Assembly: GCA_042408965.1 (NCBI GenBank)
Contig: JBHOQN010000026.1
Coordinates: 1,662 to 65,661, forward strand
DNA length: 64,000 nucleotides
Direction: 5' to 3'
From: Ktedonobacteraceae bacterium
GTDB lineage: Bacteria; Chloroflexota; Ktedonobacteria; Ktedonobacterales; Ktedonobacteraceae
Positions 1 to 64,000 of this stretch are shown piece after piece. The translations under genes were made by a program, and so were the position numbers. The first letter of the stretch is position 1. Every line of letters begins with the position of its first letter. Below the pieces are notes generated by a model that had not been told where the DNA came from, did no database searches, and was given only the letters and a program-made list of their open reading frames with translations.

Positions 1-71
1 AGGGGAGTGATAACCTCCAGATCAAAGCTGGCCTGTTCTCTGTTGTACGATGTCTGGATATCTTTCTCCAT
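1..71 (-). CDS. 5' end of a gene running off the window (MEKDIQTSYNREQASFDLEVITP...); possibly a RAMP/Cmr1-like CRISPR type III protein
   Basis: ATG at 71 (minus) preceded by AAGGAG; open to position 1. 'FDLEVITP' resembles the Cmr1/RAMP N-terminal strand (LE[TV][IV]TPLFxGG). Only 23 codons are visible. Confidence 0.4.
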   Translation of the reverse strand, partial: MEKDIQTSYNREQASFDLEVITP

Positions 72-315
72 CAGCGCTCCTTATGAGGGTCGATCCTGGG
101 ACGTTGAGCTGATTGGCATCGGAGATAGAAACAACGGCATCTCTTGCATTAGAGCTATTCCACCTGTCTATTCAGTCTTGAGCAGCATACAGGCATCACC
201 AGGATTCTATAGGGGGTAGTATACTCTCTTTCAATGAAGAATGACGGTGACATAGCAAAAAATACTGGCATGATTTGACGATGGAACGTAAGCTACTTGT
301 GTAACAGATAGAATC

Positions 316-340
316 AGCCGTTTTACACTGTAAAACGGCT
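316..340 (-). terminator. Perfect inverted repeat AGCCGTTTTACA-C-TGTAAAACGGCT just after the Na/Pi cotransporter stop; probable terminator
   Basis: 12-bp perfect arms, 11 nt downstream of the stop at 352. Confidence 0.6.
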
Positions 341-351
341 CTTCAATCGTG

Positions 352-1986
352 CTAGAAGTCGCCGCGGACTGCATGGGCGATGTTCGATGCATGCGACAGC
401 ACACGGCTAAGCGCGTTGAGCAGGTCGAGGTGGATGGCGCTGGACTCCCAGCTCGGCGGCAGGCCACTCTGGAGGCGGCGCAGGTGACGCAGATGCAATT
501 GACGCTTCATCGTACTCAGCTCTGCCTTGCGCACAAGGAAGTCGCCCGCCAGCGAGGCGTCCTGGGCGGCCAGCGCGGCCAGCGCCTGCTCCAGAGCAGC
601 AGTCACCTCATCATGGTAGCTCAGCAGATCCTGCCAGCCCTCCGCTGAGAAAGTTACCTGGCTGCGCTGTTTACGGCGTGCCAGGCGCATCATCTGCTTA
701 TCAATGATATCGCCGATGGCCTCCAGGTCGGTGATGATGTAGAGCAAGGCGATCTCGCGCTGGACCTGTTCACGAGTCAGCCTGTTTTCATCCAGTTGCG
801 TCAGATAGCGTTTGATGGCGGCATCCAGGCTATCGAGCTGATCATCGAGCTGTTCGAGGCGCTCAGGCACCTTGACCGCCTGGTTCTGGAAGGCCAGCAT
901 GCTCAGCCGCAGCATCTCCGTGACAATATCCGCCATGCGCAGCACTTCGCGCGTGGCCTGGCCCAGAGCGATCGCCGGCGATGCCAGCGCCTCTGGATCA
1001 AGATAGCGCACACCGGGCTGCTGGAGAGGCTGGCGCGCTGCCTCAGGCAGCAGCGCGCTCACCAGGCGGACAGCGGGTGTGGCCAGGGGAATGAAGAGAG
1101 CTGCCAGCGCCAGATTAAAGACCAGATGGGTGAGGGCCACTTGCCAGGCAGGTTCCATGTTGAGGTCGGCCAGGAGCGCAGCCAGCGGATGCAGCAGGGC
1201 CAGGGCGACCGTCGCCCCCAGCGACTTAGTCCCCGTGTGCAGCAAGGCCAGGCGACGCCCTGTGATCGAGGGCTGGCTGAGGGCCGTCAGCAGAGCGGTG
1301 AGCGTCGAGCCGATGTTAGCGCCAAAGAGCAACGCCAGGGCCGCCATCGGGGGCAGCGCCCCGTTCGCGGTCAAGGCCAGCTCCAGCCCGATGGCCGCGG
1401 CGCTCGAGGCAAAGACCAGCGCCAGCAACAGACCCAGCAACGCCAGTACCAGCGGCGCCTGACTGAGCGCGCGCAGTATCTCGGCCGTGATGGGGCTGCT
1501 CGCGATGGGAAGACTGCCAGCCTGCAGAGCCGTCAACCCCAGCAGAATGACACCGAAGCCGAAGGCGGCCTGGCCGGCATCCCGCTGCGGTCTACGGTGG
1601 GTCAGCAGCGCCAGCGCAGCCCCTCCGCCGGCGATCAGGATAGCGTAATCGGTGATGTGGAAAGCCAGCAACTGAACCACCAGCGTCGAGCCGACGTTGG
1701 TGCCCAGGACCATGATAAACGCCGTCGTCAGCGGTAGCAACTCGCCATTCACCAGCTCGACCAGCAGCGAGGAGGTCGTGCTGGAACTCTGGGTCAGGGC
1801 CGTCGCCAGCAGGCCCACGCCAAAGGCCAGAAAGGGGCGCCTGGCCAGGGCCAGTGTGGCCTGTTGCAAACGCGCTCCTGCCGCGCGCTGCATGGCGTCG
1901 GACATCAACCGTAATCCGTAGAGCAGCAAGAGGACCCCGCCAAAGAGCAGGCCCACGACCATTGTCGGATTGCTTGTCTGTGCCAT
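352..1986 (-). CDS. Na/Pi cotransporter family protein with C-terminal PhoU-like domains
   Basis: TQSSSTT and GTNVGST/GANIGST repeat motifs, many TM helices, PhoU-like helical C-terminus (ATREVLRMADIV, DLEAIGD). Start set at ATG 1986 after an AGGAG-containing RBS. Confidence 0.9.
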   Translation of the reverse strand: MAQTSNPTMVVGLLFGGVLLLLYGLRLMSDAMQRAAGARLQQATLALARRPFLAFGVGLLATALTQSSSTTSSLLVELVNGELLPLTTAFIMVLGTNVGSTLVVQLLAFHITDYAILIAGGGAALALLTHRRPQRDAGQAAFGFGVILLGLTALQAGSLPIASSPITAEILRALSQAPLVLALLGLLLALVFASSAAAIGLELALTANGALPPMAALALLFGANIGSTLTALLTALSQPSITGRRLALLHTGTKSLGATVALALLHPLAALLADLNMEPAWQVALTHLVFNLALAALFIPLATPAVRLVSALLPEAARQPLQQPGVRYLDPEALASPAIALGQATREVLRMADIVTEMLRLSMLAFQNQAVKVPERLEQLDDQLDSLDAAIKRYLTQLDENRLTREQVQREIALLYIITDLEAIGDIIDKQMMRLARRKQRSQVTFSAEGWQDLLSYHDEVTAALEQALAALAAQDASLAGDFLVRKAELSTMKRQLHLRHLRRLQSGLPPSWESSAIHLDLLNALSRVLSHASNIAHAVRGDF

Positions 1987-2079
1987 TGTCTGCCCGTGCT
2001 CCCTCCTTCTTCGCCTGAATCCTGCCCTGCGTGACCCGGATCTGGCCACAAACACCCACCCTGCCAGCAAAAAGCTGTC

Positions 2080-2121
2080 AGGTTAACGCTAAGTTAACAT
2101 AATATTAAGAGAATGTTAAAT
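2080..2121 (-). promoter_or_regulatory. Pho-box-like array of four direct repeats with 11-bp period
   Basis: TTAA cores at 2083, 2094, 2105 and 2116; minus strand reads TTTAACATTCT/CTTAATATTAT/GTTAACTTAGC/GTTAACCT; about 95 nt upstream of a phosphate transporter. Confidence 0.7.
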
Positions 2122-2307
2122 ACACTATAGCATGTCACGTTTCTGCTTGCAAGAGGAGGACATCCCTCCCCTGGCTTGACCGCGCTGTCAGATTGTTCGT
2201 TATAAGTGTCGGTGCTAGCAGAGGGGCTGCAAAGTGAGACGCTGGCGTCGCTCTAACTTTTTTTGTCACTGAAACAAGACTACTTGAAAATAAAAGAGCA
2301 AGATGGT

Positions 2308-3483
2308 ATGAAACGTGCACCGGCTCGTGATATTGTCTGGTTGTTCCTGCTCAGTCGCGTGGGACTGGTCGTCGTTACCTATTTCGCCTATACACTGCTC
2401 AACGGACCGCGCTACGCCGGACCCCCGGTCGACGTGATGCAGACGCTCACCTCCTGGCGGCGCTGGGATGTCGTCCACTATATGGAGATCGCGCGGTACG
2501 GCTATCGCAATATCTTTGATACGGCCTTTTTCCCGCTCTTTCCCCTCCTGATCGGGATCGTTGCCCATCTGGCGGGAAACCAGGGCTATCTGCTGATTGG
2601 GACGCTGATCAGTAATCTGGCGTTACTGGGCACACTCTTCACGCTCTATCTGCTGGCAGTAGAGGTCTCTGGCGAGCAGGTGGCGCGGCGCACTCTTCTC
2701 TACCTCTGCATCTTTCCAACAGCGCTCTTCTTTTTCGCCGCCTACAATGAGTCACTCTTTCTGTTGCTGGTGACCAGTGTCTTTCTGGCCCTGCGCCGCC
2801 ATCGCTGGTGGCTGGCCGGGCTGCTGGGCATGCTGGCGGCTCTAACGCGCTCGCCGGGACTCTTGCTGGTCGTTCCCTATCTATGGGAGCTCTGGCTGGC
2901 GCGCGCCGATCTCGGAGCTCCGACGGAACCCGGAGGTCCGCCCGTGGCTATTGCCTGGCGTTCCTTGATCTGGCGGGCCTTGCCGATTCTGCTGATCCCT
3001 CTGGGCACGGCCCTCTACAGCTACTACTGCTGGCGGCTGTTTGGCTCGCCGGTGACCTATGCGACCGTGCAGTATCGCTGGGCCCACAGCACCGTCTGGC
3101 CCTGGGCGGGCATCTGGAAAGCCCTGGTTGGTCTCTTCTGGGCTGAGCCACCGGGGTCGCTCTTCGAGGCGCACATTCTCCTTGACCTCAGCGCCACGCT
3201 GGGTTTCGTCGTCCTCGCCGTGCTCGGCTGGCGCCGCCTACCCATGAGCTTCAATCTCTGGATCGCCCTCTTGTTGCTCCTCTACCTTGTAGAGCCGAGC
3301 ATCAATCAGCCAGACCCACTGATCTCCAACCAGCGCTTTGTGCTGGAGATGTTCCCCGGTTTCATCACGCTGGCCGCGCTGGGCTGTCAGCATCCTCGTC
3401 TGCACCAGACGATTGTGCTGCTCTTCCCGCTGCTGCTGGCAACTCTCAGCATTCTCTTCCTGATGGGACGCTGGATGGTCTAA
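2308..3483 (+). CDS. GT-C superfamily mannosyltransferase (PIG-V/GT76-like)
   Basis: RWDVVHYMEIARYGY (WDxxxYxxIAxxGY), AFFPLFP, YNESLF and TRSPG motifs; polytopic membrane protein. Confidence 0.85.
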   Translation: MKRAPARDIVWLFLLSRVGLVVVTYFAYTLLNGPRYAGPPVDVMQTLTSWRRWDVVHYMEIARYGYRNIFDTAFFPLFPLLIGIVAHLAGNQGYLLIGTLISNLALLGTLFTLYLLAVEVSGEQVARRTLLYLCIFPTALFFFAAYNESLFLLLVTSVFLALRRHRWWLAGLLGMLAALTRSPGLLLVVPYLWELWLARADLGAPTEPGGPPVAIAWRSLIWRALPILLIPLGTALYSYYCWRLFGSPVTYATVQYRWAHSTVWPWAGIWKALVGLFWAEPPGSLFEAHILLDLSATLGFVVLAVLGWRRLPMSFNLWIALLLLLYLVEPSINQPDPLISNQRFVLEMFPGFITLAALGCQHPRLHQTIVLLFPLLLATLSILFLMGRWMV

Positions 3484-3584
3484 GGGGATCTGCTATCCCG
3501 GCAAGGAGAGGTTTTTCTACTGAGCCTCGCCTCTCTGCTTCTGCTGCTCAACGCTGTACCACGTCTGGAAGGAACACGTACTCT

Positions 3585-5321
3585 ATGGCTGAGAATCTGC
3601 TCACCAAGAACGGAGTCTCTCTCGCTCGTCGTCGTGCTGATGAGACAGGCCAGCCCCTGGGGAGGACGCTGGTGGCCTGTCTCCTCCTGCTTGCGCTCTA
3701 TCCGCTGGTCGTCGTGCTGTCCATTGGTCCTCTGGCCAGGCTGGCCCCTCATCCGGTCGCTGCACAGCTCCCGGGAAAGGCCCTGGCTGGCCTTGGCCCC
3801 TGGTTGGCGGACTGGCTTGTTACCAGTCTGGAGGCCGTATTACCCTTTCTGACGGCCGCCGATCTCGATTTTCACGTCCTCATACTGGGCCTCTTTCTGC
3901 TCTATGGCCTGCTGGCTCTGTTGCTCTGGCGCTGCACTCCGCATCTGTCCCGGCGGGTGCGTACGGTCCTGTGGTACGCGATCCTCGCGGTGACCCTGGT
4001 AAGTGGCGGAATCCTGGTCATGGCGCCGGCCATGCTCTCGCACGATATCTTTGTCTACGTAGGCTATGGACGTGTCATCGCGGTGCATCAGGCTAATCCC
4101 TACTTTGTTCCGCTCGCGGCCTTCCCGCAGGACCCCTTCTATCCTCTGGATGACTGGCGGGAGGCAGTGGCTGCCTATGGCCCGCTCTGGCTGGGCATCT
4201 GCAGCCTCTTCAGCGTCCTCCTGGGAACGCAGGCTGTGGCCTCCATCCTGGCCTTTCGTCTGCTGGCCCTGGCTGCTCATCTGGGCAATACGCTACTGGT
4301 GCGGGGTATCCTCCGAGCGGCCTCGCGCTCAGAGCGCGTCATTGCACTGGGAACCTTGCTGGTGGCGCTCAATCCGCTGATCCTGCTCGAAAGTGCTCTG
4401 GGGGCGCACAACGACACGGTGATGATGACCTTTGTTCTGCTGGGCCTCTGGTGGAGCCTGCGGGCCGATCGCGCCGGTCGCTACGGGCTCCGCGCCCATC
4501 TGCCAGCTCTGCTAGCTTTGACTCTGGCCATGCTCATCAAGTTTACTGCGCTGGTCATTCTCGGCCTTCTCATCGTCATGCTTGTCTTTCGCGTATTACG
4601 AGATTCGGGTCACGTGAATCTCGCCGATGCGGTGCGTGCTGCCTGGCGCCCAGCCCTGCGTCGGCTGCTGGCGTCTCTTGCCTGCTGTGGGCTGCTGGGA
4701 CTGCTGGCCTATCTCCCCTTCTGGCTGGGTCACGCTCCCCTGGAGATCATCGTCAGCCTGGTTGCACCGCCTTCGACCAGCAGAGGGCTGGGCCAGTTCT
4801 CCATTCTGCGAGCCATTCAGGAGTGGGCTTATTATCATCCCCACCCGGTCGAGAGCTGGAGCAATCTGCTGCTGCTTCTCCTGCAACAGCGGAGCGTCTG
4901 GAATGCCATTGATGTCTGTGTGCTGAGCATGACCCTGCTCGTTGCCCTCTGGAGGCTCTGGCAGCGGCCGGTTCTGGTCCGGCTCATCTCCGGTGGGTTG
5001 CTAGTGCTGGGAGGAATCCTCATAGTGACGCCCTGGTTTTTCCCCTGGTATCTGGTCTGGTTGCTGCCGCTGGCGGCCCTCTCTCTGCCGCAGCGCCCTG
5101 GGGGGCTGGAGTACGCCTTGCTGGGGAGCACCCTGATCTTCTCGCTGTCTGCTTTTGCCATCTATCTTTCGCGAGGCTATCCGCCGGTGGGAGGCGGCTG
5201 GATAGGCTGGATGGGCGTCAGTGCGGTGATGCCACCGCTGCTGGCCTTTGCGCTGCTCTGCTGGTTTTCCAGAGGAATAGGGGACGCACCGCACGTAGAG
5301 GGGGAGGCGAAAAGCGCTTGA
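3585..5321 (+). CDS. GT-C polyprenol-phosphomannose-dependent mannosyltransferase (MptA/MptB-like)
   Basis: SHDIFVYVGYGR, NPY, AYGPLW, LNPL, GAHND, IKF and PWY motifs typical of the MptA/B family. Confidence 0.8.
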   Translation: MAENLLTKNGVSLARRRADETGQPLGRTLVACLLLLALYPLVVVLSIGPLARLAPHPVAAQLPGKALAGLGPWLADWLVTSLEAVLPFLTAADLDFHVLILGLFLLYGLLALLLWRCTPHLSRRVRTVLWYAILAVTLVSGGILVMAPAMLSHDIFVYVGYGRVIAVHQANPYFVPLAAFPQDPFYPLDDWREAVAAYGPLWLGICSLFSVLLGTQAVASILAFRLLALAAHLGNTLLVRGILRAASRSERVIALGTLLVALNPLILLESALGAHNDTVMMTFVLLGLWWSLRADRAGRYGLRAHLPALLALTLAMLIKFTALVILGLLIVMLVFRVLRDSGHVNLADAVRAAWRPALRRLLASLACCGLLGLLAYLPFWLGHAPLEIIVSLVAPPSTSRGLGQFSILRAIQEWAYYHPHPVESWSNLLLLLLQQRSVWNAIDVCVLSMTLLVALWRLWQRPVLVRLISGGLLVLGGILIVTPWFFPWYLVWLLPLAALSLPQRPGGLEYALLGSTLIFSLSAFAIYLSRGYPPVGGGWIGWMGVSAVMPPLLAFALLCWFSRGIGDAPHVEGEAKSA

Positions 5322-5323
5322 GA

Positions 5324-5352
5324 TTGCGTTCTCTCCAGGGAGAGCGTATAAT
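5324..5352 (+). promoter_or_regulatory. sigma70/sigmaA-type promoter of dedA
   Basis: TTGCGT-17bp-TATAAT. Confidence 0.6.
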
Positions 5353-5406
5353 GGCCCAATATGCTGGTTGCTGCTGAGAAGGGCATGTACAGGATCGAGG
5401 GAATCG

Positions 5407-6354
5407 ATGGACTGGCTACCGCGTCTGCTGATCATGCTGGGGCGGCCGGCGCAGACGCTGGCTGCGCTCATCTCGTTGCAAACGCTCCAGGAGGCCTTGC
5501 ACATCTGGGGATACCCGGCCGTGACCCTCTTCGTGATGGTCGAAAGCTCGGGGATCCCCTTTCCGGGCGAGACGATGTTGCTGCTGGCCTCCTTTGCCGC
5601 TGCCATTGATCAGCGTTTGCAGATTCCTCTGGTGATCGCCTGTGCCGCGCTGGGGGCCATTCTTGGTGACAACATCGGCTACGCAGTCGGACGGCGTGGG
5701 GGCAGGCCGCTGGTCGAGCGCTTCGGACGCTACGTCTTGTTGAAACCCGAGCATCTCGATCGGGCTGAGCAGTTCTTCGCCAGACATGGTGATAAGACGG
5801 TCTTCTTCGGGCGCTTTATCGCCGTGTTGCGTGCCTGGGCCGCTTTTCTGGCCGGGGTTAATCGTATGCCCTGGCGCACGTTTCTTGTCTACAACGCGGC
5901 CGGCGGCATCGTCTGGGCAACGATCTTTGGCCTGCTCGGCTACTTCGCTGGCCGCGTCTTCCACGATAATTTCGCCCGGGTTGAGCAACTGGCGCGTACG
6001 ATCAGTTGGACGGGTGCGCTTCTGCTGGTGCTGGCCGTCGTGCTGGCCTTTGTGGTTTTTCGCCTACGACGTGCGCGCTTGATGCGCCGAAAGGCTCTGG
6101 AGGCGATACGCATCACCCGCCAGGAGACCTCTGTGGAGGGCGTTCCCGCTGTCCCGACTGTGCCGGCTGGAGGCCGCTCAGCAGACCAGGCGAAGGATGC
6201 TGATAGGCTGCAGTCAGAGGCAGAGTCCTTTCCGGCAGAAGTCCCGCCTGCTGGCTCTATAGCGGCTGACGAGAAGCCACCCGTTGCGGGCGAGGAGCGC
6301 GCTCCTCCTGGCGGTCAAACAGATGAGCGCCCGCTCCACGGCCCGGACGCCTGA
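5407..6354 (+). CDS. dedA: DedA family membrane protein with acidic/Pro-rich C-terminal tail
   Basis: ESSGIPFPGETMLL, GAILGDNIGYAVGR, FFGRFIAVLR and AGVNRMPWRTF motifs. Confidence 0.9.
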   Translation: MDWLPRLLIMLGRPAQTLAALISLQTLQEALHIWGYPAVTLFVMVESSGIPFPGETMLLLASFAAAIDQRLQIPLVIACAALGAILGDNIGYAVGRRGGRPLVERFGRYVLLKPEHLDRAEQFFARHGDKTVFFGRFIAVLRAWAAFLAGVNRMPWRTFLVYNAAGGIVWATIFGLLGYFAGRVFHDNFARVEQLARTISWTGALLLVLAVVLAFVVFRLRRARLMRRKALEAIRITRQETSVEGVPAVPTVPAGGRSADQAKDADRLQSEAESFPAEVPPAGSIAADEKPPVAGEERAPPGGQTDERPLHGPDA

Positions 6355-6672
6355 TCGGGTACGCCGTGGTGGAAGAGCCAGCGCGGCAGAGGGCTGGCGA
6401 CCGCTCTGTCCGCTTGCCGGCTCCGCAGGACGGCGGAGACGCCGCGCCGCCTCGCGCGGATTGCCTCTCGTTCCTCTGGGAGCCGTAGCGATGATCGCGG
6501 TCGCACCCTGAGGTGAGGGCGAGCGCTGTCCCGTTCGCTGCCTCCTGGGAAATCGGCCGCCGCAGCTTCTCTCCAGGGGCCGCGGTACTTCACTACTAGC
6601 GTTTTGCCGCCTGCCAGCATGACTGTGCTACAATAGCGACAGGAGCTACCTGGAGATAAAGCGAGGTTGCCT

Positions 6673-8808
6673 ATGCCGGCGTTGAGAGAAGGCCAGAAAT
6701 TTGAGCGTTATCGCATCATCAGATTGCTCGGTACAGGTGTAGCTGGCGAAAGCTACGAAGCTGAAGATACCGCTCTTCTCCGCAAAGTTGTCTTGAAGTT
6801 GCTGCATCCCTGGGCGCCTCTCTCAGACGCGGCGCGCCGCCAGTTCTTTCGCGAGATGCAGGGGATCGGCGCCCTGACCCATCGCTATCTGGCCCCCGTG
6901 CTCGATTATGGTGAGGTGCATGGCAATCTCTATGTTGCGCGCCGCTTTTTTAGCAGCGGCTCCCTCTTGAGCAGCGACGGCCGTCTCTGGTTCAGTCCCC
7001 CTCTGGAGCTGCATGCCGCCATCGCCTATGCTCATCAGCTTGCCCAGGCGCTGCAGCAGATTCACGAGTGCGGCTATCTGCATGGGGCGCTCGGCCTCTC
7101 CAATATCATGGTCCTGCGCGGTCCCAATATCGAGCAGGCGGCCGACTATGCACCCTTCATGCTGGCTGATGTCGGTCTGGCGCACTTTGTGCGTCGCTTT
7201 GGCCATTCGCGGAGCAGCGTGCTGCCTGTGACCGCTGCGCCCGAGCAGATTGGCGGGCGAGTCACTTCCGCCAGTGATCAGTTTGCACTGGCTGTGATTC
7301 TCTATGCCTGGATCAGTGGCCGACCTCCGTTTCTGGGGACGCCTGCCGAGGTGGAGCAGGCCAAGCTGAGCGAGTCGTTTCCCTCGTTGCTCTCGCTCAA
7401 GGCGCCCGCCTCGTTGGAGCAGGAGGGCATCATTCGCCGTGCGCTCTCTGTCTATCCAGAGGATCGCTATCCGTCAATTCTGGCCTTTGCCGATGCCCTG
7501 CTGGCGACCCTGCGTCGTCCCTCGGTCCCTGTGCCTCAAGAGGTAGAGATCGAGAGGCCGCCTGCCCGCGAGGAGCCTGGACCTGACGCCCCACCTCCTC
7601 AGGTGGCGGTCTCACCGGTGGAGGTCACAAAGAGGGAGGAGGAGATCGTCGAGGAGGGAGTGAGCGGAGAGGAGCAGGTTAAGACTGGAGAGGGCGTTGA
7701 GAGAGAGGAGGGAGCGAGCGTCCGTGAGGAGCTCGCCGAGCAGGGAGTGCCGGATGGAGACCACATCGTCGCGGGGGAGGAACCGCGAGCCGCGGAGCCG
7801 CCTCTGGTGGAGCTCCCCGAGGTAGAACTGGCAGGAACGCTGCCAGAAGGGGGAGAGGCGCAGCGCCAGGAGGAGCATTCCGCTGACATGGCTCTCTCTC
7901 TTGAGGCTGTGCTCCCGACTCCCACCGGCGGCGAGGAGCGCCTCCCGGCCGCCGATCCCGAAAGGAGCGTCTTGCCTGCTACGACCGTTGAAGCTGCACG
8001 TGCCAGCGTTTCCGATACTGATCACGCGCCTGTAGAGCAGGTGTCAGCCAGCCTCACCTATCTGGAGACCTTGCTGCGGACAACTACCCAGGTTGCTCCC
8101 GACCATGGAGCGCGTCATGAGCAGGCCGCTGCCTTGAGTGGCGATGGCTCCCTGGCCGGAGCATCCGCGTCGTGGGCTGCTGAATCGCATTCCCACTTCC
8201 AGGAGCGTACACGTGCAGGAGAGGCAGAAGAGACGGCGACGGTAGAGGGGTCTTCCCCTGAGTCCTCCTTGCTGCTGGAGGTTCTCTCTGCAGGCTCGCA
8301 GGTGCCGGCGATGGCCCCAGTGGTTGGCGAGCCGGTGCTCACTGTGGAGGCGTCGCTCCCCGCAGCTCCGTCGGAAGCGTCCTCCGCAGATCTGCCCGCA
8401 TCTGCTCAGCCCGTCCCGCTGGAGGCCAGCGTGCTGGTCATGCCGCCAGCCGGGCAGGAGCCGTACGTTGTCACTCTCGCTGCAACAGAGTTAAAGATCG
8501 GGCGGGCTGGGGATAGCGATCTCTTGCTCGAAGGCGATCGCCAGGTTTCACGGCGGCATGCCTATCTGAGGCGAGAGGGAGCGACCTTTCTCATTCAGGA
8601 TGGAGATAATGCCGATGGCGTCTTTGTGAATGGTGAGCGCCTGCCTGTGCGGAGCAGCCGTCTGTTGCAGGCTGGTGATCGTATTCGTATCGGTGCCTAT
8701 GAGCTGATCTTCCTCCTGGATACCGCCAGCAGCGTGCCTGCCACGGCATCCCTGGAGGCGCCGGCCGCCTCTGGCAATGTCTCTGAGGCGGCCTCATCGA
8801 CCTCCTGA
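6673..8808 (+). CDS. Hanks-type kinase-like domain (probable pseudokinase), low-complexity linker and C-terminal FHA domain
   Basis: GxGxxG (LGTGVAG), VVLK and APEQ present; HRD is HGA and DFG is DVG. FHA motifs IGR, VSRRHA and GVFVNG. Confidence 0.85.
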   Translation: MPALREGQKFERYRIIRLLGTGVAGESYEAEDTALLRKVVLKLLHPWAPLSDAARRQFFREMQGIGALTHRYLAPVLDYGEVHGNLYVARRFFSSGSLLSSDGRLWFSPPLELHAAIAYAHQLAQALQQIHECGYLHGALGLSNIMVLRGPNIEQAADYAPFMLADVGLAHFVRRFGHSRSSVLPVTAAPEQIGGRVTSASDQFALAVILYAWISGRPPFLGTPAEVEQAKLSESFPSLLSLKAPASLEQEGIIRRALSVYPEDRYPSILAFADALLATLRRPSVPVPQEVEIERPPAREEPGPDAPPPQVAVSPVEVTKREEEIVEEGVSGEEQVKTGEGVEREEGASVREELAEQGVPDGDHIVAGEEPRAAEPPLVELPEVELAGTLPEGGEAQRQEEHSADMALSLEAVLPTPTGGEERLPAADPERSVLPATTVEAARASVSDTDHAPVEQVSASLTYLETLLRTTTQVAPDHGARHEQAAALSGDGSLAGASASWAAESHSHFQERTRAGEAEETATVEGSSPESSLLLEVLSAGSQVPAMAPVVGEPVLTVEASLPAAPSEASSADLPASAQPVPLEASVLVMPPAGQEPYVVTLAATELKIGRAGDSDLLLEGDRQVSRRHAYLRREGATFLIQDGDNADGVFVNGERLPVRSSRLLQAGDRIRIGAYELIFLLDTASSVPATASLEAPAASGNVSEAASSTS

Positions 8809-9049
8809 GTGCTGCTCTGCGCTACCACCTGTTCACGTTCACGCGCGCTCGGAACCCGGTCACCTCTGTGCTCTGGCTGGACGGAGCCTCGCCGCTCCAC
8901 GCAGCGTGGTCCCCGGTCCACCTCTCCATGTCTGCCTGGTCTTGCCCTCTCGTACTGACCGGTCCGCCCTCCTCTTCCGTTCTGGTGCGGGCAGGCGAGG
9001 AGCGAACTTCCGGCTGGTGGTAAGATAAGGTCACCACAACAACATCCGT

Positions 9050-9559
9050 GTGGAGAGACAAGCTGTGTTATATCGTTTACTCAAGGCGCTGGCCAGTCTC
9101 TGTTTCAACGCCTTGAATCTGCTGCTCCTGGGGAATATGCCGCCCCTGGGAGCGGTCAATGTCGTTGTCGAAGAGCGTGGTCGTTTCCTCGTTGTGCGCA
9201 GCCCTGGAGGCACCTGGAGCCTGCCAGGAGGCTTTATGCGCTGGAAAGAGACACCTGCCGAGGCAGCGGTGCGCGAGTGTGAGGAAGAGACCGGATTGCA
9301 GATCAGGATACAGAGCGTGATTGGTTGTTACGGGAAGGTCAGCACCTCCCTGACTCGTATGAGTTCGCTGACGGCAGTGCTCTGTGGCGAGGTTGTGGGT
9401 GGCTCGCTGCGCTCCAGTATGGAAGGCCGACCCTACTGGGTGGAGAGAGACGAGGCCTTACGCTACCTGGGGGCCGAGACGCAGGCGATTTTCGACGATT
9501 ACGAGCGTTTTCTCGCCCGGACGTACAGGAAGCCATCTGTCGCCAGTGAGGGTGAATAG
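9050..9559 (+). CDS. NUDIX hydrolase
   Basis: Nudix box GGFMRWKETPAEAAVRECEEETGL. Confidence 0.9.
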   Translation: MERQAVLYRLLKALASLCFNALNLLLLGNMPPLGAVNVVVEERGRFLVVRSPGGTWSLPGGFMRWKETPAEAAVRECEEETGLQIRIQSVIGCYGKVSTSLTRMSSLTAVLCGEVVGGSLRSSMEGRPYWVERDEALRYLGAETQAIFDDYERFLARTYRKPSVASEGE

Positions 9560-9646
9560 AAGCGGGAGCTGCTGGAGAGGCAGGGCTGTACCGGAGCGCG
9601 AGCAATCCTGCACGAAGCTCTGGCGCTCCGCGCCTCTTTCTGCTGC

Positions 9647-9675
9647 TTGTCGTCGCTCTCCGGGCATGCTATACT
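9647..9675 (+). promoter_or_regulatory. sigmaA-type promoter of sua5
   Basis: TTGTCG-17bp-TATACT with extended -10 TG. Confidence 0.6.
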
Positions 9676-9713
9676 CCTCATCACGGTGAGAGAACCGGGC
9701 CAGAGGAGTGAAG

Positions 9714-10820
9714 ATGGATACTGAAGTTGTCAGGATTAACGCGCAGCGGCCTGAGATGGAAGTGATCGAGCGCGCGGCGGCCCTCTTGCGAGTGGGCGAG
9801 GTGGTCGTTTTCCCGACGGAGACCGTCTATGGGCTGGGGGGCGATGCCTTTCAGGAAGAGGCGCTGCACCGCATTTTCGCGGCCAAGGGCCGTCCCTTCA
9901 ACGATCCCTTGATTGTGCATATTGTCAGCGAGATGGAACTGCAGCATGTGGCTGCTGAGGTCTCTGAGCGCGCGCGGCGCCTGGCGGAAGCCTTCTGGCC
10001 GGGACCACTGACGCTGATTCTGCCGCGCGGGGAGTCTGTCCCCACGCTGGTCACGGCCGGCCTCGACACGGTAGCTGTGCGCATGCCACGCCATCCCGTC
10101 GCACGGGCTCTGATTCGGGCTCTCGGCTCGCCCGTGGCCGCTCCCAGCGCCAACCGCTTTATGCATGTGAGCCCGACCAGGGCCGAACATGCCCTGGCCG
10201 ACCTCGCCGGCCGGGTTCCCTTGATCCTCGATGGTGGGCCAAGCGAGGTCGGCGTTGAGTCAACAGTCGTCGATCTCTGTGCAGAGCCGCCCCGGATTCT
10301 GCGGCCTGGGGGAGTCAGCTTCGAGGCTCTCCGCACCATACTGCCAGAGGTGCTCCCGCCACCGCCTCGCCCCGCTGCCCCTATGGAGGCGCGCGAAGCT
10401 CAGGAGCGACAGGCGCAGAGAGCACCCGGTCAGCTCCCTGTGCATTATGCTCCCGCGGTTCCGCTCCTGCTCTTTGAGGGGAGCGAGGAGGCCATGCGTC
10501 AGGCCATCGCCGCCGAAGCGCGCCGTCGGCAGGCGGCTGGTGAACGGGTGGGCATCCTGGCAGCCGACGAGGATCTTGCAGCTCTGCGCGACTGCGTAGA
10601 GCAGGGGGCGCTGGTCTGCTCGCTGGGAACGACCACGGCCCCTCAAGGAATTGCGGCCGCTCTCTTTGCCGCCCTGCGTTCGCTGGAGGCCGCCCACATC
10701 ACTGTGATTCTCTCCCGCAGCTTCAGTCGCCAGGATCTGGGCCTGGCTGTTCAGGATCGCCTGTTGCGCGCCGCCGGTGGCCAGGTCATCGATGTCCGGG
10801 CCGGGTCGCTGCCTCTCTAA
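9714..10820 (+). CDS. sua5: L-threonylcarbamoyladenylate synthase (Sua5 type, with C-terminal SUA5 domain)
   Basis: FPTETVYGLG, AKGRPFNDPLIVH, FWPGPLT, AAPSAN and GVESTVVD motifs, plus PGQLPVHYAP linker. Confidence 0.95.
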   Translation: MDTEVVRINAQRPEMEVIERAAALLRVGEVVVFPTETVYGLGGDAFQEEALHRIFAAKGRPFNDPLIVHIVSEMELQHVAAEVSERARRLAEAFWPGPLTLILPRGESVPTLVTAGLDTVAVRMPRHPVARALIRALGSPVAAPSANRFMHVSPTRAEHALADLAGRVPLILDGGPSEVGVESTVVDLCAEPPRILRPGGVSFEALRTILPEVLPPPPRPAAPMEAREAQERQAQRAPGQLPVHYAPAVPLLLFEGSEEAMRQAIAAEARRRQAAGERVGILAADEDLAALRDCVEQGALVCSLGTTTAPQGIAAALFAALRSLEAAHITVILSRSFSRQDLGLAVQDRLLRAAGGQVIDVRAGSLPL

Positions 10821-10821
10821 T

Positions 10822-12495
10822 CTAGTGATGGAAGCGCTCAGCAATCTTCTGGATCAGCAGCTCGATCAGAGCAGCGATCAGGCTCTGCACGAGGAGGCCG
10901 CTCACAGTCCAGGCGAGGGAGAGCGCCGGGAGGCTTGAGATGGAGCTGCCTGTCACGACCTCTGCGGGCAGGAGCTCACTGGCTGCGTAGGCTGCGACGA
11001 GGTAGCCCGCGTGCGTGGCGCCGCCGATGATGATCATCACTGCGGAAATCAGGGCGCCGCAGAGGAAGATGAGCAGGGCTCTCCCCAGGCCACGCAGGAC
11101 GAGGCGCTCGTGCAGCCCTCCCACGAGATAGACCGTCAGAAGCTGACCTGCAAGAAGCAGCAGGTCCCCTCGCTGGAAGCCTGTTGGTAGCCCCTCGGCG
11201 ATCACGACTGCGCCCGCCAGGAGGGGGATTGCCAGCGCGCGCCGCCGACCAAATACAGCGCCGGCCAGGAGCACGAGCAGATTCGCCAGGAGTGCGCACA
11301 GCACGCCGCCCGCTCCATACGAGCGTGGTAGCTCTCCCAGGAGCGGCAGCATGTGACGGGTGCTGAAGAGCGCCCCGGTCGCTGTCGCTGCCAGGAGGCC
11401 GGCGTAGCCCAGGAGGAAGCCGCTCTCGCTTGCCGAGAAGTGGCCGCGAAAGAGCGGCAGGTAGTTGAGCGCCATCGGTGGCGGTGGCAAGCGCGGTGGC
11501 GGGACGTCGCTCGGCTGGTAGTAGGAGAAGGCGCTGCCAGGTGCTCTCGTCTCAGCCGTCCCCGCCAGAGTGGGGGCCGCTGCTGCCTGCTGTGCTAGGC
11601 TCTCCGTGAGGCCTGCTGGAGCGCGTAAGGTGCGGGCCTGTGTCGCAGGTAAGGCGTCGCGCGCAGGGGTGAGCAGCAGCGTGCTGGTAGTCGCCTGCTC
11701 TAGAGCTTCGGCGAAGGCCTTGATCGAGGGGAAGCGCGCTCGCCAGTCCTTCTCCAGAGCGCGCATGATGATCTGCTCGATCTCCAGAGAAATCTCTGGC
11801 GCCTCATGACGCAGCGAGGGTGGTGGTGTGCTGCAGTGCTTGACTGCGACTTCGGCGAACGTTCCCTGGAAGGGAGGGTGGCCGGAGAGCCATTCGTAGA
11901 GGACCACAGCCAGAGCGTACTGATCGCTGGCGATGCGTGGAGGTCCCTGGATCTGCTCAGGGGCCATGTAGGTGACGGTGCCTGCGATATCGAGAGGACC
12001 CTGAGAGCGGCTGCTGCGTGCCAGGACAGCGATGCCGAAATCTGCCAGTTGAATGGCGTCGCCCCGCCCGATGAGCATGTTTTCTGGTTTGACATCGCGG
12101 TGCACGATGCTGGCGTCGTGGGCGTATTGCAGAGCCGCAGCCACCTGACGGACGTAGCCCAGAGCGATCATGAGGGGTACCTTTGTGCCTCTAGGATGAC
12201 GCTGGCGCAGCGTACCGCCGGGCAGGTAGTCCATCACCAGATAGGGGATCTGCCCTTCATGGAAGCCGAAGTCCAGGATGCGCACGATGTGTGGATGAAC
12301 CAGGTGCGCAATGAGGCGGGCCTCACTGCGAAACTGCTCAATGTCCTCGCTGTTAAGGATGGTGCGCAAGACTTTGATGGCCGCTGGCGTATGCAGATGG
12401 ATGTGGGTGCCCAGGTAGACCTGGGCAAAACCACCTTCCCCCAGCAGGCGCTCGAGGTGATAGTGACCCACCTGTTGCCCCGAGTAGTCGGTCAT
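10822..12495 (-). CDS. Ser/Thr protein kinase (Hanks type, intact catalytic motifs) with C-terminal multi-TM domain
   Basis: LGEGGFAQV, AAIK, HRDVKPEN, DFG, YMAPEQ and SDQY motifs; hydrophobic C-terminus. Start set at MTDYSG. Confidence 0.9.
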   Translation of the reverse strand: MTDYSGQQVGHYHLERLLGEGGFAQVYLGTHIHLHTPAAIKVLRTILNSEDIEQFRSEARLIAHLVHPHIVRILDFGFHEGQIPYLVMDYLPGGTLRQRHPRGTKVPLMIALGYVRQVAAALQYAHDASIVHRDVKPENMLIGRGDAIQLADFGIAVLARSSRSQGPLDIAGTVTYMAPEQIQGPPRIASDQYALAVVLYEWLSGHPPFQGTFAEVAVKHCSTPPPSLRHEAPEISLEIEQIIMRALEKDWRARFPSIKAFAEALEQATTSTLLLTPARDALPATQARTLRAPAGLTESLAQQAAAAPTLAGTAETRAPGSAFSYYQPSDVPPPRLPPPPMALNYLPLFRGHFSASESGFLLGYAGLLAATATGALFSTRHMLPLLGELPRSYGAGGVLCALLANLLVLLAGAVFGRRRALAIPLLAGAVVIAEGLPTGFQRGDLLLLAGQLLTVYLVGGLHERLVLRGLGRALLIFLCGALISAVMIIIGGATHAGYLVAAYAASELLPAEVVTGSSISSLPALSLAWTVSGLLVQSLIAALIELLIQKIAERFHH

Positions 12496-12683
12496 GTCGC
12501 TTGCTCTCCGCGTGTATTGCCCGTCGTCCTGGGTGTTGCCTGTTATCCGCCTCTGTATGGTATCAGGTTGATGGGCATTGCTTCTCTCTCTTGCCATGGT
12601 GCCAGGCAGGCGGCTTCAGAGACCTCCGCACTCTATCAAACGCCACGAGGGCCTGATTCTGGCGCATGGACTACGCCGGCCCG

Positions 12684-13460
12684 TCAGAGGGCGGAAGTAG
12701 CAACGAACTCGCCGCGCATAAACTGAATGATGTAGTCCCCGGCCGGGTGCCCGCTACGCTTGACCGCCTCGATGACCGCTTCACGATCGTAGGGTACCCG
12801 GCGTAACTGCACCTGGTAGCCGCTGTTGTTGGCCTTCACGATGGCGTAGCTCGCCAGCAGTTCGGGGGTGACAGGATTGCTCACGCTCCCCAGGTTGATG
12901 ACGCGCACACCGCCTGCCGTACGATCAAGCGGAATATGGGTGTGGCCGACGCAGATCAGGTCGGCGTTGCAGTCCTTCACCAGGGCCTCTAGCTCGGCCT
13001 CGCTCAGACGGAGATGAATGCCTGGCCCGTCATCGGTGCCGGGCGCGGCATGCACGCCCAGCAGACGCGTCCCATCGGGCAATCTCAGGCGTTGCTCCAG
13101 CGGCAGGCGTGCCAGCCAGTCCAGCCAGCCGCTGGCTGCCAGGTAGCCCCTGGTCCAGGCAAAGCTTTTGACTGTGCTGATCATCTTAGGCAGCAGTTCA
13201 GGACGAACCTGAGTCTGCATCTGTTGAAGCGAGAGAGGTAACTCATCAGTTATGAGATAGCGATCGGTGTTGCCGCGCGCGAAACGCGCGTTCGGCAGAG
13301 CTGAGACGCGCTCAAGCACCTTCACGGGATCGTAGCCGATGGCGGCAAAGTCGCCAAGCAGCCAGTATTCGTCGATGGGTCCCTGCTTCTGGATGTCCGC
13401 CAGGACGGCCTCCAGCGCGATGGGGTTCCCGTGAATATCTGAAAGAATGGCAATACGCAT
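12684..13460 (-). CDS. Calcineurin-like metallophosphoesterase (YfcE/PrpA-like)
   Basis: SDIHGN, LGD, RGNTD, VHA, GHTH and NLGSV motifs. Confidence 0.9.
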   Translation of the reverse strand: MRIAILSDIHGNPIALEAVLADIQKQGPIDEYWLLGDFAAIGYDPVKVLERVSALPNARFARGNTDRYLITDELPLSLQQMQTQVRPELLPKMISTVKSFAWTRGYLAASGWLDWLARLPLEQRLRLPDGTRLLGVHAAPGTDDGPGIHLRLSEAELEALVKDCNADLICVGHTHIPLDRTAGGVRVINLGSVSNPVTPELLASYAIVKANNSGYQVQLRRVPYDREAVIEAVKRSGHPAGDYIIQFMRGEFVATSAL

Positions 13461-14372
13461 ACACAAACCTCTCTATATCGATGTGCTTCCCAGCAGATGT
13501 CTGCAAGATAGTGAATAGGGCAGACGACGCTCCTGGAGCAGCCATTATCGTTGTGCTCGCCGTGCGCGGACAGAGCAGCCGGGGTAGGAGCCTGGAGATC
13601 CCTTGCGGTGTAGCCCCTGCCTGTTGCCAGCAAGGCAAGCCGGTGTGAGAGTGAGGGCCGGAAGACCGTGACGGGTGCTGTGGCGGGACCAGGCAGATCC
13701 TCGGATAGGCGTGCTGCTCTGGCTCCGCGCAGAGAAGCGCGTGCGGTGAGCGCGACCAGGCGGCTCTGCAGCGACAGGAGCGCCTCTGCGATACCCATGT
13801 ACTGGCCTTGCCGTGAGCAGGAGGCAAGTGCTCCGGCCCGAATCAGATGGCCCCTGGAGTCTCAGGAGATGACGGCAGGCCGGCGGAGCGGAGACCATAG
13901 GGCTACTCCCCCCAGCATGGAATCGCTCGCGGCTGCGCAGGCCGCTGGGAGGTAGCTGTCCGGTGTCGGTGCAGCTCACGACACTGCCTGGTGGTGATCT
14001 TCACGTGTCATAGACTCCTGACGTAGTTTCAGGTTGATCCATCTCTGCCAATCATAGCACATCCATACTCCACAGGCCCATAGATCTGACCAATAAGGCT
14101 ACTGATCTGGTGTACATCTCGCCGGCGCATGCTGTGGTAATCCCGACCATCTACGATCCTTCCCCTGTTTCTGCAATGCCCTCTAGATATCGCTGCATGT
14201 CGTTCTGTATCTCCACACTGCCAGGACTGACTGCCACGAACAGCGTGGAGGTCTGGCAGAGAGCGAAGAGGATAGAGGGCAACCAGGGCGCGTACTGGCG
14301 TGGAGCGTCTCATCCAGCGGTGTGCGAAGGCGTGCACAGCCACGCATGGTCCCACATGGCTTGTTTGGGGGG

Positions 14373-16091
14373 TCAGCGGCGATCGAGCATGTAGCGGATC
14401 TTCAGAGCCAGCTGTAGAGAGAGACGTAGGTCTGGGTCTTCGAGCGACTGACCGAGCAGCTCCTCGATGCGCTCCAGCCGATAGAGCAGCGAGTTGCGAT
14501 GCATGTGCATTGCCCGAGCTGCCTCGCTCAGATTGCCATTGCAGCGAAAGAAGCATTCCAGGGTCTCGATCAGCTCGCTCCCGCGGCTATCATGCTCAAG
14601 CAGAGGACCGAGCGTCTCATGATAGAAGGCAGTCAGCTCCTCATGGCCGTAGAGGTGGAAGAGCAGGCGATAGATCCCCAGGCGCGCAAAGGAGTGCACC
14701 AGACCCTCCCCAAAGAGCCGGCGTCCGATCTCCAGGGCCTGTTGAGCTTCGCGCATCGACTGGCCGATCCCCTGAATCTGCAGGGCGATGCGTCCGATGC
14801 CAGCCGAATAGGTAACACGCTGCTCCGCCTCTCCAGAGAGTGGTTGACGGCCAGGACCGCTCGGGCCTGTCTCACCGGTCAGCTGCTTCATAAAGTTCGT
14901 GCTTTGTTGAATGCGCGTGTGGACGCGCTCCAGGCGTGCAAAGAGCGCCTGCTCCAGCTCATGCTCCGAATGCACCTCGCTATTCCCTGCTCGCAGTTCG
15001 GTCAAGGGGAGTAGGGCCAGAACACGTTGCTGCTCGTTCACGACCCAGGCAGATGGCCAGGAGCGCAGAATCTCTTCGCGTACGCGCCTGCTCCAGCCGC
15101 CGCTGCTGGTGTGGGGGGAGAGCACCGCGAAGGGGGCCAGTTCAAAGATGACCACCACCTGTGGAGGAGTCAGATCATAGCCGAGCAATCGGGCACGGAC
15201 CTGTAGCTCTTCCGGTTGCTGATAGCTTCCCTGAATCACATCCATGAAAGCTTCAAGCTGGTAGCGACTCTCCACCTCGCTCCGCTCGCGTTCGCGCACG
15301 AATTCGAGCGCCAGGATTGGAGAGACCTGTCCCAGCAGAATACGCTCCTGGTAGTCGATGCGCTCCTCATGGCCGATGAGCGAGAGATAGCCCACAATCT
15401 CGTGGCGGATCAGAATGGGGACCACCACACGCGCCAGCCCCTGCTGGCGGAGCAGCTCCTCGTCCTGCACGGCTGGAGAGCTGGCCGCCTCTTCTCCCGG
15501 CGGAGGAACCTGCCAGCGTGGCAGATAATCAGCGTCTTGAACCACCACCCATTTGCCGGTGATCTGGGCCAGGTGTTCACAGAGACCCTGGATACCAACG
15601 CCTTGAACGCTGAGTTGCATCAACTGGTGCGCCACTTCGGTCGCTTTTCGCTCGATCTCGCTGCGAAAACTCGCGACAAAGGTGATGACCTCACGCACAA
15701 TCTCTTCCAGAGGAGCAGTGGCCGGAAGGTAGATCAGCGGGAGGTGCAGCCGGTTGGCAACGCTCTCTGCCTCAGCGCCCAGCATCGCGAGCGAGGGGGC
15801 GGCCACAGCGACCGCTGAAATGCCCTCCCTGTGCAACGTCTGCAGCAAGTGCGGGAGTGTCTCGTCGAGGCGGCGCAGCTGGGTCAGACTGAGCAGAGCC
15901 AGTTCACCGCCGCGGATACTCTCGAAGGCGGGAAGACGTGCGCGCATGCGCAATGCCCAGGTCACGCGACGCTCCAGACCCTCTGCACCAGCCACTAGTT
16001 GAGCATCGCGTGAAGCCAGCAGCGTCAGGATATTCCGCACCGTAGCCGCCGAGGTCGGGGGCGGGCTGCTCATAGCGGTGCCTCCATACAA
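14373..16091 (-). CDS. PucR/CdaR family transcriptional regulator
   Basis: N-terminal PucR-like domain (GAEGLERRVTW, GGELAL), GGDEF-like middle, C-terminal HTH (GNLSEAARAMHMHRNSLLYRLERI). Confidence 0.9.
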   Translation of the reverse strand: MYGGTAMSSPPPTSAATVRNILTLLASRDAQLVAGAEGLERRVTWALRMRARLPAFESIRGGELALLSLTQLRRLDETLPHLLQTLHREGISAVAVAAPSLAMLGAEAESVANRLHLPLIYLPATAPLEEIVREVITFVASFRSEIERKATEVAHQLMQLSVQGVGIQGLCEHLAQITGKWVVVQDADYLPRWQVPPPGEEAASSPAVQDEELLRQQGLARVVVPILIRHEIVGYLSLIGHEERIDYQERILLGQVSPILALEFVRERERSEVESRYQLEAFMDVIQGSYQQPEELQVRARLLGYDLTPPQVVVIFELAPFAVLSPHTSSGGWSRRVREEILRSWPSAWVVNEQQRVLALLPLTELRAGNSEVHSEHELEQALFARLERVHTRIQQSTNFMKQLTGETGPSGPGRQPLSGEAEQRVTYSAGIGRIALQIQGIGQSMREAQQALEIGRRLFGEGLVHSFARLGIYRLLFHLYGHEELTAFYHETLGPLLEHDSRGSELIETLECFFRCNGNLSEAARAMHMHRNSLLYRLERIEELLGQSLEDPDLRLSLQLALKIRYMLDRR

Positions 16092-16097
16092 GAGGGA

Positions 16098-16120
16098 AGC
16101 GCGGCGTTTACCGCCGCGCT
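16098..16120 (-). terminator. GC-rich hairpin overlapping the stop of the small basic ORF, upstream of the PucR RBS
   Basis: AGCGCGGCG-loop-CGCCGCGCT, 9-bp perfect stem. Confidence 0.5.
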
Positions 16121-16227
16121 GTGGTAGACGTTGTACCTGAGCTGGCCTTCTGGGCCTTGCGCCTCTCTTTCAATTTCTTTTCCTTGATCCGGTGTTTGCG
16201 CAATGCCACTCGTTTTCGCTTATTCAT
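16108..16227 (-). CDS. 39-aa Lys/Arg-rich small protein MNKRKRVALRKHRIKEKKLKERRKAQKASSGTTSTTARR (missing from ORF track)
   Basis: ATG at 16227, purine-rich RBS (GAAGAGGG), TAA at 16108, followed by a hairpin; co-oriented between the TPR and PucR genes. Confidence 0.65.
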   Translation of the reverse strand: MNKRKRVALRKHRIKEKKLKERRKAQKASSGTTSTTARR

Positions 16228-16292
16228 AAGCTGCGAACCCTCTTCTCTTTCCAGTCAAAAAATCATGCACGATTGGACATATCTGGAGAGCT

Positions 16293-17108
16293 TTACTCCT
16301 CAGCATCGGGGCCGGCCTCAAAGTCGATCTCGCTGAGGTCGTCAGCATCATCGCCGCCCTCGTAATACTCATCGTCGCTGAGCAGTTCATCCTCATCGTC
16401 ACGATCGTAGCGCAGCATACTGTCCTTGATATAGGGCCGAATCGGCTCACCACCAGCCTGGGCAGGGAAGCTCACAGTTCCGGCCATATCCGGGTGCTGG
16501 TAGGTCTCACTAATCACCAGGCGAACATGGTTGTTATCCAGCGTCGAGACGGCCGCGGTGTAGCGGTTGCCCTTCTCCATCAGGCTGATCAGGCGATTGG
16601 CCAGGCGCGGCTCGATCTGGCCGATCGTCTCGCCCGTGGCCGAGCGCACGTAGATCACATGGCCGACGCGCTCCATCTGCACTACTTCGCCTGTGCTGAC
16701 CTTCGCAAGGATGCGCGGATCTGCCAGGTTGATCAGATCGGTCGTCGTACGCTTGCCGGGCTCCTCGTTAAAGATAACAGGATCAATAGCGACCGCGGCA
16801 GCGTTCACCCTGGCCCGGTCCTCCTGGAGCAGGGCCAGTTGCTCCAGATTTTTCCTGGCGATAGAGTTATTGGGATTCAACTTGAGGGTCTGCGAGTAAG
16901 CCTCACGAGCCTCGGCATATTGGCCCAGCTCCCGGTACGCCTTCCCCAGACGGTTATAGACCTCAGGCTCATTGGGAAAGAGGCTCAGAATATTCTTATT
17001 CGTTGCAACAGCCTCTTCCCACTGGCTGGCCAGCGCCTGCTGAATCGCCAGCTCTGTCCATTGCTTGCGCAGCCGTGCCTTCTCCTCTGCTGAAAGCGCC
17101 TGCGTCAT
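16293..17108 (-). CDS. TPR-repeat protein with HIRAN-like C-terminal domain and acidic tail
   Basis: TPR motif EVYNRLGKAYRELGQYAEAREAYSQTLKLNPNN; C-domain GEVVQM...IGQIEPRLANRLISLMEKGNRYTAAV; D/E-rich tail. Confidence 0.8.
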   Translation of the reverse strand: MTQALSAEEKARLRKQWTELAIQQALASQWEEAVATNKNILSLFPNEPEVYNRLGKAYRELGQYAEAREAYSQTLKLNPNNSIARKNLEQLALLQEDRARVNAAAVAIDPVIFNEEPGKRTTTDLINLADPRILAKVSTGEVVQMERVGHVIYVRSATGETIGQIEPRLANRLISLMEKGNRYTAAVSTLDNNHVRLVISETYQHPDMAGTVSFPAQAGGEPIRPYIKDSMLRYDRDDEDELLSDDEYYEGGDDADDLSEIDFEAGPDAEE

Positions 17109-17168
17109 CGAATGCCACCTCCCTCTGCGTTCGTGTAAGATAGATGGGTCCAGTGCCTGGCCTGCCTA

Positions 17169-18701
17169 TTATACCGCAACCACGCAACCCTGCAAGGACC
17201 AGGCGGTAGCACGTTCAATGCGCACCTTCACCAGATCTCCGGGTTGGAGCGCGTCAGGGTCGATCTGTGCTTTGAGGTCGTTATGACAGGCAATATGCTC
17301 CTCATCGGCTGGCGGGAAGAAGACCAGCTTATTCCCGCGATTGCGCCCCTTCCACTGCCGTCGGCCATGGAGCGTATTGCTCTCCTCAATGAGCACTTCT
17401 TCAATCTTGCCGAGGTATTGCTGATTCAGCTCAAGGGCGATCTGCGCCTGTAGTTCCTCTACAGCATGCAGCCGGCGTTTCTTCTCTGCCAGAGGCACAT
17501 CGTCCTCCCAGCGGGCCGCCACCGTGCCCTGGCGTGGCGAGTAGGCAGCGACATGCACCACGTCGAAACGGATGTCCGCCAGCAGGTCCAGCGTATGCTG
17601 AAACTCCTCTTCACTCTCGCCGCAGAAGCCGACGATGACGTCGGTGGAGAGCGTCACCCCCGGCCACCAGGAGCGCAGCCTGGCGATCAGCTCGCGGTAC
17701 TCATCGATCGTGTAGCCGCGCTTCATGCGCTTCAGGACCGCGTCATCGCCGGACTGGACAGGAATATTAACGTGCTCGCAGACCTTAGGCAGGGCCGCCA
17801 TGCGCTTGATCATGCTATCCGTCATGTGGCGCGGATAGGAAGTCATAAAGCGGATGCGCTTGAGGCCCTCGATCTCGCTGAGGCGGGCCATCAGATCGGC
17901 GAGATCCGGTCTGCCCGGCAGATCCAGGCCGTAGGCCTCGACCGTCTGGCCAAGCAGCGTCAGCTCTCTGGCGCCTCTGGCCACCAGCAGCTCCGCCTCG
18001 GCGACCAGCTCCTCGGGCGGGCGACTGCGTTCGCGCCCGCGTCGGTAGGGGACGACGCAGTAGGTGCAGACCTTATTGCAGCCCAGAATCACAGGCAGCC
18101 AGGCGGTTGGGCCGGCGTGGCGGGCGTCGATCGTCGTCGGATAGTGGGCGATCCGTTCCCCCGGTCGGGGGACGATGGCCATGGGCAGCACACCGCGTTT
18201 CCCCGCTCGATTGAGCGAGGTGGCGATCGTCGGTGCGCTGGCCGGTGGTTGCTCCAGGGTCACGAACTGTCCACCCTCGTCCAGGTAGTCAATATCCAGA
18301 CAGCCCGCGCCAGAGATGGGCGTCCAGCGCTCTTCCAGGAAGCGTGGCAGGATATCAGCCTGTTCGACTTTGAAGAGCAGATCGATATGGGGATAGCGAC
18401 GGGTCAGCTCGTCGATGGTCTTCTGATTGCCGATCATACAGCCCATCAGGGCGATGAGCAGGTCGCTCCGGCGCTCCTTCGCATGCTTGAGCTTTGCCAG
18501 CAGATTATGGGCGCGCTCCTCAGGCGCCTGGCGGACGCTACACGTGTTGAGGACAACCAGATTGGCCTGCTCCAGACTGCTCTCCTCCCAGCCCAGTTCG
18601 TCCAGAATGCTCTGAATGCGCTGCGAGTCGGCCTGGTTCATCTGGCAGCCGACCGTCCAGATATGGTACTTCCCCTTTGGAATCGTGGCGGTAGTGGTCA
18701 T
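17169..18701 (-). CDS. miaB: tRNA-2-methylthio-N6-dimethylallyladenosine synthase (radical SAM methylthiotransferase)
   Basis: GCQMN, NTCSVR, GCMI, GCNKVCTYC, TSYP, TDVIVGF and AYSPRQGT motifs; C-terminal TRAM domain. Confidence 0.92.
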   Translation of the reverse strand: MTTTATIPKGKYHIWTVGCQMNQADSQRIQSILDELGWEESSLEQANLVVLNTCSVRQAPEERAHNLLAKLKHAKERRSDLLIALMGCMIGNQKTIDELTRRYPHIDLLFKVEQADILPRFLEERWTPISGAGCLDIDYLDEGGQFVTLEQPPASAPTIATSLNRAGKRGVLPMAIVPRPGERIAHYPTTIDARHAGPTAWLPVILGCNKVCTYCVVPYRRGRERSRPPEELVAEAELLVARGARELTLLGQTVEAYGLDLPGRPDLADLMARLSEIEGLKRIRFMTSYPRHMTDSMIKRMAALPKVCEHVNIPVQSGDDAVLKRMKRGYTIDEYRELIARLRSWWPGVTLSTDVIVGFCGESEEEFQHTLDLLADIRFDVVHVAAYSPRQGTVAARWEDDVPLAEKKRRLHAVEELQAQIALELNQQYLGKIEEVLIEESNTLHGRRQWKGRNRGNKLVFFPPADEEHIACHNDLKAQIDPDALQPGDLVKVRIERATAWSLQGCVVAV

Positions 18702-18810
18702 GGATCATCCCTCTCCGAGTCTGAAGGCGTTCTCTCAACACCGGGCGGATCAGCTCCGTGGAAGAGTTGTGCTTTCCCTGGCTCGCTATTATACACTATT
18801 CCTTGCCCTT

Positions 18811-20106
18811 TTAGAAAGTCCATACTTTGAGATTGGTATAGGCCACTTCTGTCGCCTCTCCACTGGTGGTTGCGGGGATCGCCAGCAGGGCTGTCTCTCC
18901 CTGGTTGTAGGTGCGATCACTGACCTGAATGATCTGCTGACGGTTGATATAGATGCTCAGCGTGTGGTTCTGAGCGACGACCCCCAGTGTGTTTTTCTGG
19001 CCGATTCCCAGATGAAACTGCAGGCTGATGCTGTGGGCCAGCGTTTTGACGTGTGAGAGATTGTTATCGACGTAGGTGAATAGCGAGTAGATGCCATCTG
19101 TGTTGATCTGGAAGAGATAGAATTGATCCTGGTTGCGATCTCCGCGAAAGAGTACTCCTCCTGCATTGCCATGTATAATCTGCATATCAACTTCCATTGC
19201 GAAATTGCTGTAGTTAATGCCATTGCTACAGGACTCAAAGAAGCGTGGGTCCTGACTGATGACGTGGTACGAGCCAGCGCTGAAAGCACAGTGCGCTCCA
19301 GTCTCCCAGCCGATCCCGTTCTCGGGCGTGGTGAGTGACTCATAGAGTGCGAGCGTTCCGCCGGGCGGGTAGGGATCAGGGTGAGAGGCGATCGTCGTGG
19401 CGGTAGCCTGGACGCTGGCGGTGGCCGTGCTGGCAATGCTGGTAGCCTGGACGCTGGTCGCCCGCACGCGAGCGTTGATGGTGGCCGCGGTGGCCGTGCT
19501 GCTGACGGCGGTCTGCTGCGCCTGATCGCTAGCGGTGTTCTGGCTCTGGACGATGAGAAAGAGTCCAGCTCCGCCGGCCAGCAGCACTATCAGAGCCAGG
19601 CTGATCAGCAACAGCCGCCGATTTCGTTGCGCGGCCTTTGTATGTTCGTGCGTGGCGCTTCCTCTAGGCGGCGGCGGCGGTAGGGTGCTGATTGTTGGCT
19701 GATTGTACCCGAAGCCGCTGCCTGGACCAGGCGTATGAACCGTGGCGGCCTGCGGGGGGTAGGCGGGTGTCCCTGGTGGCGGTGGTAGTATCGCTGGCTG
19801 TGAGCTGGCACTCTGGCTGAGAACAGTGCGCCTGTTCTCCTCGCCTGTCGAGGGTGGGGGCGCCTCTGGCAGCACATCGATCGTCAGAATCAGGGCGCCG
19901 CGTGGCCCCCCGGCGTTTGCAGCGATGCCCTGGCCATCCAGGCGAATCACCTGGCCGCGCTGTACCCCGGCGGGGACGCTGACGGTGATCTGGCGTCCAT
20001 CGGGGAGATTCAGGGTGCGCCTGGTGCCTGTTCTGGCTTCTGTGGTGCCGATGGCCAGTGTTGCGCGAAGATCGTCAGGGTGAGGCTGCCCTGGCTGAAA
20101 AGACAT
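18811..20106 (-). CDS. Bitopic membrane protein: DnaJ/CbpA C-terminal-like domain, Pro-rich linker, TM, Ala/Thr stalk, lectin-like beta-sandwich (DUF1080/LamG-like)
   Basis: VSVPAGVQRGQVIRLDGQG...GGPRGALILTIDV; TM LLLISLALIVLLAGGAGLFLIV; QATATT repeats; NFAMEVDMQIIHGNAGGVLFR, LGVVAQNHTLSIYIN. Confidence 0.75.
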   Translation of the reverse strand: MSFQPGQPHPDDLRATLAIGTTEARTGTRRTLNLPDGRQITVSVPAGVQRGQVIRLDGQGIAANAGGPRGALILTIDVLPEAPPPSTGEENRRTVLSQSASSQPAILPPPPGTPAYPPQAATVHTPGPGSGFGYNQPTISTLPPPPPRGSATHEHTKAAQRNRRLLLISLALIVLLAGGAGLFLIVQSQNTASDQAQQTAVSSTATAATINARVRATSVQATSIASTATASVQATATTIASHPDPYPPGGTLALYESLTTPENGIGWETGAHCAFSAGSYHVISQDPRFFESCSNGINYSNFAMEVDMQIIHGNAGGVLFRGDRNQDQFYLFQINTDGIYSLFTYVDNNLSHVKTLAHSISLQFHLGIGQKNTLGVVAQNHTLSIYINRQQIIQVSDRTYNQGETALLAIPATTSGEATEVAYTNLKVWTF

Positions 20107-20267
20107 GACTCCTACCTCCTGCATACTCTATGAGTCCTGCCCACTGTTGAGGGGTGTGGGCGCCTGGATCTCTTCTCTTTCCCTGTGTAATATCTGCCTG
20201 ATTGGAACTGATCAGCGAATGATGACGCTTCAAGCGAACGCAGGTGGAGGCGTTTGCCTGTCACTGC

Positions 20268-21119
20268 TCAACTCGAGGCGCTGACGCGCTCTCCCTGCAA
20301 CAGACGCAGGCCGCCCAGCAGCAGGCAGAGGTCGGCTACTTGCAGGAAGAACAGGTTATTGAACGCACTGGTAATGCCGGGGAGTGAGAGAATCAGCACA
20401 ATGGTGGGGGCCAGCCCGAAGAGCAGCGTGGGCCCTGGATGTATCTTCCAGCAGACCGGACGCAGCCACCAGACAAGCACACAGAGCAGAAGGGTGGTGG
20501 CCGCGATGGTATCCGCGATGGTCGTCAGCGAGCGAACGTCGGGGGCTGTCAGGGTGAAGGCCACTGTGACCGTGATGATGCTGCCGATCAGTGCCAGCCC
20601 CGAGAACCAGCTATCCCAGCGAGGAGCGCGTGCAGAGGCGCTGGCGAAGCAGAGATAGCTGCCGAGCAGGGAGAGGTTTCCTGAGGCGTTCAGATAAGCG
20701 ATCACCGGGGAGGCCTGATTGAAAGGATGCAGATTGATCACCAGATTGACACCCACAAAGAAGCTCCAGAGGCAGGCGAAGACGGCTCCGAGGCGAATCC
20801 AGAAGGAGCCTGCTCTGAGCACAAGAGTGACCCAGACTGCCAGCAGAAGAAGCAGGTGCCCCAGGAGCACCCAGTTCCCGCCGTAGAGATGCGCCTGCCA
20901 GCCGCGCGTCAGCAGACACTCGGCACAGAGTCCCAGGCCAAGCGTCAGGGCAAAACACACAATGAAGCCCGGTGTCCAGATGACGACCGTCTGTGCCGAA
21001 GGCTGCTCCAGCGCCAGTGCCTCTTCCCCAGCGTTCGGCGTCGCTCGATCTGTGTCTGGCGCTGGCTGCTCTGGCTGTGCGGACTGCGCGATCTCCGGTT
21101 CGATGGCGCTCTCGGCCAT
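20268..21119 (-). CDS. Hypothetical polytopic membrane protein
   Basis: 283-aa ORF with AAGGGG RBS and about 8 hydrophobic segments. Confidence 0.75.
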   Translation of the reverse strand: MAESAIEPEIAQSAQPEQPAPDTDRATPNAGEEALALEQPSAQTVVIWTPGFIVCFALTLGLGLCAECLLTRGWQAHLYGGNWVLLGHLLLLLAVWVTLVLRAGSFWIRLGAVFACLWSFFVGVNLVINLHPFNQASPVIAYLNASGNLSLLGSYLCFASASARAPRWDSWFSGLALIGSIITVTVAFTLTAPDVRSLTTIADTIAATTLLLCVLVWWLRPVCWKIHPGPTLLFGLAPTIVLILSLPGITSAFNNLFFLQVADLCLLLGGLRLLQGERVSASS

Positions 21120-21429
21120 ACGCTGCCCCCTTTCTTCCTTGACTATTATACCCTATGGGGCTGGCAGCGGAGAGACTCAACGCCAGTGGTCCTGCCTGAG
21201 CTGAGCGCAGAAGATCCCGGCCCTGATTGCTGTTGCCAGACACCAGCGGCTCGTAGCAGCAATCAGACCGGCGACAGCCGCAGGTGATCCTCGACGGCTC
21301 AGTGGGGGAAGGGCGCCGGCGCCTCAGCACGCGGGCTGAGCTGACGCAGCGCAGCGCTGCGCCGCAAGCGTGGCCTGTCACGCAGGCCTCCACTGCGCGG
21401 CGCAGTCTGGCTGGTGATCTTGCTCGCCT

Positions 21430-22257
21430 CTACACCTGACGCCTTGGCGGCTGACGAGTCCCTTCACCCGGCTTCTCGCCGTATTGAGGCTGGTAGCTGC
21501 CCATTGGCTCGGCGCGCGTCTGCTCGGCCTGCATCTGGCGAGCACGCAACTGCTCGGTCTGCAACTGCTCGGCCGTCGCGCTTCCTCCCGCAACAACCCC
21601 CTCTCCGCGTGAGAGAAGGCGTCGCGCCGTGTCCTGGCCCCCCAGGCCAAAAGCCAGACCAAAGGCAATCGCCAGGCCGCCAGCCACGGCCGCAAAGAGA
21701 ATGTTCATCAATGCTGGCGCGATATCGAGCTGCTCAAGCGCGATCAGCGCGGCAAAGCCAAGCACCCCCCAGCGCACGAGGTTCCCCAGGAAGGCTGAGT
21801 TTCCCATGCGTGTGGTGAGGCGGCGCACCAGATCCCCGGCGAGGTTGCCGACCAGCGCCCCCACGAACAGCACCAGCACAGCCGCAAAGACGTTGGGCAG
21901 GTAGCCGACGATCATATTCAACACGTTGCTGATGGCCGCAATTCCCAGCGCATCAGCGGCCGCCACCAGGAAGATCAGAAACAGGAACCAGTAGACGATT
22001 TTTCCCAGAAGACCGGCGGCGTCCATGCGAATGCCCATGTTCTGGCTCAAACGGCTGAAGCCGGTGCGCTCTGAGAGGCGATCGAAACCGATGCGGCGCA
22101 GAATGCCGGTCACTGCCGCCTGAACTGCCCACGAAATCAGCCAGCCGACCAGCAGGATGACCAGAAAACCGATCAAGCGTGGGATGAACGCAAGAATCAA
22201 TCCTACAGCGTTGGCTAGCGCCTGCAGGATCGACTGTCCCCAGTTAAACGCAGGCAT
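21430..22257 (-). CDS. TM_helix-repeat membrane protein (CmpX / small mechanosensitive channel-like)
   Basis: FIPRLIGFLVILLVGW, YLPNVFAAVLVL and GLAFGLGG motifs; AAGGAG RBS. Confidence 0.8.
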   Translation of the reverse strand: MPAFNWGQSILQALANAVGLILAFIPRLIGFLVILLVGWLISWAVQAAVTGILRRIGFDRLSERTGFSRLSQNMGIRMDAAGLLGKIVYWFLFLIFLVAAADALGIAAISNVLNMIVGYLPNVFAAVLVLFVGALVGNLAGDLVRRLTTRMGNSAFLGNLVRWGVLGFAALIALEQLDIAPALMNILFAAVAGGLAIAFGLAFGLGGQDTARRLLSRGEGVVAGGSATAEQLQTEQLRARQMQAEQTRAEPMGSYQPQYGEKPGEGTRQPPRRQV

Positions 22258-22557
22258 GCTCAACTCCTTTCTGACTCAACTGAGCATGTACAGAAACGGA
22301 CCATCAGTCTATCAATGGGCCGCCGTTGCTACTATATATCATATAAACGGGGACGCTTATGAAAACAAGTCAGCTTTAAGATTGATCGATGAAAAATGGA
22401 GCGTTGCACTTTCCATCCGCGTGGTGCTCAGCGCTGCGGTAGCAGAGGGTGTGGTCGTGCTGCGCTCGAGGAAAAAGGACAGGTGAAGAGTGCGCCGGAG
22501 AGCGGTCTGCCGGCCACCGGCGCAGGAAAAAACAGCCCGTCCTGGCACAGGAACAGA

Positions 22558-23955
22558 TCAGTTCTCCAGGTCGACTCCCACAATTCTGGCCGCCTGCTTG
22601 CGAAGGACCTGCAGACCCTCGCTGAAGCGCACCGGGTAGGGAGCAGCCGGAGAGAGTGCGCGGTAGGCCGCTGGGAGAGCCGCCAGGTTCTGTTGTGCCA
22701 GTTCACGGATCTCCGAGAGCGGAGGCAGGCTACCGGGGATCATCTCACCGTTGCGCATGACGGGTTTGAGCAGGCGGTGGTAGCCAGTAGGGGCAGGCTC
22801 GTGGGCGAGCTGCACGACGTCCTCCGCCCACTGTGGGTGGCGGTAGATCTCCTTCTTGCCCGGCCAGGTTGATTTCTGGCCGGCGATCTTCACCTTAGGG
22901 TATTCGGTGCCATGTTCGTCGACGTACCAGACCTCTTTATAGACGGCCCCCAGTGAACCCCCAGCGATGCCGCGCTCGATCGAGCCGGCTCCACTGCCAA
23001 GGGCTGTGCCCACGCCGAATGAATCGATGGCTGCCCCTGCTTCGATCAGTTCGAGAATCTTCCATTCGTCGAGATCGCCGCTCGCCAGAATACGGACGCC
23101 TGACAGACCGGCGCGATCCAGTTGCTCGCGAATGTAGAGGCTATCTGCGACCAGGTCGCCACTGTCAATGCGCACCGCTGCCAGCGTATGGCCCAGGGTC
23201 TCCTGGGCGCGCAGCGCCACCTCGATGGCGGTGTGGATGGCGCGGCGGGGATCGTAGGTGTCGAGCAGTAAGGTATAGCGATTATAGGCCTCCGCAACGG
23301 CCGTGAAGGCCTCCTCTTCGCTGTCGAAGAGTTCGATCAGCGCATGGGGCACGGTGCCTGTCGCCGGCAGGCGGAACTCGAAAGCGGCGTTCAGCAGGGA
23401 GGTGCTCGAGCAGCCTCCAATGTAGGAGGCCCGCGCGACGGTGAGCGGCTCCTGGGCGCGGCGGAAGGCGAATTCGGCCACGCGGCGCGGGCGGCCCTGC
23501 TCAGCCGCGTAGACAATCCGCGAGGCCTTGGTGGCGATCAGTGTCGAGAGATTGATGGCCTGCATGATGCCCGCCTCCAGCAGCAGCGCCTCGCGAAAAG
23601 GTGCGGTCACACGCAGAATTGGCTCGTTAGGAAAGGCGATCGACCCCTCTGGCAGTGCCAGGATCTCTCCGGTGAAGCGCAGATTGGCCAGCTCGTCCAG
23701 AAAGGCCGCATCATAATCGCGGATGCGCGCCAGGAAGGTCAGCTCCTCCTCCGTGTAGCGAAACGATTGGACAAATTCCAGGGCAGCTTCCAGGCCTGCG
23801 ATCAGCAGATAGGCACCGCCAAAGGGAGCCGTGCGGGTGTAGAGATCAAAGGTTGCCAGTCCGTTGCGTCCTGTGCGCCAGCTCACGTAGGCAGCGTCGG
23901 GGTGATACATGTCCGTCATCAATCCTGGGTGCACACTGGGGGCGCGGCGATGCAT
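22558..23955 (-). CDS. pncB: Nicotinate phosphoribosyltransferase
   Basis: LMTDMY, IATKASRI, EFAFRRAQ, GTVPHA, LLDTYD, VRIDSGD, ASGDLDE and FGVGT motifs. Confidence 0.93.
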   Translation of the reverse strand: MHRRAPSVHPGLMTDMYHPDAAYVSWRTGRNGLATFDLYTRTAPFGGAYLLIAGLEAALEFVQSFRYTEEELTFLARIRDYDAAFLDELANLRFTGEILALPEGSIAFPNEPILRVTAPFREALLLEAGIMQAINLSTLIATKASRIVYAAEQGRPRRVAEFAFRRAQEPLTVARASYIGGCSSTSLLNAAFEFRLPATGTVPHALIELFDSEEEAFTAVAEAYNRYTLLLDTYDPRRAIHTAIEVALRAQETLGHTLAAVRIDSGDLVADSLYIREQLDRAGLSGVRILASGDLDEWKILELIEAGAAIDSFGVGTALGSGAGSIERGIAGGSLGAVYKEVWYVDEHGTEYPKVKIAGQKSTWPGKKEIYRHPQWAEDVVQLAHEPAPTGYHRLLKPVMRNGEMIPGSLPPLSEIRELAQQNLAALPAAYRALSPAAPYPVRFSEGLQVLRKQAARIVGVDLEN

Positions 23956-23971
23956 AGACAGCCCTCCTCAG

Positions 23972-23992
23972 TTAGTGTACTTTTTACGCTAT
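23972..23992. promoter_or_regulatory. NrtR-like operator (21-bp imperfect palindrome, GT-N7-AC core) upstream of pncB
   Basis: TTAGTGTACTTTTTACGCTAT, located between the promoter region and the RBS of pncB. Confidence 0.6.
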
Positions 23993-24068
23993 TAACAAAT
24001 CAGGGATATTTTACCACATAGATGCAAGGCGTGCCCTCGCCAGGATGCCGTTCCAGACCTGCCAGCGA

Positions 24069-24098
24069 TTGACACTACAACCGATCGTGTGCTACTCT
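24069..24098 (+). promoter_or_regulatory. Strong sigmaA-type promoter about 360 nt upstream of coxS
   Basis: TTGACA-18bp-TACTCT with extended -10 TG. Confidence 0.6.
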
Positions 24099-24458
24099 CT
24101 ATCATGTTACAGGGCGAGTCCCGTGCCAGCCCGGCGTGCTGTGCGAGTGCGCCTTTCTCTCGAACCTCTAGAGGTCTCCACTGTGGTAGAAGCCTTGACC
24201 CGTTCGAGGATCTGACTTGAGGACATTAAAAGTGGAAAGAAAGGAGAGCCGCGCAGAGGAAACTAGAAGGACGTAACCGCTGTGGTACCGTATCCCCCTC
24301 TTCTCTGCAGGTTTCCGCACGCTCCTGCCTGAAAGAAGGAGACTGCAGGCGTGTACCGCAGAAAAAGCTACAGCAGCACTGTTGTGCACCTTTCCCGGCC
24401 TTATATACTGAGTGCAGGGAAGTTGCCGGCGTGATTAGACCAGATGGAGGTTCTACCG

Positions 24459-24968
24459 ATGACGACGAAGCGCGAAATCACTGTGACTGTGAATGGTCAG
24501 CCGTACCGTTCAGAGGTCGAGCCGCGCATGTTGCTGGTGCATTATTTACGTGATGTCCTTGACCTTACCGGCACTCATATTGGCTGTGATACCTCGCAGT
24601 GTGGGGCCTGTACGGTGTTACTCAATGGTGAGGCCGTGAAAGCCTGTACCGTGCTGGCAGTCCAGGCCGATGGCTGTGAGGTGACCACCATCGAAGGACT
24701 GGCACCCTCTGAGGGCCAGCTCCACCCTCTTCAGGAAGGCTTCTGGGAGAAACACGGTCTGCAGTGCGGTTTCTGCACGCCGGGGATGATCATGGCCGCC
24801 TACCAGTTGCTCAAGCACAACCCCAACCCCAGCGAGGCCGAGATTCGTAAGGGCCTTGAAGGCAATATCTGCCGCTGCACGGGCTATCAAAACATCGTCA
24901 GGGCGATCCAGTACGCCGCCGAACAGATGCGTGCTGGCGCCTCTCAGCCTGTCGGCGCCGGTGAATGA
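24459..24968 (+). CDS. coxS: Molybdenum hydroxylase small [2Fe-2S] subunit (CoxS/CutS-like)
   Basis: [20 protein letters not shown] and NICRCTGY motifs. Confidence 0.93.
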
Positions 24969-25044
24969 TCTCCCTCGCTGCGTCACTCTTCACTGATCCC
25001 TGATCTTCTACTGTGCTCGTGAGAAGAGAAAGGAATGGTTGACT

Positions 25045-27381
25045 ATGGGTATTGCTGCTCTGGTTGGTACGCCGATTAAGCGGCGTGAGGACCCCCGCCT
25101 GATTACCGGTCAGGCCACCTACGTTGATGATATCAAGCTCCCTGGCATGCTCTACATGGCTGTGTTGCGCAGTCCCTATGGTCATGCGCGCATTCACAGC
25201 ATCAACACAGAGGCTGCGAAGCAGGCACCGGGCGTTGTGGCGGTGTACACGGCTGAGGATCTGAAGGGGGTCGTCGGACATATCCCGGTGGCTGCGCCCC
25301 TCCCGCCTCACATTACGAATGGCATGGGCCGGCGTGGTCCGCTGGCTGAAGGTAAGGTGCGTTTCTATGGCGACCCACTGGCGGTGGTGATCGCCGATGG
25401 CCGCTATGCCGCGCGCGATGCGCTCGATCTGATCGACGTTGACTACGAGCCTCTACCGGCTGTTGTCGATGCTGAGAAGGCTGCTCAGCCCGATGCTCCG
25501 CTGCTCTATGAGGAGTTTGGTACGAACGTCGCGCTCTCCATGCGTCCTCCTACCGATGAGATCGACAGGGTCTTCGAGGAGACCAGGGCCAGCGGTGGCA
25601 TTGTGGTCAAGCAGCGCATGGTTAATCACCGCCTGGCGCCCTCGCCGATGGAGACGCGCGGGGTGGTGGCCGAGTTCCGCAAGGCCGATCGCCAGTTGAC
25701 CGTCTGGAGTTCCTCGCAGATCCCTCATCTGCTGCGCAACTATCTCGCCGAGCAATTGGGACTCCCTCTGCATCAGGTGCGTGTGGTGGTCCCCGAAGTA
25801 GGTGGTGGCTTCGGTTGCAAGCTCAATATCTACCCTGAGGAGGCCCTGGCCGCCTTTGCGGCCATGAAGACCGGTCGCCCGGTCAAATGGATCGAGGATC
25901 GCAGTGAGAACCTGGCGGTGACCATCCATGGCCGTGATCAGGTTGACTATGTGGAAGTGGCGGCCACTCGTGAAGGGAAGATCACCGGCCTGAAGGTACA
26001 CGTCGTCTCCGATCTGGGCGCCTATCTGCAATTCTTCACTGACGTCATCGCCATCGCCTTTACGCTGCCGATGATCTGCGGCTGCTACGACATTCCTGCG
26101 GCCTATGGGAGCTGCGATATTGTCTTTACCAACAAGGCTCCCACTGATGCCTATCGCGGCGCCGGTCGCCCCGAGGCTGCCTACCTGGTGGAGCGGGCGG
26201 TTGATCTGGTGGCCCACGAGCTGGGCAAGGACCCTGCTGAGGTGCGCCTGCTCAATTTTGTCAAGCCGGAGCAGTTCCCGCACAAGATGCCCACGGGGGC
26301 GGTCTATGACAGCGGCAACTATCACGCGGCGCTGGAGAAGGCGCTGCAGCTCGCCGATTATAAGAATCTCCGTGCTGAGCAGGAGCGTAAGCGAGCGCAG
26401 GGCAAGCTGATGGGCATTGGCATCTCCTCCTACGTAGAGATCTGCGGCATTGGTCCCAAGGGAACCACCCCCTTCGGCCTCTACGAGAGTGCCCGTGTGC
26501 GCGTGGACCAGAGTGGCGATGTGCTGATCTATACAGGCTCCTCGCCGCATGGCCAGGGTGAAGAAACCACGTTTGCCCAGATCGCCGCCGAGGAGTTTGG
26601 CATCCCGGTCGATCGCGTCCTGGTGCTCCATGGCGATACTGACTCGACCCCTGAGGGACGTGGCACCTATGGCAGCCGTACCACGGCGGTCGGTGGCAGC
26701 GCCGTCTACAATGCTGTCCAGAAGCTCAAGGAGAAGATGAAGCAGATCGCGGCCCATATGCTGGAGGCCAGCGCCGAGGATGTGACCCTCGAGGATGGCA
26801 AGTTCCTCGTTGCCGGAGCCCCGCAGAAAGCTGTCACGTTCGCCGAGGTGGCGACGGCGGCCAATCTCTCGAACACACTGCCGCCTGGCATTGAGCCGGG
26901 ACTGGAAACAACGGTCTTCTTCGAGCCGGAAGCCTGTACCTTCCCCTTCGGCACGCATATCTGCGTCGTCGAGATCGACAAAGATACTGGCGAGGTGCAC
27001 ATTGTGCGCTATGTCGCCGTTGACGATTGTGGACGTCAGCTCAACCCCCTGCTCGTGGCGGGTCAGGTCCACGGTGGCATTGTCCAGGGCGTCGGTCAGG
27101 CTCTTATGGAGGGGATCGTCTACGACGAAAGTGGTCAATTGCTCACCTCCTCGTTCATGGACTATGCCATGCCGCTGGCCTCGGAGCTGCCCTCGTTCGA
27201 GCTGGATCATACGGTGACTCTGACGCCCGTCAATCCGCTGGGAGTGAAGGGCGTTGGCGAGGCTGGCACGATTGCGGCCACTCCGGCGGTCGCCAGCGCT
27301 GTGGCTGATGCGCTGGGGGTGGCGCACATCGATATTCCCTTTACGCCGGAGCGGATCTACCAGGCCATCCACCAGGCATGA
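25045..27381 (+). CDS. coxL: Molybdenum hydroxylase large subunit, form II CoxL-like (xanthine dehydrogenase family)
   Basis: RREDPRLITG, GGGFG, AYRGAGRPEA, QVHGGIVQGVGQAL and GVKGVGE motifs; loop is the form II type, not AYRCSFR. Confidence 0.9.
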   Translation: MGIAALVGTPIKRREDPRLITGQATYVDDIKLPGMLYMAVLRSPYGHARIHSINTEAAKQAPGVVAVYTAEDLKGVVGHIPVAAPLPPHITNGMGRRGPLAEGKVRFYGDPLAVVIADGRYAARDALDLIDVDYEPLPAVVDAEKAAQPDAPLLYEEFGTNVALSMRPPTDEIDRVFEETRASGGIVVKQRMVNHRLAPSPMETRGVVAEFRKADRQLTVWSSSQIPHLLRNYLAEQLGLPLHQVRVVVPEVGGGFGCKLNIYPEEALAAFAAMKTGRPVKWIEDRSENLAVTIHGRDQVDYVEVAATREGKITGLKVHVVSDLGAYLQFFTDVIAIAFTLPMICGCYDIPAAYGSCDIVFTNKAPTDAYRGAGRPEAAYLVERAVDLVAHELGKDPAEVRLLNFVKPEQFPHKMPTGAVYDSGNYHAALEKALQLADYKNLRAEQERKRAQGKLMGIGISSYVEICGIGPKGTTPFGLYESARVRVDQSGDVLIYTGSSPHGQGEETTFAQIAAEEFGIPVDRVLVLHGDTDSTPEGRGTYGSRTTAVGGSAVYNAVQKLKEKMKQIAAHMLEASAEDVTLEDGKFLVAGAPQKAVTFAEVATAANLSNTLPPGIEPGLETTVFFEPEACTFPFGTHICVVEIDKDTGEVHIVRYVAVDDCGRQLNPLLVAGQVHGGIVQGVGQALMEGIVYDESGQLLTSSFMDYAMPLASELPSFELDHTVTLTPVNPLGVKGVGEAGTIAATPAVASAVADALGVAHIDIPFTPERIYQAIHQA

Positions 27382-27481
27382 GTGGAGAACGGATCGGGTG
27401 AGCGCTGTTCCAGGGCGCTCGCCCTGATCTCGCGCATGCCCTCACGCTCTGTCAAGCACACGAAGAGGAGGATTCGTTTCT

Positions 27482-28351
27482 ATGATCCCAGCAGCATTCG
27501 AGTACCATCCCGCCACCTCTGTGGATGAAGCGATTGCGCTGCTCTCGCAGTACGGCGACGACGCCAAGCTCCTGGCGGGTGGCCATAGCCTTATTCCGAC
27601 GATGAAGCTGCGTCTGGCGCAACCGGCGCACTTGATTGATATTGGCAGAATCTCTGGCCTCGCCTATATCCGCGAAGAGAACGGGGCGATTGCGCTCGGT
27701 GCCCTGACGACCTATGTGACTATCGAGCGCTCGGATCTGCTGCGGCGCCACTTCGCGCTGCTTCCTGAGTGCGCCGCTCTGATCGGCGATCCTCAGGTGC
27801 GCAACCGCGGCACGATTGGTGGGAGCATCTCGCATGCCGATCCCTCCGCCGATATGCCAGGGGTGGTGCGGGCGCTCAGGGCGGAGATCCGTGTGCGCGG
27901 GCCCAACGGCGAGCGCACGCTGAACGCTGACGATTTCTTCCTGGGCACCTTTACGACGGCGCTGGAGCCTGGCGAGATCGTCACTGAGATTCGCCTGCCC
28001 CTGCCGCCGGCCCGCACGGGAAGTGCCTACACCAAGCTGGCAAACAAAGCCTCTCACTATGCTGTGGCCGGTTGTGCGGCGCTGATCTCGCTCGGCGGCG
28101 ACGGCACCTGCGAAGCGGCCAGCGTGGTCATCACCGGGGCAGCCACCATGCCGACGCGCGCCTCGGCCGTCGAGGCGGCTCTGCAGGGCAGACAGCTCAG
28201 CGAGTCGGTGGTCGCGGAGGCGGCCGCCCGGGCCGCTGATGGATTGGAGCTGATGGAGGATATCCACGGCTCGAAAGCTTATCGCGCCCAGATGGCTGGT
28301 GTCATGGCCCGCCGCGCCATTCTCAGAGCCCTGGAGCGCGCACAGGGCTAG
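27482..28351 (+). CDS. coxM: Molybdenum hydroxylase FAD subunit (CoxM/CutM-like)
   Basis: LAGGHSLIP, QVRNRGTIGGSISHADP motifs. Confidence 0.93.
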   Translation: MIPAAFEYHPATSVDEAIALLSQYGDDAKLLAGGHSLIPTMKLRLAQPAHLIDIGRISGLAYIREENGAIALGALTTYVTIERSDLLRRHFALLPECAALIGDPQVRNRGTIGGSISHADPSADMPGVVRALRAEIRVRGPNGERTLNADDFFLGTFTTALEPGEIVTEIRLPLPPARTGSAYTKLANKASHYAVAGCAALISLGGDGTCEAASVVITGAATMPTRASAVEAALQGRQLSESVVAEAAARAADGLELMEDIHGSKAYRAQMAGVMARRAILRALERAQG

Positions 28352-28459
28352 CCTGTTACGTCAGAGCTGGAGCGGGGAGTGGCTTCACTCGGCGCGGCTG
28401 CGTCGGGGCCGAGGGTGCTGCCCGCTCTGGCGTTGCACGGGGATCTTTTGCGGCTGACT

Positions 28460-29296
28460 TCAGAGATCGAGGCGGTAGAGACGGCGCGCTGTTTCGCGCC
28501 AGAGCTGGGCCCGTTCGTAAGCGCTCAGGCTGGCGGTCGCCATGTGCAGCAACCTGACCCCCTCGATGTAGGAGGCGCTCAGCGTGCTGACGGGCCAGTC
28601 GCTGGCAAAGAGGAGGCGGTCGGCGTCAAAAAGAGCCAGGGCTGCCTCCACATAGGTCTGCAGTGTCTCCGGGCGCAGCGGCGGAGGCTCGGCGAGCGAG
28701 ACATAGGCAGAGAACTTCATCACAACGTTGGGCTGCGCGGCCAGGGGCGCCAGGCGCTCCTGCCATGCCTGCACACCGTCGGGAACCAGCGGCAGTCCTG
28801 CCAGGTGATCGATGACAAACTGGGTCCGCTCTTGCGCGGCGATCAGTGCGATGGCTCGCTCCAGCGTCGCTCCATCGATGAGCAGGTCACAGGACAGGCC
28901 CTGGGCGGCCAGGATGTTCAACCCTGGGCGTAGCTGCTCCCAGTCCTGCTCTGGCGAGAGCGTGGGGCGTACTCCTTTGAAGAGGGGCTGCTCCTGCAGG
29001 CGAGCCAGGATCTCGTCTAGATCGGGGGCCCTCAGATCGACCCAGCCAACCACGCCTTTGATGTGCGGATAGCGTGCAGCCAGCGTCAGCAGCCAGGCGG
29101 TCTCGTCCAGCGAGCTGTCTGCCTGAATGAGGACGCTGTAGCGCACGCCCACCTCCTCCATCTGCGGCAGGACCTCTTCCGGCAGATAGTCGCGGTTAAG
29201 GACTGGCTCGTTAACCTGTCGATGCCACTGGTACTCAAAGCGTGCAAGCTGCCAGCAGTGCTGGTGAGCATCGACGGCTGTCTCTGGCTCGCCCAT
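28460..29296 (-). CDS. Amidohydrolase_2 family protein (L-fuconolactonase-like)
   Basis: DAHQHCW, GVVGWVDL, VIDHLAG, VMKFSA and LFASDWP motifs. Confidence 0.88.
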   Translation of the reverse strand: MGEPETAVDAHQHCWQLARFEYQWHRQVNEPVLNRDYLPEEVLPQMEEVGVRYSVLIQADSSLDETAWLLTLAARYPHIKGVVGWVDLRAPDLDEILARLQEQPLFKGVRPTLSPEQDWEQLRPGLNILAAQGLSCDLLIDGATLERAIALIAAQERTQFVIDHLAGLPLVPDGVQAWQERLAPLAAQPNVVMKFSAYVSLAEPPPLRPETLQTYVEAALALFDADRLLFASDWPVSTLSASYIEGVRLLHMATASLSAYERAQLWRETARRLYRLDL

Positions 29297-29337
29297 CACC
29301 TTCCTCCTTGCTCAGGTTCCTCCTGGCTACGGCGCCG

Positions 29338-29733
29338 TCAATGTCCGTGATGTCCACTGTCAACGCTGGTATGCGAGATATGGGAGGGATGCGAGGACGG
29401 CGCATGATGGCTGATGCTAGAATGCTGCTGGTGGTGCGTGTGAGACGGACCGGAGCTATGGCCTGCTTTGCGCCCTTCTATGGCGTGCTCTGGCGTCGGA
29501 GCATGACGGTGGTGGCTGTGATGCTGGCCGGCCGTTCGTACAGAACCTCTTGCATCGTCTGTCGAGTCGCCAGCCATGTCTGCCAGGGCCTCACCGCTCA
29601 GCTCACCTCCGCTGCGGCTGTGTCGCGGTCGCTGTGGGCCTTTGCTGGCCCTCCGATTGCTCAGGCCAACGATGAGGCTGATCAGCAGGATGAGCAGGAG
29701 AAGAAAGGCGAATCCTCCGATGAGAAAAAGCAT
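29338..29733 (-). CDS. Small single-TM protein with His/Ser-rich C-terminal tail
   Basis: GGAGG RBS; N-terminal TM; tail with many His residues (...SHTHHQQHSSISHHAPSSHPSHISH...GHHGH). Confidence 0.6.
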   Translation of the reverse strand: MLFLIGGFAFLLLLILLISLIVGLSNRRASKGPQRPRHSRSGGELSGEALADMAGDSTDDARGSVRTAGQHHSHHRHAPTPEHAIEGRKAGHSSGPSHTHHQQHSSISHHAPSSHPSHISHTSVDSGHHGH

Positions 29734-30281
29734 GGGCGCGGCACCTCCTCTCTGGGAAAGATAGGGTTATAGACGCATCTGGTAGTCTACCACACTCAGC
29801 GTGAAAGTGTAAATAGTGGAAGACGTAGTCTCAGAGAGGGCAGAAGCCGAGGGTGCCGAGCCTGCGGCCCTGCTGGAGCAGGTGATCATCGGTTCCGCGC
29901 TCGGGAAGAGCGCCGGGGCCACGCCGTCTCCCCTGCCGGGCGCCACCTTCCCCAGGGATGGCCCGACTCTTCCTCGCCGGGTGGCGCACACCTGGCCGGG
30001 CGTCACCCTCCCGAGCGGGCCCCTCCTGCGGCGACCCTGCCGCGAGGCTCGACAGGTGCCAGAAGCAACGCCAGGGTCCTGCTGGCCGGCCGCCGCGCTA
30101 CCTGGAAGACCTGGAGGCGCTCACGGGAGTCTGCCAGTTCGGGGTCGCTTGGACACCCTTGACCGCACGTGCTCCCGATGCTATCGTCAAGGGGGCTCTT
30201 ATCAGCATGCAGCGCACGCCTGATTGGGGATGGAAACGTCATTACAAGCGTGCTGGACAGAAACTACAAGAGGTACAAAAC

Positions 30282-31391
30282 ATGTATGATATTCGGATCG
30301 AGCGCTGGGCACGGACGATCGTCGCCTACTGTCTGCAGGTGAATGCTGGGCAGACCGTGGCGCTGCAGGCGTCGCCGCTGGCCCAGCCGCTGATTGAGGC
30401 GGTCTATCATGAGCTTCTGACCGTGGGGGCCTATCCGCTGCCGTTGATCTCTCTCGATAGCCTCGATGAGATGCTTTTGCGAGAGGGCAGCGCTGACCAG
30501 TTGCGCCATGTGCCCTTGCTGCTGGAGGGCTTTGCGGATCGCGTCGATGCACGTCTGGCCATCGGCGCGGCGGCCAATACCCGTGCCCTGAGCAGCATCG
30601 ATCCTGAACGCCTGGCGCTTCGCCACGAGGCCCAGGGCCGGCTGAGGCAGCGCCTGCAGTCGCGAGAACCAGAGAAGGCGGACCAGCATCGCTGGTGTCT
30701 GACGCTCTATCCGACCCAGGGCTATGCCCAGGATGCTGGCATGTCGCTGCACGAATTTGAGGAGTTTGTCTTTGAGGCCTGTTTCCTCAACGATGCTGAT
30801 CCGGCGGCTCGCTGGCAGGAGCTCTCGGGACAGCAGCAGCGCCTGGTGGACTGGCTGAACGGGCGTCGCAGCGTGCACGTGCGCGCAGAGGGAACCGACC
30901 TCAGGCTCTCGATTGAGGGACGGCGCTTTATCAACAGCGATGGCCGTCGTAACTTTCCCAGTGGAGAGGTCTTTACCAGTCCTGTGGAGGAGAGCCTCGA
31001 GGGAGAGATCACCTTTGATGTGCCCTCCTCAGTGGGCGGGCGTGCCGTTGAGGGGGTGCATCTGGTCTTTGAGCGTGGCAGAGTGGTGGAGGCCAGCGCA
31101 CAGCAGGGAGGCGACTATCTGGAGCGCATGCTCCATCTCGACGAGCGGGCCTGCTACGCTGGTGAGTTCGCCTTTGGCAATAACTGGCGGATTCAGCGGC
31201 CCACGCGCCATATTCTCTTTGATGAGAAGATTGGTGGTACGATCCACCTGGCCCTCGGCGCCAGCTATCCCGAAGCCGGGGGCCTCAATCGCTCGGCGCT
31301 GCACTGGGATCTGATCTGCGATCTGCGCAAGGGTGGCGAGGTGCTGGTTGACGACGTGCTCTTCCTGAAGGATGGGAAGATCCTGGTCTGA
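30282..31391 (+). CDS. Aminopeptidase, peptidase M29 (AmpT/PepS family)
   Basis: NFPSGEVFTSP, GEFAFGNN, LFDEKIGGTIHLALG and SALHWDLI motifs; start MYDIR after AGAGG; TTGACC-17-TATCGT promoter at 30159-30187. Confidence 0.92.
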   Translation: MYDIRIERWARTIVAYCLQVNAGQTVALQASPLAQPLIEAVYHELLTVGAYPLPLISLDSLDEMLLREGSADQLRHVPLLLEGFADRVDARLAIGAAANTRALSSIDPERLALRHEAQGRLRQRLQSREPEKADQHRWCLTLYPTQGYAQDAGMSLHEFEEFVFEACFLNDADPAARWQELSGQQQRLVDWLNGRRSVHVRAEGTDLRLSIEGRRFINSDGRRNFPSGEVFTSPVEESLEGEITFDVPSSVGGRAVEGVHLVFERGRVVEASAQQGGDYLERMLHLDERACYAGEFAFGNNWRIQRPTRHILFDEKIGGTIHLALGASYPEAGGLNRSALHWDLICDLRKGGEVLVDDVLFLKDGKILV

Positions 31392-31420
31392 GAGGCCGCC
31401 TCGCTGGCTGGAGGCGAGCT

Positions 31421-31467
31421 AGGAAGGTCCCGCCGTTACTTACGCACGGGCTAGCCGGGACCTTCCT
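31421..31467. terminator. Bidirectional terminator between convergent genes
   Basis: AGGAAGGTCCCG / CGGGACCTTCCT, 12-bp perfect inverted repeat. Confidence 0.7.
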
Positions 31468-31487
31468 GACGCTCTTGCTGAGTTCGC

Positions 31488-32444
31488 TCAGGCTGACTTC
31501 AAATACGGGGAGAGTTTGAGGATCTGTCGGCGCACCACAGGACGCAGCAGCGGCATCAGCGTACGGATCGGGGCTGGCGGACCAGCGTACTGCGCCACGT
31601 CGCGAATGATCTCTTCAAAAGAGTGGCGCTGATACTGCAGCAGGCGCTGACTCTCTTCGGTGTCCAGCCAGTCGGTGCAATAGGGATCGTGCCCGAAGGC
31701 CTGCTCTGGTAGATGGCCCACGCCCATCACCTCCAGCATGCGCTCGAGGTAGTCGCGGTAGCGCACCTGGCACGAGGGACCACCGCCGATCAGCCAGATT
31801 CTGCCCCAGATCTCCTCGCGGACGATGCCGTTGGCCACGGCCAGCCCGGCATCATAGGTGTGCAACATCTCCAGGCGGGTATCGAGCGGGATACGGTACA
31901 TGATAGGATGGATCGGGCGCGGCCCCAGGGGAGGCACGTCGGCGAAGCGAAAGATCGACCAGGTCAGGCCGGAACGCCTCAGGAGCTCCTCGCCTTCCAG
32001 CTTGTGGCGGCTGTAATCGTCGGTGGCCTGGACAGGATCAGTGACCTTGCGCGGTGGTGGCTGATCCTGCGTATGCCCAAAGACATCCAGGCTGGAGCTA
32101 AAGAGAAAGCGTGGCGGCTGTGGCTGCTGGCGCGCGAGGTCGATGATCGTGCGTGTGCCGAGCAAGTTGACCTCGTAGGCGAGCTGCGGATGGTCGTCGG
32201 ACTCCGGCGGAAGGATCGCTGCCAGGTGTACCACGACCTCCTGGTCCTGGAGGGCAGCAGCGACTGTCTCCGCCTGACGTATATCACCCCAGTGGATCTC
32301 GACCTGGCCAGCGACCTGCCGCGCCTTCTTCTCGTTTCGCGGATTTTTGATGTCGAAACAGCGTACGCGATGTCCCTGGCGAATGAGTTCCTGAACGGCG
32401 CTGAAACCGATATTGCCGAACGCACCGGTCAGTACAACCCTCAT
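31488..32444 (-). CDS. NAD-dependent epimerase/dehydratase (extended SDR)
   Basis: TGAFGNIG, VHLAA, N..GT, SSS and YSRHK motifs. Confidence 0.9.
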   Translation of the reverse strand: MRVVLTGAFGNIGFSAVQELIRQGHRVRCFDIKNPRNEKKARQVAGQVEIHWGDIRQAETVAAALQDQEVVVHLAAILPPESDDHPQLAYEVNLLGTRTIIDLARQQPQPPRFLFSSSLDVFGHTQDQPPPRKVTDPVQATDDYSRHKLEGEELLRRSGLTWSIFRFADVPPLGPRPIHPIMYRIPLDTRLEMLHTYDAGLAVANGIVREEIWGRIWLIGGGPSCQVRYRDYLERMLEVMGVGHLPEQAFGHDPYCTDWLDTEESQRLLQYQRHSFEEIIRDVAQYAGPPAPIRTLMPLLRPVVRRQILKLSPYLKSA

Positions 32445-32510
32445 ACATGACTCCTTCTCAAATGAGCTTGCGCGTAGGTGTGAAAGCCTCTCGCTGCATG
32501 GATCTTTGTA

Positions 32511-33533
32511 TTACTGCAGGGGAGAGGAACGGCCCGCTCGACTTGCCCGCTCGCTGAGATGCTGGATTTCGGGGAGCAGAGGATCAAGCGGAGTTCCTGT
32601 CGCCTGGGTAAACACGACGGGGGTCTGCTGAAGACGGGCACGCTGTAACTGCCGTCCGACGTAGTTCACGGCCATCTGCGTGCGTTCCAGCAGTTCTGCC
32701 TTCCATTTCCATTCCTGGGCGTGGTTGAGCAGGTTGTTGAGGGGAACGGCGATCTGCCAGAGGACCCCCTCCTGTCCTGGGGGTACACGCGCCTCCAGGT
32801 TCCCATTGGCCACAGCGGCGTGTACCTGGGCGATGACGGTGATGCCCTCTTCGAGCTGGCGCTGCTCCTGAGCGCGCTGACGCTGGAACTCGGCGATCTC
32901 TTTCTGTAATGCGATGATTTCTTCTGCGCGATCTGCTCGGCGAATGGTGGCGATAAGATAGCGCATGATAACGTAGGTGATAATGCCTACAATCAGTTGG
33001 AGCGCGATCGGCAGCGCGACCATGATCGAGCCGTAGCCCAGGCTGATCCAGCGATCATACTCGGCCGTGTGATGCTGGAAGAGGGTTAAGAGAACAATAA
33101 CCAGACAATTGAAGAAGCTCGTCACCAGGGAGGCGACGGGCGGCATCAGTGCGCCGGAGAGCACTACGGGAATAACGAGCGCGCTGAAGATTCCGATGTA
33201 GACGGGGTCGAGCGGATTGGTAATCAGGTTCCCGACTGAGTTGATGACCGCGTTCATAACCAGCAGGGCGGCGGCGGTAATATTCAACCCCCAGCGATTC
33301 ATGAGGGGGGAAGCCAGGGCGCAGAGAAACGCTGTGCCCTCGATCCAGGGCGCGATCCGGTTGATCGAGGTCAGCGCGCCATAAACGAACGCCAGCAGAC
33401 TCAGGGGGACTATGACCAGAGCGAACATGCTGGTGAGACGCGCATAGCGCGCACGTTCGCGCTCAGCCGGCGTTGTTTCTGGCAGATGCCTGGGGAGGGT
33501 CAGGCCGTACCACCAGGCAAGCAGGGATTTCAT
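32511..33533 (-). CDS. Multi-TM membrane protein with cytoplasmic coiled coil and HAMP-like segment, no output domain
   Basis: 6-7 TM segments, then RRADRAEEIIALQ...AVANGNLEARVP...IAVPLNNLL. Confidence 0.7.
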   Translation of the reverse strand: MKSLLAWWYGLTLPRHLPETTPAERERARYARLTSMFALVIVPLSLLAFVYGALTSINRIAPWIEGTAFLCALASPLMNRWGLNITAAALLVMNAVINSVGNLITNPLDPVYIGIFSALVIPVVLSGALMPPVASLVTSFFNCLVIVLLTLFQHHTAEYDRWISLGYGSIMVALPIALQLIVGIITYVIMRYLIATIRRADRAEEIIALQKEIAEFQRQRAQEQRQLEEGITVIAQVHAAVANGNLEARVPPGQEGVLWQIAVPLNNLLNHAQEWKWKAELLERTQMAVNYVGRQLQRARLQQTPVVFTQATGTPLDPLLPEIQHLSERASRAGRSSPLQ

Positions 33534-33557
33534 AGGGTCCTCCGTCTTCGCTGAGAT

Positions 33558-34082
33558 TTAACTAATCACACCAAGGGTGCGCAGAGTGGTCAGGGCCTCC
33601 TCGACGACAGCCGGCGACAGGTTGAGCTGTGCTTTGATCTGCTCGACTGTGCGCTCTCCATTGACCATCGTAAAGACCAGACGCAAGACCAGGCGCTGTT
33701 TCATGGTGAAGCTGTTGAGCAGATGGGCGTCCAGAGGCCTGAGCTGTCTTGGAGCCTGAGAAAAGGCTGGTGGAGCAGGACTACTGGCCTCTGGAAGCGA
33801 GGGCTGTATCAGCGAGTGCAGGACGTGCTCGACGTCGGGCTGGATACGTACCTGCCATTGGTCTCTGGCGCGCAATGTGGCATACGCATCGGCTCCGCTG
33901 GCGAGGATCATCCCGCTCGGAGTCTGAATCAGGCATTCGAGCACGGTGCCCTCCTTGAGGAAGATCACGCCCCGGCAGGGTTCACGCAGGGCAGGCACGT
34001 TCACTGATGTCGAGAGAATCGCGGATTGCCCTTGCAGATAGTCCAGAAGTGTTTGCAGATCAAGATAATATACCTTATCCAT
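33558..34082 (-). CDS. Hypothetical protein: PATAN/DUF4388-like N-domain plus C-terminal winged HTH
   Basis: RGVIFLKEGTVLECLI; C-terminus VFTMVNGERTVEQIKAQLNLSPAVVEEALTTLRTLGVI. Confidence 0.65.
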   Translation of the reverse strand: MDKVYYLDLQTLLDYLQGQSAILSTSVNVPALREPCRGVIFLKEGTVLECLIQTPSGMILASGADAYATLRARDQWQVRIQPDVEHVLHSLIQPSLPEASSPAPPAFSQAPRQLRPLDAHLLNSFTMKQRLVLRLVFTMVNGERTVEQIKAQLNLSPAVVEEALTTLRTLGVIS

Positions 34083-34814
34083 GAGAGTATATCGTCCTGC
34101 TCGTTTTAGTAGGAAGACAGCGCTGTCTGGCTCCTTACTTTCGATGATTCTGGGTAGGTCTGGCTGGTGTATTCCAGTATGCATTCAGGCCTTCTGGTAG
34201 TCCGTCGGTGGGGGGTCTTCTGAGCAGGGCGTTTCCCCCGGTAGTCACTGCTCCCCCCGCGATTCCGTGACAACTATTCTATCATGAAGATCAATGAAAA
34301 GTACATAGAAAACGTGTAAAGATAGCTCACTGGTAATGGGTTCCGGCACTCAGCCGTTCAGAACGCTGCCGAGCTGTCTCTGCATTCGTTACGTAGTAAT
34401 CGCTTTGGGCCATCTTTTAAGAGAAGGAATGTATTTCTTGCGATGAGGCTCACTGAAGGTTCTCCGCTGCCGTTGGGCCAGGTGCGGAATCGCCGCTTGT
34501 AAGGCTTGCTTTTCCTTGAGAGCAACTATAATGGCTATATTGTATTACCATCTGCGGGGGAATCTGCAAGGACCTGCTGGCTCGACGCGATAGCGACGTC
34601 CTGGCAGTGCAGTGCTGCTCTCATTTCTGCTGTACGGCCTGTTCCCCTCCAGTCTCGAGGGGCGCTCCTTCGAGCGCAGGAGAGACAGCGCATCGCTCTG
34701 GCTGATTGCTTCCTGGAGACCAGACTGCTGGCCGGTCTGGCTGGTAGGCGACCGATGCTGATGCGGCCCTGTCCTTCCAGATACTCTCTGGCAAAACCTG
34801 TGTGTGCACTTTAA

Positions 34815-36005
34815 CAATCGTGCCGGAAGTCCCCTAGTTGTAGCTATGGGGATGGATAGGCACGATTTTTTAAACAGCGATTGCACACTGGATAAAAATA
34901 TGCGATACTCTCTTGTGTGAGAAAGACATACCAGTATCGGATGTATCCGACGAAGCAACAACTGAAGATGCTTGAAACCACGCTTGAGGAATGCCGTTGG
35001 TTGTATAACAACACGCTGGCATACCGCAAAGAGGCATGGGAGCGGAAGCGACGTTCGGTTTCTCGCTACGATGCACAAGCACGTATTCCTCTGCTGAAAG
35101 TGGAACGCCCTTCTCTTAAAACGGTTTATTCACAAGTCTTGCAAAACGTCAACGAGCGTGTAGAGCTTGCTTTTCAAGGGTTCTTTAGACGGGTCAAGCA
35201 GGGCGAAAACCCTGGGTATCCTCGTTTCAAAGGCCAGGGCCGCTACGATAGTTTCACCTATACGCAATCGGGGTTTTTCTTGACGCATAATCACCGCGTG
35301 TGCCTCTCCAAGATCGGGAGTATCAGGCTCGTGTATCACAGACCAATTCAGGGCAAGATCAACACGCTCACGATCCATCGTTCCTCTACTGGCAAGTGGT
35401 ACGCATCTTTCTCTGTCGAATACGATCCCGAACGCTTGCCGGACAATCCCTCTCGGGTCGGCATGGACGTGGGGCTCAACACCTTTGCGACACTGTCCGA
35501 TGGAACGAACATTGAGCACCCTCGTTTCTTCAGGAAAGAAGAAAAAGCACTGGCCAGGGTTCAACGCACGCAGTCCAAACGTGCGAAAGGGTCTCCTGAA
35601 CGGCGCAAGCATCGCAAAGCGGTCGCCCGTGTGCATGAACGCATCCAGTTCAGGCGTTCCAATTTCACCCATCAGAACAGCCATCGCATCGTTGCTCAAC
35701 ACGGCGCCATCTGCGTGGAAGACGTGCACGTCAATCGCATGATGCATAACCATTGTCTGGCAAAGAGTCTTGCTGATGCAGCATGGAGTCAATTCTTTAA
35801 GCAACTGGCGCACAAAGCGGAAGAGGCTGGTCGCCAGTTGCTCACAGTCAACCCTGCATACACCAGCCAGACCTGTAATCAGTGTGGGCATCGGCAAAAG
35901 ATGCCTCTTGCTGAAAGGGTATTCGCTTGTCCATGCTGTGGGTTGCATATGGACCGTGACCTCAACGCTGCTAAAAACATCCTTGGATTGGGACTACAAT
36001 CCTTG
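34815..36005 (+). mobile_element. IS200/IS605-family, tnpB-only (IS1341-type) element; left end present, right end missing
   Basis: Subterminal hairpin TCCCCTAGTTGTAGCTATGGGGA (34830-34852) preceded by TTTAA (34810-34814); internal promoter TTGCAC-17-GATACT; lower GC than the host; no tnpA. Confidence 0.75.
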
Positions 36006-36020
36006 GGAATAAATAGCTAA
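34917..36020 (+). CDS. tnpB: TnpB RNA-guided endonuclease (IS200/605 type)
   Basis: RKTYQYRMYPT N-terminus; RuvC motifs GMDVG, VED and DRDLNAA; Zn finger CNQC...CPCC; stop codon lies inside the next element. Confidence 0.93.
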   Translation: MRKTYQYRMYPTKQQLKMLETTLEECRWLYNNTLAYRKEAWERKRRSVSRYDAQARIPLLKVERPSLKTVYSQVLQNVNERVELAFQGFFRRVKQGENPGYPRFKGQGRYDSFTYTQSGFFLTHNHRVCLSKIGSIRLVYHRPIQGKINTLTIHRSSTGKWYASFSVEYDPERLPDNPSRVGMDVGLNTFATLSDGTNIEHPRFFRKEEKALARVQRTQSKRAKGSPERRKHRKAVARVHERIQFRRSNFTHQNSHRIVAQHGAICVEDVHVNRMMHNHCLAKSLADAAWSQFFKQLAHKAEEAGRQLLTVNPAYTSQTCNQCGHRQKMPLAERVFACPCCGLHMDRDLNAAKNILGLGLQSLGINS

Positions 36021-36066
36021 ACAAAGTGTTGACATCTATGGGCGTTTGTGCTATTTTAGCACCTCA

Positions 36067-36192
36067 ATGGCAAGTCGCATCTCTGGGCGCAGGCCTTCAA
36101 AGAGACGCGCCGAACAGATCAAACAGTATGTTGAGCGCGTGATGAAGGAAGGCGGATGGCACTCGTTGTACGTGGCTACAAACCTGAGCTAG
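36067..36192 (+). pseudogene. tnpA: C-terminal remnant of IS607 serine recombinase TnpA (MASRISGRRPSKRRAEQIKQYVERVMKEG...)
   Basis: Resembles the IS607 TnpA C-terminal 'ARLYGRRSxKxxxxxxxxxxxx' helix; overlaps the tnpB start as in IS607; catalytic and HTH domains absent. Confidence 0.6.
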
Positions 36193-37386
36193 ACCTGAAC
36201 AACCAGCAACGTACCGCTTGCTTGAAACATACGGGTTGTGCTCGCTTTGCCTACAATTGGGGGCTGGCGCGCGCTCAGGAGGTCTACTGTGCAAACGGGC
36301 AAGCGTCCCCATGCCATCCAGCTGCATCGGGAGCTCAATGCTCTGAAGAAGACCGACTTCCCCTGGATGTACGAGGTATCTAAGTGTGCGCCCCAGGAAG
36401 CCTTGCGTGATCTTGACCGTGCCTACGCCAACTGCTTCCGCCGCCTGGAACTGAGCAAGCAAGGCCGATGGAAAGGCCAGCTCGGTTTCCCGACATGCAA
36501 GAAGAAAAGCAAAGGCATCGGTTCCTTCCGCCTGACGGGAAGCATCCCTATCTTTGCCGAGAGCATCCAGTTGCCACGGTTGGGCCGTCTTCGCTTGCAT
36601 GAGCATGGCTACCTTCCTACGAATGCAAAGGTGCTTTCCGCAACCGTCTCAGAGGAGGCGGGACGCTGGTTGGTGAGTGTCCTGGTGGAGGAGGAGCAGG
36701 AAGCCCCGGCCCATCCAGCTCCGGCTGCTGTTGGCGTTGACCTTGGTATCAAAACGCTTGCCACGCTTTCCGATGGCACGACGTTTGAGAACCCACGTGC
36801 CTTGAAGCATGCTCAAAAAAGGTTGAGGCGCTTAGAGCGGCAAAAGTCCCGGCGTGTCAAAGGGAGCAAGAACCGCATGAAGACGGTGAGGAAGCTGGCA
36901 AAGCAACATGCGCGTGTTGCTCGCATCCGCAAAGACGATATCCACACGTTGACAAGCTATCTGTGCAACAACCACGCACTGGTAGCGATAGAGGACGTGC
37001 ACGTGTCCGGTCTGCTCAAGAACCACCGGCTTGCTCAGGCCATTGCCGATAGCAGCTTTGGGGAGATCAGGCGGCAACTCACCTCCAAGGCCCAACGCTA
37101 TGGGACACGCCTTGTGGTGATTGACCGTTTCTACCCCTCAAGCAAAACCTGCTCTGCTTGCGGATACGTCAAGCCTGCGTTGGGGCTGCATGAGCGGACG
37201 TTGGTGTGTGAGGCTTGCGGCATGGTGCTGGATCGTGACCACAATGCCGCCATCAACTTGCTGCGTGAAGCAGTAAGAACGACCGGCAGTTCGTCGGGAC
37301 GTGACGCCTGTGGACAGAGGAGCTCTGGCCGTCTCATGGGAGACGGTGAAACTGCTCTGGATGAAGCAGGAACCAACCATCGTTGA
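36156..37386 (+). pseudogene. tnpB: IS607-type TnpB with a +1 frameshift near 36293-36295
   Basis: N-terminus MALVVRGYKPELDLNNQQ...ARFAYNWGL is in one frame; the rest (GKRPHAIQLH..., GVDLG, IED, DRDHNAA, CSAC/CEAC) is in another; one extra A in GCA-A-ACG joins them. Confidence 0.8.
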
Positions 37387-37440
37387 GGCATGTCCTCACT
37401 GTCTAAGTGTTGGAGAACGGTCTACAACGAGGATCAGCAG
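37275..37440 (+). ncRNA. Putative omegaRNA/reRNA of the IS607 TnpB (scaffold overlaps tnpB 3' end; guide would be TCTACAACGAGGATCAGCAG)
   Basis: Stem CCGTCTC/GAGACGG (37329-37346) and flanking complementary segments; ends at the element right end; position is standard for TnpB omegaRNAs. 5' boundary is a guess. Confidence 0.55.
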
Positions 37441-37497
37441 TCGCAGGACGAGGTCGGGGCGCTCTTCTCCGATTTCCGCTATACGCCACTCTCATAG
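37420..37497 (+). pseudogene. Orphan 3' tail of a host gene (VYNEDQQSQDEVGALFSDFRYTPLS*)
   Basis: Host-like GC3-rich codons starting exactly at the IS607 GG, TAG stop, then a terminator hairpin; no matching 5' part seen upstream. Confidence 0.5.
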
Positions 37498-37505
37498 AGA
37501 TGGCT

Positions 37506-37530
37506 GCGTCTCCCCCCTGAGGGGAGGCGC
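37506..37530 (+). terminator. Hairpin GCGTCTCCCC-CCTGA-GGGGAGGCGC
   Basis: 10-bp stem (one G-U pair) directly after the orphan tail. Confidence 0.55.
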
Positions 37531-37539
37531 GTCGCTTCC

Positions 37540-37569
37540 TTGACGCTGTCCCGCCCGGCGGCGTAGAAT
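37540..37569 (+). promoter_or_regulatory. sigmaA-type promoter of the coxD-coxE-xdhC cluster
   Basis: TTGACG-18bp-TAGAAT. Confidence 0.6.
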
Positions 37570-37725
37570 AGGAGAGACCACAATAGCGACCCTGTGCCTG
37601 CTCGCCTGTTCACTCATACACAGGGCACGCTCTGGCCTCTCTCTGCCCGCCCGTCTCGCTCAGCGCGATGGCCCGGGTGGGTGGTGTCAGCGCGTGATAG
37701 TTTGCTTATGATCTGGAGGCTCTCG

Positions 37726-38646
37726 TTGAACCAGGAACAGCAATCACTGGTCATTCCATTCTCTTCCATTGAAGATGTGCAACGGGCGATGTTCGCCCGG
37801 CGCTATGTAGCAGATCGCAGCCTGGCCACAGCCGTGTTCCTGGCACTCAAACGACGTAAGCCGCTGCTGCTGGAGGGCGAACCGGGCGTTGGCAAGACGG
37901 AGGTCGCCAAGGTCCTGGCCGACCTGCTGGAGACGCGCCTCATTCGCCTGCAGTGCTATGAAGGTATCGATGTCAGTACGGCGGTGTATGAGTGGAATTA
38001 CACGCGCCAGATGTTGCATATTCGCCTGATGGAGGCCAGAGAGACCTCTCGCCAGGAGGAACTCAAGGAGATCTTCGGGCCGGATTTTCTCATCAAGCGT
38101 CCGCTGTTGCAGGCCATCGATCCGGCGAATGCCAGGGCCCCTGTCTTGCTGATCGACGAGCTGGATCGCAGCGATGAGGAGTTCGAGGCCTATCTACTGG
38201 AGCTGCTCTCGGACTTTCAGATCACCATTCCTGAGATTGGCACGGTGGCCGCCGGAGAGCCGCCCGTGGTGGTGATTACCTCGAATCGCACGCGCGAGAT
38301 CCATGATGCCCTGCGCCGGCGCTGTCTCTATTACTGGATCGACTATCCAACGCTCGACAAGGAATACTCGATTGTACTGGCGCGTATGCCAGAGGTGCCT
38401 GAGCGTCTGGCGAAGCAGGTCTGTGTCTTCGTGCGTGAGCTGCGTGCGCTCGATCTCTTTAAGGCTCCAGGCGTGGCCGAGACCCTTGACTGGATTGCCT
38501 CGCTACTGGCGCTCGATCAGATGGAGCTGGTTGAGGGAGCGGTGCGCGATACACTGGGCGCCCTCCTGAAGTATCAGGACGACGTGCTGAAGGTTGGTGG
38601 CAACGATCTTGGCAAACTCGTGCAAAAAGCGCGCAGCGCTGGTTGA
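37726..38646 (+). CDS. coxD: MoxR-type AAA+ ATPase, CoxD-like
   Basis: GEPGVGKT, RLQCYEGID, LLIDELDRSDEEFEA and TSNRTRE motifs; TTG start after GGAGG. Confidence 0.9.
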   Translation: MNQEQQSLVIPFSSIEDVQRAMFARRYVADRSLATAVFLALKRRKPLLLEGEPGVGKTEVAKVLADLLETRLIRLQCYEGIDVSTAVYEWNYTRQMLHIRLMEARETSRQEELKEIFGPDFLIKRPLLQAIDPANARAPVLLIDELDRSDEEFEAYLLELLSDFQITIPEIGTVAAGEPPVVVITSNRTREIHDALRRRCLYYWIDYPTLDKEYSIVLARMPEVPERLAKQVCVFVRELRALDLFKAPGVAETLDWIASLLALDQMELVEGAVRDTLGALLKYQDDVLKVGGNDLGKLVQKARSAG

Positions 38647-40073
38647 TGGCTATGCTGGCAGAGAATTTTGATGCGCATGAGTATGCGCCCCTCCCCGATC
38701 GCGAGCCCGATGAGGCCCTCCTGTCCTCTCAGCACGATGGCCACGCGCCCTCCGCTGCTGCGCGCCAGGCGCCACTCACCCAGAAGGAGCTTGAGCGCGG
38801 CGAGCGTCTGCTCTATCGCCTGACTGAGTTCGGCCATCTTCTCTGGGAGTCGGGGATCGACGTGGGACCACAGAAGCTGCTCGATCTGGCTGAAACCCTC
38901 GACTATATTGATATTACCGAGCCCGCAGACTTCTACAACGCGCTCAAGTGCTCGTTGCTGGCCCGCCACGAGCAGGAGACACTCTTCAATCAGCTCTTCA
39001 ATTACTACTGGCTCACGCGCGATCGTAAAGATCGACCGGCTGATCCAGGCGCCACGCGGCGCGATGATCGCCAGGTGCGCCTCCCGCCATCTGAGCGCAA
39101 GCGCCTGGCAGAGCACCTGAATGCCGATCACCAGCAGCGTGAGATGCGTGCCAGTGGGCGTGAGAGCGAGCGGCGTCATGCGCTCGATGAGCAGGCGGGC
39201 GAGCGTGACGATGATCAGGCGCCGCCTCAGGGAACGGCCTACAGTGCCCTCGAATTGCTGCGCAAGAAGGACTTTGACTCCTTCACCTGGGAGGAGGTCC
39301 AGGAGGCCAGGCGTCTCATGAGCGAGATGCACTGGAATCTGGGGCTGCGTCCCACGCGCCGCAAGCGCCCGACGCGCGTTGGCGACTACCCCGATATGCG
39401 GCGCATCGTGCGGCGCAATCTCAAGTACGGCGCTGAGCTGCTCGAACTGACCTGGCGTGAGAACAAGCAGAAGCCGCGTCCGCTGGTGATCATCTGCGAC
39501 ATCAGCGGCTCGATGAGTCTCTATTCACGGCTGCTGCTCCACTTTATTCATACCATCTCCAATGGCCTGCTCAATGTGGAGGCCTTCGTCTTCGGAACAC
39601 GACTGACGCGCATCACGCGGCAGCTCAAACGGCGCGACGTAGATGATGCTGTGCGCGAAGTCTCGCGCTCGGTGCAGGACTGGTCAGGTGGCACGCGCAT
39701 CGGCGATGCCCTGCATACCTTCAATCAGCAGTGGGCCAGGCGCGTGCTGGGTCGAGGCGCCGTGGTGCTGATCATCAGCGATGGTTGGGATCGCGGTGAT
39801 GCCGCGGTCTTGCAGGTCGGAATGGATCGTCTGCAGCATAGCTGCCATCGCCTGATCTGGCTCAATCCCCTGCTCGGCTCGCCAGATTATCGTCCGCTGA
39901 CGATTGGCATGAAGACGGCGCTCCCCTACATCGACGATTTCCTGCCAGCCCACAACCTGGATAGCTTGATCCAGCTTGGCAAGCTGCTGGAAAATATTGA
40001 CGATCGGCGACCTGCGCGCACACCGGCTGCGCGTCGTGAAGCGATCAAGGCCTGGACGCGAGCTGCTCCCTGA
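38646..40073 (+). CDS. coxE: VWA-domain protein, CoxE-like
   Basis: MIDAS DISGSM, FVFGTRLTRIT, WSGGTRIG, SDGWDRG and WLNPL motifs; ATG overlaps the coxD stop. Confidence 0.9.
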   Translation: MAMLAENFDAHEYAPLPDREPDEALLSSQHDGHAPSAAARQAPLTQKELERGERLLYRLTEFGHLLWESGIDVGPQKLLDLAETLDYIDITEPADFYNALKCSLLARHEQETLFNQLFNYYWLTRDRKDRPADPGATRRDDRQVRLPPSERKRLAEHLNADHQQREMRASGRESERRHALDEQAGERDDDQAPPQGTAYSALELLRKKDFDSFTWEEVQEARRLMSEMHWNLGLRPTRRKRPTRVGDYPDMRRIVRRNLKYGAELLELTWRENKQKPRPLVIICDISGSMSLYSRLLLHFIHTISNGLLNVEAFVFGTRLTRITRQLKRRDVDDAVREVSRSVQDWSGGTRIGDALHTFNQQWARRVLGRGAVVLIISDGWDRGDAAVLQVGMDRLQHSCHRLIWLNPLLGSPDYRPLTIGMKTALPYIDDFLPAHNLDSLIQLGKLLENIDDRRPARTPAARREAIKAWTRAAP

Positions 40074-40198
40074 CGCATGGCGGGCAGATCCACCAGCGTG
40101 GAGGGAGGGTCTTCCCCGCTGGTGGAGCGAGGCTGCCGCCGCATCTGCCTGCCGAATGTCACCCGGTACAAGTTCCTGAGGATCTGGAGGTATTCCCT

Positions 40199-40516
40199 AT
40201 GCGTGATATTCTGCCCGATGTTGAGCGCTGGCGCACGCAGGGCGAGCGTGTCGCTGTGGCCACGGTGGTCTCCGTGGCAGGATCAGCGCCGCGCCGGCCT
40301 GGTGCCCGGTTGGCTGTCAGCGAGAAAGGTGAGATCAGCGGCTCTGTCAGCGGCGGCTGCGTGGAGCCTGCCGTTGTCGAGGCTGCTCTGCAGGTCATCA
40401 AGGATGGTCGGCCGCAGATGCTCGAGTTTGGCATCAGCGAGGAGGAGAATTTTGAGAAGATCGGCCTGGCCTGTGGGGGCACTATTCATGTCTTTGTCGA
40501 GCGCCTCGACTGGTAG
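40199..40516 (+). CDS. XdhC/CoxI N-terminal domain protein
   Basis: GSAPRRPGA, GSVSGGCVE and GLACGG motifs. Confidence 0.88.
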   Translation: MRDILPDVERWRTQGERVAVATVVSVAGSAPRRPGARLAVSEKGEISGSVSGGCVEPAVVEAALQVIKDGRPQMLEFGISEEENFEKIGLACGGTIHVFVERLDW

Positions 40517-40576
40517 GGAGGTAGCCAGACACGATAGGAGACGAGCAGCGCCTTATACTCAGGCAGGAGGAACACG

Positions 40577-41344
40577 ATGAGTGGATTGTATGAGGAGTTC
40601 AAGCAGCAGCTTGCGCGCGAGCAGGGAGTAGCTCTGGCCACTCTGGTGCGCGGACCCGATCAGGAGCAGGTCGGCGCGAAGCTGCTGGTCTTCCCCGATA
40701 AGAGCTTTCGCGGCACGCTGGGCGACACCGAGCTAGATGCGCGCGTGGCTGAGGATGCCGAACGGGCGATCTGGATCGGTGAACCAGGGACGCGCACCTA
40801 TACTCTGGCCGCGCAGCATTTCGACGTCTTTATTGAGGGCTTTCCGCCGCCGCCGCGCCTGATTATTGTCGGCGCTGGCCACATTGCCATTCCCCTGACC
40901 ACCTTTGCCAGGACCCTGGGCTATCGCGTCATTGTGATCGATGCCCGTGCGGCCTTTGCCACCCGCGAGCGCTTTCCTCATGCCGATGAGTTGATTGTGG
41001 CTTGGCCGGATGAAGTCCTCGAACAGCTTGATCTCAATCCTTCGACGGCCGTTGCTGTGCTGACGCACGACCCTAAATTTGATGAGCCATCGCTGAAGGT
41101 GGTCCTCTCACGGCGTGTCGGCTACGTGGGGGCCATCGGTAGCCGTAAGACCAGTCAGGAGCGCAGTGAACGTCTCAAGAAGCAGGGCCTCACGGATGAG
41201 CAACTCAGCCGCATTCACGCACCCATCGGCCTCAATATCGGGGCGACTTCCCCCGAGGAGATGGCGCTGGCCATCATGGCGGAGATCGTCGCAACGCGCT
41301 ATGCGAAGGACCGGGCGGCCATCCTGGACTGGTCGCAGAAATAA
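40577..41344 (+). CDS. xdhC: XdhC/CoxF family Moco-insertion chaperone (CoxI-like plus Rossmann domain)
   Basis: GAGHIA, VIDAR, LTHDPKFD, YVGAIGSR and PIGLNIGATSPEEMALAIMAEI motifs. Confidence 0.9.
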   Translation: MSGLYEEFKQQLAREQGVALATLVRGPDQEQVGAKLLVFPDKSFRGTLGDTELDARVAEDAERAIWIGEPGTRTYTLAAQHFDVFIEGFPPPPRLIIVGAGHIAIPLTTFARTLGYRVIVIDARAAFATRERFPHADELIVAWPDEVLEQLDLNPSTAVAVLTHDPKFDEPSLKVVLSRRVGYVGAIGSRKTSQERSERLKKQGLTDEQLSRIHAPIGLNIGATSPEEMALAIMAEIVATRYAKDRAAILDWSQK

Positions 41345-41390
41345 GGGCTGTAACTTCCCCGCCGGCGGTGCGTTTCTACATTACAGAAAG

Positions 41391-41422
41391 CAGGTAGGCC
41401 AGGTCTCTGATGGGCCTACCTG
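41391..41422 (+). terminator. Hairpin after xdhC
   Basis: CAGGTAGGCC / GGCCTACCTG, 10-bp perfect stem. Confidence 0.6.
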
Positions 41423-41433
41423 ATAGAGGCAAA

Positions 41434-41462
41434 TTGTGCTATGCGCACGTCTCGTATAGAAT
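41434..41462 (+). promoter_or_regulatory. sigmaA-type promoter of the LCP gene
   Basis: TTGTGC-17bp-TAGAAT. Confidence 0.55.
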
Positions 41463-41491
41463 AAGCATCCAGATTGCACAAAGGAAAAAGC

Positions 41492-42781
41492 ATGCCGGAC
41501 AATCCTTATTATCCGCATGATGACGACGCAACGCAGCCCTCAGTGCCGCCTGCTGCGCCACCCGGAGGCGCGGGCCAGGGGAAGTTAATCATAGGCAGCT
41601 TTCAGGATTCCGCGCGGCGGCCGCAGCGTACACCCTACCAGAATCCCCTCGCTCAGCAGCCACAGACGGACTACCCAGGTCCTCAGGGCGTCTATACGCC
41701 ACCGCAGCGGTTGCCGGTCGAGGGCTATCCCATGCCTGGACGCCCCGCAGGCGCCGCCGATGTAGCCGCGCGGCGGATGCGGAGACGCGGTGGCAGACGC
41801 CGACGAGGCTGTCTCATAGGCTGTCTCACACTGCTGCTGGTCTTTCTCTTGCTGGGGGGCTTCGCCATCTATGCGCTGCAGCGGGTTCTGGCCTTCGGCT
41901 CAGCCATCTCGCCGCAGTCGCCGCTGAGCACGCAGACGGGGTATATGGGCACCTCGGAGCGCGTCAATCTGCTGGTGCTCGGCTATGGCGGTGGTCAGCA
42001 TCAGGGCGCCTACCTGACTGATTCCATGCTTGTCATGAGCTTAATCCCCTCAAATCAGCATACGACGCTCATCTCTGTGCCGCGCGATCTCTGGGTTCAG
42101 GTTCCCTCAGGCTCTGGCCACTATGGGAAGATCAACAGCGTCTTTGAGGTTGGCTCTAACGATGGCCAGAACTTCATGGCCGGAGGGGAGGCCGCTGCCC
42201 AGAAGGTCTCTCTGATCACGGGTCTCGACGTTAAGTACTGGCTGACCATTGATTTCGAGGGGTTCCGCGATTTAATCAACGCCATTGGTGGCATCGATGT
42301 TTATGTCCCTGATTCGTTCACTGCGCTCTATCCCAAGAATGATGATCCCAATGTCGATGCCAGTTGGATCAAGGTCCACTTCTCCAAGGGAATGCAGCAT
42401 ATGAATGGTGAGACGGCCATTCGTTATGCCCGCGCGCGTGAGTCCCTCGATAATCCGGCCGAAGGTACCGATTTTGCCCGCTCTGCCCGTCAGATGATCA
42501 TTGTCAAAGCTGTGATCTCCAAGGTGAAGCAGTGGTCCACCTGGCCGCATCTCTTCGATGCCATGGATGCGCTCAAGCGTACCATCTATACCAATCTCTC
42601 CCTGGCTGATCTGGGCTTCTTCTCTCTCAAGATGGACCTGAACCAGGCTCATCGTATCGGGTTGAGCAATCAGAATGTGCTGGTCGATTCTCAGTCCTCA
42701 GATGGTCAGTACATCCTCGTTCCACAAAACAATAACTGGCAGTTGATTATTGACTATGTGCGGCAGCATCTCTATAACTGA
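41492..42781 (+). CDS. LytR-CpsA-Psr (LCP) family glycopolymer transferase
   Basis: Pro-rich N-terminus, basic patch and TM; NLLVLG, TDSML, SVPRDLWV, KINS, YARAR and DFARSARQ motifs. Confidence 0.92.
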   Translation: MPDNPYYPHDDDATQPSVPPAAPPGGAGQGKLIIGSFQDSARRPQRTPYQNPLAQQPQTDYPGPQGVYTPPQRLPVEGYPMPGRPAGAADVAARRMRRRGGRRRRGCLIGCLTLLLVFLLLGGFAIYALQRVLAFGSAISPQSPLSTQTGYMGTSERVNLLVLGYGGGQHQGAYLTDSMLVMSLIPSNQHTTLISVPRDLWVQVPSGSGHYGKINSVFEVGSNDGQNFMAGGEAAAQKVSLITGLDVKYWLTIDFEGFRDLINAIGGIDVYVPDSFTALYPKNDDPNVDASWIKVHFSKGMQHMNGETAIRYARARESLDNPAEGTDFARSARQMIIVKAVISKVKQWSTWPHLFDAMDALKRTIYTNLSLADLGFFSLKMDLNQAHRIGLSNQNVLVDSQSSDGQYILVPQNNNWQLIIDYVRQHLYN

Positions 42782-42929
42782 GGCGCTTCCGGCGAGTCGC
42801 TGAGCGAAACCTGTTCTTCGCGTCACCAGGGCGCGGCAGGGCAGATGAAGCGACGGCCCTGGTCCGACGCACCTGAACAGGCTGAGCGCTCTGCATCTTC
42901 CGCGGTCTGTGAGAAGAGAGGCACCGGCT

Positions 42930-44372
42930 ATGGGACAACATCCCCGCCTTGTGGGTGGTGTCTATCGTGTCGGACAGATCATCAGCAGCGGTTCTGTCCT
43001 CACCAGTTGCACGGCTTACAATCGCAATACCAATGACGTCGTGGGGCTGCAGCTTATTGAACTACCGCCCGCGCTGGATCTGGCGCGCCTGCAGAGTCTG
43101 CTGGCACCGCTGGACCAGCGGCGTCTGGTGCAATCGCCACACGTGCTGCCGTTCTATGATTGGGGCCTTGACGGACACCTGCTCTATCTGGTGACCGATC
43201 CCCCACGGGGCCTGACACTGCGCCATGTCCTCGATCACGAACATATCGATCTCCAGCGTGCGCTGGAGATCGCACGCCAGTTGCTCAAGGGCCTGGAGGC
43301 GTTGCATGCCCGTGGTCTCTCTGGCATCGACCTGCGTCCGCAACTGATCACAGTACATGTGATCGAGCTGCGCGATCATGTGCTGCTCGACGATATCGGG
43401 CTGCGCTCGCTGCTCAATGCCCTGGGCTACGTCAGTCCTCAGCAGAGCAACGACATTGGCTTCTTTGATCCCCGGTACCTCGCGCCGGAGTACATGCAAG
43501 GAGGGGCGCCCGGCCCCTGGAGTGATGTCTACCACGTGGGCTTGCTGCTCTTTGAGCTGGTGACGGGCCGTTTGCCTTTCGTGGGGCGTACTCCTGCAGA
43601 GACTGGTCTGCAGCAGACCTCCGCACCGTTGCCGCGTCTGGAGCAGTACTACCATCACACGCCCCCGCTGCTGCAGGAGGTGCTCGATCGCGCCCTCGCC
43701 AAGCTGCCAGGCGAACGCTTTGCCTCAGCGCGTGCGCTGCTGACTGCGCTGGATGCCGTCAAGATCCCGCCGCCGCCAGCGCGTGTTCCGGCCTTCGGAG
43801 AGGTGACCATTCTCTCCTCGGCCGAAGAAGAGAGTGGCCAGAGCCAGCGATCTGTGACCGCCGAGATGTCCACCCTGGACATCTCGCTCCAGGCAACAGT
43901 GATCGAGCGGCCGGCGGCAGCCCAGGCCGGCGAGCCTCTTGCGCAAGTCTCTGCTGAGTCGACCAGCGAGGAAGAGGGGGTCTACGCCTATCTCTGCTTT
44001 GAGCCTCCTGATCAGGAGCCGCGACGTTTCCCCATGAAGAGTAGAAGCGCCGTTGTCGGACGGGCGGACCCCCGTCGCCATCTCTATCCTGATATCGATC
44101 TCACGCCTATCGATCCCAGAATGGTTGTCTCCAGGCAGCATGCTCGTATTCGCTTTGAAGAGACCTTCTTCTATATTGAGGACCTCAAAAGCCACAACGG
44201 CACCCGCCTGGGTGAGCTACGCCTGGTTCCGCTCAAAGCCGAGTTCCTGCAGCATGGCGATCATCTGCGCTTCGGCTCGGTGGAGTGCATCTTCCGCGTG
44301 CCTGGGGCGAGCGATCCCCCTGCGAGCAGACCGCCAGCGACGGGTGAGGGCGAGCAGGCTCCATCGTCGTAG
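42930..44372 (+). CDS. Degenerate Hanks kinase-like domain plus C-terminal FHA domain
   Basis: YLAPEY, WSDVY and ELVTGRLPF retained; Gly loop, VAIK Lys (GLQL), HRD (GID) and DFG (DIG) degenerate; FHA motifs VGR, VSRQHARI and DLKSHNGT. Confidence 0.85.
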   Translation: MGQHPRLVGGVYRVGQIISSGSVLTSCTAYNRNTNDVVGLQLIELPPALDLARLQSLLAPLDQRRLVQSPHVLPFYDWGLDGHLLYLVTDPPRGLTLRHVLDHEHIDLQRALEIARQLLKGLEALHARGLSGIDLRPQLITVHVIELRDHVLLDDIGLRSLLNALGYVSPQQSNDIGFFDPRYLAPEYMQGGAPGPWSDVYHVGLLLFELVTGRLPFVGRTPAETGLQQTSAPLPRLEQYYHHTPPLLQEVLDRALAKLPGERFASARALLTALDAVKIPPPPARVPAFGEVTILSSAEEESGQSQRSVTAEMSTLDISLQATVIERPAAAQAGEPLAQVSAESTSEEEGVYAYLCFEPPDQEPRRFPMKSRSAVVGRADPRRHLYPDIDLTPIDPRMVVSRQHARIRFEETFFYIEDLKSHNGTRLGELRLVPLKAEFLQHGDHLRFGSVECIFRVPGASDPPASRPPATGEGEQAPSS

Positions 44373-44389
44373 CGCAGTGGGTGAGTGGC

Positions 44390-45466
44390 TCAGCGGCCGG
44401 CAGTGGCGCTGGCGATGGCGATCAGGTCGGCCAGCAGACCCTGGGCCGTCTGACGGCGTCCGGCGCCGGGACCACTGATAGTGACGCGCTCCAGCGTATC
44501 GCTCTCGACAGTCAGGGCGTTCATCACGCCGTCGACATGCGCCAGCGGATCGCTCATCTCCAGGGCCACAGGCTCGACGCTGGCCTCCAGTGGTGCGCTC
44601 TCCACCGTGTCCGTGGCAAGGCGCAGCGAAGCGATCAGCTTGATGCGTCGGCCCTGCTGCTGGGCGGCCTTGACCTGCTCGGCAGTGATCGCAGTGATGC
44701 CGCGACGCCGCACCGCTGTGGGCTTGAGCGCGCGCCCGAAAACCAGGGCAGCCAGGATCAGGGTTTTGGCCAGCGCGTCGTAGCCCTCCACGTCGGCGGT
44801 GGGATCGGCCTCAGCATAGCCGGCGGCCTGAGCCTCGGCCAGGGCGTCTGCGTAGCTGCGCCCGGCGCTCATCGCCGTCAGGATATAGTTGGTGGTGCCG
44901 TTGAGGATACCGCGGAGCGCCAGAATGCGGGCCCCCGCCAGCCCTTCGCGCAGCGTGCTCAACACAGGCGTGCCTGCCATGACGGTCGACTCCATGCGCA
45001 GCAGTACGCCCTGCTGTCTGGCCAGGGCGAAGAGTTCGCTGGCCGCCAGGGCGCCCGGTCCCTTATTGGCGGTGATCACATGCCGGCCCTGCTGCAGCGC
45101 CAGACGGATGTGGCTCAGGCCTGGCTCTGCGTCCTGCAGGTTCGTCCCCGTCACCTCAGCCAGCACCTCCGCGCCGCCCTGAGCCTCGGCCGCCGTCGCG
45201 CGCAGCCCTTCGAGGGCGGTCGCCCAGTGGCAGGCGCCGGGGTAGGTCCTCAGGGGGGCCCCCACTCTGAGCCGTTCCAGTAGGAGGGAGCCGTCCAGAC
45301 CCTCGGCGCGATAGATATAGCCCTGACGGGCGCTGGCCACGCTGACCAGCGAGACATCCAGGGCGTACTGTGCGCGTAACCAGTCACGCTTCTCCGTGAG
45401 CAGCTCGACCAGACCCTGGCCGACTGTGCCGAAGCCGATGAGCGAAAGTCGCAGATGTTTCATCAT
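44390..45466 (-). CDS. hom: Homoserine dehydrogenase (no ACT domain)
   Basis: GFGTVG, VITANKG, ESTVMAGTP, GILNGTTNYIL, GYAEADPTADVEGYD and GPGAG motifs. Confidence 0.93.
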   Translation of the reverse strand: MMKHLRLSLIGFGTVGQGLVELLTEKRDWLRAQYALDVSLVSVASARQGYIYRAEGLDGSLLLERLRVGAPLRTYPGACHWATALEGLRATAAEAQGGAEVLAEVTGTNLQDAEPGLSHIRLALQQGRHVITANKGPGALAASELFALARQQGVLLRMESTVMAGTPVLSTLREGLAGARILALRGILNGTTNYILTAMSAGRSYADALAEAQAAGYAEADPTADVEGYDALAKTLILAALVFGRALKPTAVRRRGITAITAEQVKAAQQQGRRIKLIASLRLATDTVESAPLEASVEPVALEMSDPLAHVDGVMNALTVESDTLERVTISGPGAGRRQTAQGLLADLIAIASATAGR

Positions 45467-45486
45467 AGCCAGTGCTCCGCCTTATC

Positions 45487-47781
45487 TCAGATCCATGATA
45501 GCTTGAAGCGTGCGAGCAGACGTTTGACCGGCCCCAGCTCTTCGATCTTGAGCAAGCGGGCGGCACGCAGGTAGACTACCAGGCCCACCAGCAGTTCGAT
45601 ACAGAGCTTAAAGAGCGCCACAAAGATATGGAAGAGGCCGCCCTGGGCGAACATCGGGCGCGCAGGGTTAGTCGTATTCAGGAGAAAATCGAGGATGCTG
45701 CGTACAATCCAGACCGTCGCTCCCATGGCCAGTGTCGCCAGGACGACACGCCCGATGAAGATCCCCAGCTCGCGAGTGATCAGAGCGCCGATGCGCTGGT
45801 GAATCAGGCACAGCAAGACCGTTGCTTCCAGCAGCCCGGCGATAGAGGTAGAGAGGGCCAGCGCTCCCATACCCCATTCAGGCCCCCAGAGGCGGGCGAA
45901 AGCATTGATCAGCAGAAGCCCCAGAGCGATTTTAAAGATGAACTGCCCCACGCTGACGATCACCGGCGTCTTGCTATCGCGCAGCGCGTAGAACGAGCGC
46001 GTCAGAATCTCCACTGCCGCCTGCCCGGCCAGACCGACGGCGAACATCGAGAGCGGAATCGCCGTGATCTCCGCACTGTTGAGGTCGAAGGCGCCATGCT
46101 GGTAGAGCGTCTGAATGATCGTCAGTGCCAGGACGATCAGGCCCAGGCTCGAGGGAATGGAGAGAAAGAGAATACTGCGCAGCGTCTCCATGATGATACC
46201 CCGCGCCCGTTCCAGGCGGCCCCGCGCCACATATTCAGCGATCGTAGGGAAGGCCGCCGTCGAGATCGACATGCCGAAGATGCCCAGAGGGAGCAGCATC
46301 AGCGTGAAGCCATAGTAATACGCTGTGATGAAGCCCAGAACAGCCTGCTGAGCGTCGGCGCCATTCACGATCAGCGCTCCCAGCAGCAGGATCAGCGCGC
46401 GGTCCACAAAGGTCGTCGTCGAGAGCATCGCCGCGTTAATGATGCGCGGGATCATCTGGCGACCGATCTGCTGCACGCCCGGATGGCGCCAGTCAAACGA
46501 GGGCTTGAAGCGCATCCCGACCCTGGCCAGGCCGGGGAGCTGAATCACCACCTGCAGCAGGGCTCCAAGCACCACGCCGGCGCTGGCGCAGTAGACGGCA
46601 ACGCTCGGATTGCGATGCCCGATGATGGCCAGAAAGAGGCCCGGCAGAAGACCGATGATCAAGCCGACATTATAGAGCACCGTGCCCAGTGCGTAGAGAG
46701 TGAAGTGTTGTTGTGCGTTGAGCACGGCGCTGACGATCACGCCGCTGCCCAGGATGACCGCCTGGAAGAGCATGATGCGCGTCAAAGAGATGATCAGGCT
46801 CATCTCGGCGGGGCCGACGCCAGGGTTATAGAGCGGAACGATCTGGTTGGCGAAGGCAAAGCCGATCAGAGCGATGACCAGCATGATGGTCGTGGCCAGC
46901 GTCAGAGCGGTATTCGCGACGTGCCAGGCGGTCTTCTCATCGCGGTCCGTCACCATATAGCGGGTGAAGACAGGGATGAAGGCCGAGCTGAGAGCGCCGC
47001 CAGCGACAATGTTAAAGATCGTGTCCGGCAGGAGAAAGGCCTGGTAGAAGGCTCCCGAGGTCGGGTCTGTTCCGAAGACGGCGGCGAACATCGAGGAGCG
47101 GAGCAGACCGAGAATGCGGCTGGCCACAAAGGCGCCCGTCAGGATGACGGCGGCGTGGCGCACCTGCACCCGCCGCAGCATGGCGGTGTCCTGCGATGGC
47201 TCCGAGGCTGGCTGCAGCCCCGAAGCGGCGCCGCCTGCAGCCACTCCGGCGCTGGCATCTGGCGACATCTGCCGTGGTTGGACAGTCTGAAGCTGACCCG
47301 ATGGCACCTTACTGGCACGTCCGCCCAGGGGACCGGAGAGCGGGCCTCCCACAGGCAGGCCTGCTGGCAGGGGCTGAGAGGTGAAGGAGGCTCCCCGGCT
47401 CTCTCCCTGGCGTTTGAAGAGCCTGCGCTGGAGCAGTTCGCTCAGATCGGGCTGCTGCATGCGGCGCTGCTGACGACGCAGACGCTCCTCGCGTAGCTGT
47501 TGCAGCCGCGCCTGGCGGAGCACTGGCAGGGGTTGCGAGGGCTGTGGAGCATCGGCGTAGAGGTACTCCATGCCCTGGCCATAGCCCAGCGATGTTCCCA
47601 TGTCGCGCAACGGCTCCTGATAGTGGGGAGGAAACTGGGGCGGAACCCGTCCGGCTGGAGACACCGGTGGCGGATACACGGGCTGCTGCGGCGTTGGCGA
47701 GGCCGGCGCTGATCCCGCTGGCTGCTCCTGATCGTACTGCCAGCCGTAGTAAGGGGATTGTTGGTTGATGTCGTCTGCCAT
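45487..47781 (-). CDS. murJ: MurJ/MviN lipid II flippase with about 200-aa Pro/Gln-rich N-terminal extension
   Basis: SRILGLLR, GGALSSAFIP, LPLGIFGMSISTAAFP, TRSFYALRDSKTP and GALALSTS motifs. Confidence 0.9.
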   Translation of the reverse strand: MADDINQQSPYYGWQYDQEQPAGSAPASPTPQQPVYPPPVSPAGRVPPQFPPHYQEPLRDMGTSLGYGQGMEYLYADAPQPSQPLPVLRQARLQQLREERLRRQQRRMQQPDLSELLQRRLFKRQGESRGASFTSQPLPAGLPVGGPLSGPLGGRASKVPSGQLQTVQPRQMSPDASAGVAAGGAASGLQPASEPSQDTAMLRRVQVRHAAVILTGAFVASRILGLLRSSMFAAVFGTDPTSGAFYQAFLLPDTIFNIVAGGALSSAFIPVFTRYMVTDRDEKTAWHVANTALTLATTIMLVIALIGFAFANQIVPLYNPGVGPAEMSLIISLTRIMLFQAVILGSGVIVSAVLNAQQHFTLYALGTVLYNVGLIIGLLPGLFLAIIGHRNPSVAVYCASAGVVLGALLQVVIQLPGLARVGMRFKPSFDWRHPGVQQIGRQMIPRIINAAMLSTTTFVDRALILLLGALIVNGADAQQAVLGFITAYYYGFTLMLLPLGIFGMSISTAAFPTIAEYVARGRLERARGIIMETLRSILFLSIPSSLGLIVLALTIIQTLYQHGAFDLNSAEITAIPLSMFAVGLAGQAAVEILTRSFYALRDSKTPVIVSVGQFIFKIALGLLLINAFARLWGPEWGMGALALSTSIAGLLEATVLLCLIHQRIGALITRELGIFIGRVVLATLAMGATVWIVRSILDFLLNTTNPARPMFAQGGLFHIFVALFKLCIELLVGLVVYLRAARLLKIEELGPVKRLLARFKLSWI

Positions 47782-48210
47782 CCAGTTGCTGGTCCTCTTA
47801 CTGATTGAATATACCGTTCACGCCGCCAGTGTCTCGCGGCTTCCTTCTAGAGGATAACAGGTTATTGCGACAAGTCAATACCTTTGACTGATCCATGCCA
47901 GTCTTTTCACCCTTTTGGGTGAGAAGGCCTGCGCCAGCATGTCCACTCCCGCGCCTGGTGGGGAGGGTCGATGATCTGGCTGGAGAGCCTGGGGTAGCCT
48001 GGTCTGGCCTGACATCGCACGAGGACTAGGAGATAGGTCTGCTGGTCTGTGGCCTTCTTGAGCGTCTGAGCGTTATCCTGTTATCATGGTACAGCTGCGC
48101 TCGGCACGAGCGAGGCAGTAGCCTGCAGACGCGAGCGCGTACAACTCAGGATTCCCTTGCTTATGCTGCTTCTTTCGAGAAGGCTATTTTCGCATCGCTG
48201 AGGTAGACAG

Positions 48211-49284
48211 ATGGACGATTTACACGCCGTGATCTTAGCTGGTGGGAGTGGAACACGGCTCTGGCCGCTGAGTACCCCCGAGTTTCCCAAGCAATTTCTT
48301 CCTCTACCGAGCGGCCGGAGTATGATTCAGGAGACGCTGGCGCGCATTCACACGCTGGTTGAGAGGGAGCGTCTGTGGGTGGTGACGGGGCGAGCCTTTG
48401 GTGATCTGGTACGTCAGCATCTGCCAGAGGTGCCTGGCGAGCATATCCTGCAGGAGCCGCAGGGACGCAATACAGCCCCGGCCATCGCCTGGGCGGCGCT
48501 GATGATCGCGCGCCAGAATCCAGCGGCCAGCATGGCAGTCTTTCCCGCCGATCATGTGATCACCAGGATTGAGCCGTTCCAGCGCGCGATCAGGCTCGGC
48601 TATCAGCTGGCGCAGCGGGGCTATCTTGTCACATGGGGCATCAAGCCAGTTGAGCCTGCCACGGGCTACGGCTATATCCGTTATGCCGCGCCTGTGGCCG
48701 AGGGCTATGGGCATCAGGCCTTCCGCGCCGAGCAATTCGTAGAGAAGCCTGATCTGCAGACGGCGCAGCGCTATCTGGCGGATGGCCACTACGTCTGGAA
48801 CAGTGGCATGTTCGTCTGGAGCGTGGACACCATCCTGGCTGAGTTGCAGCGGCATTTGCCGCAGGTGACCCATGATGTCAGGACCATCGTTGAGGCAGCC
48901 GGCACGCCACGCGAGCGCAGCCTGCTGGATGAGCGCTGGCCAGGGTTGACCGCGATCTCCATCGATTATGGCGTGCTGGAGAAGACCGATCGACTGGTCG
49001 TCATTCCCGTCGATATCGGTTGGAATGATGTGGGCAACTGGGAGCAGTATGGAGCGCTCTACGCAGCCGATGGCCAGGGGTTGCGCAGTGTCGGTCATCA
49101 TGTGGCGCTGGGAAGCCAGAACGTCTTTGTCTATAACAGCACCGGGCGGCAGGTCTATACCATCGGCCTGGAGGATGTGATCGTTGTCGAGATGGACGAT
49201 AAAACGCTCATCTGCCATAAGAACTATGTGCAACGAGTCAAAGAGATCGCCGAGGCCCAACAGAAAGCTGTCGAGCAGCGATAA
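48211..49284 (+). CDS. manC: Mannose-1-phosphate guanylyltransferase
   Basis: LAGGSGTRLWPLS, PKQF, EPQGRNTAPA, PADH, TGYGYI, FVEKP, WNSGMF, SIDYGVLEK and WNDVG motifs. Confidence 0.95.
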   Translation: MDDLHAVILAGGSGTRLWPLSTPEFPKQFLPLPSGRSMIQETLARIHTLVERERLWVVTGRAFGDLVRQHLPEVPGEHILQEPQGRNTAPAIAWAALMIARQNPAASMAVFPADHVITRIEPFQRAIRLGYQLAQRGYLVTWGIKPVEPATGYGYIRYAAPVAEGYGHQAFRAEQFVEKPDLQTAQRYLADGHYVWNSGMFVWSVDTILAELQRHLPQVTHDVRTIVEAAGTPRERSLLDERWPGLTAISIDYGVLEKTDRLVVIPVDIGWNDVGNWEQYGALYAADGQGLRSVGHHVALGSQNVFVYNSTGRQVYTIGLEDVIVVEMDDKTLICHKNYVQRVKEIAEAQQKAVEQR

Positions 49285-49320
49285 GCCAGTCCGCCGCCCG
49301 CTGCGTGCTGATGAAGCGGA

Positions 49321-49350
49321 GGAGATGCCTGAGCGCTGCTCAGCATCTCC
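49321..49350. terminator. Hairpin between convergent manC and the small membrane gene
   Basis: GGAGATG(C)CTGAGC-GCT-GCTCAG-CATCTCC. Confidence 0.6.
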
Positions 49351-49387
49351 CTGCTTCTGGCGTGTCTGGTAGTCGCTGCTGCACTGG

Positions 49388-49753
49388 CTAGTCGCGTCGC
49401 TCGCGGTACTCGCGGTAGCCACGGTAGTAGCGATGGCGATGGCGCCAGCGCTGGTAGGTCACCAGATGCCAGACGGTCAGCAAGATCGCCCCTCCGACAA
49501 GCGCCTGGGCGAGGGCAATCTGCTCGCCGAAGATGGTCACCTCGCTGCCCACCCGTATGGGTAAGATCACAGCGATCAGGATACCAATAAAGGCGCAGAG
49601 CACTGCGCCCAGAATGCCGTAGGGTAGACGCCAGCCGATGATCGTCTCCGCGATAATGCCCATGATCACAGCAATCGCGAGGTAGATCAGATGGGCAAGG
49701 GTCACCGTGAAGACGGCGAAGTCGGCGAGTGGCAGGGGTACTGTCGATATCAC
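49388..49753 (-). CDS. Small membrane protein, GlsB/YeaQ/YmgE (transglycosylase-associated)-like, with Arg/Tyr-rich tail
   Basis: AVIMGIIAETIIG...GILGAVLCAFIG, ALVGGAILL; GTG start after GGAGG. Confidence 0.65.
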   Translation of the reverse strand: MISTVPLPLADFAVFTVTLAHLIYLAIAVIMGIIAETIIGWRLPYGILGAVLCAFIGILIAVILPIRVGSEVTIFGEQIALAQALVGGAILLTVWHLVTYQRWRHRHRYYRGYREYRERRD

Positions 49754-49835
49754 GCTGGTCTCCTCCAGAGCAAGATCGTCTCTCTCACATATATTAACTT
49801 CAACCATTCGCGGGCTGTAACATCGATCTCGCCAT

Positions 49836-49875
49836 CTCCGAGGATATTCAGCAGACTCCGAGGATATTCAGCAGA
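49836..49875. repeat. Perfect 20-bp tandem duplication (CTCCGAGGATATTCAGCAGA)x2
   Basis: Direct reading; lies in the divergent promoter region. Confidence 0.9.
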
Positions 49876-50021
49876 AGAACGCAGAAAGTCGAGGCGTGTC
49901 GCAGGACGAAGACCGCGTACTGTGTTATAATGGAAAGCAGATTGTGTGTCTGTGATCTGACATGGTGATTGAAAAGCAGATGTCCGGCTTCTGAGCGCGT
50001 TTTGAAAGGCAATCTCCAGAG

Positions 50022-51680
50022 ATGCTCTCCGAACAACCTGTACTTGGCTCACACGTAATGGTCTCCTGCGCACACTACCTGGCGACTCAGGCTGGCCTGC
50101 AGGTCCTACAACGTGGGGGAAACGCCGTTGATGCCGCTGTCGCCGCCAATCTCGCCATGACGGTGGTCTATCCCTCGACCTGCTCGGCCGGTGGAGACGT
50201 CTTTATGCTCATCTGGGAGGCGCAGACGGGGCGCTTGCATGCCCTGAATGGCAGTGGGCGTGCGCCCCGTGGCATGACTCCTGAAGCCTTTGCTGCCAGA
50301 GGACTGCGTGAGATTCCCACAGCTGGGCCTCTCCCAATTACCGTGCCCGGCGCAGTCGATGGCTGGTTTGAGGCGCTGGAGCGCTTTGGACGCCTGGCCC
50401 CGGCTGAGGTGTTTGCCCCCGCCATTGCCTATGCTGAGGAGGGTGTGCCGGTCACCGCCAGGCTGGCGTCCTGGCTGAGCCGCGCGGCCGAACCGCTCTT
50501 ACGGCGCTGGGAGACCACCGCGCAGATCTTTCTGCCGGAGGGCAGGCCACCACGCAGCGGCGAGATTCTGCGCCAGCCAGCGCTGGCCCGTACCTATCGC
50601 CTGCTGGCGAACGAGGGGCGTGAGGCCTTCTATGAGGGCCCGCTGGCCAGAAGCATCACCGACTATGTGCAGCGCTGTGGAGGCGTCCTGAGCCTCGAAG
50701 ATATGCAGGGACGCCACGCCGACTGGGTCAGCCCCATCTCGACGACCTATCGGGGCTACGAGGTGGTTGAATTTCCTCCCAACTCTCAGGGCATTGCGGC
50801 CCTGGAGATGCTGAATATCCTCGAAGGCTATGATCTGAAGGCCCTCGGCTACCAGACGCCTGAGACCATCCATCTGCTTGTCGAGGCCAAAAAGCTGGCT
50901 TTCGCCGATCGTGATCGCTATGTCTCTGATCCGGCGTTTCTCCCTGTCCCGCTGGAGCGTTTGCTGAGCAAAGCGTATGCCGAAGAGCAGCGAGCGCGCA
51001 TCAATCGCTCCAGTGCAGCACCCTTCGTCGCGGCCGGCCGCGAGCACGATGGAGATACCATGTATCTCTGTGTCGTGGATCAGGAGGGCACCATTGTCTC
51101 GCTGATCCAGAGCCTCTTCTACAGCTGGGGAAGCGGCATCGTCGGTGGTGACACTGGTGTGCTGCTGCACAATCGCGGTGCCTATTTCTCGCTTGATCCT
51201 CGCCATGTGAACTATCTGCAGCCGCACAAGCGCACCATGCATACACTGACCCCGGCGCTCGTCTTACACGAGGGTCAGCCTTCAATCGTGCTGGGAACGA
51301 TGGGTGCCGATGCGCAACCGCAGGTCCATGTGCAGCTACTGACCGATATCATTGATTTTGGCCTCAATGTGCAACAGGCGATCAATGCTCCTCGCTGGCG
51401 CAGCGGACGCATCCTGCGTGGACACCAGGGGGAGATGCTGCAGGGTCAGCACGGCGCTCATCCGGAGAGTGAGCGTGGGGCAATCGAGGTAGTGGCCCTG
51501 GAGCAGCGTTTCCCCACAGCCGTCGCGCTGGGTCTGGAGATGCTGGGCCATCGGGTAGTCGTCTGGGGACCGTGGGAGGATGGCATGGGCCATGCCCAGG
51601 CCATTCAGATTGCCAGGCAGCCGCGGGTGCTACAGGGTGCTGCTGATCCCCGTTGTGATGGGCTGGCGCTGGGCTGGTAG
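50022..51680 (+). CDS. ggt: Gamma-glutamyltransferase
   Basis: GGNAVDAA, AGGD, VPGAVDGW, PPNSQG, nucleophile DT(MY), NRG, KRTMHTL, GTMGADAQPQ and GAADPR motifs. Confidence 0.93.
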   Translation: MLSEQPVLGSHVMVSCAHYLATQAGLQVLQRGGNAVDAAVAANLAMTVVYPSTCSAGGDVFMLIWEAQTGRLHALNGSGRAPRGMTPEAFAARGLREIPTAGPLPITVPGAVDGWFEALERFGRLAPAEVFAPAIAYAEEGVPVTARLASWLSRAAEPLLRRWETTAQIFLPEGRPPRSGEILRQPALARTYRLLANEGREAFYEGPLARSITDYVQRCGGVLSLEDMQGRHADWVSPISTTYRGYEVVEFPPNSQGIAALEMLNILEGYDLKALGYQTPETIHLLVEAKKLAFADRDRYVSDPAFLPVPLERLLSKAYAEEQRARINRSSAAPFVAAGREHDGDTMYLCVVDQEGTIVSLIQSLFYSWGSGIVGGDTGVLLHNRGAYFSLDPRHVNYLQPHKRTMHTLTPALVLHEGQPSIVLGTMGADAQPQVHVQLLTDIIDFGLNVQQAINAPRWRSGRILRGHQGEMLQGQHGAHPESERGAIEVVALEQRFPTAVALGLEMLGHRVVVWGPWEDGMGHAQAIQIARQPRVLQGAADPRCDGLALGW

Positions 51681-51836
51681 AGCAATGCCAGTGCCAGCGC
51701 TGGCGCTGGTGAGCAGCGCCTCTCTCTGTCTGTCTGTCTGTCTGCCTGATCGGCCGGCTGGCTGCCTGATCGGGGCTACCATCCCAGGTAGGTAAAAAGA
51801 GTGGGCTGCGTTAGCTGCAAGGAAGGAAGGAACATC

Positions 51837-52781
51837 ATGACTCTGCAATCTCATCGTCATGCTATCCCGATGGAGATTCTCGCCCTCTCTCGTGAGCGTG
51901 ATCTCTTGCGTCGCATGGGGAAATACGAGCGTGCCGATGCACTCAAGCGGCAGATAGAGGAGGCGGGCTTTGCCATCAAGGATAATCCGCATGGAGCCCA
52001 TCTGGTGATCCTTCCAGGGGTCGAGGTAGGGGGGCAGTTCTATCGCACCAGTCGCCAGGTGCCCTCGTTCCTCGATAGTCCCGACACCTGTACCTTCTCG
52101 CTCAACATTCTGGCCTCGAATGCCGCCGAGCAGGTGCGGCGCTGCGTCGAAAGTGTCCTGCGCTTTGCCGGCCACCACGCCCTGGAGATTGTGCTGCTGG
52201 ACAACGCTTCTCAGGATGAGACCGCGCTCTGGGCGGATGGCTTGCAGCAGCAGGAGCCGCGCCTGCTCTTTGCACGCGCCACGCGCCCGATGGGCGAGGC
52301 GGAGGCGCGCAATGTCGCTTTCAAGCTCAGCCGTGGCCGTTACATTCTCTGGCTTGACGGTAGTGTTGAGCTAACCGGCGACATCTTCGCGCCGCTCTAT
52401 GAAACGCTCGCCGATGATTCCGTGGGCGTGACCGGCTGGCAAGGCCTGTTGACCGAGGATCTGCGCCACTTTCGCTCTGCCCAGGAAGACGAGGTGGATG
52501 CCCTGGCCGACCTCTGTCTGGCCTTCAGACGCACGCTCCTCAAGGAGGTTGGCCTGCTCGACGAGCGCTATCGCTACAGGCGCTACCTGGACATCGATTT
52601 CTGCTTTGCCATCCGCGCAACCGGCGCGCGTGCAGTGGTCACGCCAGGTTTGCCACTGGTGTATACTCCTGTGGAGCGTGATGCCAGGTTCTCTGAGGCG
52701 GAGCGTGCTCGTCTGACTAGGCGCAACTTCTATCGCTTTCTGGGCCGATGGGGCCATCGCGATGACCTCCTGCGCTTCTAA
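51837..52781 (+). CDS. GT2-family glycosyltransferase with N-terminal CysRS C-terminal-like helical domain
   Basis: N-terminus RERDLLRRMGKYERADALKRQIEEAGFAIKDNPHG; GT2 motifs LDNASQD, ARNVA, LWLD, GLLDE and DIDFC. Confidence 0.8.
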   Translation: MTLQSHRHAIPMEILALSRERDLLRRMGKYERADALKRQIEEAGFAIKDNPHGAHLVILPGVEVGGQFYRTSRQVPSFLDSPDTCTFSLNILASNAAEQVRRCVESVLRFAGHHALEIVLLDNASQDETALWADGLQQQEPRLLFARATRPMGEAEARNVAFKLSRGRYILWLDGSVELTGDIFAPLYETLADDSVGVTGWQGLLTEDLRHFRSAQEDEVDALADLCLAFRRTLLKEVGLLDERYRYRRYLDIDFCFAIRATGARAVVTPGLPLVYTPVERDARFSEAERARLTRRNFYRFLGRWGHRDDLLRF

Positions 52782-52942
52782 GGCCAGTGTGAGCCGGCCG
52801 CCGAGAGCATCAGCCTGGAGCATTGCATCCCAGCCGCCAGGGGGGGCGGAGCGCTCTCTACACAGCCGGCTGACGCTCTGTGAGGAGCAGATCACTTCAT
52901 GAAGAGAGAAAGAAAGATGGTATTTCTTATCAAGGAGGCGAG

Positions 52943-54751
52943 ATGCTGCAAACATTGAAAAAACGGGGTGACATTCCCAGAGAGTATACCTGGGATCTCG
53001 AGAGTGTTTTTGCCACCAATGAGGAGTGGGAGCACGAGTATCAGGATCTGCTGCACCGCCTGCCCGATCTAGAGGCGCTCAAGGGCACCATCGCCCAGGG
53101 AGGCGAGGCACTGCTCACGGTGTTGCGCAAACGCGATGAGCTGTTCGAGCGACTGGAGGCGCTGGTCACCTATGCTTCGATGCGCAAGGATGAGGATACG
53201 ACCAGCAGCACCTATCAGGGAATGTACGACCGGGGCATGCAGCTCTATGTCCGTGCCTCTACGGCTGCCTCGTTTATTGAACCGGAGATTCTGGCAGTTC
53301 CGCAGGACGATCTTGAGCGCTTTGTGCGTGAGACGCCGGGGCTGGACCTCTACGAGCAGCAGTTGCGCGATCTCAATCGCCAGCGTCCGCATGTGCGCTC
53401 GGCCGAGATCGAGGCCGTACTTGCCGCGGCCAGCGAGATGGCCGATACACCCGATGCGATCTTCACGATGATCGATAACGCCGATCTGCGCCTTCCTACG
53501 ATCAGGGATGAGCAGGGACGCGAGGTGGAGCTGACCAAAGGGAACTATCTGGTCTTCATTCGCAGCACTGATCGCCGTGTGCGCCAGGAGGCCTTTGAGG
53601 GTTTGCATGGTGCCTTCCTCAAACAGCGCAATACTGTTGCCGCCACGCTGGCCGGACATATCAAGACAGATATCTTTTACACCCGCCAGCGTGGCTATCG
53701 CTCGGGACGTGAGCGGGCCCTGGCGCGCTACAATATTCCCGTCAGCGTCTACGATATGCTCATTGAGACTGTCAGCGAGCACCTGCCTCTACTGAATCGC
53801 TATATGCGTCTGCGCAAGCGTATGTTGCGGCTGGATGAGCTGCATATGTACGATCTCTATGTGCCGATCGTCAAAGAGACCATGAGCGAGGTCTCGTATG
53901 AGCAGGCGCGTGATACCATTCTCACCGCTCTGGCTCCCCTGGGCGCCGATTATGTGGGGGTGCTCAGGAAGGCCTTCAGCGAGCGCTGGATTGATGTCTA
54001 TGAGACCCCTGGCAAGCGTGGCGGAGCCTACAGCGGAGGGGCCTATCGCACGCGGCCCTTTATTCTGATGAATTTCCAGGGAAATCGCGATAGCATGTAC
54101 ACCCTGGCACACGAGCTGGGGCATTCACTGCACTCGTACTATACGCGCAGCCATCAACCGTTCCCCTATGGAGACTACACGATCTTTGTAGCTGAGGTTG
54201 CCTCCACACTCAACGAGGCGCTGCTGACCGAGCACCTGCTGAAGACAACCACTGATCGTGAGGAGCGGCTGGCGATTCTGAATCACTCCCTGGAGGATTT
54301 CCGCGGCACGCTCTATCGCCAGACCATGTTTGCGGAATTCGAGCACCAGATCCATGCCCTGGCTGAGCAGGGTGAGCCGCTGACCGCCGATACGCTCAGC
54401 ACGCTCTATCATGCCCTCAATGAGAAGTACTACGGGTCAGAGATCCTCATCGATGAGCTGATCGACATTGAGTGGGCACGCATTCCCCACTTCTACTACA
54501 ACTTCTATGTCTATCAGTATGCGACTGGTATCTCGGCTGCCTGTGCACTGGTACAGCAGATTCTGCAGGAGGGCCAGCCAGCGGTCGAGCGCTATCTGCA
54601 GTTTTTGCGCTCTGGCTCCTCGGATTACAGCATCGAGTTGCTCAAACGCGCTGGTGTGGATATGACGACCCCTGAGCCGGTGCGTCAGGCGCTGCGTCTG
54701 TTTGAGTCCCACCTGACGCAGATGGAGGCTTTGATCGATCAGGCCTCCTGA
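52943..54751 (+). CDS. pepF: Oligoendopeptidase F (M3B)
   Basis: YTWDLE, WIDVYETPGKRGGAYS, HELGHSLH, FVAEVAST, HFYYNFYVYQY and LKRAGVDM motifs. Confidence 0.95.
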   Translation: MLQTLKKRGDIPREYTWDLESVFATNEEWEHEYQDLLHRLPDLEALKGTIAQGGEALLTVLRKRDELFERLEALVTYASMRKDEDTTSSTYQGMYDRGMQLYVRASTAASFIEPEILAVPQDDLERFVRETPGLDLYEQQLRDLNRQRPHVRSAEIEAVLAAASEMADTPDAIFTMIDNADLRLPTIRDEQGREVELTKGNYLVFIRSTDRRVRQEAFEGLHGAFLKQRNTVAATLAGHIKTDIFYTRQRGYRSGRERALARYNIPVSVYDMLIETVSEHLPLLNRYMRLRKRMLRLDELHMYDLYVPIVKETMSEVSYEQARDTILTALAPLGADYVGVLRKAFSERWIDVYETPGKRGGAYSGGAYRTRPFILMNFQGNRDSMYTLAHELGHSLHSYYTRSHQPFPYGDYTIFVAEVASTLNEALLTEHLLKTTTDREERLAILNHSLEDFRGTLYRQTMFAEFEHQIHALAEQGEPLTADTLSTLYHALNEKYYGSEILIDELIDIEWARIPHFYYNFYVYQYATGISAACALVQQILQEGQPAVERYLQFLRSGSSDYSIELLKRAGVDMTTPEPVRQALRLFESHLTQMEALIDQAS

Positions 54752-54836
54752 GCCAGGCTGATCTGGCCAGCGTGGAGAAGAGGGGCGTCCGCCGACGTGA
54801 CGGGTGTCCCTCTTCTCGCTCTGGTCGTTGAGGCGC

Positions 54837-55901
54837 CTATGCCTGGGTGGCCAGGAAGTCTCTCAGGGCCGCGAACACTGCGTCCGCTTTTTCGATGTGT
54901 GGTGCATGTCCGCAGTCGGCGAGCCGCAGTTCGTGGTAGAGGCCACCGTGCTCGCGGTAGCGCTCCAGGAGCAGGCGAATCTGGGTCTTCATCGGCTGAG
55001 GTGGGTAGACCTCGGCGCCAGGCCAGCCGGGCACGATCCCCAGTTGCCCGAGATAGCCGAAATCAAAAAAGGAGGTATCTGAGACAATCTGGTCGTCAAC
55101 GCCGTGAATCCAGAGAATGGGTGGCTTCGGACTCACGCTCGCCAGGGCTGCCTGGTTGAGGTAGGCAGGCGAGAGGGCGTTATTGACCCCCTGGGTGCCA
55201 GGAGCGACATGCGGCCAGTTTGCTGAGGGTCGTGCGTCGCCGGGATAGTTGCCGCTGCTGGTGCGCGTCGAGAGGATCGAGGCGACGTAGATCTCCTCGC
55301 GATCGGGCGCTGCGCGGAAGGGGGGCTTGAAATAAAAGGTGTTCATGACAAAGCGCGGCGAGCCTTGCTCGTCGCTGCTGTCCGCTTCGGCCAGGCGTCG
55401 CACGAAGTCGGGGTTGGCCGTGCCGCCGCCGCTGCCCGCAAAGTCCGGCCAGACCGGGGTTCCGCTGGCATCTCTGGTTCCTCCGAACCCAAAGGGAGAG
55501 CCTGGAGCCTGCAGGATCAGGCTGCGCAGCCGCTGCGGATAGTCAATGGCATATTGCATGACGACATTGCCTCCGAGCGACCAGCCGAAGAGGTGAAACT
55601 GGTTCAGCCCCAGGGCCTCGGCAAAGCTGGCGAGATCGTCGGAGAAGTCTCTCACTCCGCGTGTCCCATCTACGGGCAGTGCCTGGCTATCGCCGTAGCC
55701 GCGCATGTCGGGCGCGTAGATGTGGTAGCCGGCGGCCGCCAGGGAGAGCATAAGGTCCTGAAAGAAGAGCGCTGAGGAGCAGTTCCCGTGGACGAGCACA
55801 ACCGGGGGACCAGCGGAGCCGGCTTCCAGATAGGCCACCTCGAGACGCGCCGTCTGGCAGTGCCGCTGGCTGATCCCGGGCAGAAGTAGCGTCGTGGGCA
55901 T
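54837..55901 (-). CDS. Alpha/beta-fold hydrolase
   Basis: LVHGN, PDMRGYG, GWSLGG, IHGVDD and GHAPH motifs. Confidence 0.9.
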   Translation of the reverse strand: MPTTLLLPGISQRHCQTARLEVAYLEAGSAGPPVVLVHGNCSSALFFQDLMLSLAAAGYHIYAPDMRGYGDSQALPVDGTRGVRDFSDDLASFAEALGLNQFHLFGWSLGGNVVMQYAIDYPQRLRSLILQAPGSPFGFGGTRDASGTPVWPDFAGSGGGTANPDFVRRLAEADSSDEQGSPRFVMNTFYFKPPFRAAPDREEIYVASILSTRTSSGNYPGDARPSANWPHVAPGTQGVNNALSPAYLNQAALASVSPKPPILWIHGVDDQIVSDTSFFDFGYLGQLGIVPGWPGAEVYPPQPMKTQIRLLLERYREHGGLYHELRLADCGHAPHIEKADAVFAALRDFLATQA

Positions 55902-55949
55902 GGCTGGAGTGCCTCCTTCTTCATGTTAGCCAGAGTGAATGGTGAAACC

Positions 55950-55963
55950 TGATTCATGAATCA
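55950..55963. promoter_or_regulatory. Perfect 14-bp palindrome TGATTCATGAATCA, candidate repressor operator for the hydrolase
   Basis: About 50 nt upstream of the hydrolase ATG, directly downstream of a TG-c-TAGATG -10-like element on the minus strand. Confidence 0.5.
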
Positions 55964-56160
55964 TCTAGCATACAGCTTACCCCAGCCTGCGTGAAAAATC
56001 AAGCGAGCGTTGCTCGGCCACTGCTGCCGGGGGGCGATCAGCGTGGAGACCTTGCAGAGCCTCTCGTTATTTGCTATCCTTAGATCAGGACGACTCCATC
56101 AAGAGAGAATTCTCGCCGGTCGTACATAGATCTCTATCTGAACTGAGGAAACGAGAAGTT

Positions 56161-56940
56161 ATGGACAGGTCTCCTCAAAGTACCGGCTCGATTGCCGACG
56201 AAATCCAGGCCACCCTGCTCGACCTCGAAGGTGAGGAGGGGGAAGAGCATGTGCACCTTCCCAATCCGAGCTACTGGCCTTTCTTACTGGCCCTGGCGGT
56301 GGCGGTAGCCATAGCCGTGCTGGTCTTCCTTGGCAGTGCGCCGCTGGTTTCGCTGGCGATCTCGCTGGTGGCGGCCATCTTCGTGGTGGCCTTTATGCTC
56401 GGCTGGGGGCTGGAGGATCCCTTTCAACCCTTGCCGGAACGCTATGTCCTGGCTCCTGCGCAGGCGAGCGATCGCTCCCCGTTCAAGATCGGCCAGGAGG
56501 TGCTGGATGCGCAGGGGAACTGGCTCGGAACCATCCAGGCCCGTTTCCCCACCTATCTGCTGGTTGAGCGCGGGCGTCTCTTTCCGAAGGTCTATTATGT
56601 GCCGCGCTCTGCTATTAAGGAGCGGGTCGGGGAGGATCTTCTGCGGCTCAGCCTGAGTGAGGAGGAGTTACAGCGCATGGGGTATAACCGTGTGCCTGAG
56701 GATCTCGCTGTCGAGCCGCCAGAGCCGCGTACGCCACGTGTGCGGGGCATTCCCCAGTTCGGCAAGCGGCCGCTCTCGCCGGCGGAGACCGGCCATTATC
56801 TCTACGGTGCGCGCTGGCCCGGCATTAATACCGACGCCAAGAATTCCTATCATCTCGACGAGATTCAGCCCGACCCCAGTGCCTATGTCACTGAGGGGTA
56901 TCCCGTCCTCAATCATGCCCCAGCAGGGAGTGGCAACTGA
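56161..56940 (+). CDS. Hypothetical membrane protein: cytochrome oxidase-like 2-TM hairpin plus PRC-barrel/DUF2171-like domain
   Basis: HVHLPNPSYWPFLLAL 2-TM segment; IGQEVLDAQGNWLGTI...LLVERGRLFPKVYYVPRSAI. Confidence 0.65.
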   Translation: MDRSPQSTGSIADEIQATLLDLEGEEGEEHVHLPNPSYWPFLLALAVAVAIAVLVFLGSAPLVSLAISLVAAIFVVAFMLGWGLEDPFQPLPERYVLAPAQASDRSPFKIGQEVLDAQGNWLGTIQARFPTYLLVERGRLFPKVYYVPRSAIKERVGEDLLRLSLSEEELQRMGYNRVPEDLAVEPPEPRTPRVRGIPQFGKRPLSPAETGHYLYGARWPGINTDAKNSYHLDEIQPDPSAYVTEGYPVLNHAPAGSGN

Positions 56941-57055
56941 TGCGAGCTTCCCGTCTGCTGCGACCGGCTCAGCCTGAAGTGGCGTGAGCCTGCCTTACGG
57001 ACGGGTGGCGTGCAGGTTCGGTCCTGGGGAGCAGCAGGTAGTGCGGCTTGGCCGA

Positions 57056-57805
57056 TCAGTCCGGCTGCTCCTTGCCCGACGCTTTGCCTGCATAGTAGGT
57101 GCAGAGATCCTGCAGAAAGCACTGCTGGCAGCGTGGCCGCTCGAAGAAGCAGCGACGCTGTCCGTGCCAGACCAGTCCCTTGTGAAAGTTGTAGATCGAG
57201 CGCGCGTCGGCCGGCAGCAGATGCTGCAGCAGGGTATGCGCCTGATCGGCCGAGACCTTTTTGCCGATCAGGCCCAGACGGATCGAGATGCGGTGGACAT
57301 GGACATCGACGGGCAGGATCGGTTTCTGGCAGCTAAAGAGCAGCACGCAGGCAGCGGTTTTGGGACCGACCCCCTCGAAGCGGCTCAGCCAGGCTGCCCC
57401 CTCTGCTGTGGGCAGAGTGCGCAGAAAGTCCAGGTTCAGCGCTCCCCGCTCCGTGCTGATCTGGCGCAGGATGGCCTGCAGACGCGGTGCTTTGATCTCC
57501 GGCCAGGTGACGTGAGCGATGGCCTGCTCGACCTGCTGCGTAGGGGCATCGCGTACTGCCTCCCATGAGCCAAAGCGCCTGAGCAGGGCAGCGTAGGCTG
57601 CGGCGGTCTGCTCGTCGCGCGTACGGTGGGAGAGCAACACAGCGACGAGCTGGCTGAGGGGGTCCTTCTCGGACCAGGGCGGCTCGCCGTAGTGAGCGAC
57701 GAGCCGCGCCGTAATCTCGCGCGCTCTGGCGGCCAGGACGGCCCTGTCGGCGAGCGGATAGCCGTAATCGGCCTGCCCACTCGTCTGTTTCTGGTGCTCC
57801 TTCAT
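57056..57805 (-). CDS. nth: Endonuclease III-family HhH-GPD glycosylase
   Basis: LSHRT, GVGPKTAACV, PVDVHVHR and 4Fe-4S CxxxxxxCxxCxxxxxC motifs. Confidence 0.88.
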   Translation of the reverse strand: MKEHQKQTSGQADYGYPLADRAVLAARAREITARLVAHYGEPPWSEKDPLSQLVAVLLSHRTRDEQTAAAYAALLRRFGSWEAVRDAPTQQVEQAIAHVTWPEIKAPRLQAILRQISTERGALNLDFLRTLPTAEGAAWLSRFEGVGPKTAACVLLFSCQKPILPVDVHVHRISIRLGLIGKKVSADQAHTLLQHLLPADARSIYNFHKGLVWHGQRRCFFERPRCQQCFLQDLCTYYAGKASGKEQPD

Positions 57806-57898
57806 GTTCAGCCTTCACCTCGTTTCGCGCGCTCTGCTGCCCCGCTCTCTCCATCTTCTGGCTGCTTGCCCTGGCCAGCGCGCCGTTGTTCGGAGCGC

Positions 57899-58894
57899 TC
57901 AGCCCTGGGATGGTTGCAGGGCCGCGTCTGTCGACTGTTGCGCTGGTGTTGCGCTCTGGCTCTCCTCCTGTGCGCTCTGGCTCTCCAGCCAGCGCTCCAG
58001 GTCGATTGCGGCGCGACAGCCGTCGCCTGCCGCGGTCACGGCCTGCCGATAGCGATGGTCAGTGACATCTCCGGCGGCGAAGACACCAGGGATGTTCGTC
58101 ATCGTGTGCTCGACGGGGACGATGTAGCCTGCCTGGTCCATCTGAATGATGCCCTTGAAGAGGGCAGTGTTGGGCTGGTGGCCAATGGCCAGGAAGAGAC
58201 CCTGCACGGCCAGGGTGCTCTCCTCGCCGGTCTGTACGTTGCGCAAACGCAGCCCGGTCACTCCTTCCTCGCCCAGGACCTCAATGACTTCGCTGTTCCA
58301 GATAAAGCTGATCTTGGGATGTTTCTGGGCCCGCTCCTGCATGATCTTGCTGGCTCGCAGAGTGTCACGGCGGTGGATCACGGTCACGTGAGTGGCGTAG
58401 CGTGTCAGAAAGAGGGCTTCCTCCATGGCGGTATCGCCGCCGCCGATGACGGCCACGTCCTTGTTCTTGAAGAAGAAGCCGTCGCAGGTGGCGCAGGCGC
58501 TGACTCCTCGTCCCTGCAACTGCTGTTCACTGGGCAATCCCAGCCATCTGGCGCTGGCCCCGGTTGCGATGATCACGGCGCGCGCCAGAAACTCGCCCGA
58601 ATCGCTGGTGATGAGGAAGGGCCGTCGACTGAAGTCCACGGCGCTCACGTCTTCGGCCAGCATCTCAGCTCCGAAGCGCCGCGCCTGCTGCTCGAATTTC
58701 TCCATCAACTCCGGTCCCAGGATGCCCTCTTCAAAACCCGGGTAGTTCTCGACCTCGCTGGTGAGCATCAGTTGCCCGCCTACCTGATAGCCCTGGAAGA
58801 CCAGTACCGAGAGGTTTGCGCGGGCGGCGTATATCGCGGCTGTGTAGCCTGCCGGCCCCGAGCCGATGATGATGGCGTCATAGATCTTTGGCAT
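57899..58894 (-). CDS. trxB: Thioredoxin-disulfide reductase
   Basis: GSGPAG, GGQL, EVENYPGF, CATCDG, GGGDTA and GDV...RQAVTAAG motifs. Confidence 0.96.
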   Translation of the reverse strand: MPKIYDAIIIGSGPAGYTAAIYAARANLSVLVFQGYQVGGQLMLTSEVENYPGFEEGILGPELMEKFEQQARRFGAEMLAEDVSAVDFSRRPFLITSDSGEFLARAVIIATGASARWLGLPSEQQLQGRGVSACATCDGFFFKNKDVAVIGGGDTAMEEALFLTRYATHVTVIHRRDTLRASKIMQERAQKHPKISFIWNSEVIEVLGEEGVTGLRLRNVQTGEESTLAVQGLFLAIGHQPNTALFKGIIQMDQAGYIVPVEHTMTNIPGVFAAGDVTDHRYRQAVTAAGDGCRAAIDLERWLESQSAQEESQSATPAQQSTDAALQPSQG

Positions 58895-59019
58895 AGATAC
58901 TCCGCTTCTCTTCTTTGACACGTTCCTCGCTGAGAGGAGAGGTTCTATTCAGGTAACAATGTGAGGGAGGCTTTTTATGCCAGGCCGGGCCAGACGTGCC
59001 GGGCGTCTGCAGCTCTCTC

Positions 59020-60990
59020 TTAATCCTGCCAAACCTCCTGATAAGGATCGGGGCTGGCCGGACCGCGCGCGCGGTTAAGGGCGGCATCGATGTTGGTGCA
59101 GGCGGTGATCAGGGAGAGGTGTGTGAAGGCCTGGGGAAAATTGCCCAGTGCTTCGCCGCAGAGGCCAACCTCCTCAGCGTAGAGGCCGACATGGTTGCTG
59201 TAGGTCAGCATCTTCTCCAGGAGGAGGCGGGCCGCATCGAGGTGGCCGCAGCGCGCCAGTACCTCGGCGAACCAGAAGCTGCAGGGGCTGAAGGTTCCTT
59301 CGGTGCTGCCCAGCCCGTCGTCGGCAGCTCTGTGGGGATCGTAGCGATGCACCAGGGAGTCGCTGGCCAGCTCGCGCTGGATGCGTTCAATCGTTTTGAG
59401 CATACGTGGCTCGTTGGGGCCGGTGAACTTGACGATGGCCATCAGCAGTGCGCTGGCATCGACCTCTTCGCTGCCGTAGTACTGGACGAAGCTCTGTTTT
59501 TTCTCGCTCCATCCTTTGTGCATGATCTGCTCGTAGATGTGGGCGCTGGTGTCCATCCACTCGACCATGGGTGCGGGCCAGCCGCGGTGGCGTGCGAGGC
59601 GCAGGGCGCGATCGAAGGCGACCCAGCTCATGACGCGCGAGTGCACGAAGTGTCTGGGGCCGCCGCGCACTTCCCAGATGCCTTCGTCGGGATCGTCCCA
59701 GTGGTTCTGTAGCCAGTCCAGCAGACGGCGCAGGTTCTCCCAGAGGTCGTAGGAGATGGTGCTGTAGCGGTTGAAGATGTAGATGGCGTCCAGCAGCTCG
59801 CCGTAGACGTCGAGCTGCTGCTGCTTATAGGCGGCGTTTCCGATGCGTACGGGGCGACTCTTCTTATAGCCTTCAAGATGGTCGAGGGTGTACTCGGTCA
59901 GTTCCTGCTCACCGTTGATGCCGTACATTGGCTGGAGCGAGCCGTTCTCTTTCAGCTCGTGGCAGCGGGCGTCCAGCCATTTCATGAAGGCTTCGGCCTC
60001 CTGGGTAAAGCCAAGGGTCAACAGGCTGTAGAGTGTGAAGGCGGTGTCGCGTAGCCAGGTGTAGCGGTAGTCCCAGTTGCGGGCGCCGCCAATCGTTTCG
60101 GGCAGGCTTGTGGTGGGGGCAGCCACGATGGCGCCCGTGGGTGCATAGGTCAGCAGCTTGAGAACCAGGGCTGAGCGCTGGACCATCTCGCGCCAGCGTC
60201 CCTGGTAGCGGCATTGAGCGAGCCAGCGCCGCCAGAAGGCCAGGGTCTTCTGAAAGGCCTCGTGGTAGCGACGAGAGGAGACGTGCTGTGGCCCGAGGTC
60301 CTCCCTGCGAGCGCTCTCAAGGAGAAAGTAGGCCGCCTGGCCGGCATGCAGGGTAAACGTCGCCCGCACGCCTCCCTGGCCGTCCTCCTCCAGGGGTACG
60401 CTGCTGGCCAGGCCGAGCGAGAGGCCGTCGCTGTGGAAGAGGGCGCCGTCCTGTGTCAGCCGGACCACGTGCTGGTCGCGCGCGTAGTTGAAGGCCGGCC
60501 GGCAGACCATCTCGAAGCTGAGCGAGCCGCGTACGACGCTGACGGCGCGGTAGAGGTGGTGCTGGTGTTCCGCGCTCCCTGGTTGTTTGATCGGCATGAA
60601 ATCGGTGATCTCGCCCACCCCATCGACCGTCAGAAAACGGGTGACCAGAATATTCGTCTCAGGGATATAGAGTTGCTTATGGCCCATGGGATTCTGCGCA
60701 GGCGGGGCGATGCGGAAGAAGCCGCCCTTCCGGGCATCGAGCAAGGCTCCGAAAACGCTGGGCGAATCGAAGCGGGGAATACAGCACCAGTCGATCGAGC
60801 CATTCTTACCGACCAGAGCGACGGTATGCAGGTCGCCGATCACTGCGTAGTCTTCAATGGGCTGGTAGGCGGTTGCTGCACCGCTGGCCGTTGCCATCGC
60901 TGGCTGCTCACTATGGGCACTGCTCTCGTGTCTGCCCTGGGACGCTGAAGACTGAGACGCGGATGCTTTCTGCTGCTTTGGCCGTTGCAT
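59020..60990 (-). CDS. Glycoside hydrolase family 15 (trehalase/glucoamylase-like)
   Basis: [44 protein letters not shown] and GNFPQAFTH motifs. Confidence 0.93.
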
Positions 60991-61387
60991 GCCAGGGTCC
61001 TTTCATCACGTGATTCCCTTCTGCCAACAGGGTATGGTATAGGTAGAAGGTTGTTGCTCACCAGCAGTAAGCAGAGACCCCCTGTCTGTGGGCCTGCTGA
61101 GGTCTGCTGCGCCTGATGCACTGATGCTCCCGATGCGCCTGGAGCCGTGCCCGGTCTGTGCTCTTCCCTTGCAGGGGGAGTGGTGCGCGCTTGCGCTCGC
61201 GACAAGTGCGCCGCTGCTCTGCTATGCATTGTATCACAGAAAGGCAGAGGCAGAGACAGCCGTATGGCTTCTCGTTTGTTGCCACAGGCTACTTCGGTAT
61301 CATAGAATAGGGTGCATATCAGGCCCGGGCGGGCTACTCTGGCGTCCATGTCTGGCTCGGTGTTCACAGTAGAAGGAGAACAGTAGC

Positions 61388-61735
61388 ATGGCTATGGCTG
61401 ATTTCGCATCCGTACCTGACTTCGACGAGGTGACTACATGTATTGTGCAGCGCTTCGAGGCGATGCGCCCATTGATGAGTCAGTGGGCGGATCTGGCGCG
61501 GTTGGCCGTTCAAGGTTTACCGCATGACGCGGCCAGGCTTGCGGATCTGGAACGCCGTTTGAACCTGCTGCGCGCCGATCTGCGTGCGTTCGTCCTGGTG
61601 GCTTCTGAGCATTTTTCTGATAGTCAGCTTGAGGTGCTGCGCCGGCGGGCCAGTATGAGTAAGTACGCCTGGCGCATGCTCAAGAAGCAGCGGGCGGTGA
61701 CGACACGCCACGGCTTTACGCTGGTGAGCTTTTAG
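61388..61735 (+). CDS. Hypothetical helical protein
   Basis: AGGAG RBS; upstream promoter TTGCCA-18-TAGAAT (61279-61308); 115 aa. Confidence 0.7.
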   Translation: MAMADFASVPDFDEVTTCIVQRFEAMRPLMSQWADLARLAVQGLPHDAARLADLERRLNLLRADLRAFVLVASEHFSDSQLEVLRRRASMSKYAWRMLKKQRAVTTRHGFTLVSF

Positions 61736-61833
61736 CCGTCCAGTCCCGGGCGACCTGCTGTTTCCAGGTCCCGTTCAGGTGCAGCCTCTGGGGCGCGAGG
61801 TCCAGTGGCTGCCTCCTGAAGAAGGAGAGTGCT

Positions 61834-62997
61834 ATGACCAGGGAGACGCGCGTTCTGGCGATCGATGTTGGCACTGGTACGCAGGATATCCTGCTCTTTG
61901 AGAGTGGCAGGAGCATGGAGAATAATGTGAAGCTGGTGATGCCTGCTCCTACAGTGATCGTTGCCGAGCGCATCAGGCGAGCCACGGCGCAAGGCCAGGC
62001 GCTGGTGCTGACGGGGGTCACGATGGGCGGTGGCCCGTCACACTGGGCAGCGCGCGACCATGTCCTGGCCGGGTATGCGCTGGCAGTGACCCCTGATGCG
62101 GCGCGCACGTTCGATGATGACCTGGAGCAAGTGGAGCGGATGGGGTTTGAGGTGATCGATGAGCAGGAGGCGGCGCGGCGCGTGCAGGCCGGCCGTGCTC
62201 TGCATCTTGAACTGCAGGATCTGGATGCTGACGCCCTGATCACGGCGCTGCGGACCTTTGATCTTGATCCGCGTGTGGATGCGCTGGCGATCGCGGCCTT
62301 TGATCATGGGGCGGCGCCTCCTGGCTACAGCGATCGGCGCTTCCGCTTTGAGCTGCTCGAACGGACGATCAGGCGCTCACCGACCCCGGCCGCTTTCGCG
62401 TATCTGGCCGGGGAGATCCCGTCCGCGCTGACGCGCCTGCAGGCTGTGGTGCGCAGTGCCGAGCGCTATGTGCGCTTGAGCGGCTCCGACGAGCAGATCC
62501 CCGTGCTGCTCATGGACACGGGGGCAGCCGCAGTTCTGGGAGCGCTGGAAGACCCTCTGGTGCGTCGGCAGCCAGCAAGCCTGCTCTGCAATATTGGCAA
62601 TTTCCACACACTGGCCTTTCATCTGGTGGAAGGAGAGATCGCAGGCCTTTTTGAGCATCACACCGGTGAGATCACGCGCGCGCGTCTTGAGGAGCTCTTA
62701 CTGAAACTGGCCGCGGGCAGTCTGACGAACGATGAGGTCTTTGACGATAATGGTCATGGGGCCTTGATTGTGCGGCCTGCTGCTACGAGGGGACAGGACG
62801 AGAGAGGTCCTTTTCTGGCAGTGACGGGACCGCGCCGCGAGTTGCTGCGAGGCTCGGCGCGCGCTCCGTACGAGGCAGTCCCCCATGGTGATATGATGCT
62901 GGCTGGATGCTTCGGACTCTTGCGCGCGCTGGCTGAGCGCGTGCCGACACTGGGGGAGGCCATCCGACCGGCGTTGCTGGGGGAGCCATCGGCCTGA
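61834..62997 (+). CDS. DUF1786 family protein (actin-like ATPase/ASKHA-type signature)
   Basis: AIDVGTGTQD, GVTMGGGP, DHG, MDTG, NIGNFHT, FEHHT, GHG and GDMMLAGCFGL motifs. Confidence 0.8.
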   Translation: MTRETRVLAIDVGTGTQDILLFESGRSMENNVKLVMPAPTVIVAERIRRATAQGQALVLTGVTMGGGPSHWAARDHVLAGYALAVTPDAARTFDDDLEQVERMGFEVIDEQEAARRVQAGRALHLELQDLDADALITALRTFDLDPRVDALAIAAFDHGAAPPGYSDRRFRFELLERTIRRSPTPAAFAYLAGEIPSALTRLQAVVRSAERYVRLSGSDEQIPVLLMDTGAAAVLGALEDPLVRRQPASLLCNIGNFHTLAFHLVEGEIAGLFEHHTGEITRARLEELLLKLAAGSLTNDEVFDDNGHGALIVRPAATRGQDERGPFLAVTGPRRELLRGSARAPYEAVPHGDMMLAGCFGLLRALAERVPTLGEAIRPALLGEPSA

Positions 62998-63020
62998 GCC
63001 GCTGCTGAGGGTATGCGCGG

Positions 63021-63521
63021 TCAGGAAGGCTGACCGGGGACCTTCAGCGGGATCGGCTGGTCTGTACGGCGCTGGCGGCGTGTTTTGCGGCGAGGTAGGG
63101 CGTCATCGCTGGTGGAGGAACGGTCAAGGATGCGCGAGACCTTCTCGCGAATCAAGGTGATCTGCGAATGGACGGCCTGGCGGGACTGCTGCAGTTTGCG
63201 GGCGATGGCGGAGGGACGTTCGCTGTTGGCAAGATAACGACAGATGGTGGCTTGCTTCTCGGTCAGATCGATGTCGGGATGAGAGAGGGCAGTGCGAGCC
63301 AGATCGGCGAGTTCGCCATAGCGTCTGCGCTTGTACTCATCGAGGTCGGCTGGGGAGAAGAGCCAGCGATCGACGACGCGCACGCCGGGGATGCGTCCGG
63401 CCTCTACGAGGTGCATAAAATGCCAGTAACTCAGCTCAAGCTGCCTGGCGGCTTCATGCGTGGTTAACATACCATTCAGATGCTGCAGGTTATAGTGCAG
63501 TTCATCACTCCGTAGAGCCAT
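63021..63521 (-). CDS. DNA-binding protein with excisionase-type HTH and LuxR-like HTH
   Basis: LTTHEAARQLELSYWHFMHLVEAGRIPG; LTEKQATICRYLA...PSAIARKLQQSRQAVHSQITLIREK. Confidence 0.7.
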   Translation of the reverse strand: MALRSDELHYNLQHLNGMLTTHEAARQLELSYWHFMHLVEAGRIPGVRVVDRWLFSPADLDEYKRRRYGELADLARTALSHPDIDLTEKQATICRYLANSERPSAIARKLQQSRQAVHSQITLIREKVSRILDRSSTSDDALPRRKTRRQRRTDQPIPLKVPGQPS

Positions 63522-63838
63522 CTTGGACGCCTTTCTCCAGGTTGATTCGTAGTCTCGTGCGCCCTGTGCGGGCGGGTGGTCAGTGCATGCCCATGCTTCC
63601 ATGCTCATGCTTCATGGTGAGTATACCATACCAGGGGAGGGATAGCAAGGCGCAACAGTCCCCCCTGCAGCCAGGGGACGCTTGCCCGAGGCGCCGGAGC
63701 CTGCTCTCTGTCGGAGGAGGAGCGATTAACAAGAAAAACACCTCTGGCCCATGAGAACCTGCCGGCCCTCATGTAACCAGGGTGCCTCTGGCGGTGAGAC
63801 GCCGCATGAGCGCCTCTGCTCTGCTCAGGATAAATAGG

Positions 63839-64000
63839 CTAGCGAGGCCGGTTGAAGAGATTCTGAAGACGCATGGCCAGCATCATGTCGCCGCTGATCT
63901 TCACCTTGCCGGTCATGAACGCGGTCGTGGGGTCCAGCTTGCCCTCGACGATGGAGGCCCAGTCTTTGTCGCTGACCGTGAGGGTGATATCCGGCTTCTC
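63839..64000 (-). CDS. 3' part of an SCP2 sterol-binding domain protein (truncated by the window edge)
   Basis: EKPDITLTVSDKDWASIVEGKLDPTTAFMTGKVKISGDMMLAMRLQNLF. Confidence 0.85.
   Translation of the reverse strand, partial: EKPDITLTVSDKDWASIVEGKLDPTTAFMTGKVKISGDMMLAMRLQNLFNRPR

Follow-up and report, generated by a model that had tools for sequence, protein, structure and literature searches.

Tandem tnpB genes in a hot-spring Thermogemmatispora: a probable pile-up of two non-autonomous, decaying insertion sequences

Analysis of a window of 64,000 nucleotides, by which is meant the whole stretch of DNA under study, confirmed, at the coordinates given beforehand, the anatomy of a locus in a hot-spring Thermogemmatispora at which an older IS605-type element carrying one tnpB gene (tnpB1) would have been hit in its tail by an IS607-type element carrying another (tnpB2). 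The resultant locus very probably (a probability of roughly 0.85) consists of two insertion sequences piled one upon the other, unrelated and no longer autonomous, nested and decaying, and without function as a unit. The original prediction had proposed a chimeric element forming one transcription unit and serving as a natural test of scaffold swapping or co-mobilisation, a proposal not sustained by a unit that is confined to a single locus and is non-recurrent, in which both tnpB genes have evolved at a near-neutral rate, and whose guide-RNA scaffolds are unrelated. The ends of both elements were successfully defined, as had then been suggested, by mapping other copies and relatives, using 81 tnpB1-family loci and 82 tnpB2-family loci.

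Coordinates of the features recognised at the locus (positions in the window)
Feature	Position	Strand	Basis
Target/TAM-like motif TTTAAC	34810..34815	+	Directly 5' of the tnpB1 element left end; alignment of 60 family left ends
IS605/IS1341-type left end	34816..34916	+	Subterminal hairpin and conserved promoter-like region 5' of tnpB1; inverted repeat I7, conserved in relatives
tnpB1, IS605-type TnpB	34917..36020	+	367 aa, uninterrupted; Pfam, motif positions, homologues
Last retained guide-RNA/right-end piece of tnpB1 element	35982..36007	+	Stem GGATTGGGACTACAATCC; nhmmer profile match
TGGG, IS607-type integration site (GG core)	36004..36007	+	tnpB1-family homology stops and IS607 left-end homology begins
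IS607-type left end with predicted promoter	36008..36058	+	Aligns to left ends of L018/L029/L067/L013
tnpA stub	36059..36192 (ORF 36046-36192)	+	Last ~42 codons of serine recombinase; tblastn against relatives
tnpB2, IS607-type TnpB	36156..37386	+	Pfam on both halves; split by +1 frameshift
Guide-RNA (omegaRNA/reRNA) scaffold and IS607 right end	37236..37420	+	Ends ...GGAGAACGG; RAGATH-18-like core 37307-37372
Flank, would-be 20-nt guide of the IS607-type RNA (TCTACAACGAGGATCAGCAG)	37421..37440	+	Flanks of all copies diverge; unique in window

Anatomy of the two elements and their junction

The family left-end alignment indicated that the tnpB1 element begins right after TTTAAC, for which relatives show TTTAGC, TTTACC or TTAAC, and the region folds as single-stranded DNA into a hairpin (34810-34873; -15.2 kcal/mol, z = -4.55), the IS605 left end and the TAM-like TTTAA originally recognised both being borne out. 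Between the left end and tnpB1 there is room for only ~100 nt, the element is devoid of a Y1 (HUH) TnpA, and when the surroundings of the 81 tnpB1-family loci were screened by motif, a crude approach which cannot prove absence, no HUH-type ORF was detected near them. The element would thus fit the tnpB-only IS1341 group, members of which are presumably mobilised in trans.

The TnpB1 protein returned three Pfam domains above cut-off, HTH_OrfB_IS605, OrfB_IS605 and Cas12f1-like_TNB (PF12323, PF01385 and PF07282), together with a match of 197 bits (E = 3.5e-57) to ISDra2 TnpB. All three RuvC acids expected of it were located, within the motifs GMD184VG, CVE268DV and MD346RD348LN, and the CxxC pairs of a zinc ribbon lie at 320 and 338. 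A complete ORF with every motif residue is mildly unexpected in a gene that is long dead, and fits a recent event.

The 3' extremity of the same element is truncated, as had been claimed. Its sequence ends at 36007, ...CAATCCTTGG(G), also written ...GGGACTACAATCCTTGG(G), and when searched with nhmmer using a profile of 51 family right ends, the window matched positions 1-27 of 70 only, at 35982-36008; positions 28-70 were found nowhere in the 64-kb window, nor right after the IS607 right end. What is missing, ~43-47 nt at the far side of the family right end, would have carried a covarying terminal hairpin together with the invariant AGTAGTCAC terminus, both of which are aligned in 30 relatives (alignment A4). 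A conserved right end, ...GCCCC-N-GGGGAGTAGTCAC, was found in 51 distinct relatives, and the remainder lacking at the locus would read ...TA(T)CCAATCCGTAGAAGCCCC...GGGGAGTAGTCAC. A faint resemblance to a right end at 37495-37535 (CCCCCCTGAGGGGAGG) yielded no score and was dropped.

In relatives the right end overlaps the 3' end of tnpB, and at this locus the final four codons and stop of tnpB1 (from ~36008) consist of IS607 left-end sequence; the stop, rightly described beforehand as borrowed, is a TAA at 36018-36020 inside that left end (AATAGCTAAAC). Some 13-17 native C-terminal codons have been lost, homologues of 369-385 aa running past ...QSLG. The left junction reads TTGGG (36003-36007), and relatives have GGG at a similar distance 5' of a conserved AATAGCTAAA. 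A GG core occurs at both IS607 junctions, as TTGGG on the left and ...AACGG at 37420 on the right, and likewise in relatives; TGGG/GG has been shown experimentally to be the target of one IS607-family TnpA (bioRxiv 10.1101/2023.11.20.567912).

The IS607-type element, which spans 36008-37420 and directly abuts the tnpB1 element, displayed each of the parts ascribed to it in the original prediction: a predicted promoter, the stub of a tnpA, a tnpB2 broken by a frameshift, and a complete right end. Between 36005 and 36057 the window is identical to the left end of L018 at 42 of 53 positions, and the left ends of full-length relatives adjoin unrelated host DNA. The predicted promoter combines TTGACA (-35, 36029-36034) with a TG-extended TATTTT (-10, 36052-36057) across a spacer of 17, scoring 10/12 in the scan. 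Pairwise alignment blocks indicated that ~0.49 kb of tnpA has been deleted, from just 5' of the start codon to about codon 155-165. The full-length TnpA of two relatives (L018 and L029) has 198-200 (or, more broadly, 192-200) aa and a Resolvase domain (PF00239, 76 bits), and is coded for directly upstream of tnpB, in keeping with the view that two different IS families are represented, one tnpB-only and of IS200/IS605 type, the other an IS607 type whose relatives carry a serine-recombinase tnpA.

The two halves of tnpB2 (36156..36383 and 36238..37386) are offset by one extra A (AA to AAA, 36293-36295) relative to two sister copies. Read through, the product has 409 aa, is 84% identical to full-length 409-aa homologues, keeps the RuvC motif residues D195, E279 and DRD 359-361 plus the zinc ribbon, and matches ISFba1 TnpB (8IAZ) at 174 bits. 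The sister copies, L003 and L004, come from one metagenome and have a common right end with different flanks, 5' truncations and disabling lesions, the latter being -1 G and TGG to TAG where the window copy has +1 A. Programmed frameshifting of tnpB2 was rejected on the grounds that three copies bear three different lesions (+1, -1, stop). That these lesions cluster in codons ~36-70 most likely reflects ascertainment through the list of protein matches.

The right-end boundary at 37420 was confirmed by three sister copies and ~60 relatives, all of which finish ...GGAGAACGG with flanks that differ beyond it. An alignment of 30 scaffold sequences contained compensatory changes in 21 of the 29 pairs. 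The RAGATH-18 model of Rfam (RF03064) matched 37307-37372 at 27.8 bits against a gathering score of 44.9, and L012 scored 31.3 bits at the same position. The IS607 guide RNAs of Ktedonobacteria make up a large clade, supported by covariation, that this model barely detects. The flank at 37421..37440 does not continue the tnpB1 right end.

Substitution pattern and proposed history

Comparison of the window with strain L001, a JGI metagenome contig, gave ratios of non-synonymous to synonymous substitutions of 8:2 for tnpB1 and 7:1 for tnpB2, as against 4:13 for seven host genes (Fisher p = 0.007 for each tnpB versus the host genes; 0.0006 combined), and substitution densities of ~1% in the tnpB genes versus 0.21% in the host. 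Both tnpB genes have therefore changed at about the neutral rate since the divergence of the two sampled strains, the argument for neutral drift being drawn from 18 codon changes in a two-strain comparison for which one strain is represented by a metagenome consensus.

The tnpB1-IS607 arrangement was encountered at one locus only, with a read depth over tnpB1 near that of the flanks, and no second copy of either element was present in the 64-kb window. In a scan of genome contigs, which did not include the source species, the best match was 79% identical and belonged to T. tikiterensis; other genomic copies were visible only through the one JGI metagenome that supplied L003 and L004. Synteny with T. 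carboxidivorans is confined to sequence from 37687 rightwards, beyond the two insertion sequences, and an ancestral empty site sought by way of the MoxR/coxD neighbour was not recovered; nor was an intermediate found in which the tnpB1 element retains an intact right end at this locus.

A four-step history may be proposed. As the anatomy shows, a tnpB-only IS200/IS605-type (IS1341-like) element initially lay 3' of TTTAAC. A serine-recombinase TnpA would then have put the IS607 element into TGGG inside the right end, and thus the guide-RNA region, of the first element, the junction itself being directly visible. This insertion would have removed the last ~45 nt, namely the terminal guide-RNA hairpin, the recognition hairpin of the HUH transposase and the cleavage terminus, and fused tnpB1 to the stop codon of the IS607 left end. 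The nested insertion originally envisaged thus stands as regards an authentic IS607 left end at GG/TGGG, but it was not a simple one: what is left over of the tnpB1 right end does not resume beyond the IS607 element, and a second rearrangement is called for. In this third step the sequence that had bordered the IS607 element on its right was probably replaced, most likely when two of the genome's several IS607 copies underwent homologous recombination, or else by an IS607-adjacent deletion. In the fourth step, as comparison with relatives and sister copies shows, the IS607 copy lost ~0.49 kb of tnpA and gained the +1 frameshift in tnpB2. Both the order of these events and the nature of the third step are what we infer from the present arrangement.

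As the sequence stands, tnpB1 would amount to an ORF with catalytic motifs, deprived of a cognate guide RNA in cis and of any route to mobilisation, and the IS607 remnant would at most furnish a guide RNA from its own conserved predicted promoter, a nuclease in cis being absent. The pair as such is beyond the reach of either transposase: the IS605 right end is gone, and the IS607 TnpA acts on IS607 ends only.

Weighing of rival explanations

Misjoined repeats, or a frameshift due to sequencing error, might be suspected at a locus where the IS607 part is multi-copy (read depth 2-7x that of the flanks) and assemblies break at its ends, L001 stopping at 37153 and a further contig, L166, beginning at 37393. 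However, L001 is collinear, gapless and 99.65% identical over 24941-37153, with both junctions and the extra A included, Logan contigs from two other runs span 35701-36182 and 35983-36133 without differences, and L166 crosses the right-end/flank junction at 100% identity. Because three independent assemblies support it, the tnpB1-IS607 junction is not an artefact, and the chance that misassembly, a prospect that the original prediction had itself raised, or sequencing error explains the locus is negligible. It had likewise been allowed that the junction might be the usual end of one element, which would here have to be a composite that always has two tnpB genes, and in the same organism L004 does offer a second case, a truncated tnpB that immediately precedes an IS607 remnant. 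However, that upstream gene codes for an unrelated TnpB, and the two parts meet within tnpA, no IS607 left end being present; each of the 81 tnpB1-family loci finishes with its own right end and has no tnpB beyond it, full-length IS607 relatives begin at their left end beside unrelated host DNA, and the sister copies contradict a composite, which is consequently extremely improbable.

The open tnpB1 frame with all its catalytic motifs, the strong predicted promoter before the IS607 part, the lack of any terminator-like site between the genes and the intact IS607 guide-RNA scaffold could all be accommodated by a functional chimera, in which TnpB1, as an intact nuclease, would work with the IS607-type guide RNA or both parts would be co-mobilised. 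Such a chimera is nevertheless very unlikely: TnpB1 and TnpB2 are only 32% identical, their guide-RNA scaffolds are unrelated in both sequence and structure, tnpB1, with its ratio of 8:2, has changed at about the neutral rate, and the unit is single-copy and non-recurrent, a second TnpB being nearby at 0/81 tnpB1-family and 5/82 tnpB2-family loci; moreover, a HUH transposase would lack the IS605 right end that it needs, and only the second element lies between IS607 ends. The narrower proposition that TnpB1 now relies on an RNA other than its cognate one, be it a read-through hybrid or the IS607-type scaffold transcribed immediately 3' of it, and that its frame has been kept for this reason, has only a slight chance of being correct. 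If true, TnpB1 on a foreign scaffold would represent a natural guide-RNA scaffold switch following loss of its own, with a bearing on guide changes in the TnpB/Cas12 lineage. Retention of TnpB1 as a host-serving or trans-supplied nuclease, with guide RNA from a paralogous element rendering the local right-end loss irrelevant, is also unlikely. Consistent with it are the intact ORF and motifs, the conserved promoter region of its own left end, the position of the lost C-terminal residues outside the region alignable to solved TnpB structures, and a contig of run X1 that shares tnpB1 sequence from 35211 onwards only, and hints at a diverged paralogue. Against these must be set the neutral substitution pattern, a tnpB1 read depth near that of the flanks, a protein search in which no second copy of more than 83% identity was found, and a start codon weakened from the ATG of the family to GTG. 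Exact-sequence look-ups of TnpB1, P0003 and P0129 found no record.

The preferred reading, a pile-up of two decaying insertion sequences, has little importance beyond annotation, where the locus is best entered as two degenerate insertion sequences, one a right-end-truncated IS605/IS1341 type and the other an IS607 type with deleted tnpA and frameshifted tnpB, and not as a composite element. The junction would, in addition, exemplify a clean natural IS607 integration at TGGG in the guide-RNA region of another element, one RNA-guided transposon disarming another.

Comparison with known systems

TnpB1 has the same three-domain layout (HTH, OrfB_IS605/RuvC, zinc ribbon) as the ISDra2-like TnpBs of IS200/IS605 tnpB-only (IS1341-type) elements, and its element shares with them a left-end subterminal hairpin beside a T/A-rich target, here TTTAAC. 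Where relatives have a right-end hairpin and invariant terminus, this copy has lost its last ~45 nt, including the guide-adjacent part of the omegaRNA, and being also without tnpA would be neither mobilisable nor guide-competent in cis.

The second element resembles IS607 systems with a RAGATH-18-derived reRNA, such as those of ISFba1 TnpB (PDB 8IAZ) and CboIStron TnpA_S/TnpB, in that its relatives encode a serine-recombinase TnpA just ahead of tnpB, and in the GG/TGGG left flank, the scaffold end ...CGG and the structured, covarying 3' scaffold with its RAGATH-18-like core. It differs in a RAGATH-18 match that falls below the Rfam gathering score, in the internal deletion of tnpA and in the frameshift of tnpB; the host phylum, Chloroflexota (Ktedonobacteria), is not among the phyla listed in PMC11061315. 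Taken as a whole, the locus has the character of 'IS graveyards', in which insertion sequences nest or abut, and of IS-mediated rearrangements, with the same IS-in-IS arrangement, mismatched flanks, independent decay and break of synteny relative to a related species. Nothing essential differs from these, the only unusual feature being that the insertion supplies a stop codon and the outer tnpB frame stays open.

The tandem locus and its reality

The tandem arrangement is real and not the assembly artefact that the original prediction had recognised as a hazard: a JGI metagenome contig from a second strain (L001) is collinear with the window and gapless (99.65% identity over 24941-37153), and includes both junctions plus the additional A of the tnpB2 frameshift. 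Logan contigs of two further hot-spring runs cross the tnpB1/IS607 junction without difference, and another contig (L166) crosses the right-end/flank junction at 100% identity.

ORF listing and Pfam confirmed two tandem TnpB genes, both on the + strand, with no further copies of either element inside the 64-kb window. TnpB1 and TnpB2 share 32% identity, and each matched ISDra2 TnpB at ~200 bits; with 174 bits versus 106 for TnpB1, TnpB2 is clearly the nearer of the two to ISFba1 TnpB (8IAZ), an IS607 enzyme.

Features of the tandem locus (window coordinates)
Feature	Position	Strand	Description or basis
TTTAAC before first-element left end	34810-34815		alignment to family left ends
tnpB1	34917-36020	+	367 aa; HTH_OrfB_IS605, OrfB_IS605, Cas12f1-like_TNB (Pfam)
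IS607-type left end	36005-36057		matches relatives' left ends; 42/53 identical to L018, a tnpB2-family locus
tnpB2 5' ORF	36156-36383	+	HTH only (Pfam)
tnpB2 3' ORF	36238-37386	+	382 aa; OrfB_IS605 + Cas12f1-like_TNB (Pfam)

Ends and guide RNAs of the two elements

The first element was compared with 80 metagenomic loci plus L002, whose encoded proteins are 66-81% identical to TnpB1. Upstream regions of these relatives align to the window starting at 34816, and in all those aligned the left end lies 3' of TTTAGC, TTTACC or TTAAC; the window's TTTAAC, together with a strong ssDNA hairpin on folding (z = -4.55), bore out the IS605-type left end originally proposed. The left end to tnpB spacing of ~100 nt throughout the family indicated that it is tnpB-only, and no HUH transposase turned up near its tnpB genes in a crude screen. 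The tnpB1 start at 34917 is GTG (...GTGAGA...), that of relatives being ATG (...ATGAGA...), which is why the sister-strain JGI gene call begins 8 codons later.

A 70-nt 3' tail (...CTTGCnGTGGGACTACAnnGCnTCGGTAnCCAATCCGTAGAAGCCCC-loop-GGGGAGTAGTCAC) is common to 51 distinct relatives, contains two covarying hairpins (RNAalifold), and is followed by flanks that differ. The window keeps just the first hairpin (GGATTGGGACTACAATCC), the element breaking off at ...CCTTGG(G), 36007: nhmmer located tail profile positions 1-27 at 35982-36008, and no match to positions 28-70 anywhere in the 64 kb. As had been claimed, tnpB1 is thus without its own right end and the 3' part of its guide, and borrows its stop codon, I-N-S-stop from the IS607 element replacing the native last 13-17 codons.

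Read-through TnpB2 has homologues of 409 aa at 84% identity, and its closest relatives (89-91%) are ORFs short at the N terminus from the same JGI hot-spring metagenome. Two sister copies from that source, L003 and L004 (91-93% identical to the window across 36122-37422 and 36056-37421), set the IS607-type right end at ...GGAGAACGG (37420), the right flanks of the three copies being different. Many of 80 further tnpB2-family relatives, obtained from a scan of species-representative genomes, have a 198-200 aa ORF closing a few bases before tnpB, identified by its Pfam Resolvase domain as the IS607-type serine transposase, and left ends of the form GG(G)-5/6 nt-AATAGCTAAAyAgAaTGTTGACAT...TGCTATTyTA-(5 nt)-ATG. 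The IS607-type left end in the window contains the top predicted promoter-like site of the region (TTGACA-17-TATTTT), after which the sequence skips to the final ~42 TnpA codons, encoding ...ITSMASRISGRRPSKRRAEQIKQ, an internal deletion of ~0.49 kb relative to relatives. The original sequence reading, with its strong promoter, tnpA stub, frameshifted tnpB2 and complete right end, was accurate even in such details as the GG junction and the guide of 20 nt.

Relative to L003 and L004 the frameshift is one additional A (AA to AAA, 36293-36295); L003 carries another, -1 lesion and L004 a TGG to TAG stop, and given these three independent inactivations by different lesions programmed recoding of tnpB2 was rejected. 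The lesions (+1 A, -1 G, TGG to TAG) all fall in codons ~36-70 (window 36258-36369; L003:~6000-6010; L004:2374-2376), each copy retaining a long ORF from about MYEVSK on; this clustering is probably an ascertainment effect of score-ranked hits.

A conserved structure occupies the 185 nt leading up to the right end; across 30 sequences, 21 of its 29 pairs show compensatory changes. Its core matched RAGATH-18 at 27.8 bits, below the Rfam gathering score of 44.9. Known guides of IS607 TnpBs are RAGATH-18-derived RNAs, and Chloroflexota is not among the phyla given by the published survey (PMC11061315). The IS607-type guide RNAs of Ktedonobacteria/Chloroflexota (window 37307-37372 in the 30-sequence alignment) form a well-covarying clade which the Rfam model picks up only sub-threshold, the tnpB2-family locus L012 scoring 31.3 bits at the same position. 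A HEARO RNA, the guide RNA of the IscB type, lies ~2 kb upstream of a tnpB2 homologue in T. tikiterensis (L005:678-926 (-); 99.8 bits, above the Rfam gathering score), so several RNA-guided transposon nuclease families coexist in this genus.

Junctions and order of events

Homology switches from the tnpB1 family to the IS607 left end at CCTTGGG (36001-36007), which includes 5'-TGGG-3'. Experiments have established this motif as integration target and TAM for a TnpA_S/TnpB pair of the IS607 family, the guide scaffold of which terminates in ...UCGG (bioRxiv 10.1101/2023.11.20.567912). With TGGG at the switch, the left junction looks like an authentic transposase-made integration, in which an IS607-type element would have inserted within the older element's right end. 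The nested insertion originally proposed is supported as far as this junction; the right junction is unlike a simple insertion, because the missing part of the tnpB1 right end neither follows 37420, where the sequence is TCTACAACGAGG..., nor occurs elsewhere in the window (nhmmer), and a secondary event is needed. Since the IS607-type element is multi-copy (read depth 27-95 versus about 13 in the flanks) and synteny with T. carboxidivorans begins only at 37687, the likeliest such event would be that IS607 copies recombined with one another, or that DNA next to the IS was deleted.

The IS pair is flanked by CO-dehydrogenase-like subunit genes (Fer2, MoCoBD, FAD_binding_5; 24941-28351) and, on the other side, by coxD/E/F-like accessory genes (MoxR ATPase, VWA_CoxE, XdhC; 37594-41344); the upstream neighbours of the accessory genes are others (DUF6585) in T. 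carboxidivorans, and the IS site thus coincides with a synteny break. A promoter-like site (TTGACG-18-TAGAAT, 10/12) at 37540-37569, between the IS607 right end and the MoxR/coxD-like gene, is probably the host gene's own.

The pair as a functional unit, and its affinities

The evidence says no to a functional unit of tnpB1 and the IS607 remnant. Co-mobilisation, as originally suggested, has no mechanistic basis, since the right end for IS605-type, HUH-mediated excision is lost and the IS607 ends enclose the second element alone. The significance attached to guide-scaffold swapping is likewise unsupported: the chimera is seen at one locus only, with tnpB1 read depth close to that of the flanks, the guide scaffolds of the two elements are unrelated, and both tnpB genes change at about the neutral rate. 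Non-synonymous to synonymous differences between the window and L001 were 8:2 for tnpB1, 7:1 for tnpB2 and 4:13 for seven flanking host genes (Fisher p versus host genes 0.007, 0.007 and, combined, 0.0006), at substitution densities of ~1% in the tnpB genes versus 0.21% in the host genes, so that in this two-strain comparison neither gene appears to be under recent purifying selection. A second TnpB was present in the fetched flanks of 0/81 tnpB1-family and 5/82 tnpB2-family loci. That TnpB1 has adopted a foreign scaffold is considered highly improbable.

One locus alone looks similar: in L004 (1234-2170), from the same hot-spring organism, an unrelated TnpB-like gene, cut off after the first RuvC motif and with an internal stop, is fused straight to the last ~72 codons of IS607 tnpA plus a tnpB2-like copy; being joined inside tnpA, without an IS607 left end, this is a different type of junction from that in the window.

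The first element is a new, ordinary member of IS200/IS605, of the tnpB-only IS1341 type, and the second a new, ordinary member of IS607 with a RAGATH-18-like guide RNA; together they make up a nested IS that later underwent rearrangement and decay, as is common in IS-rich Ktedonobacteria.
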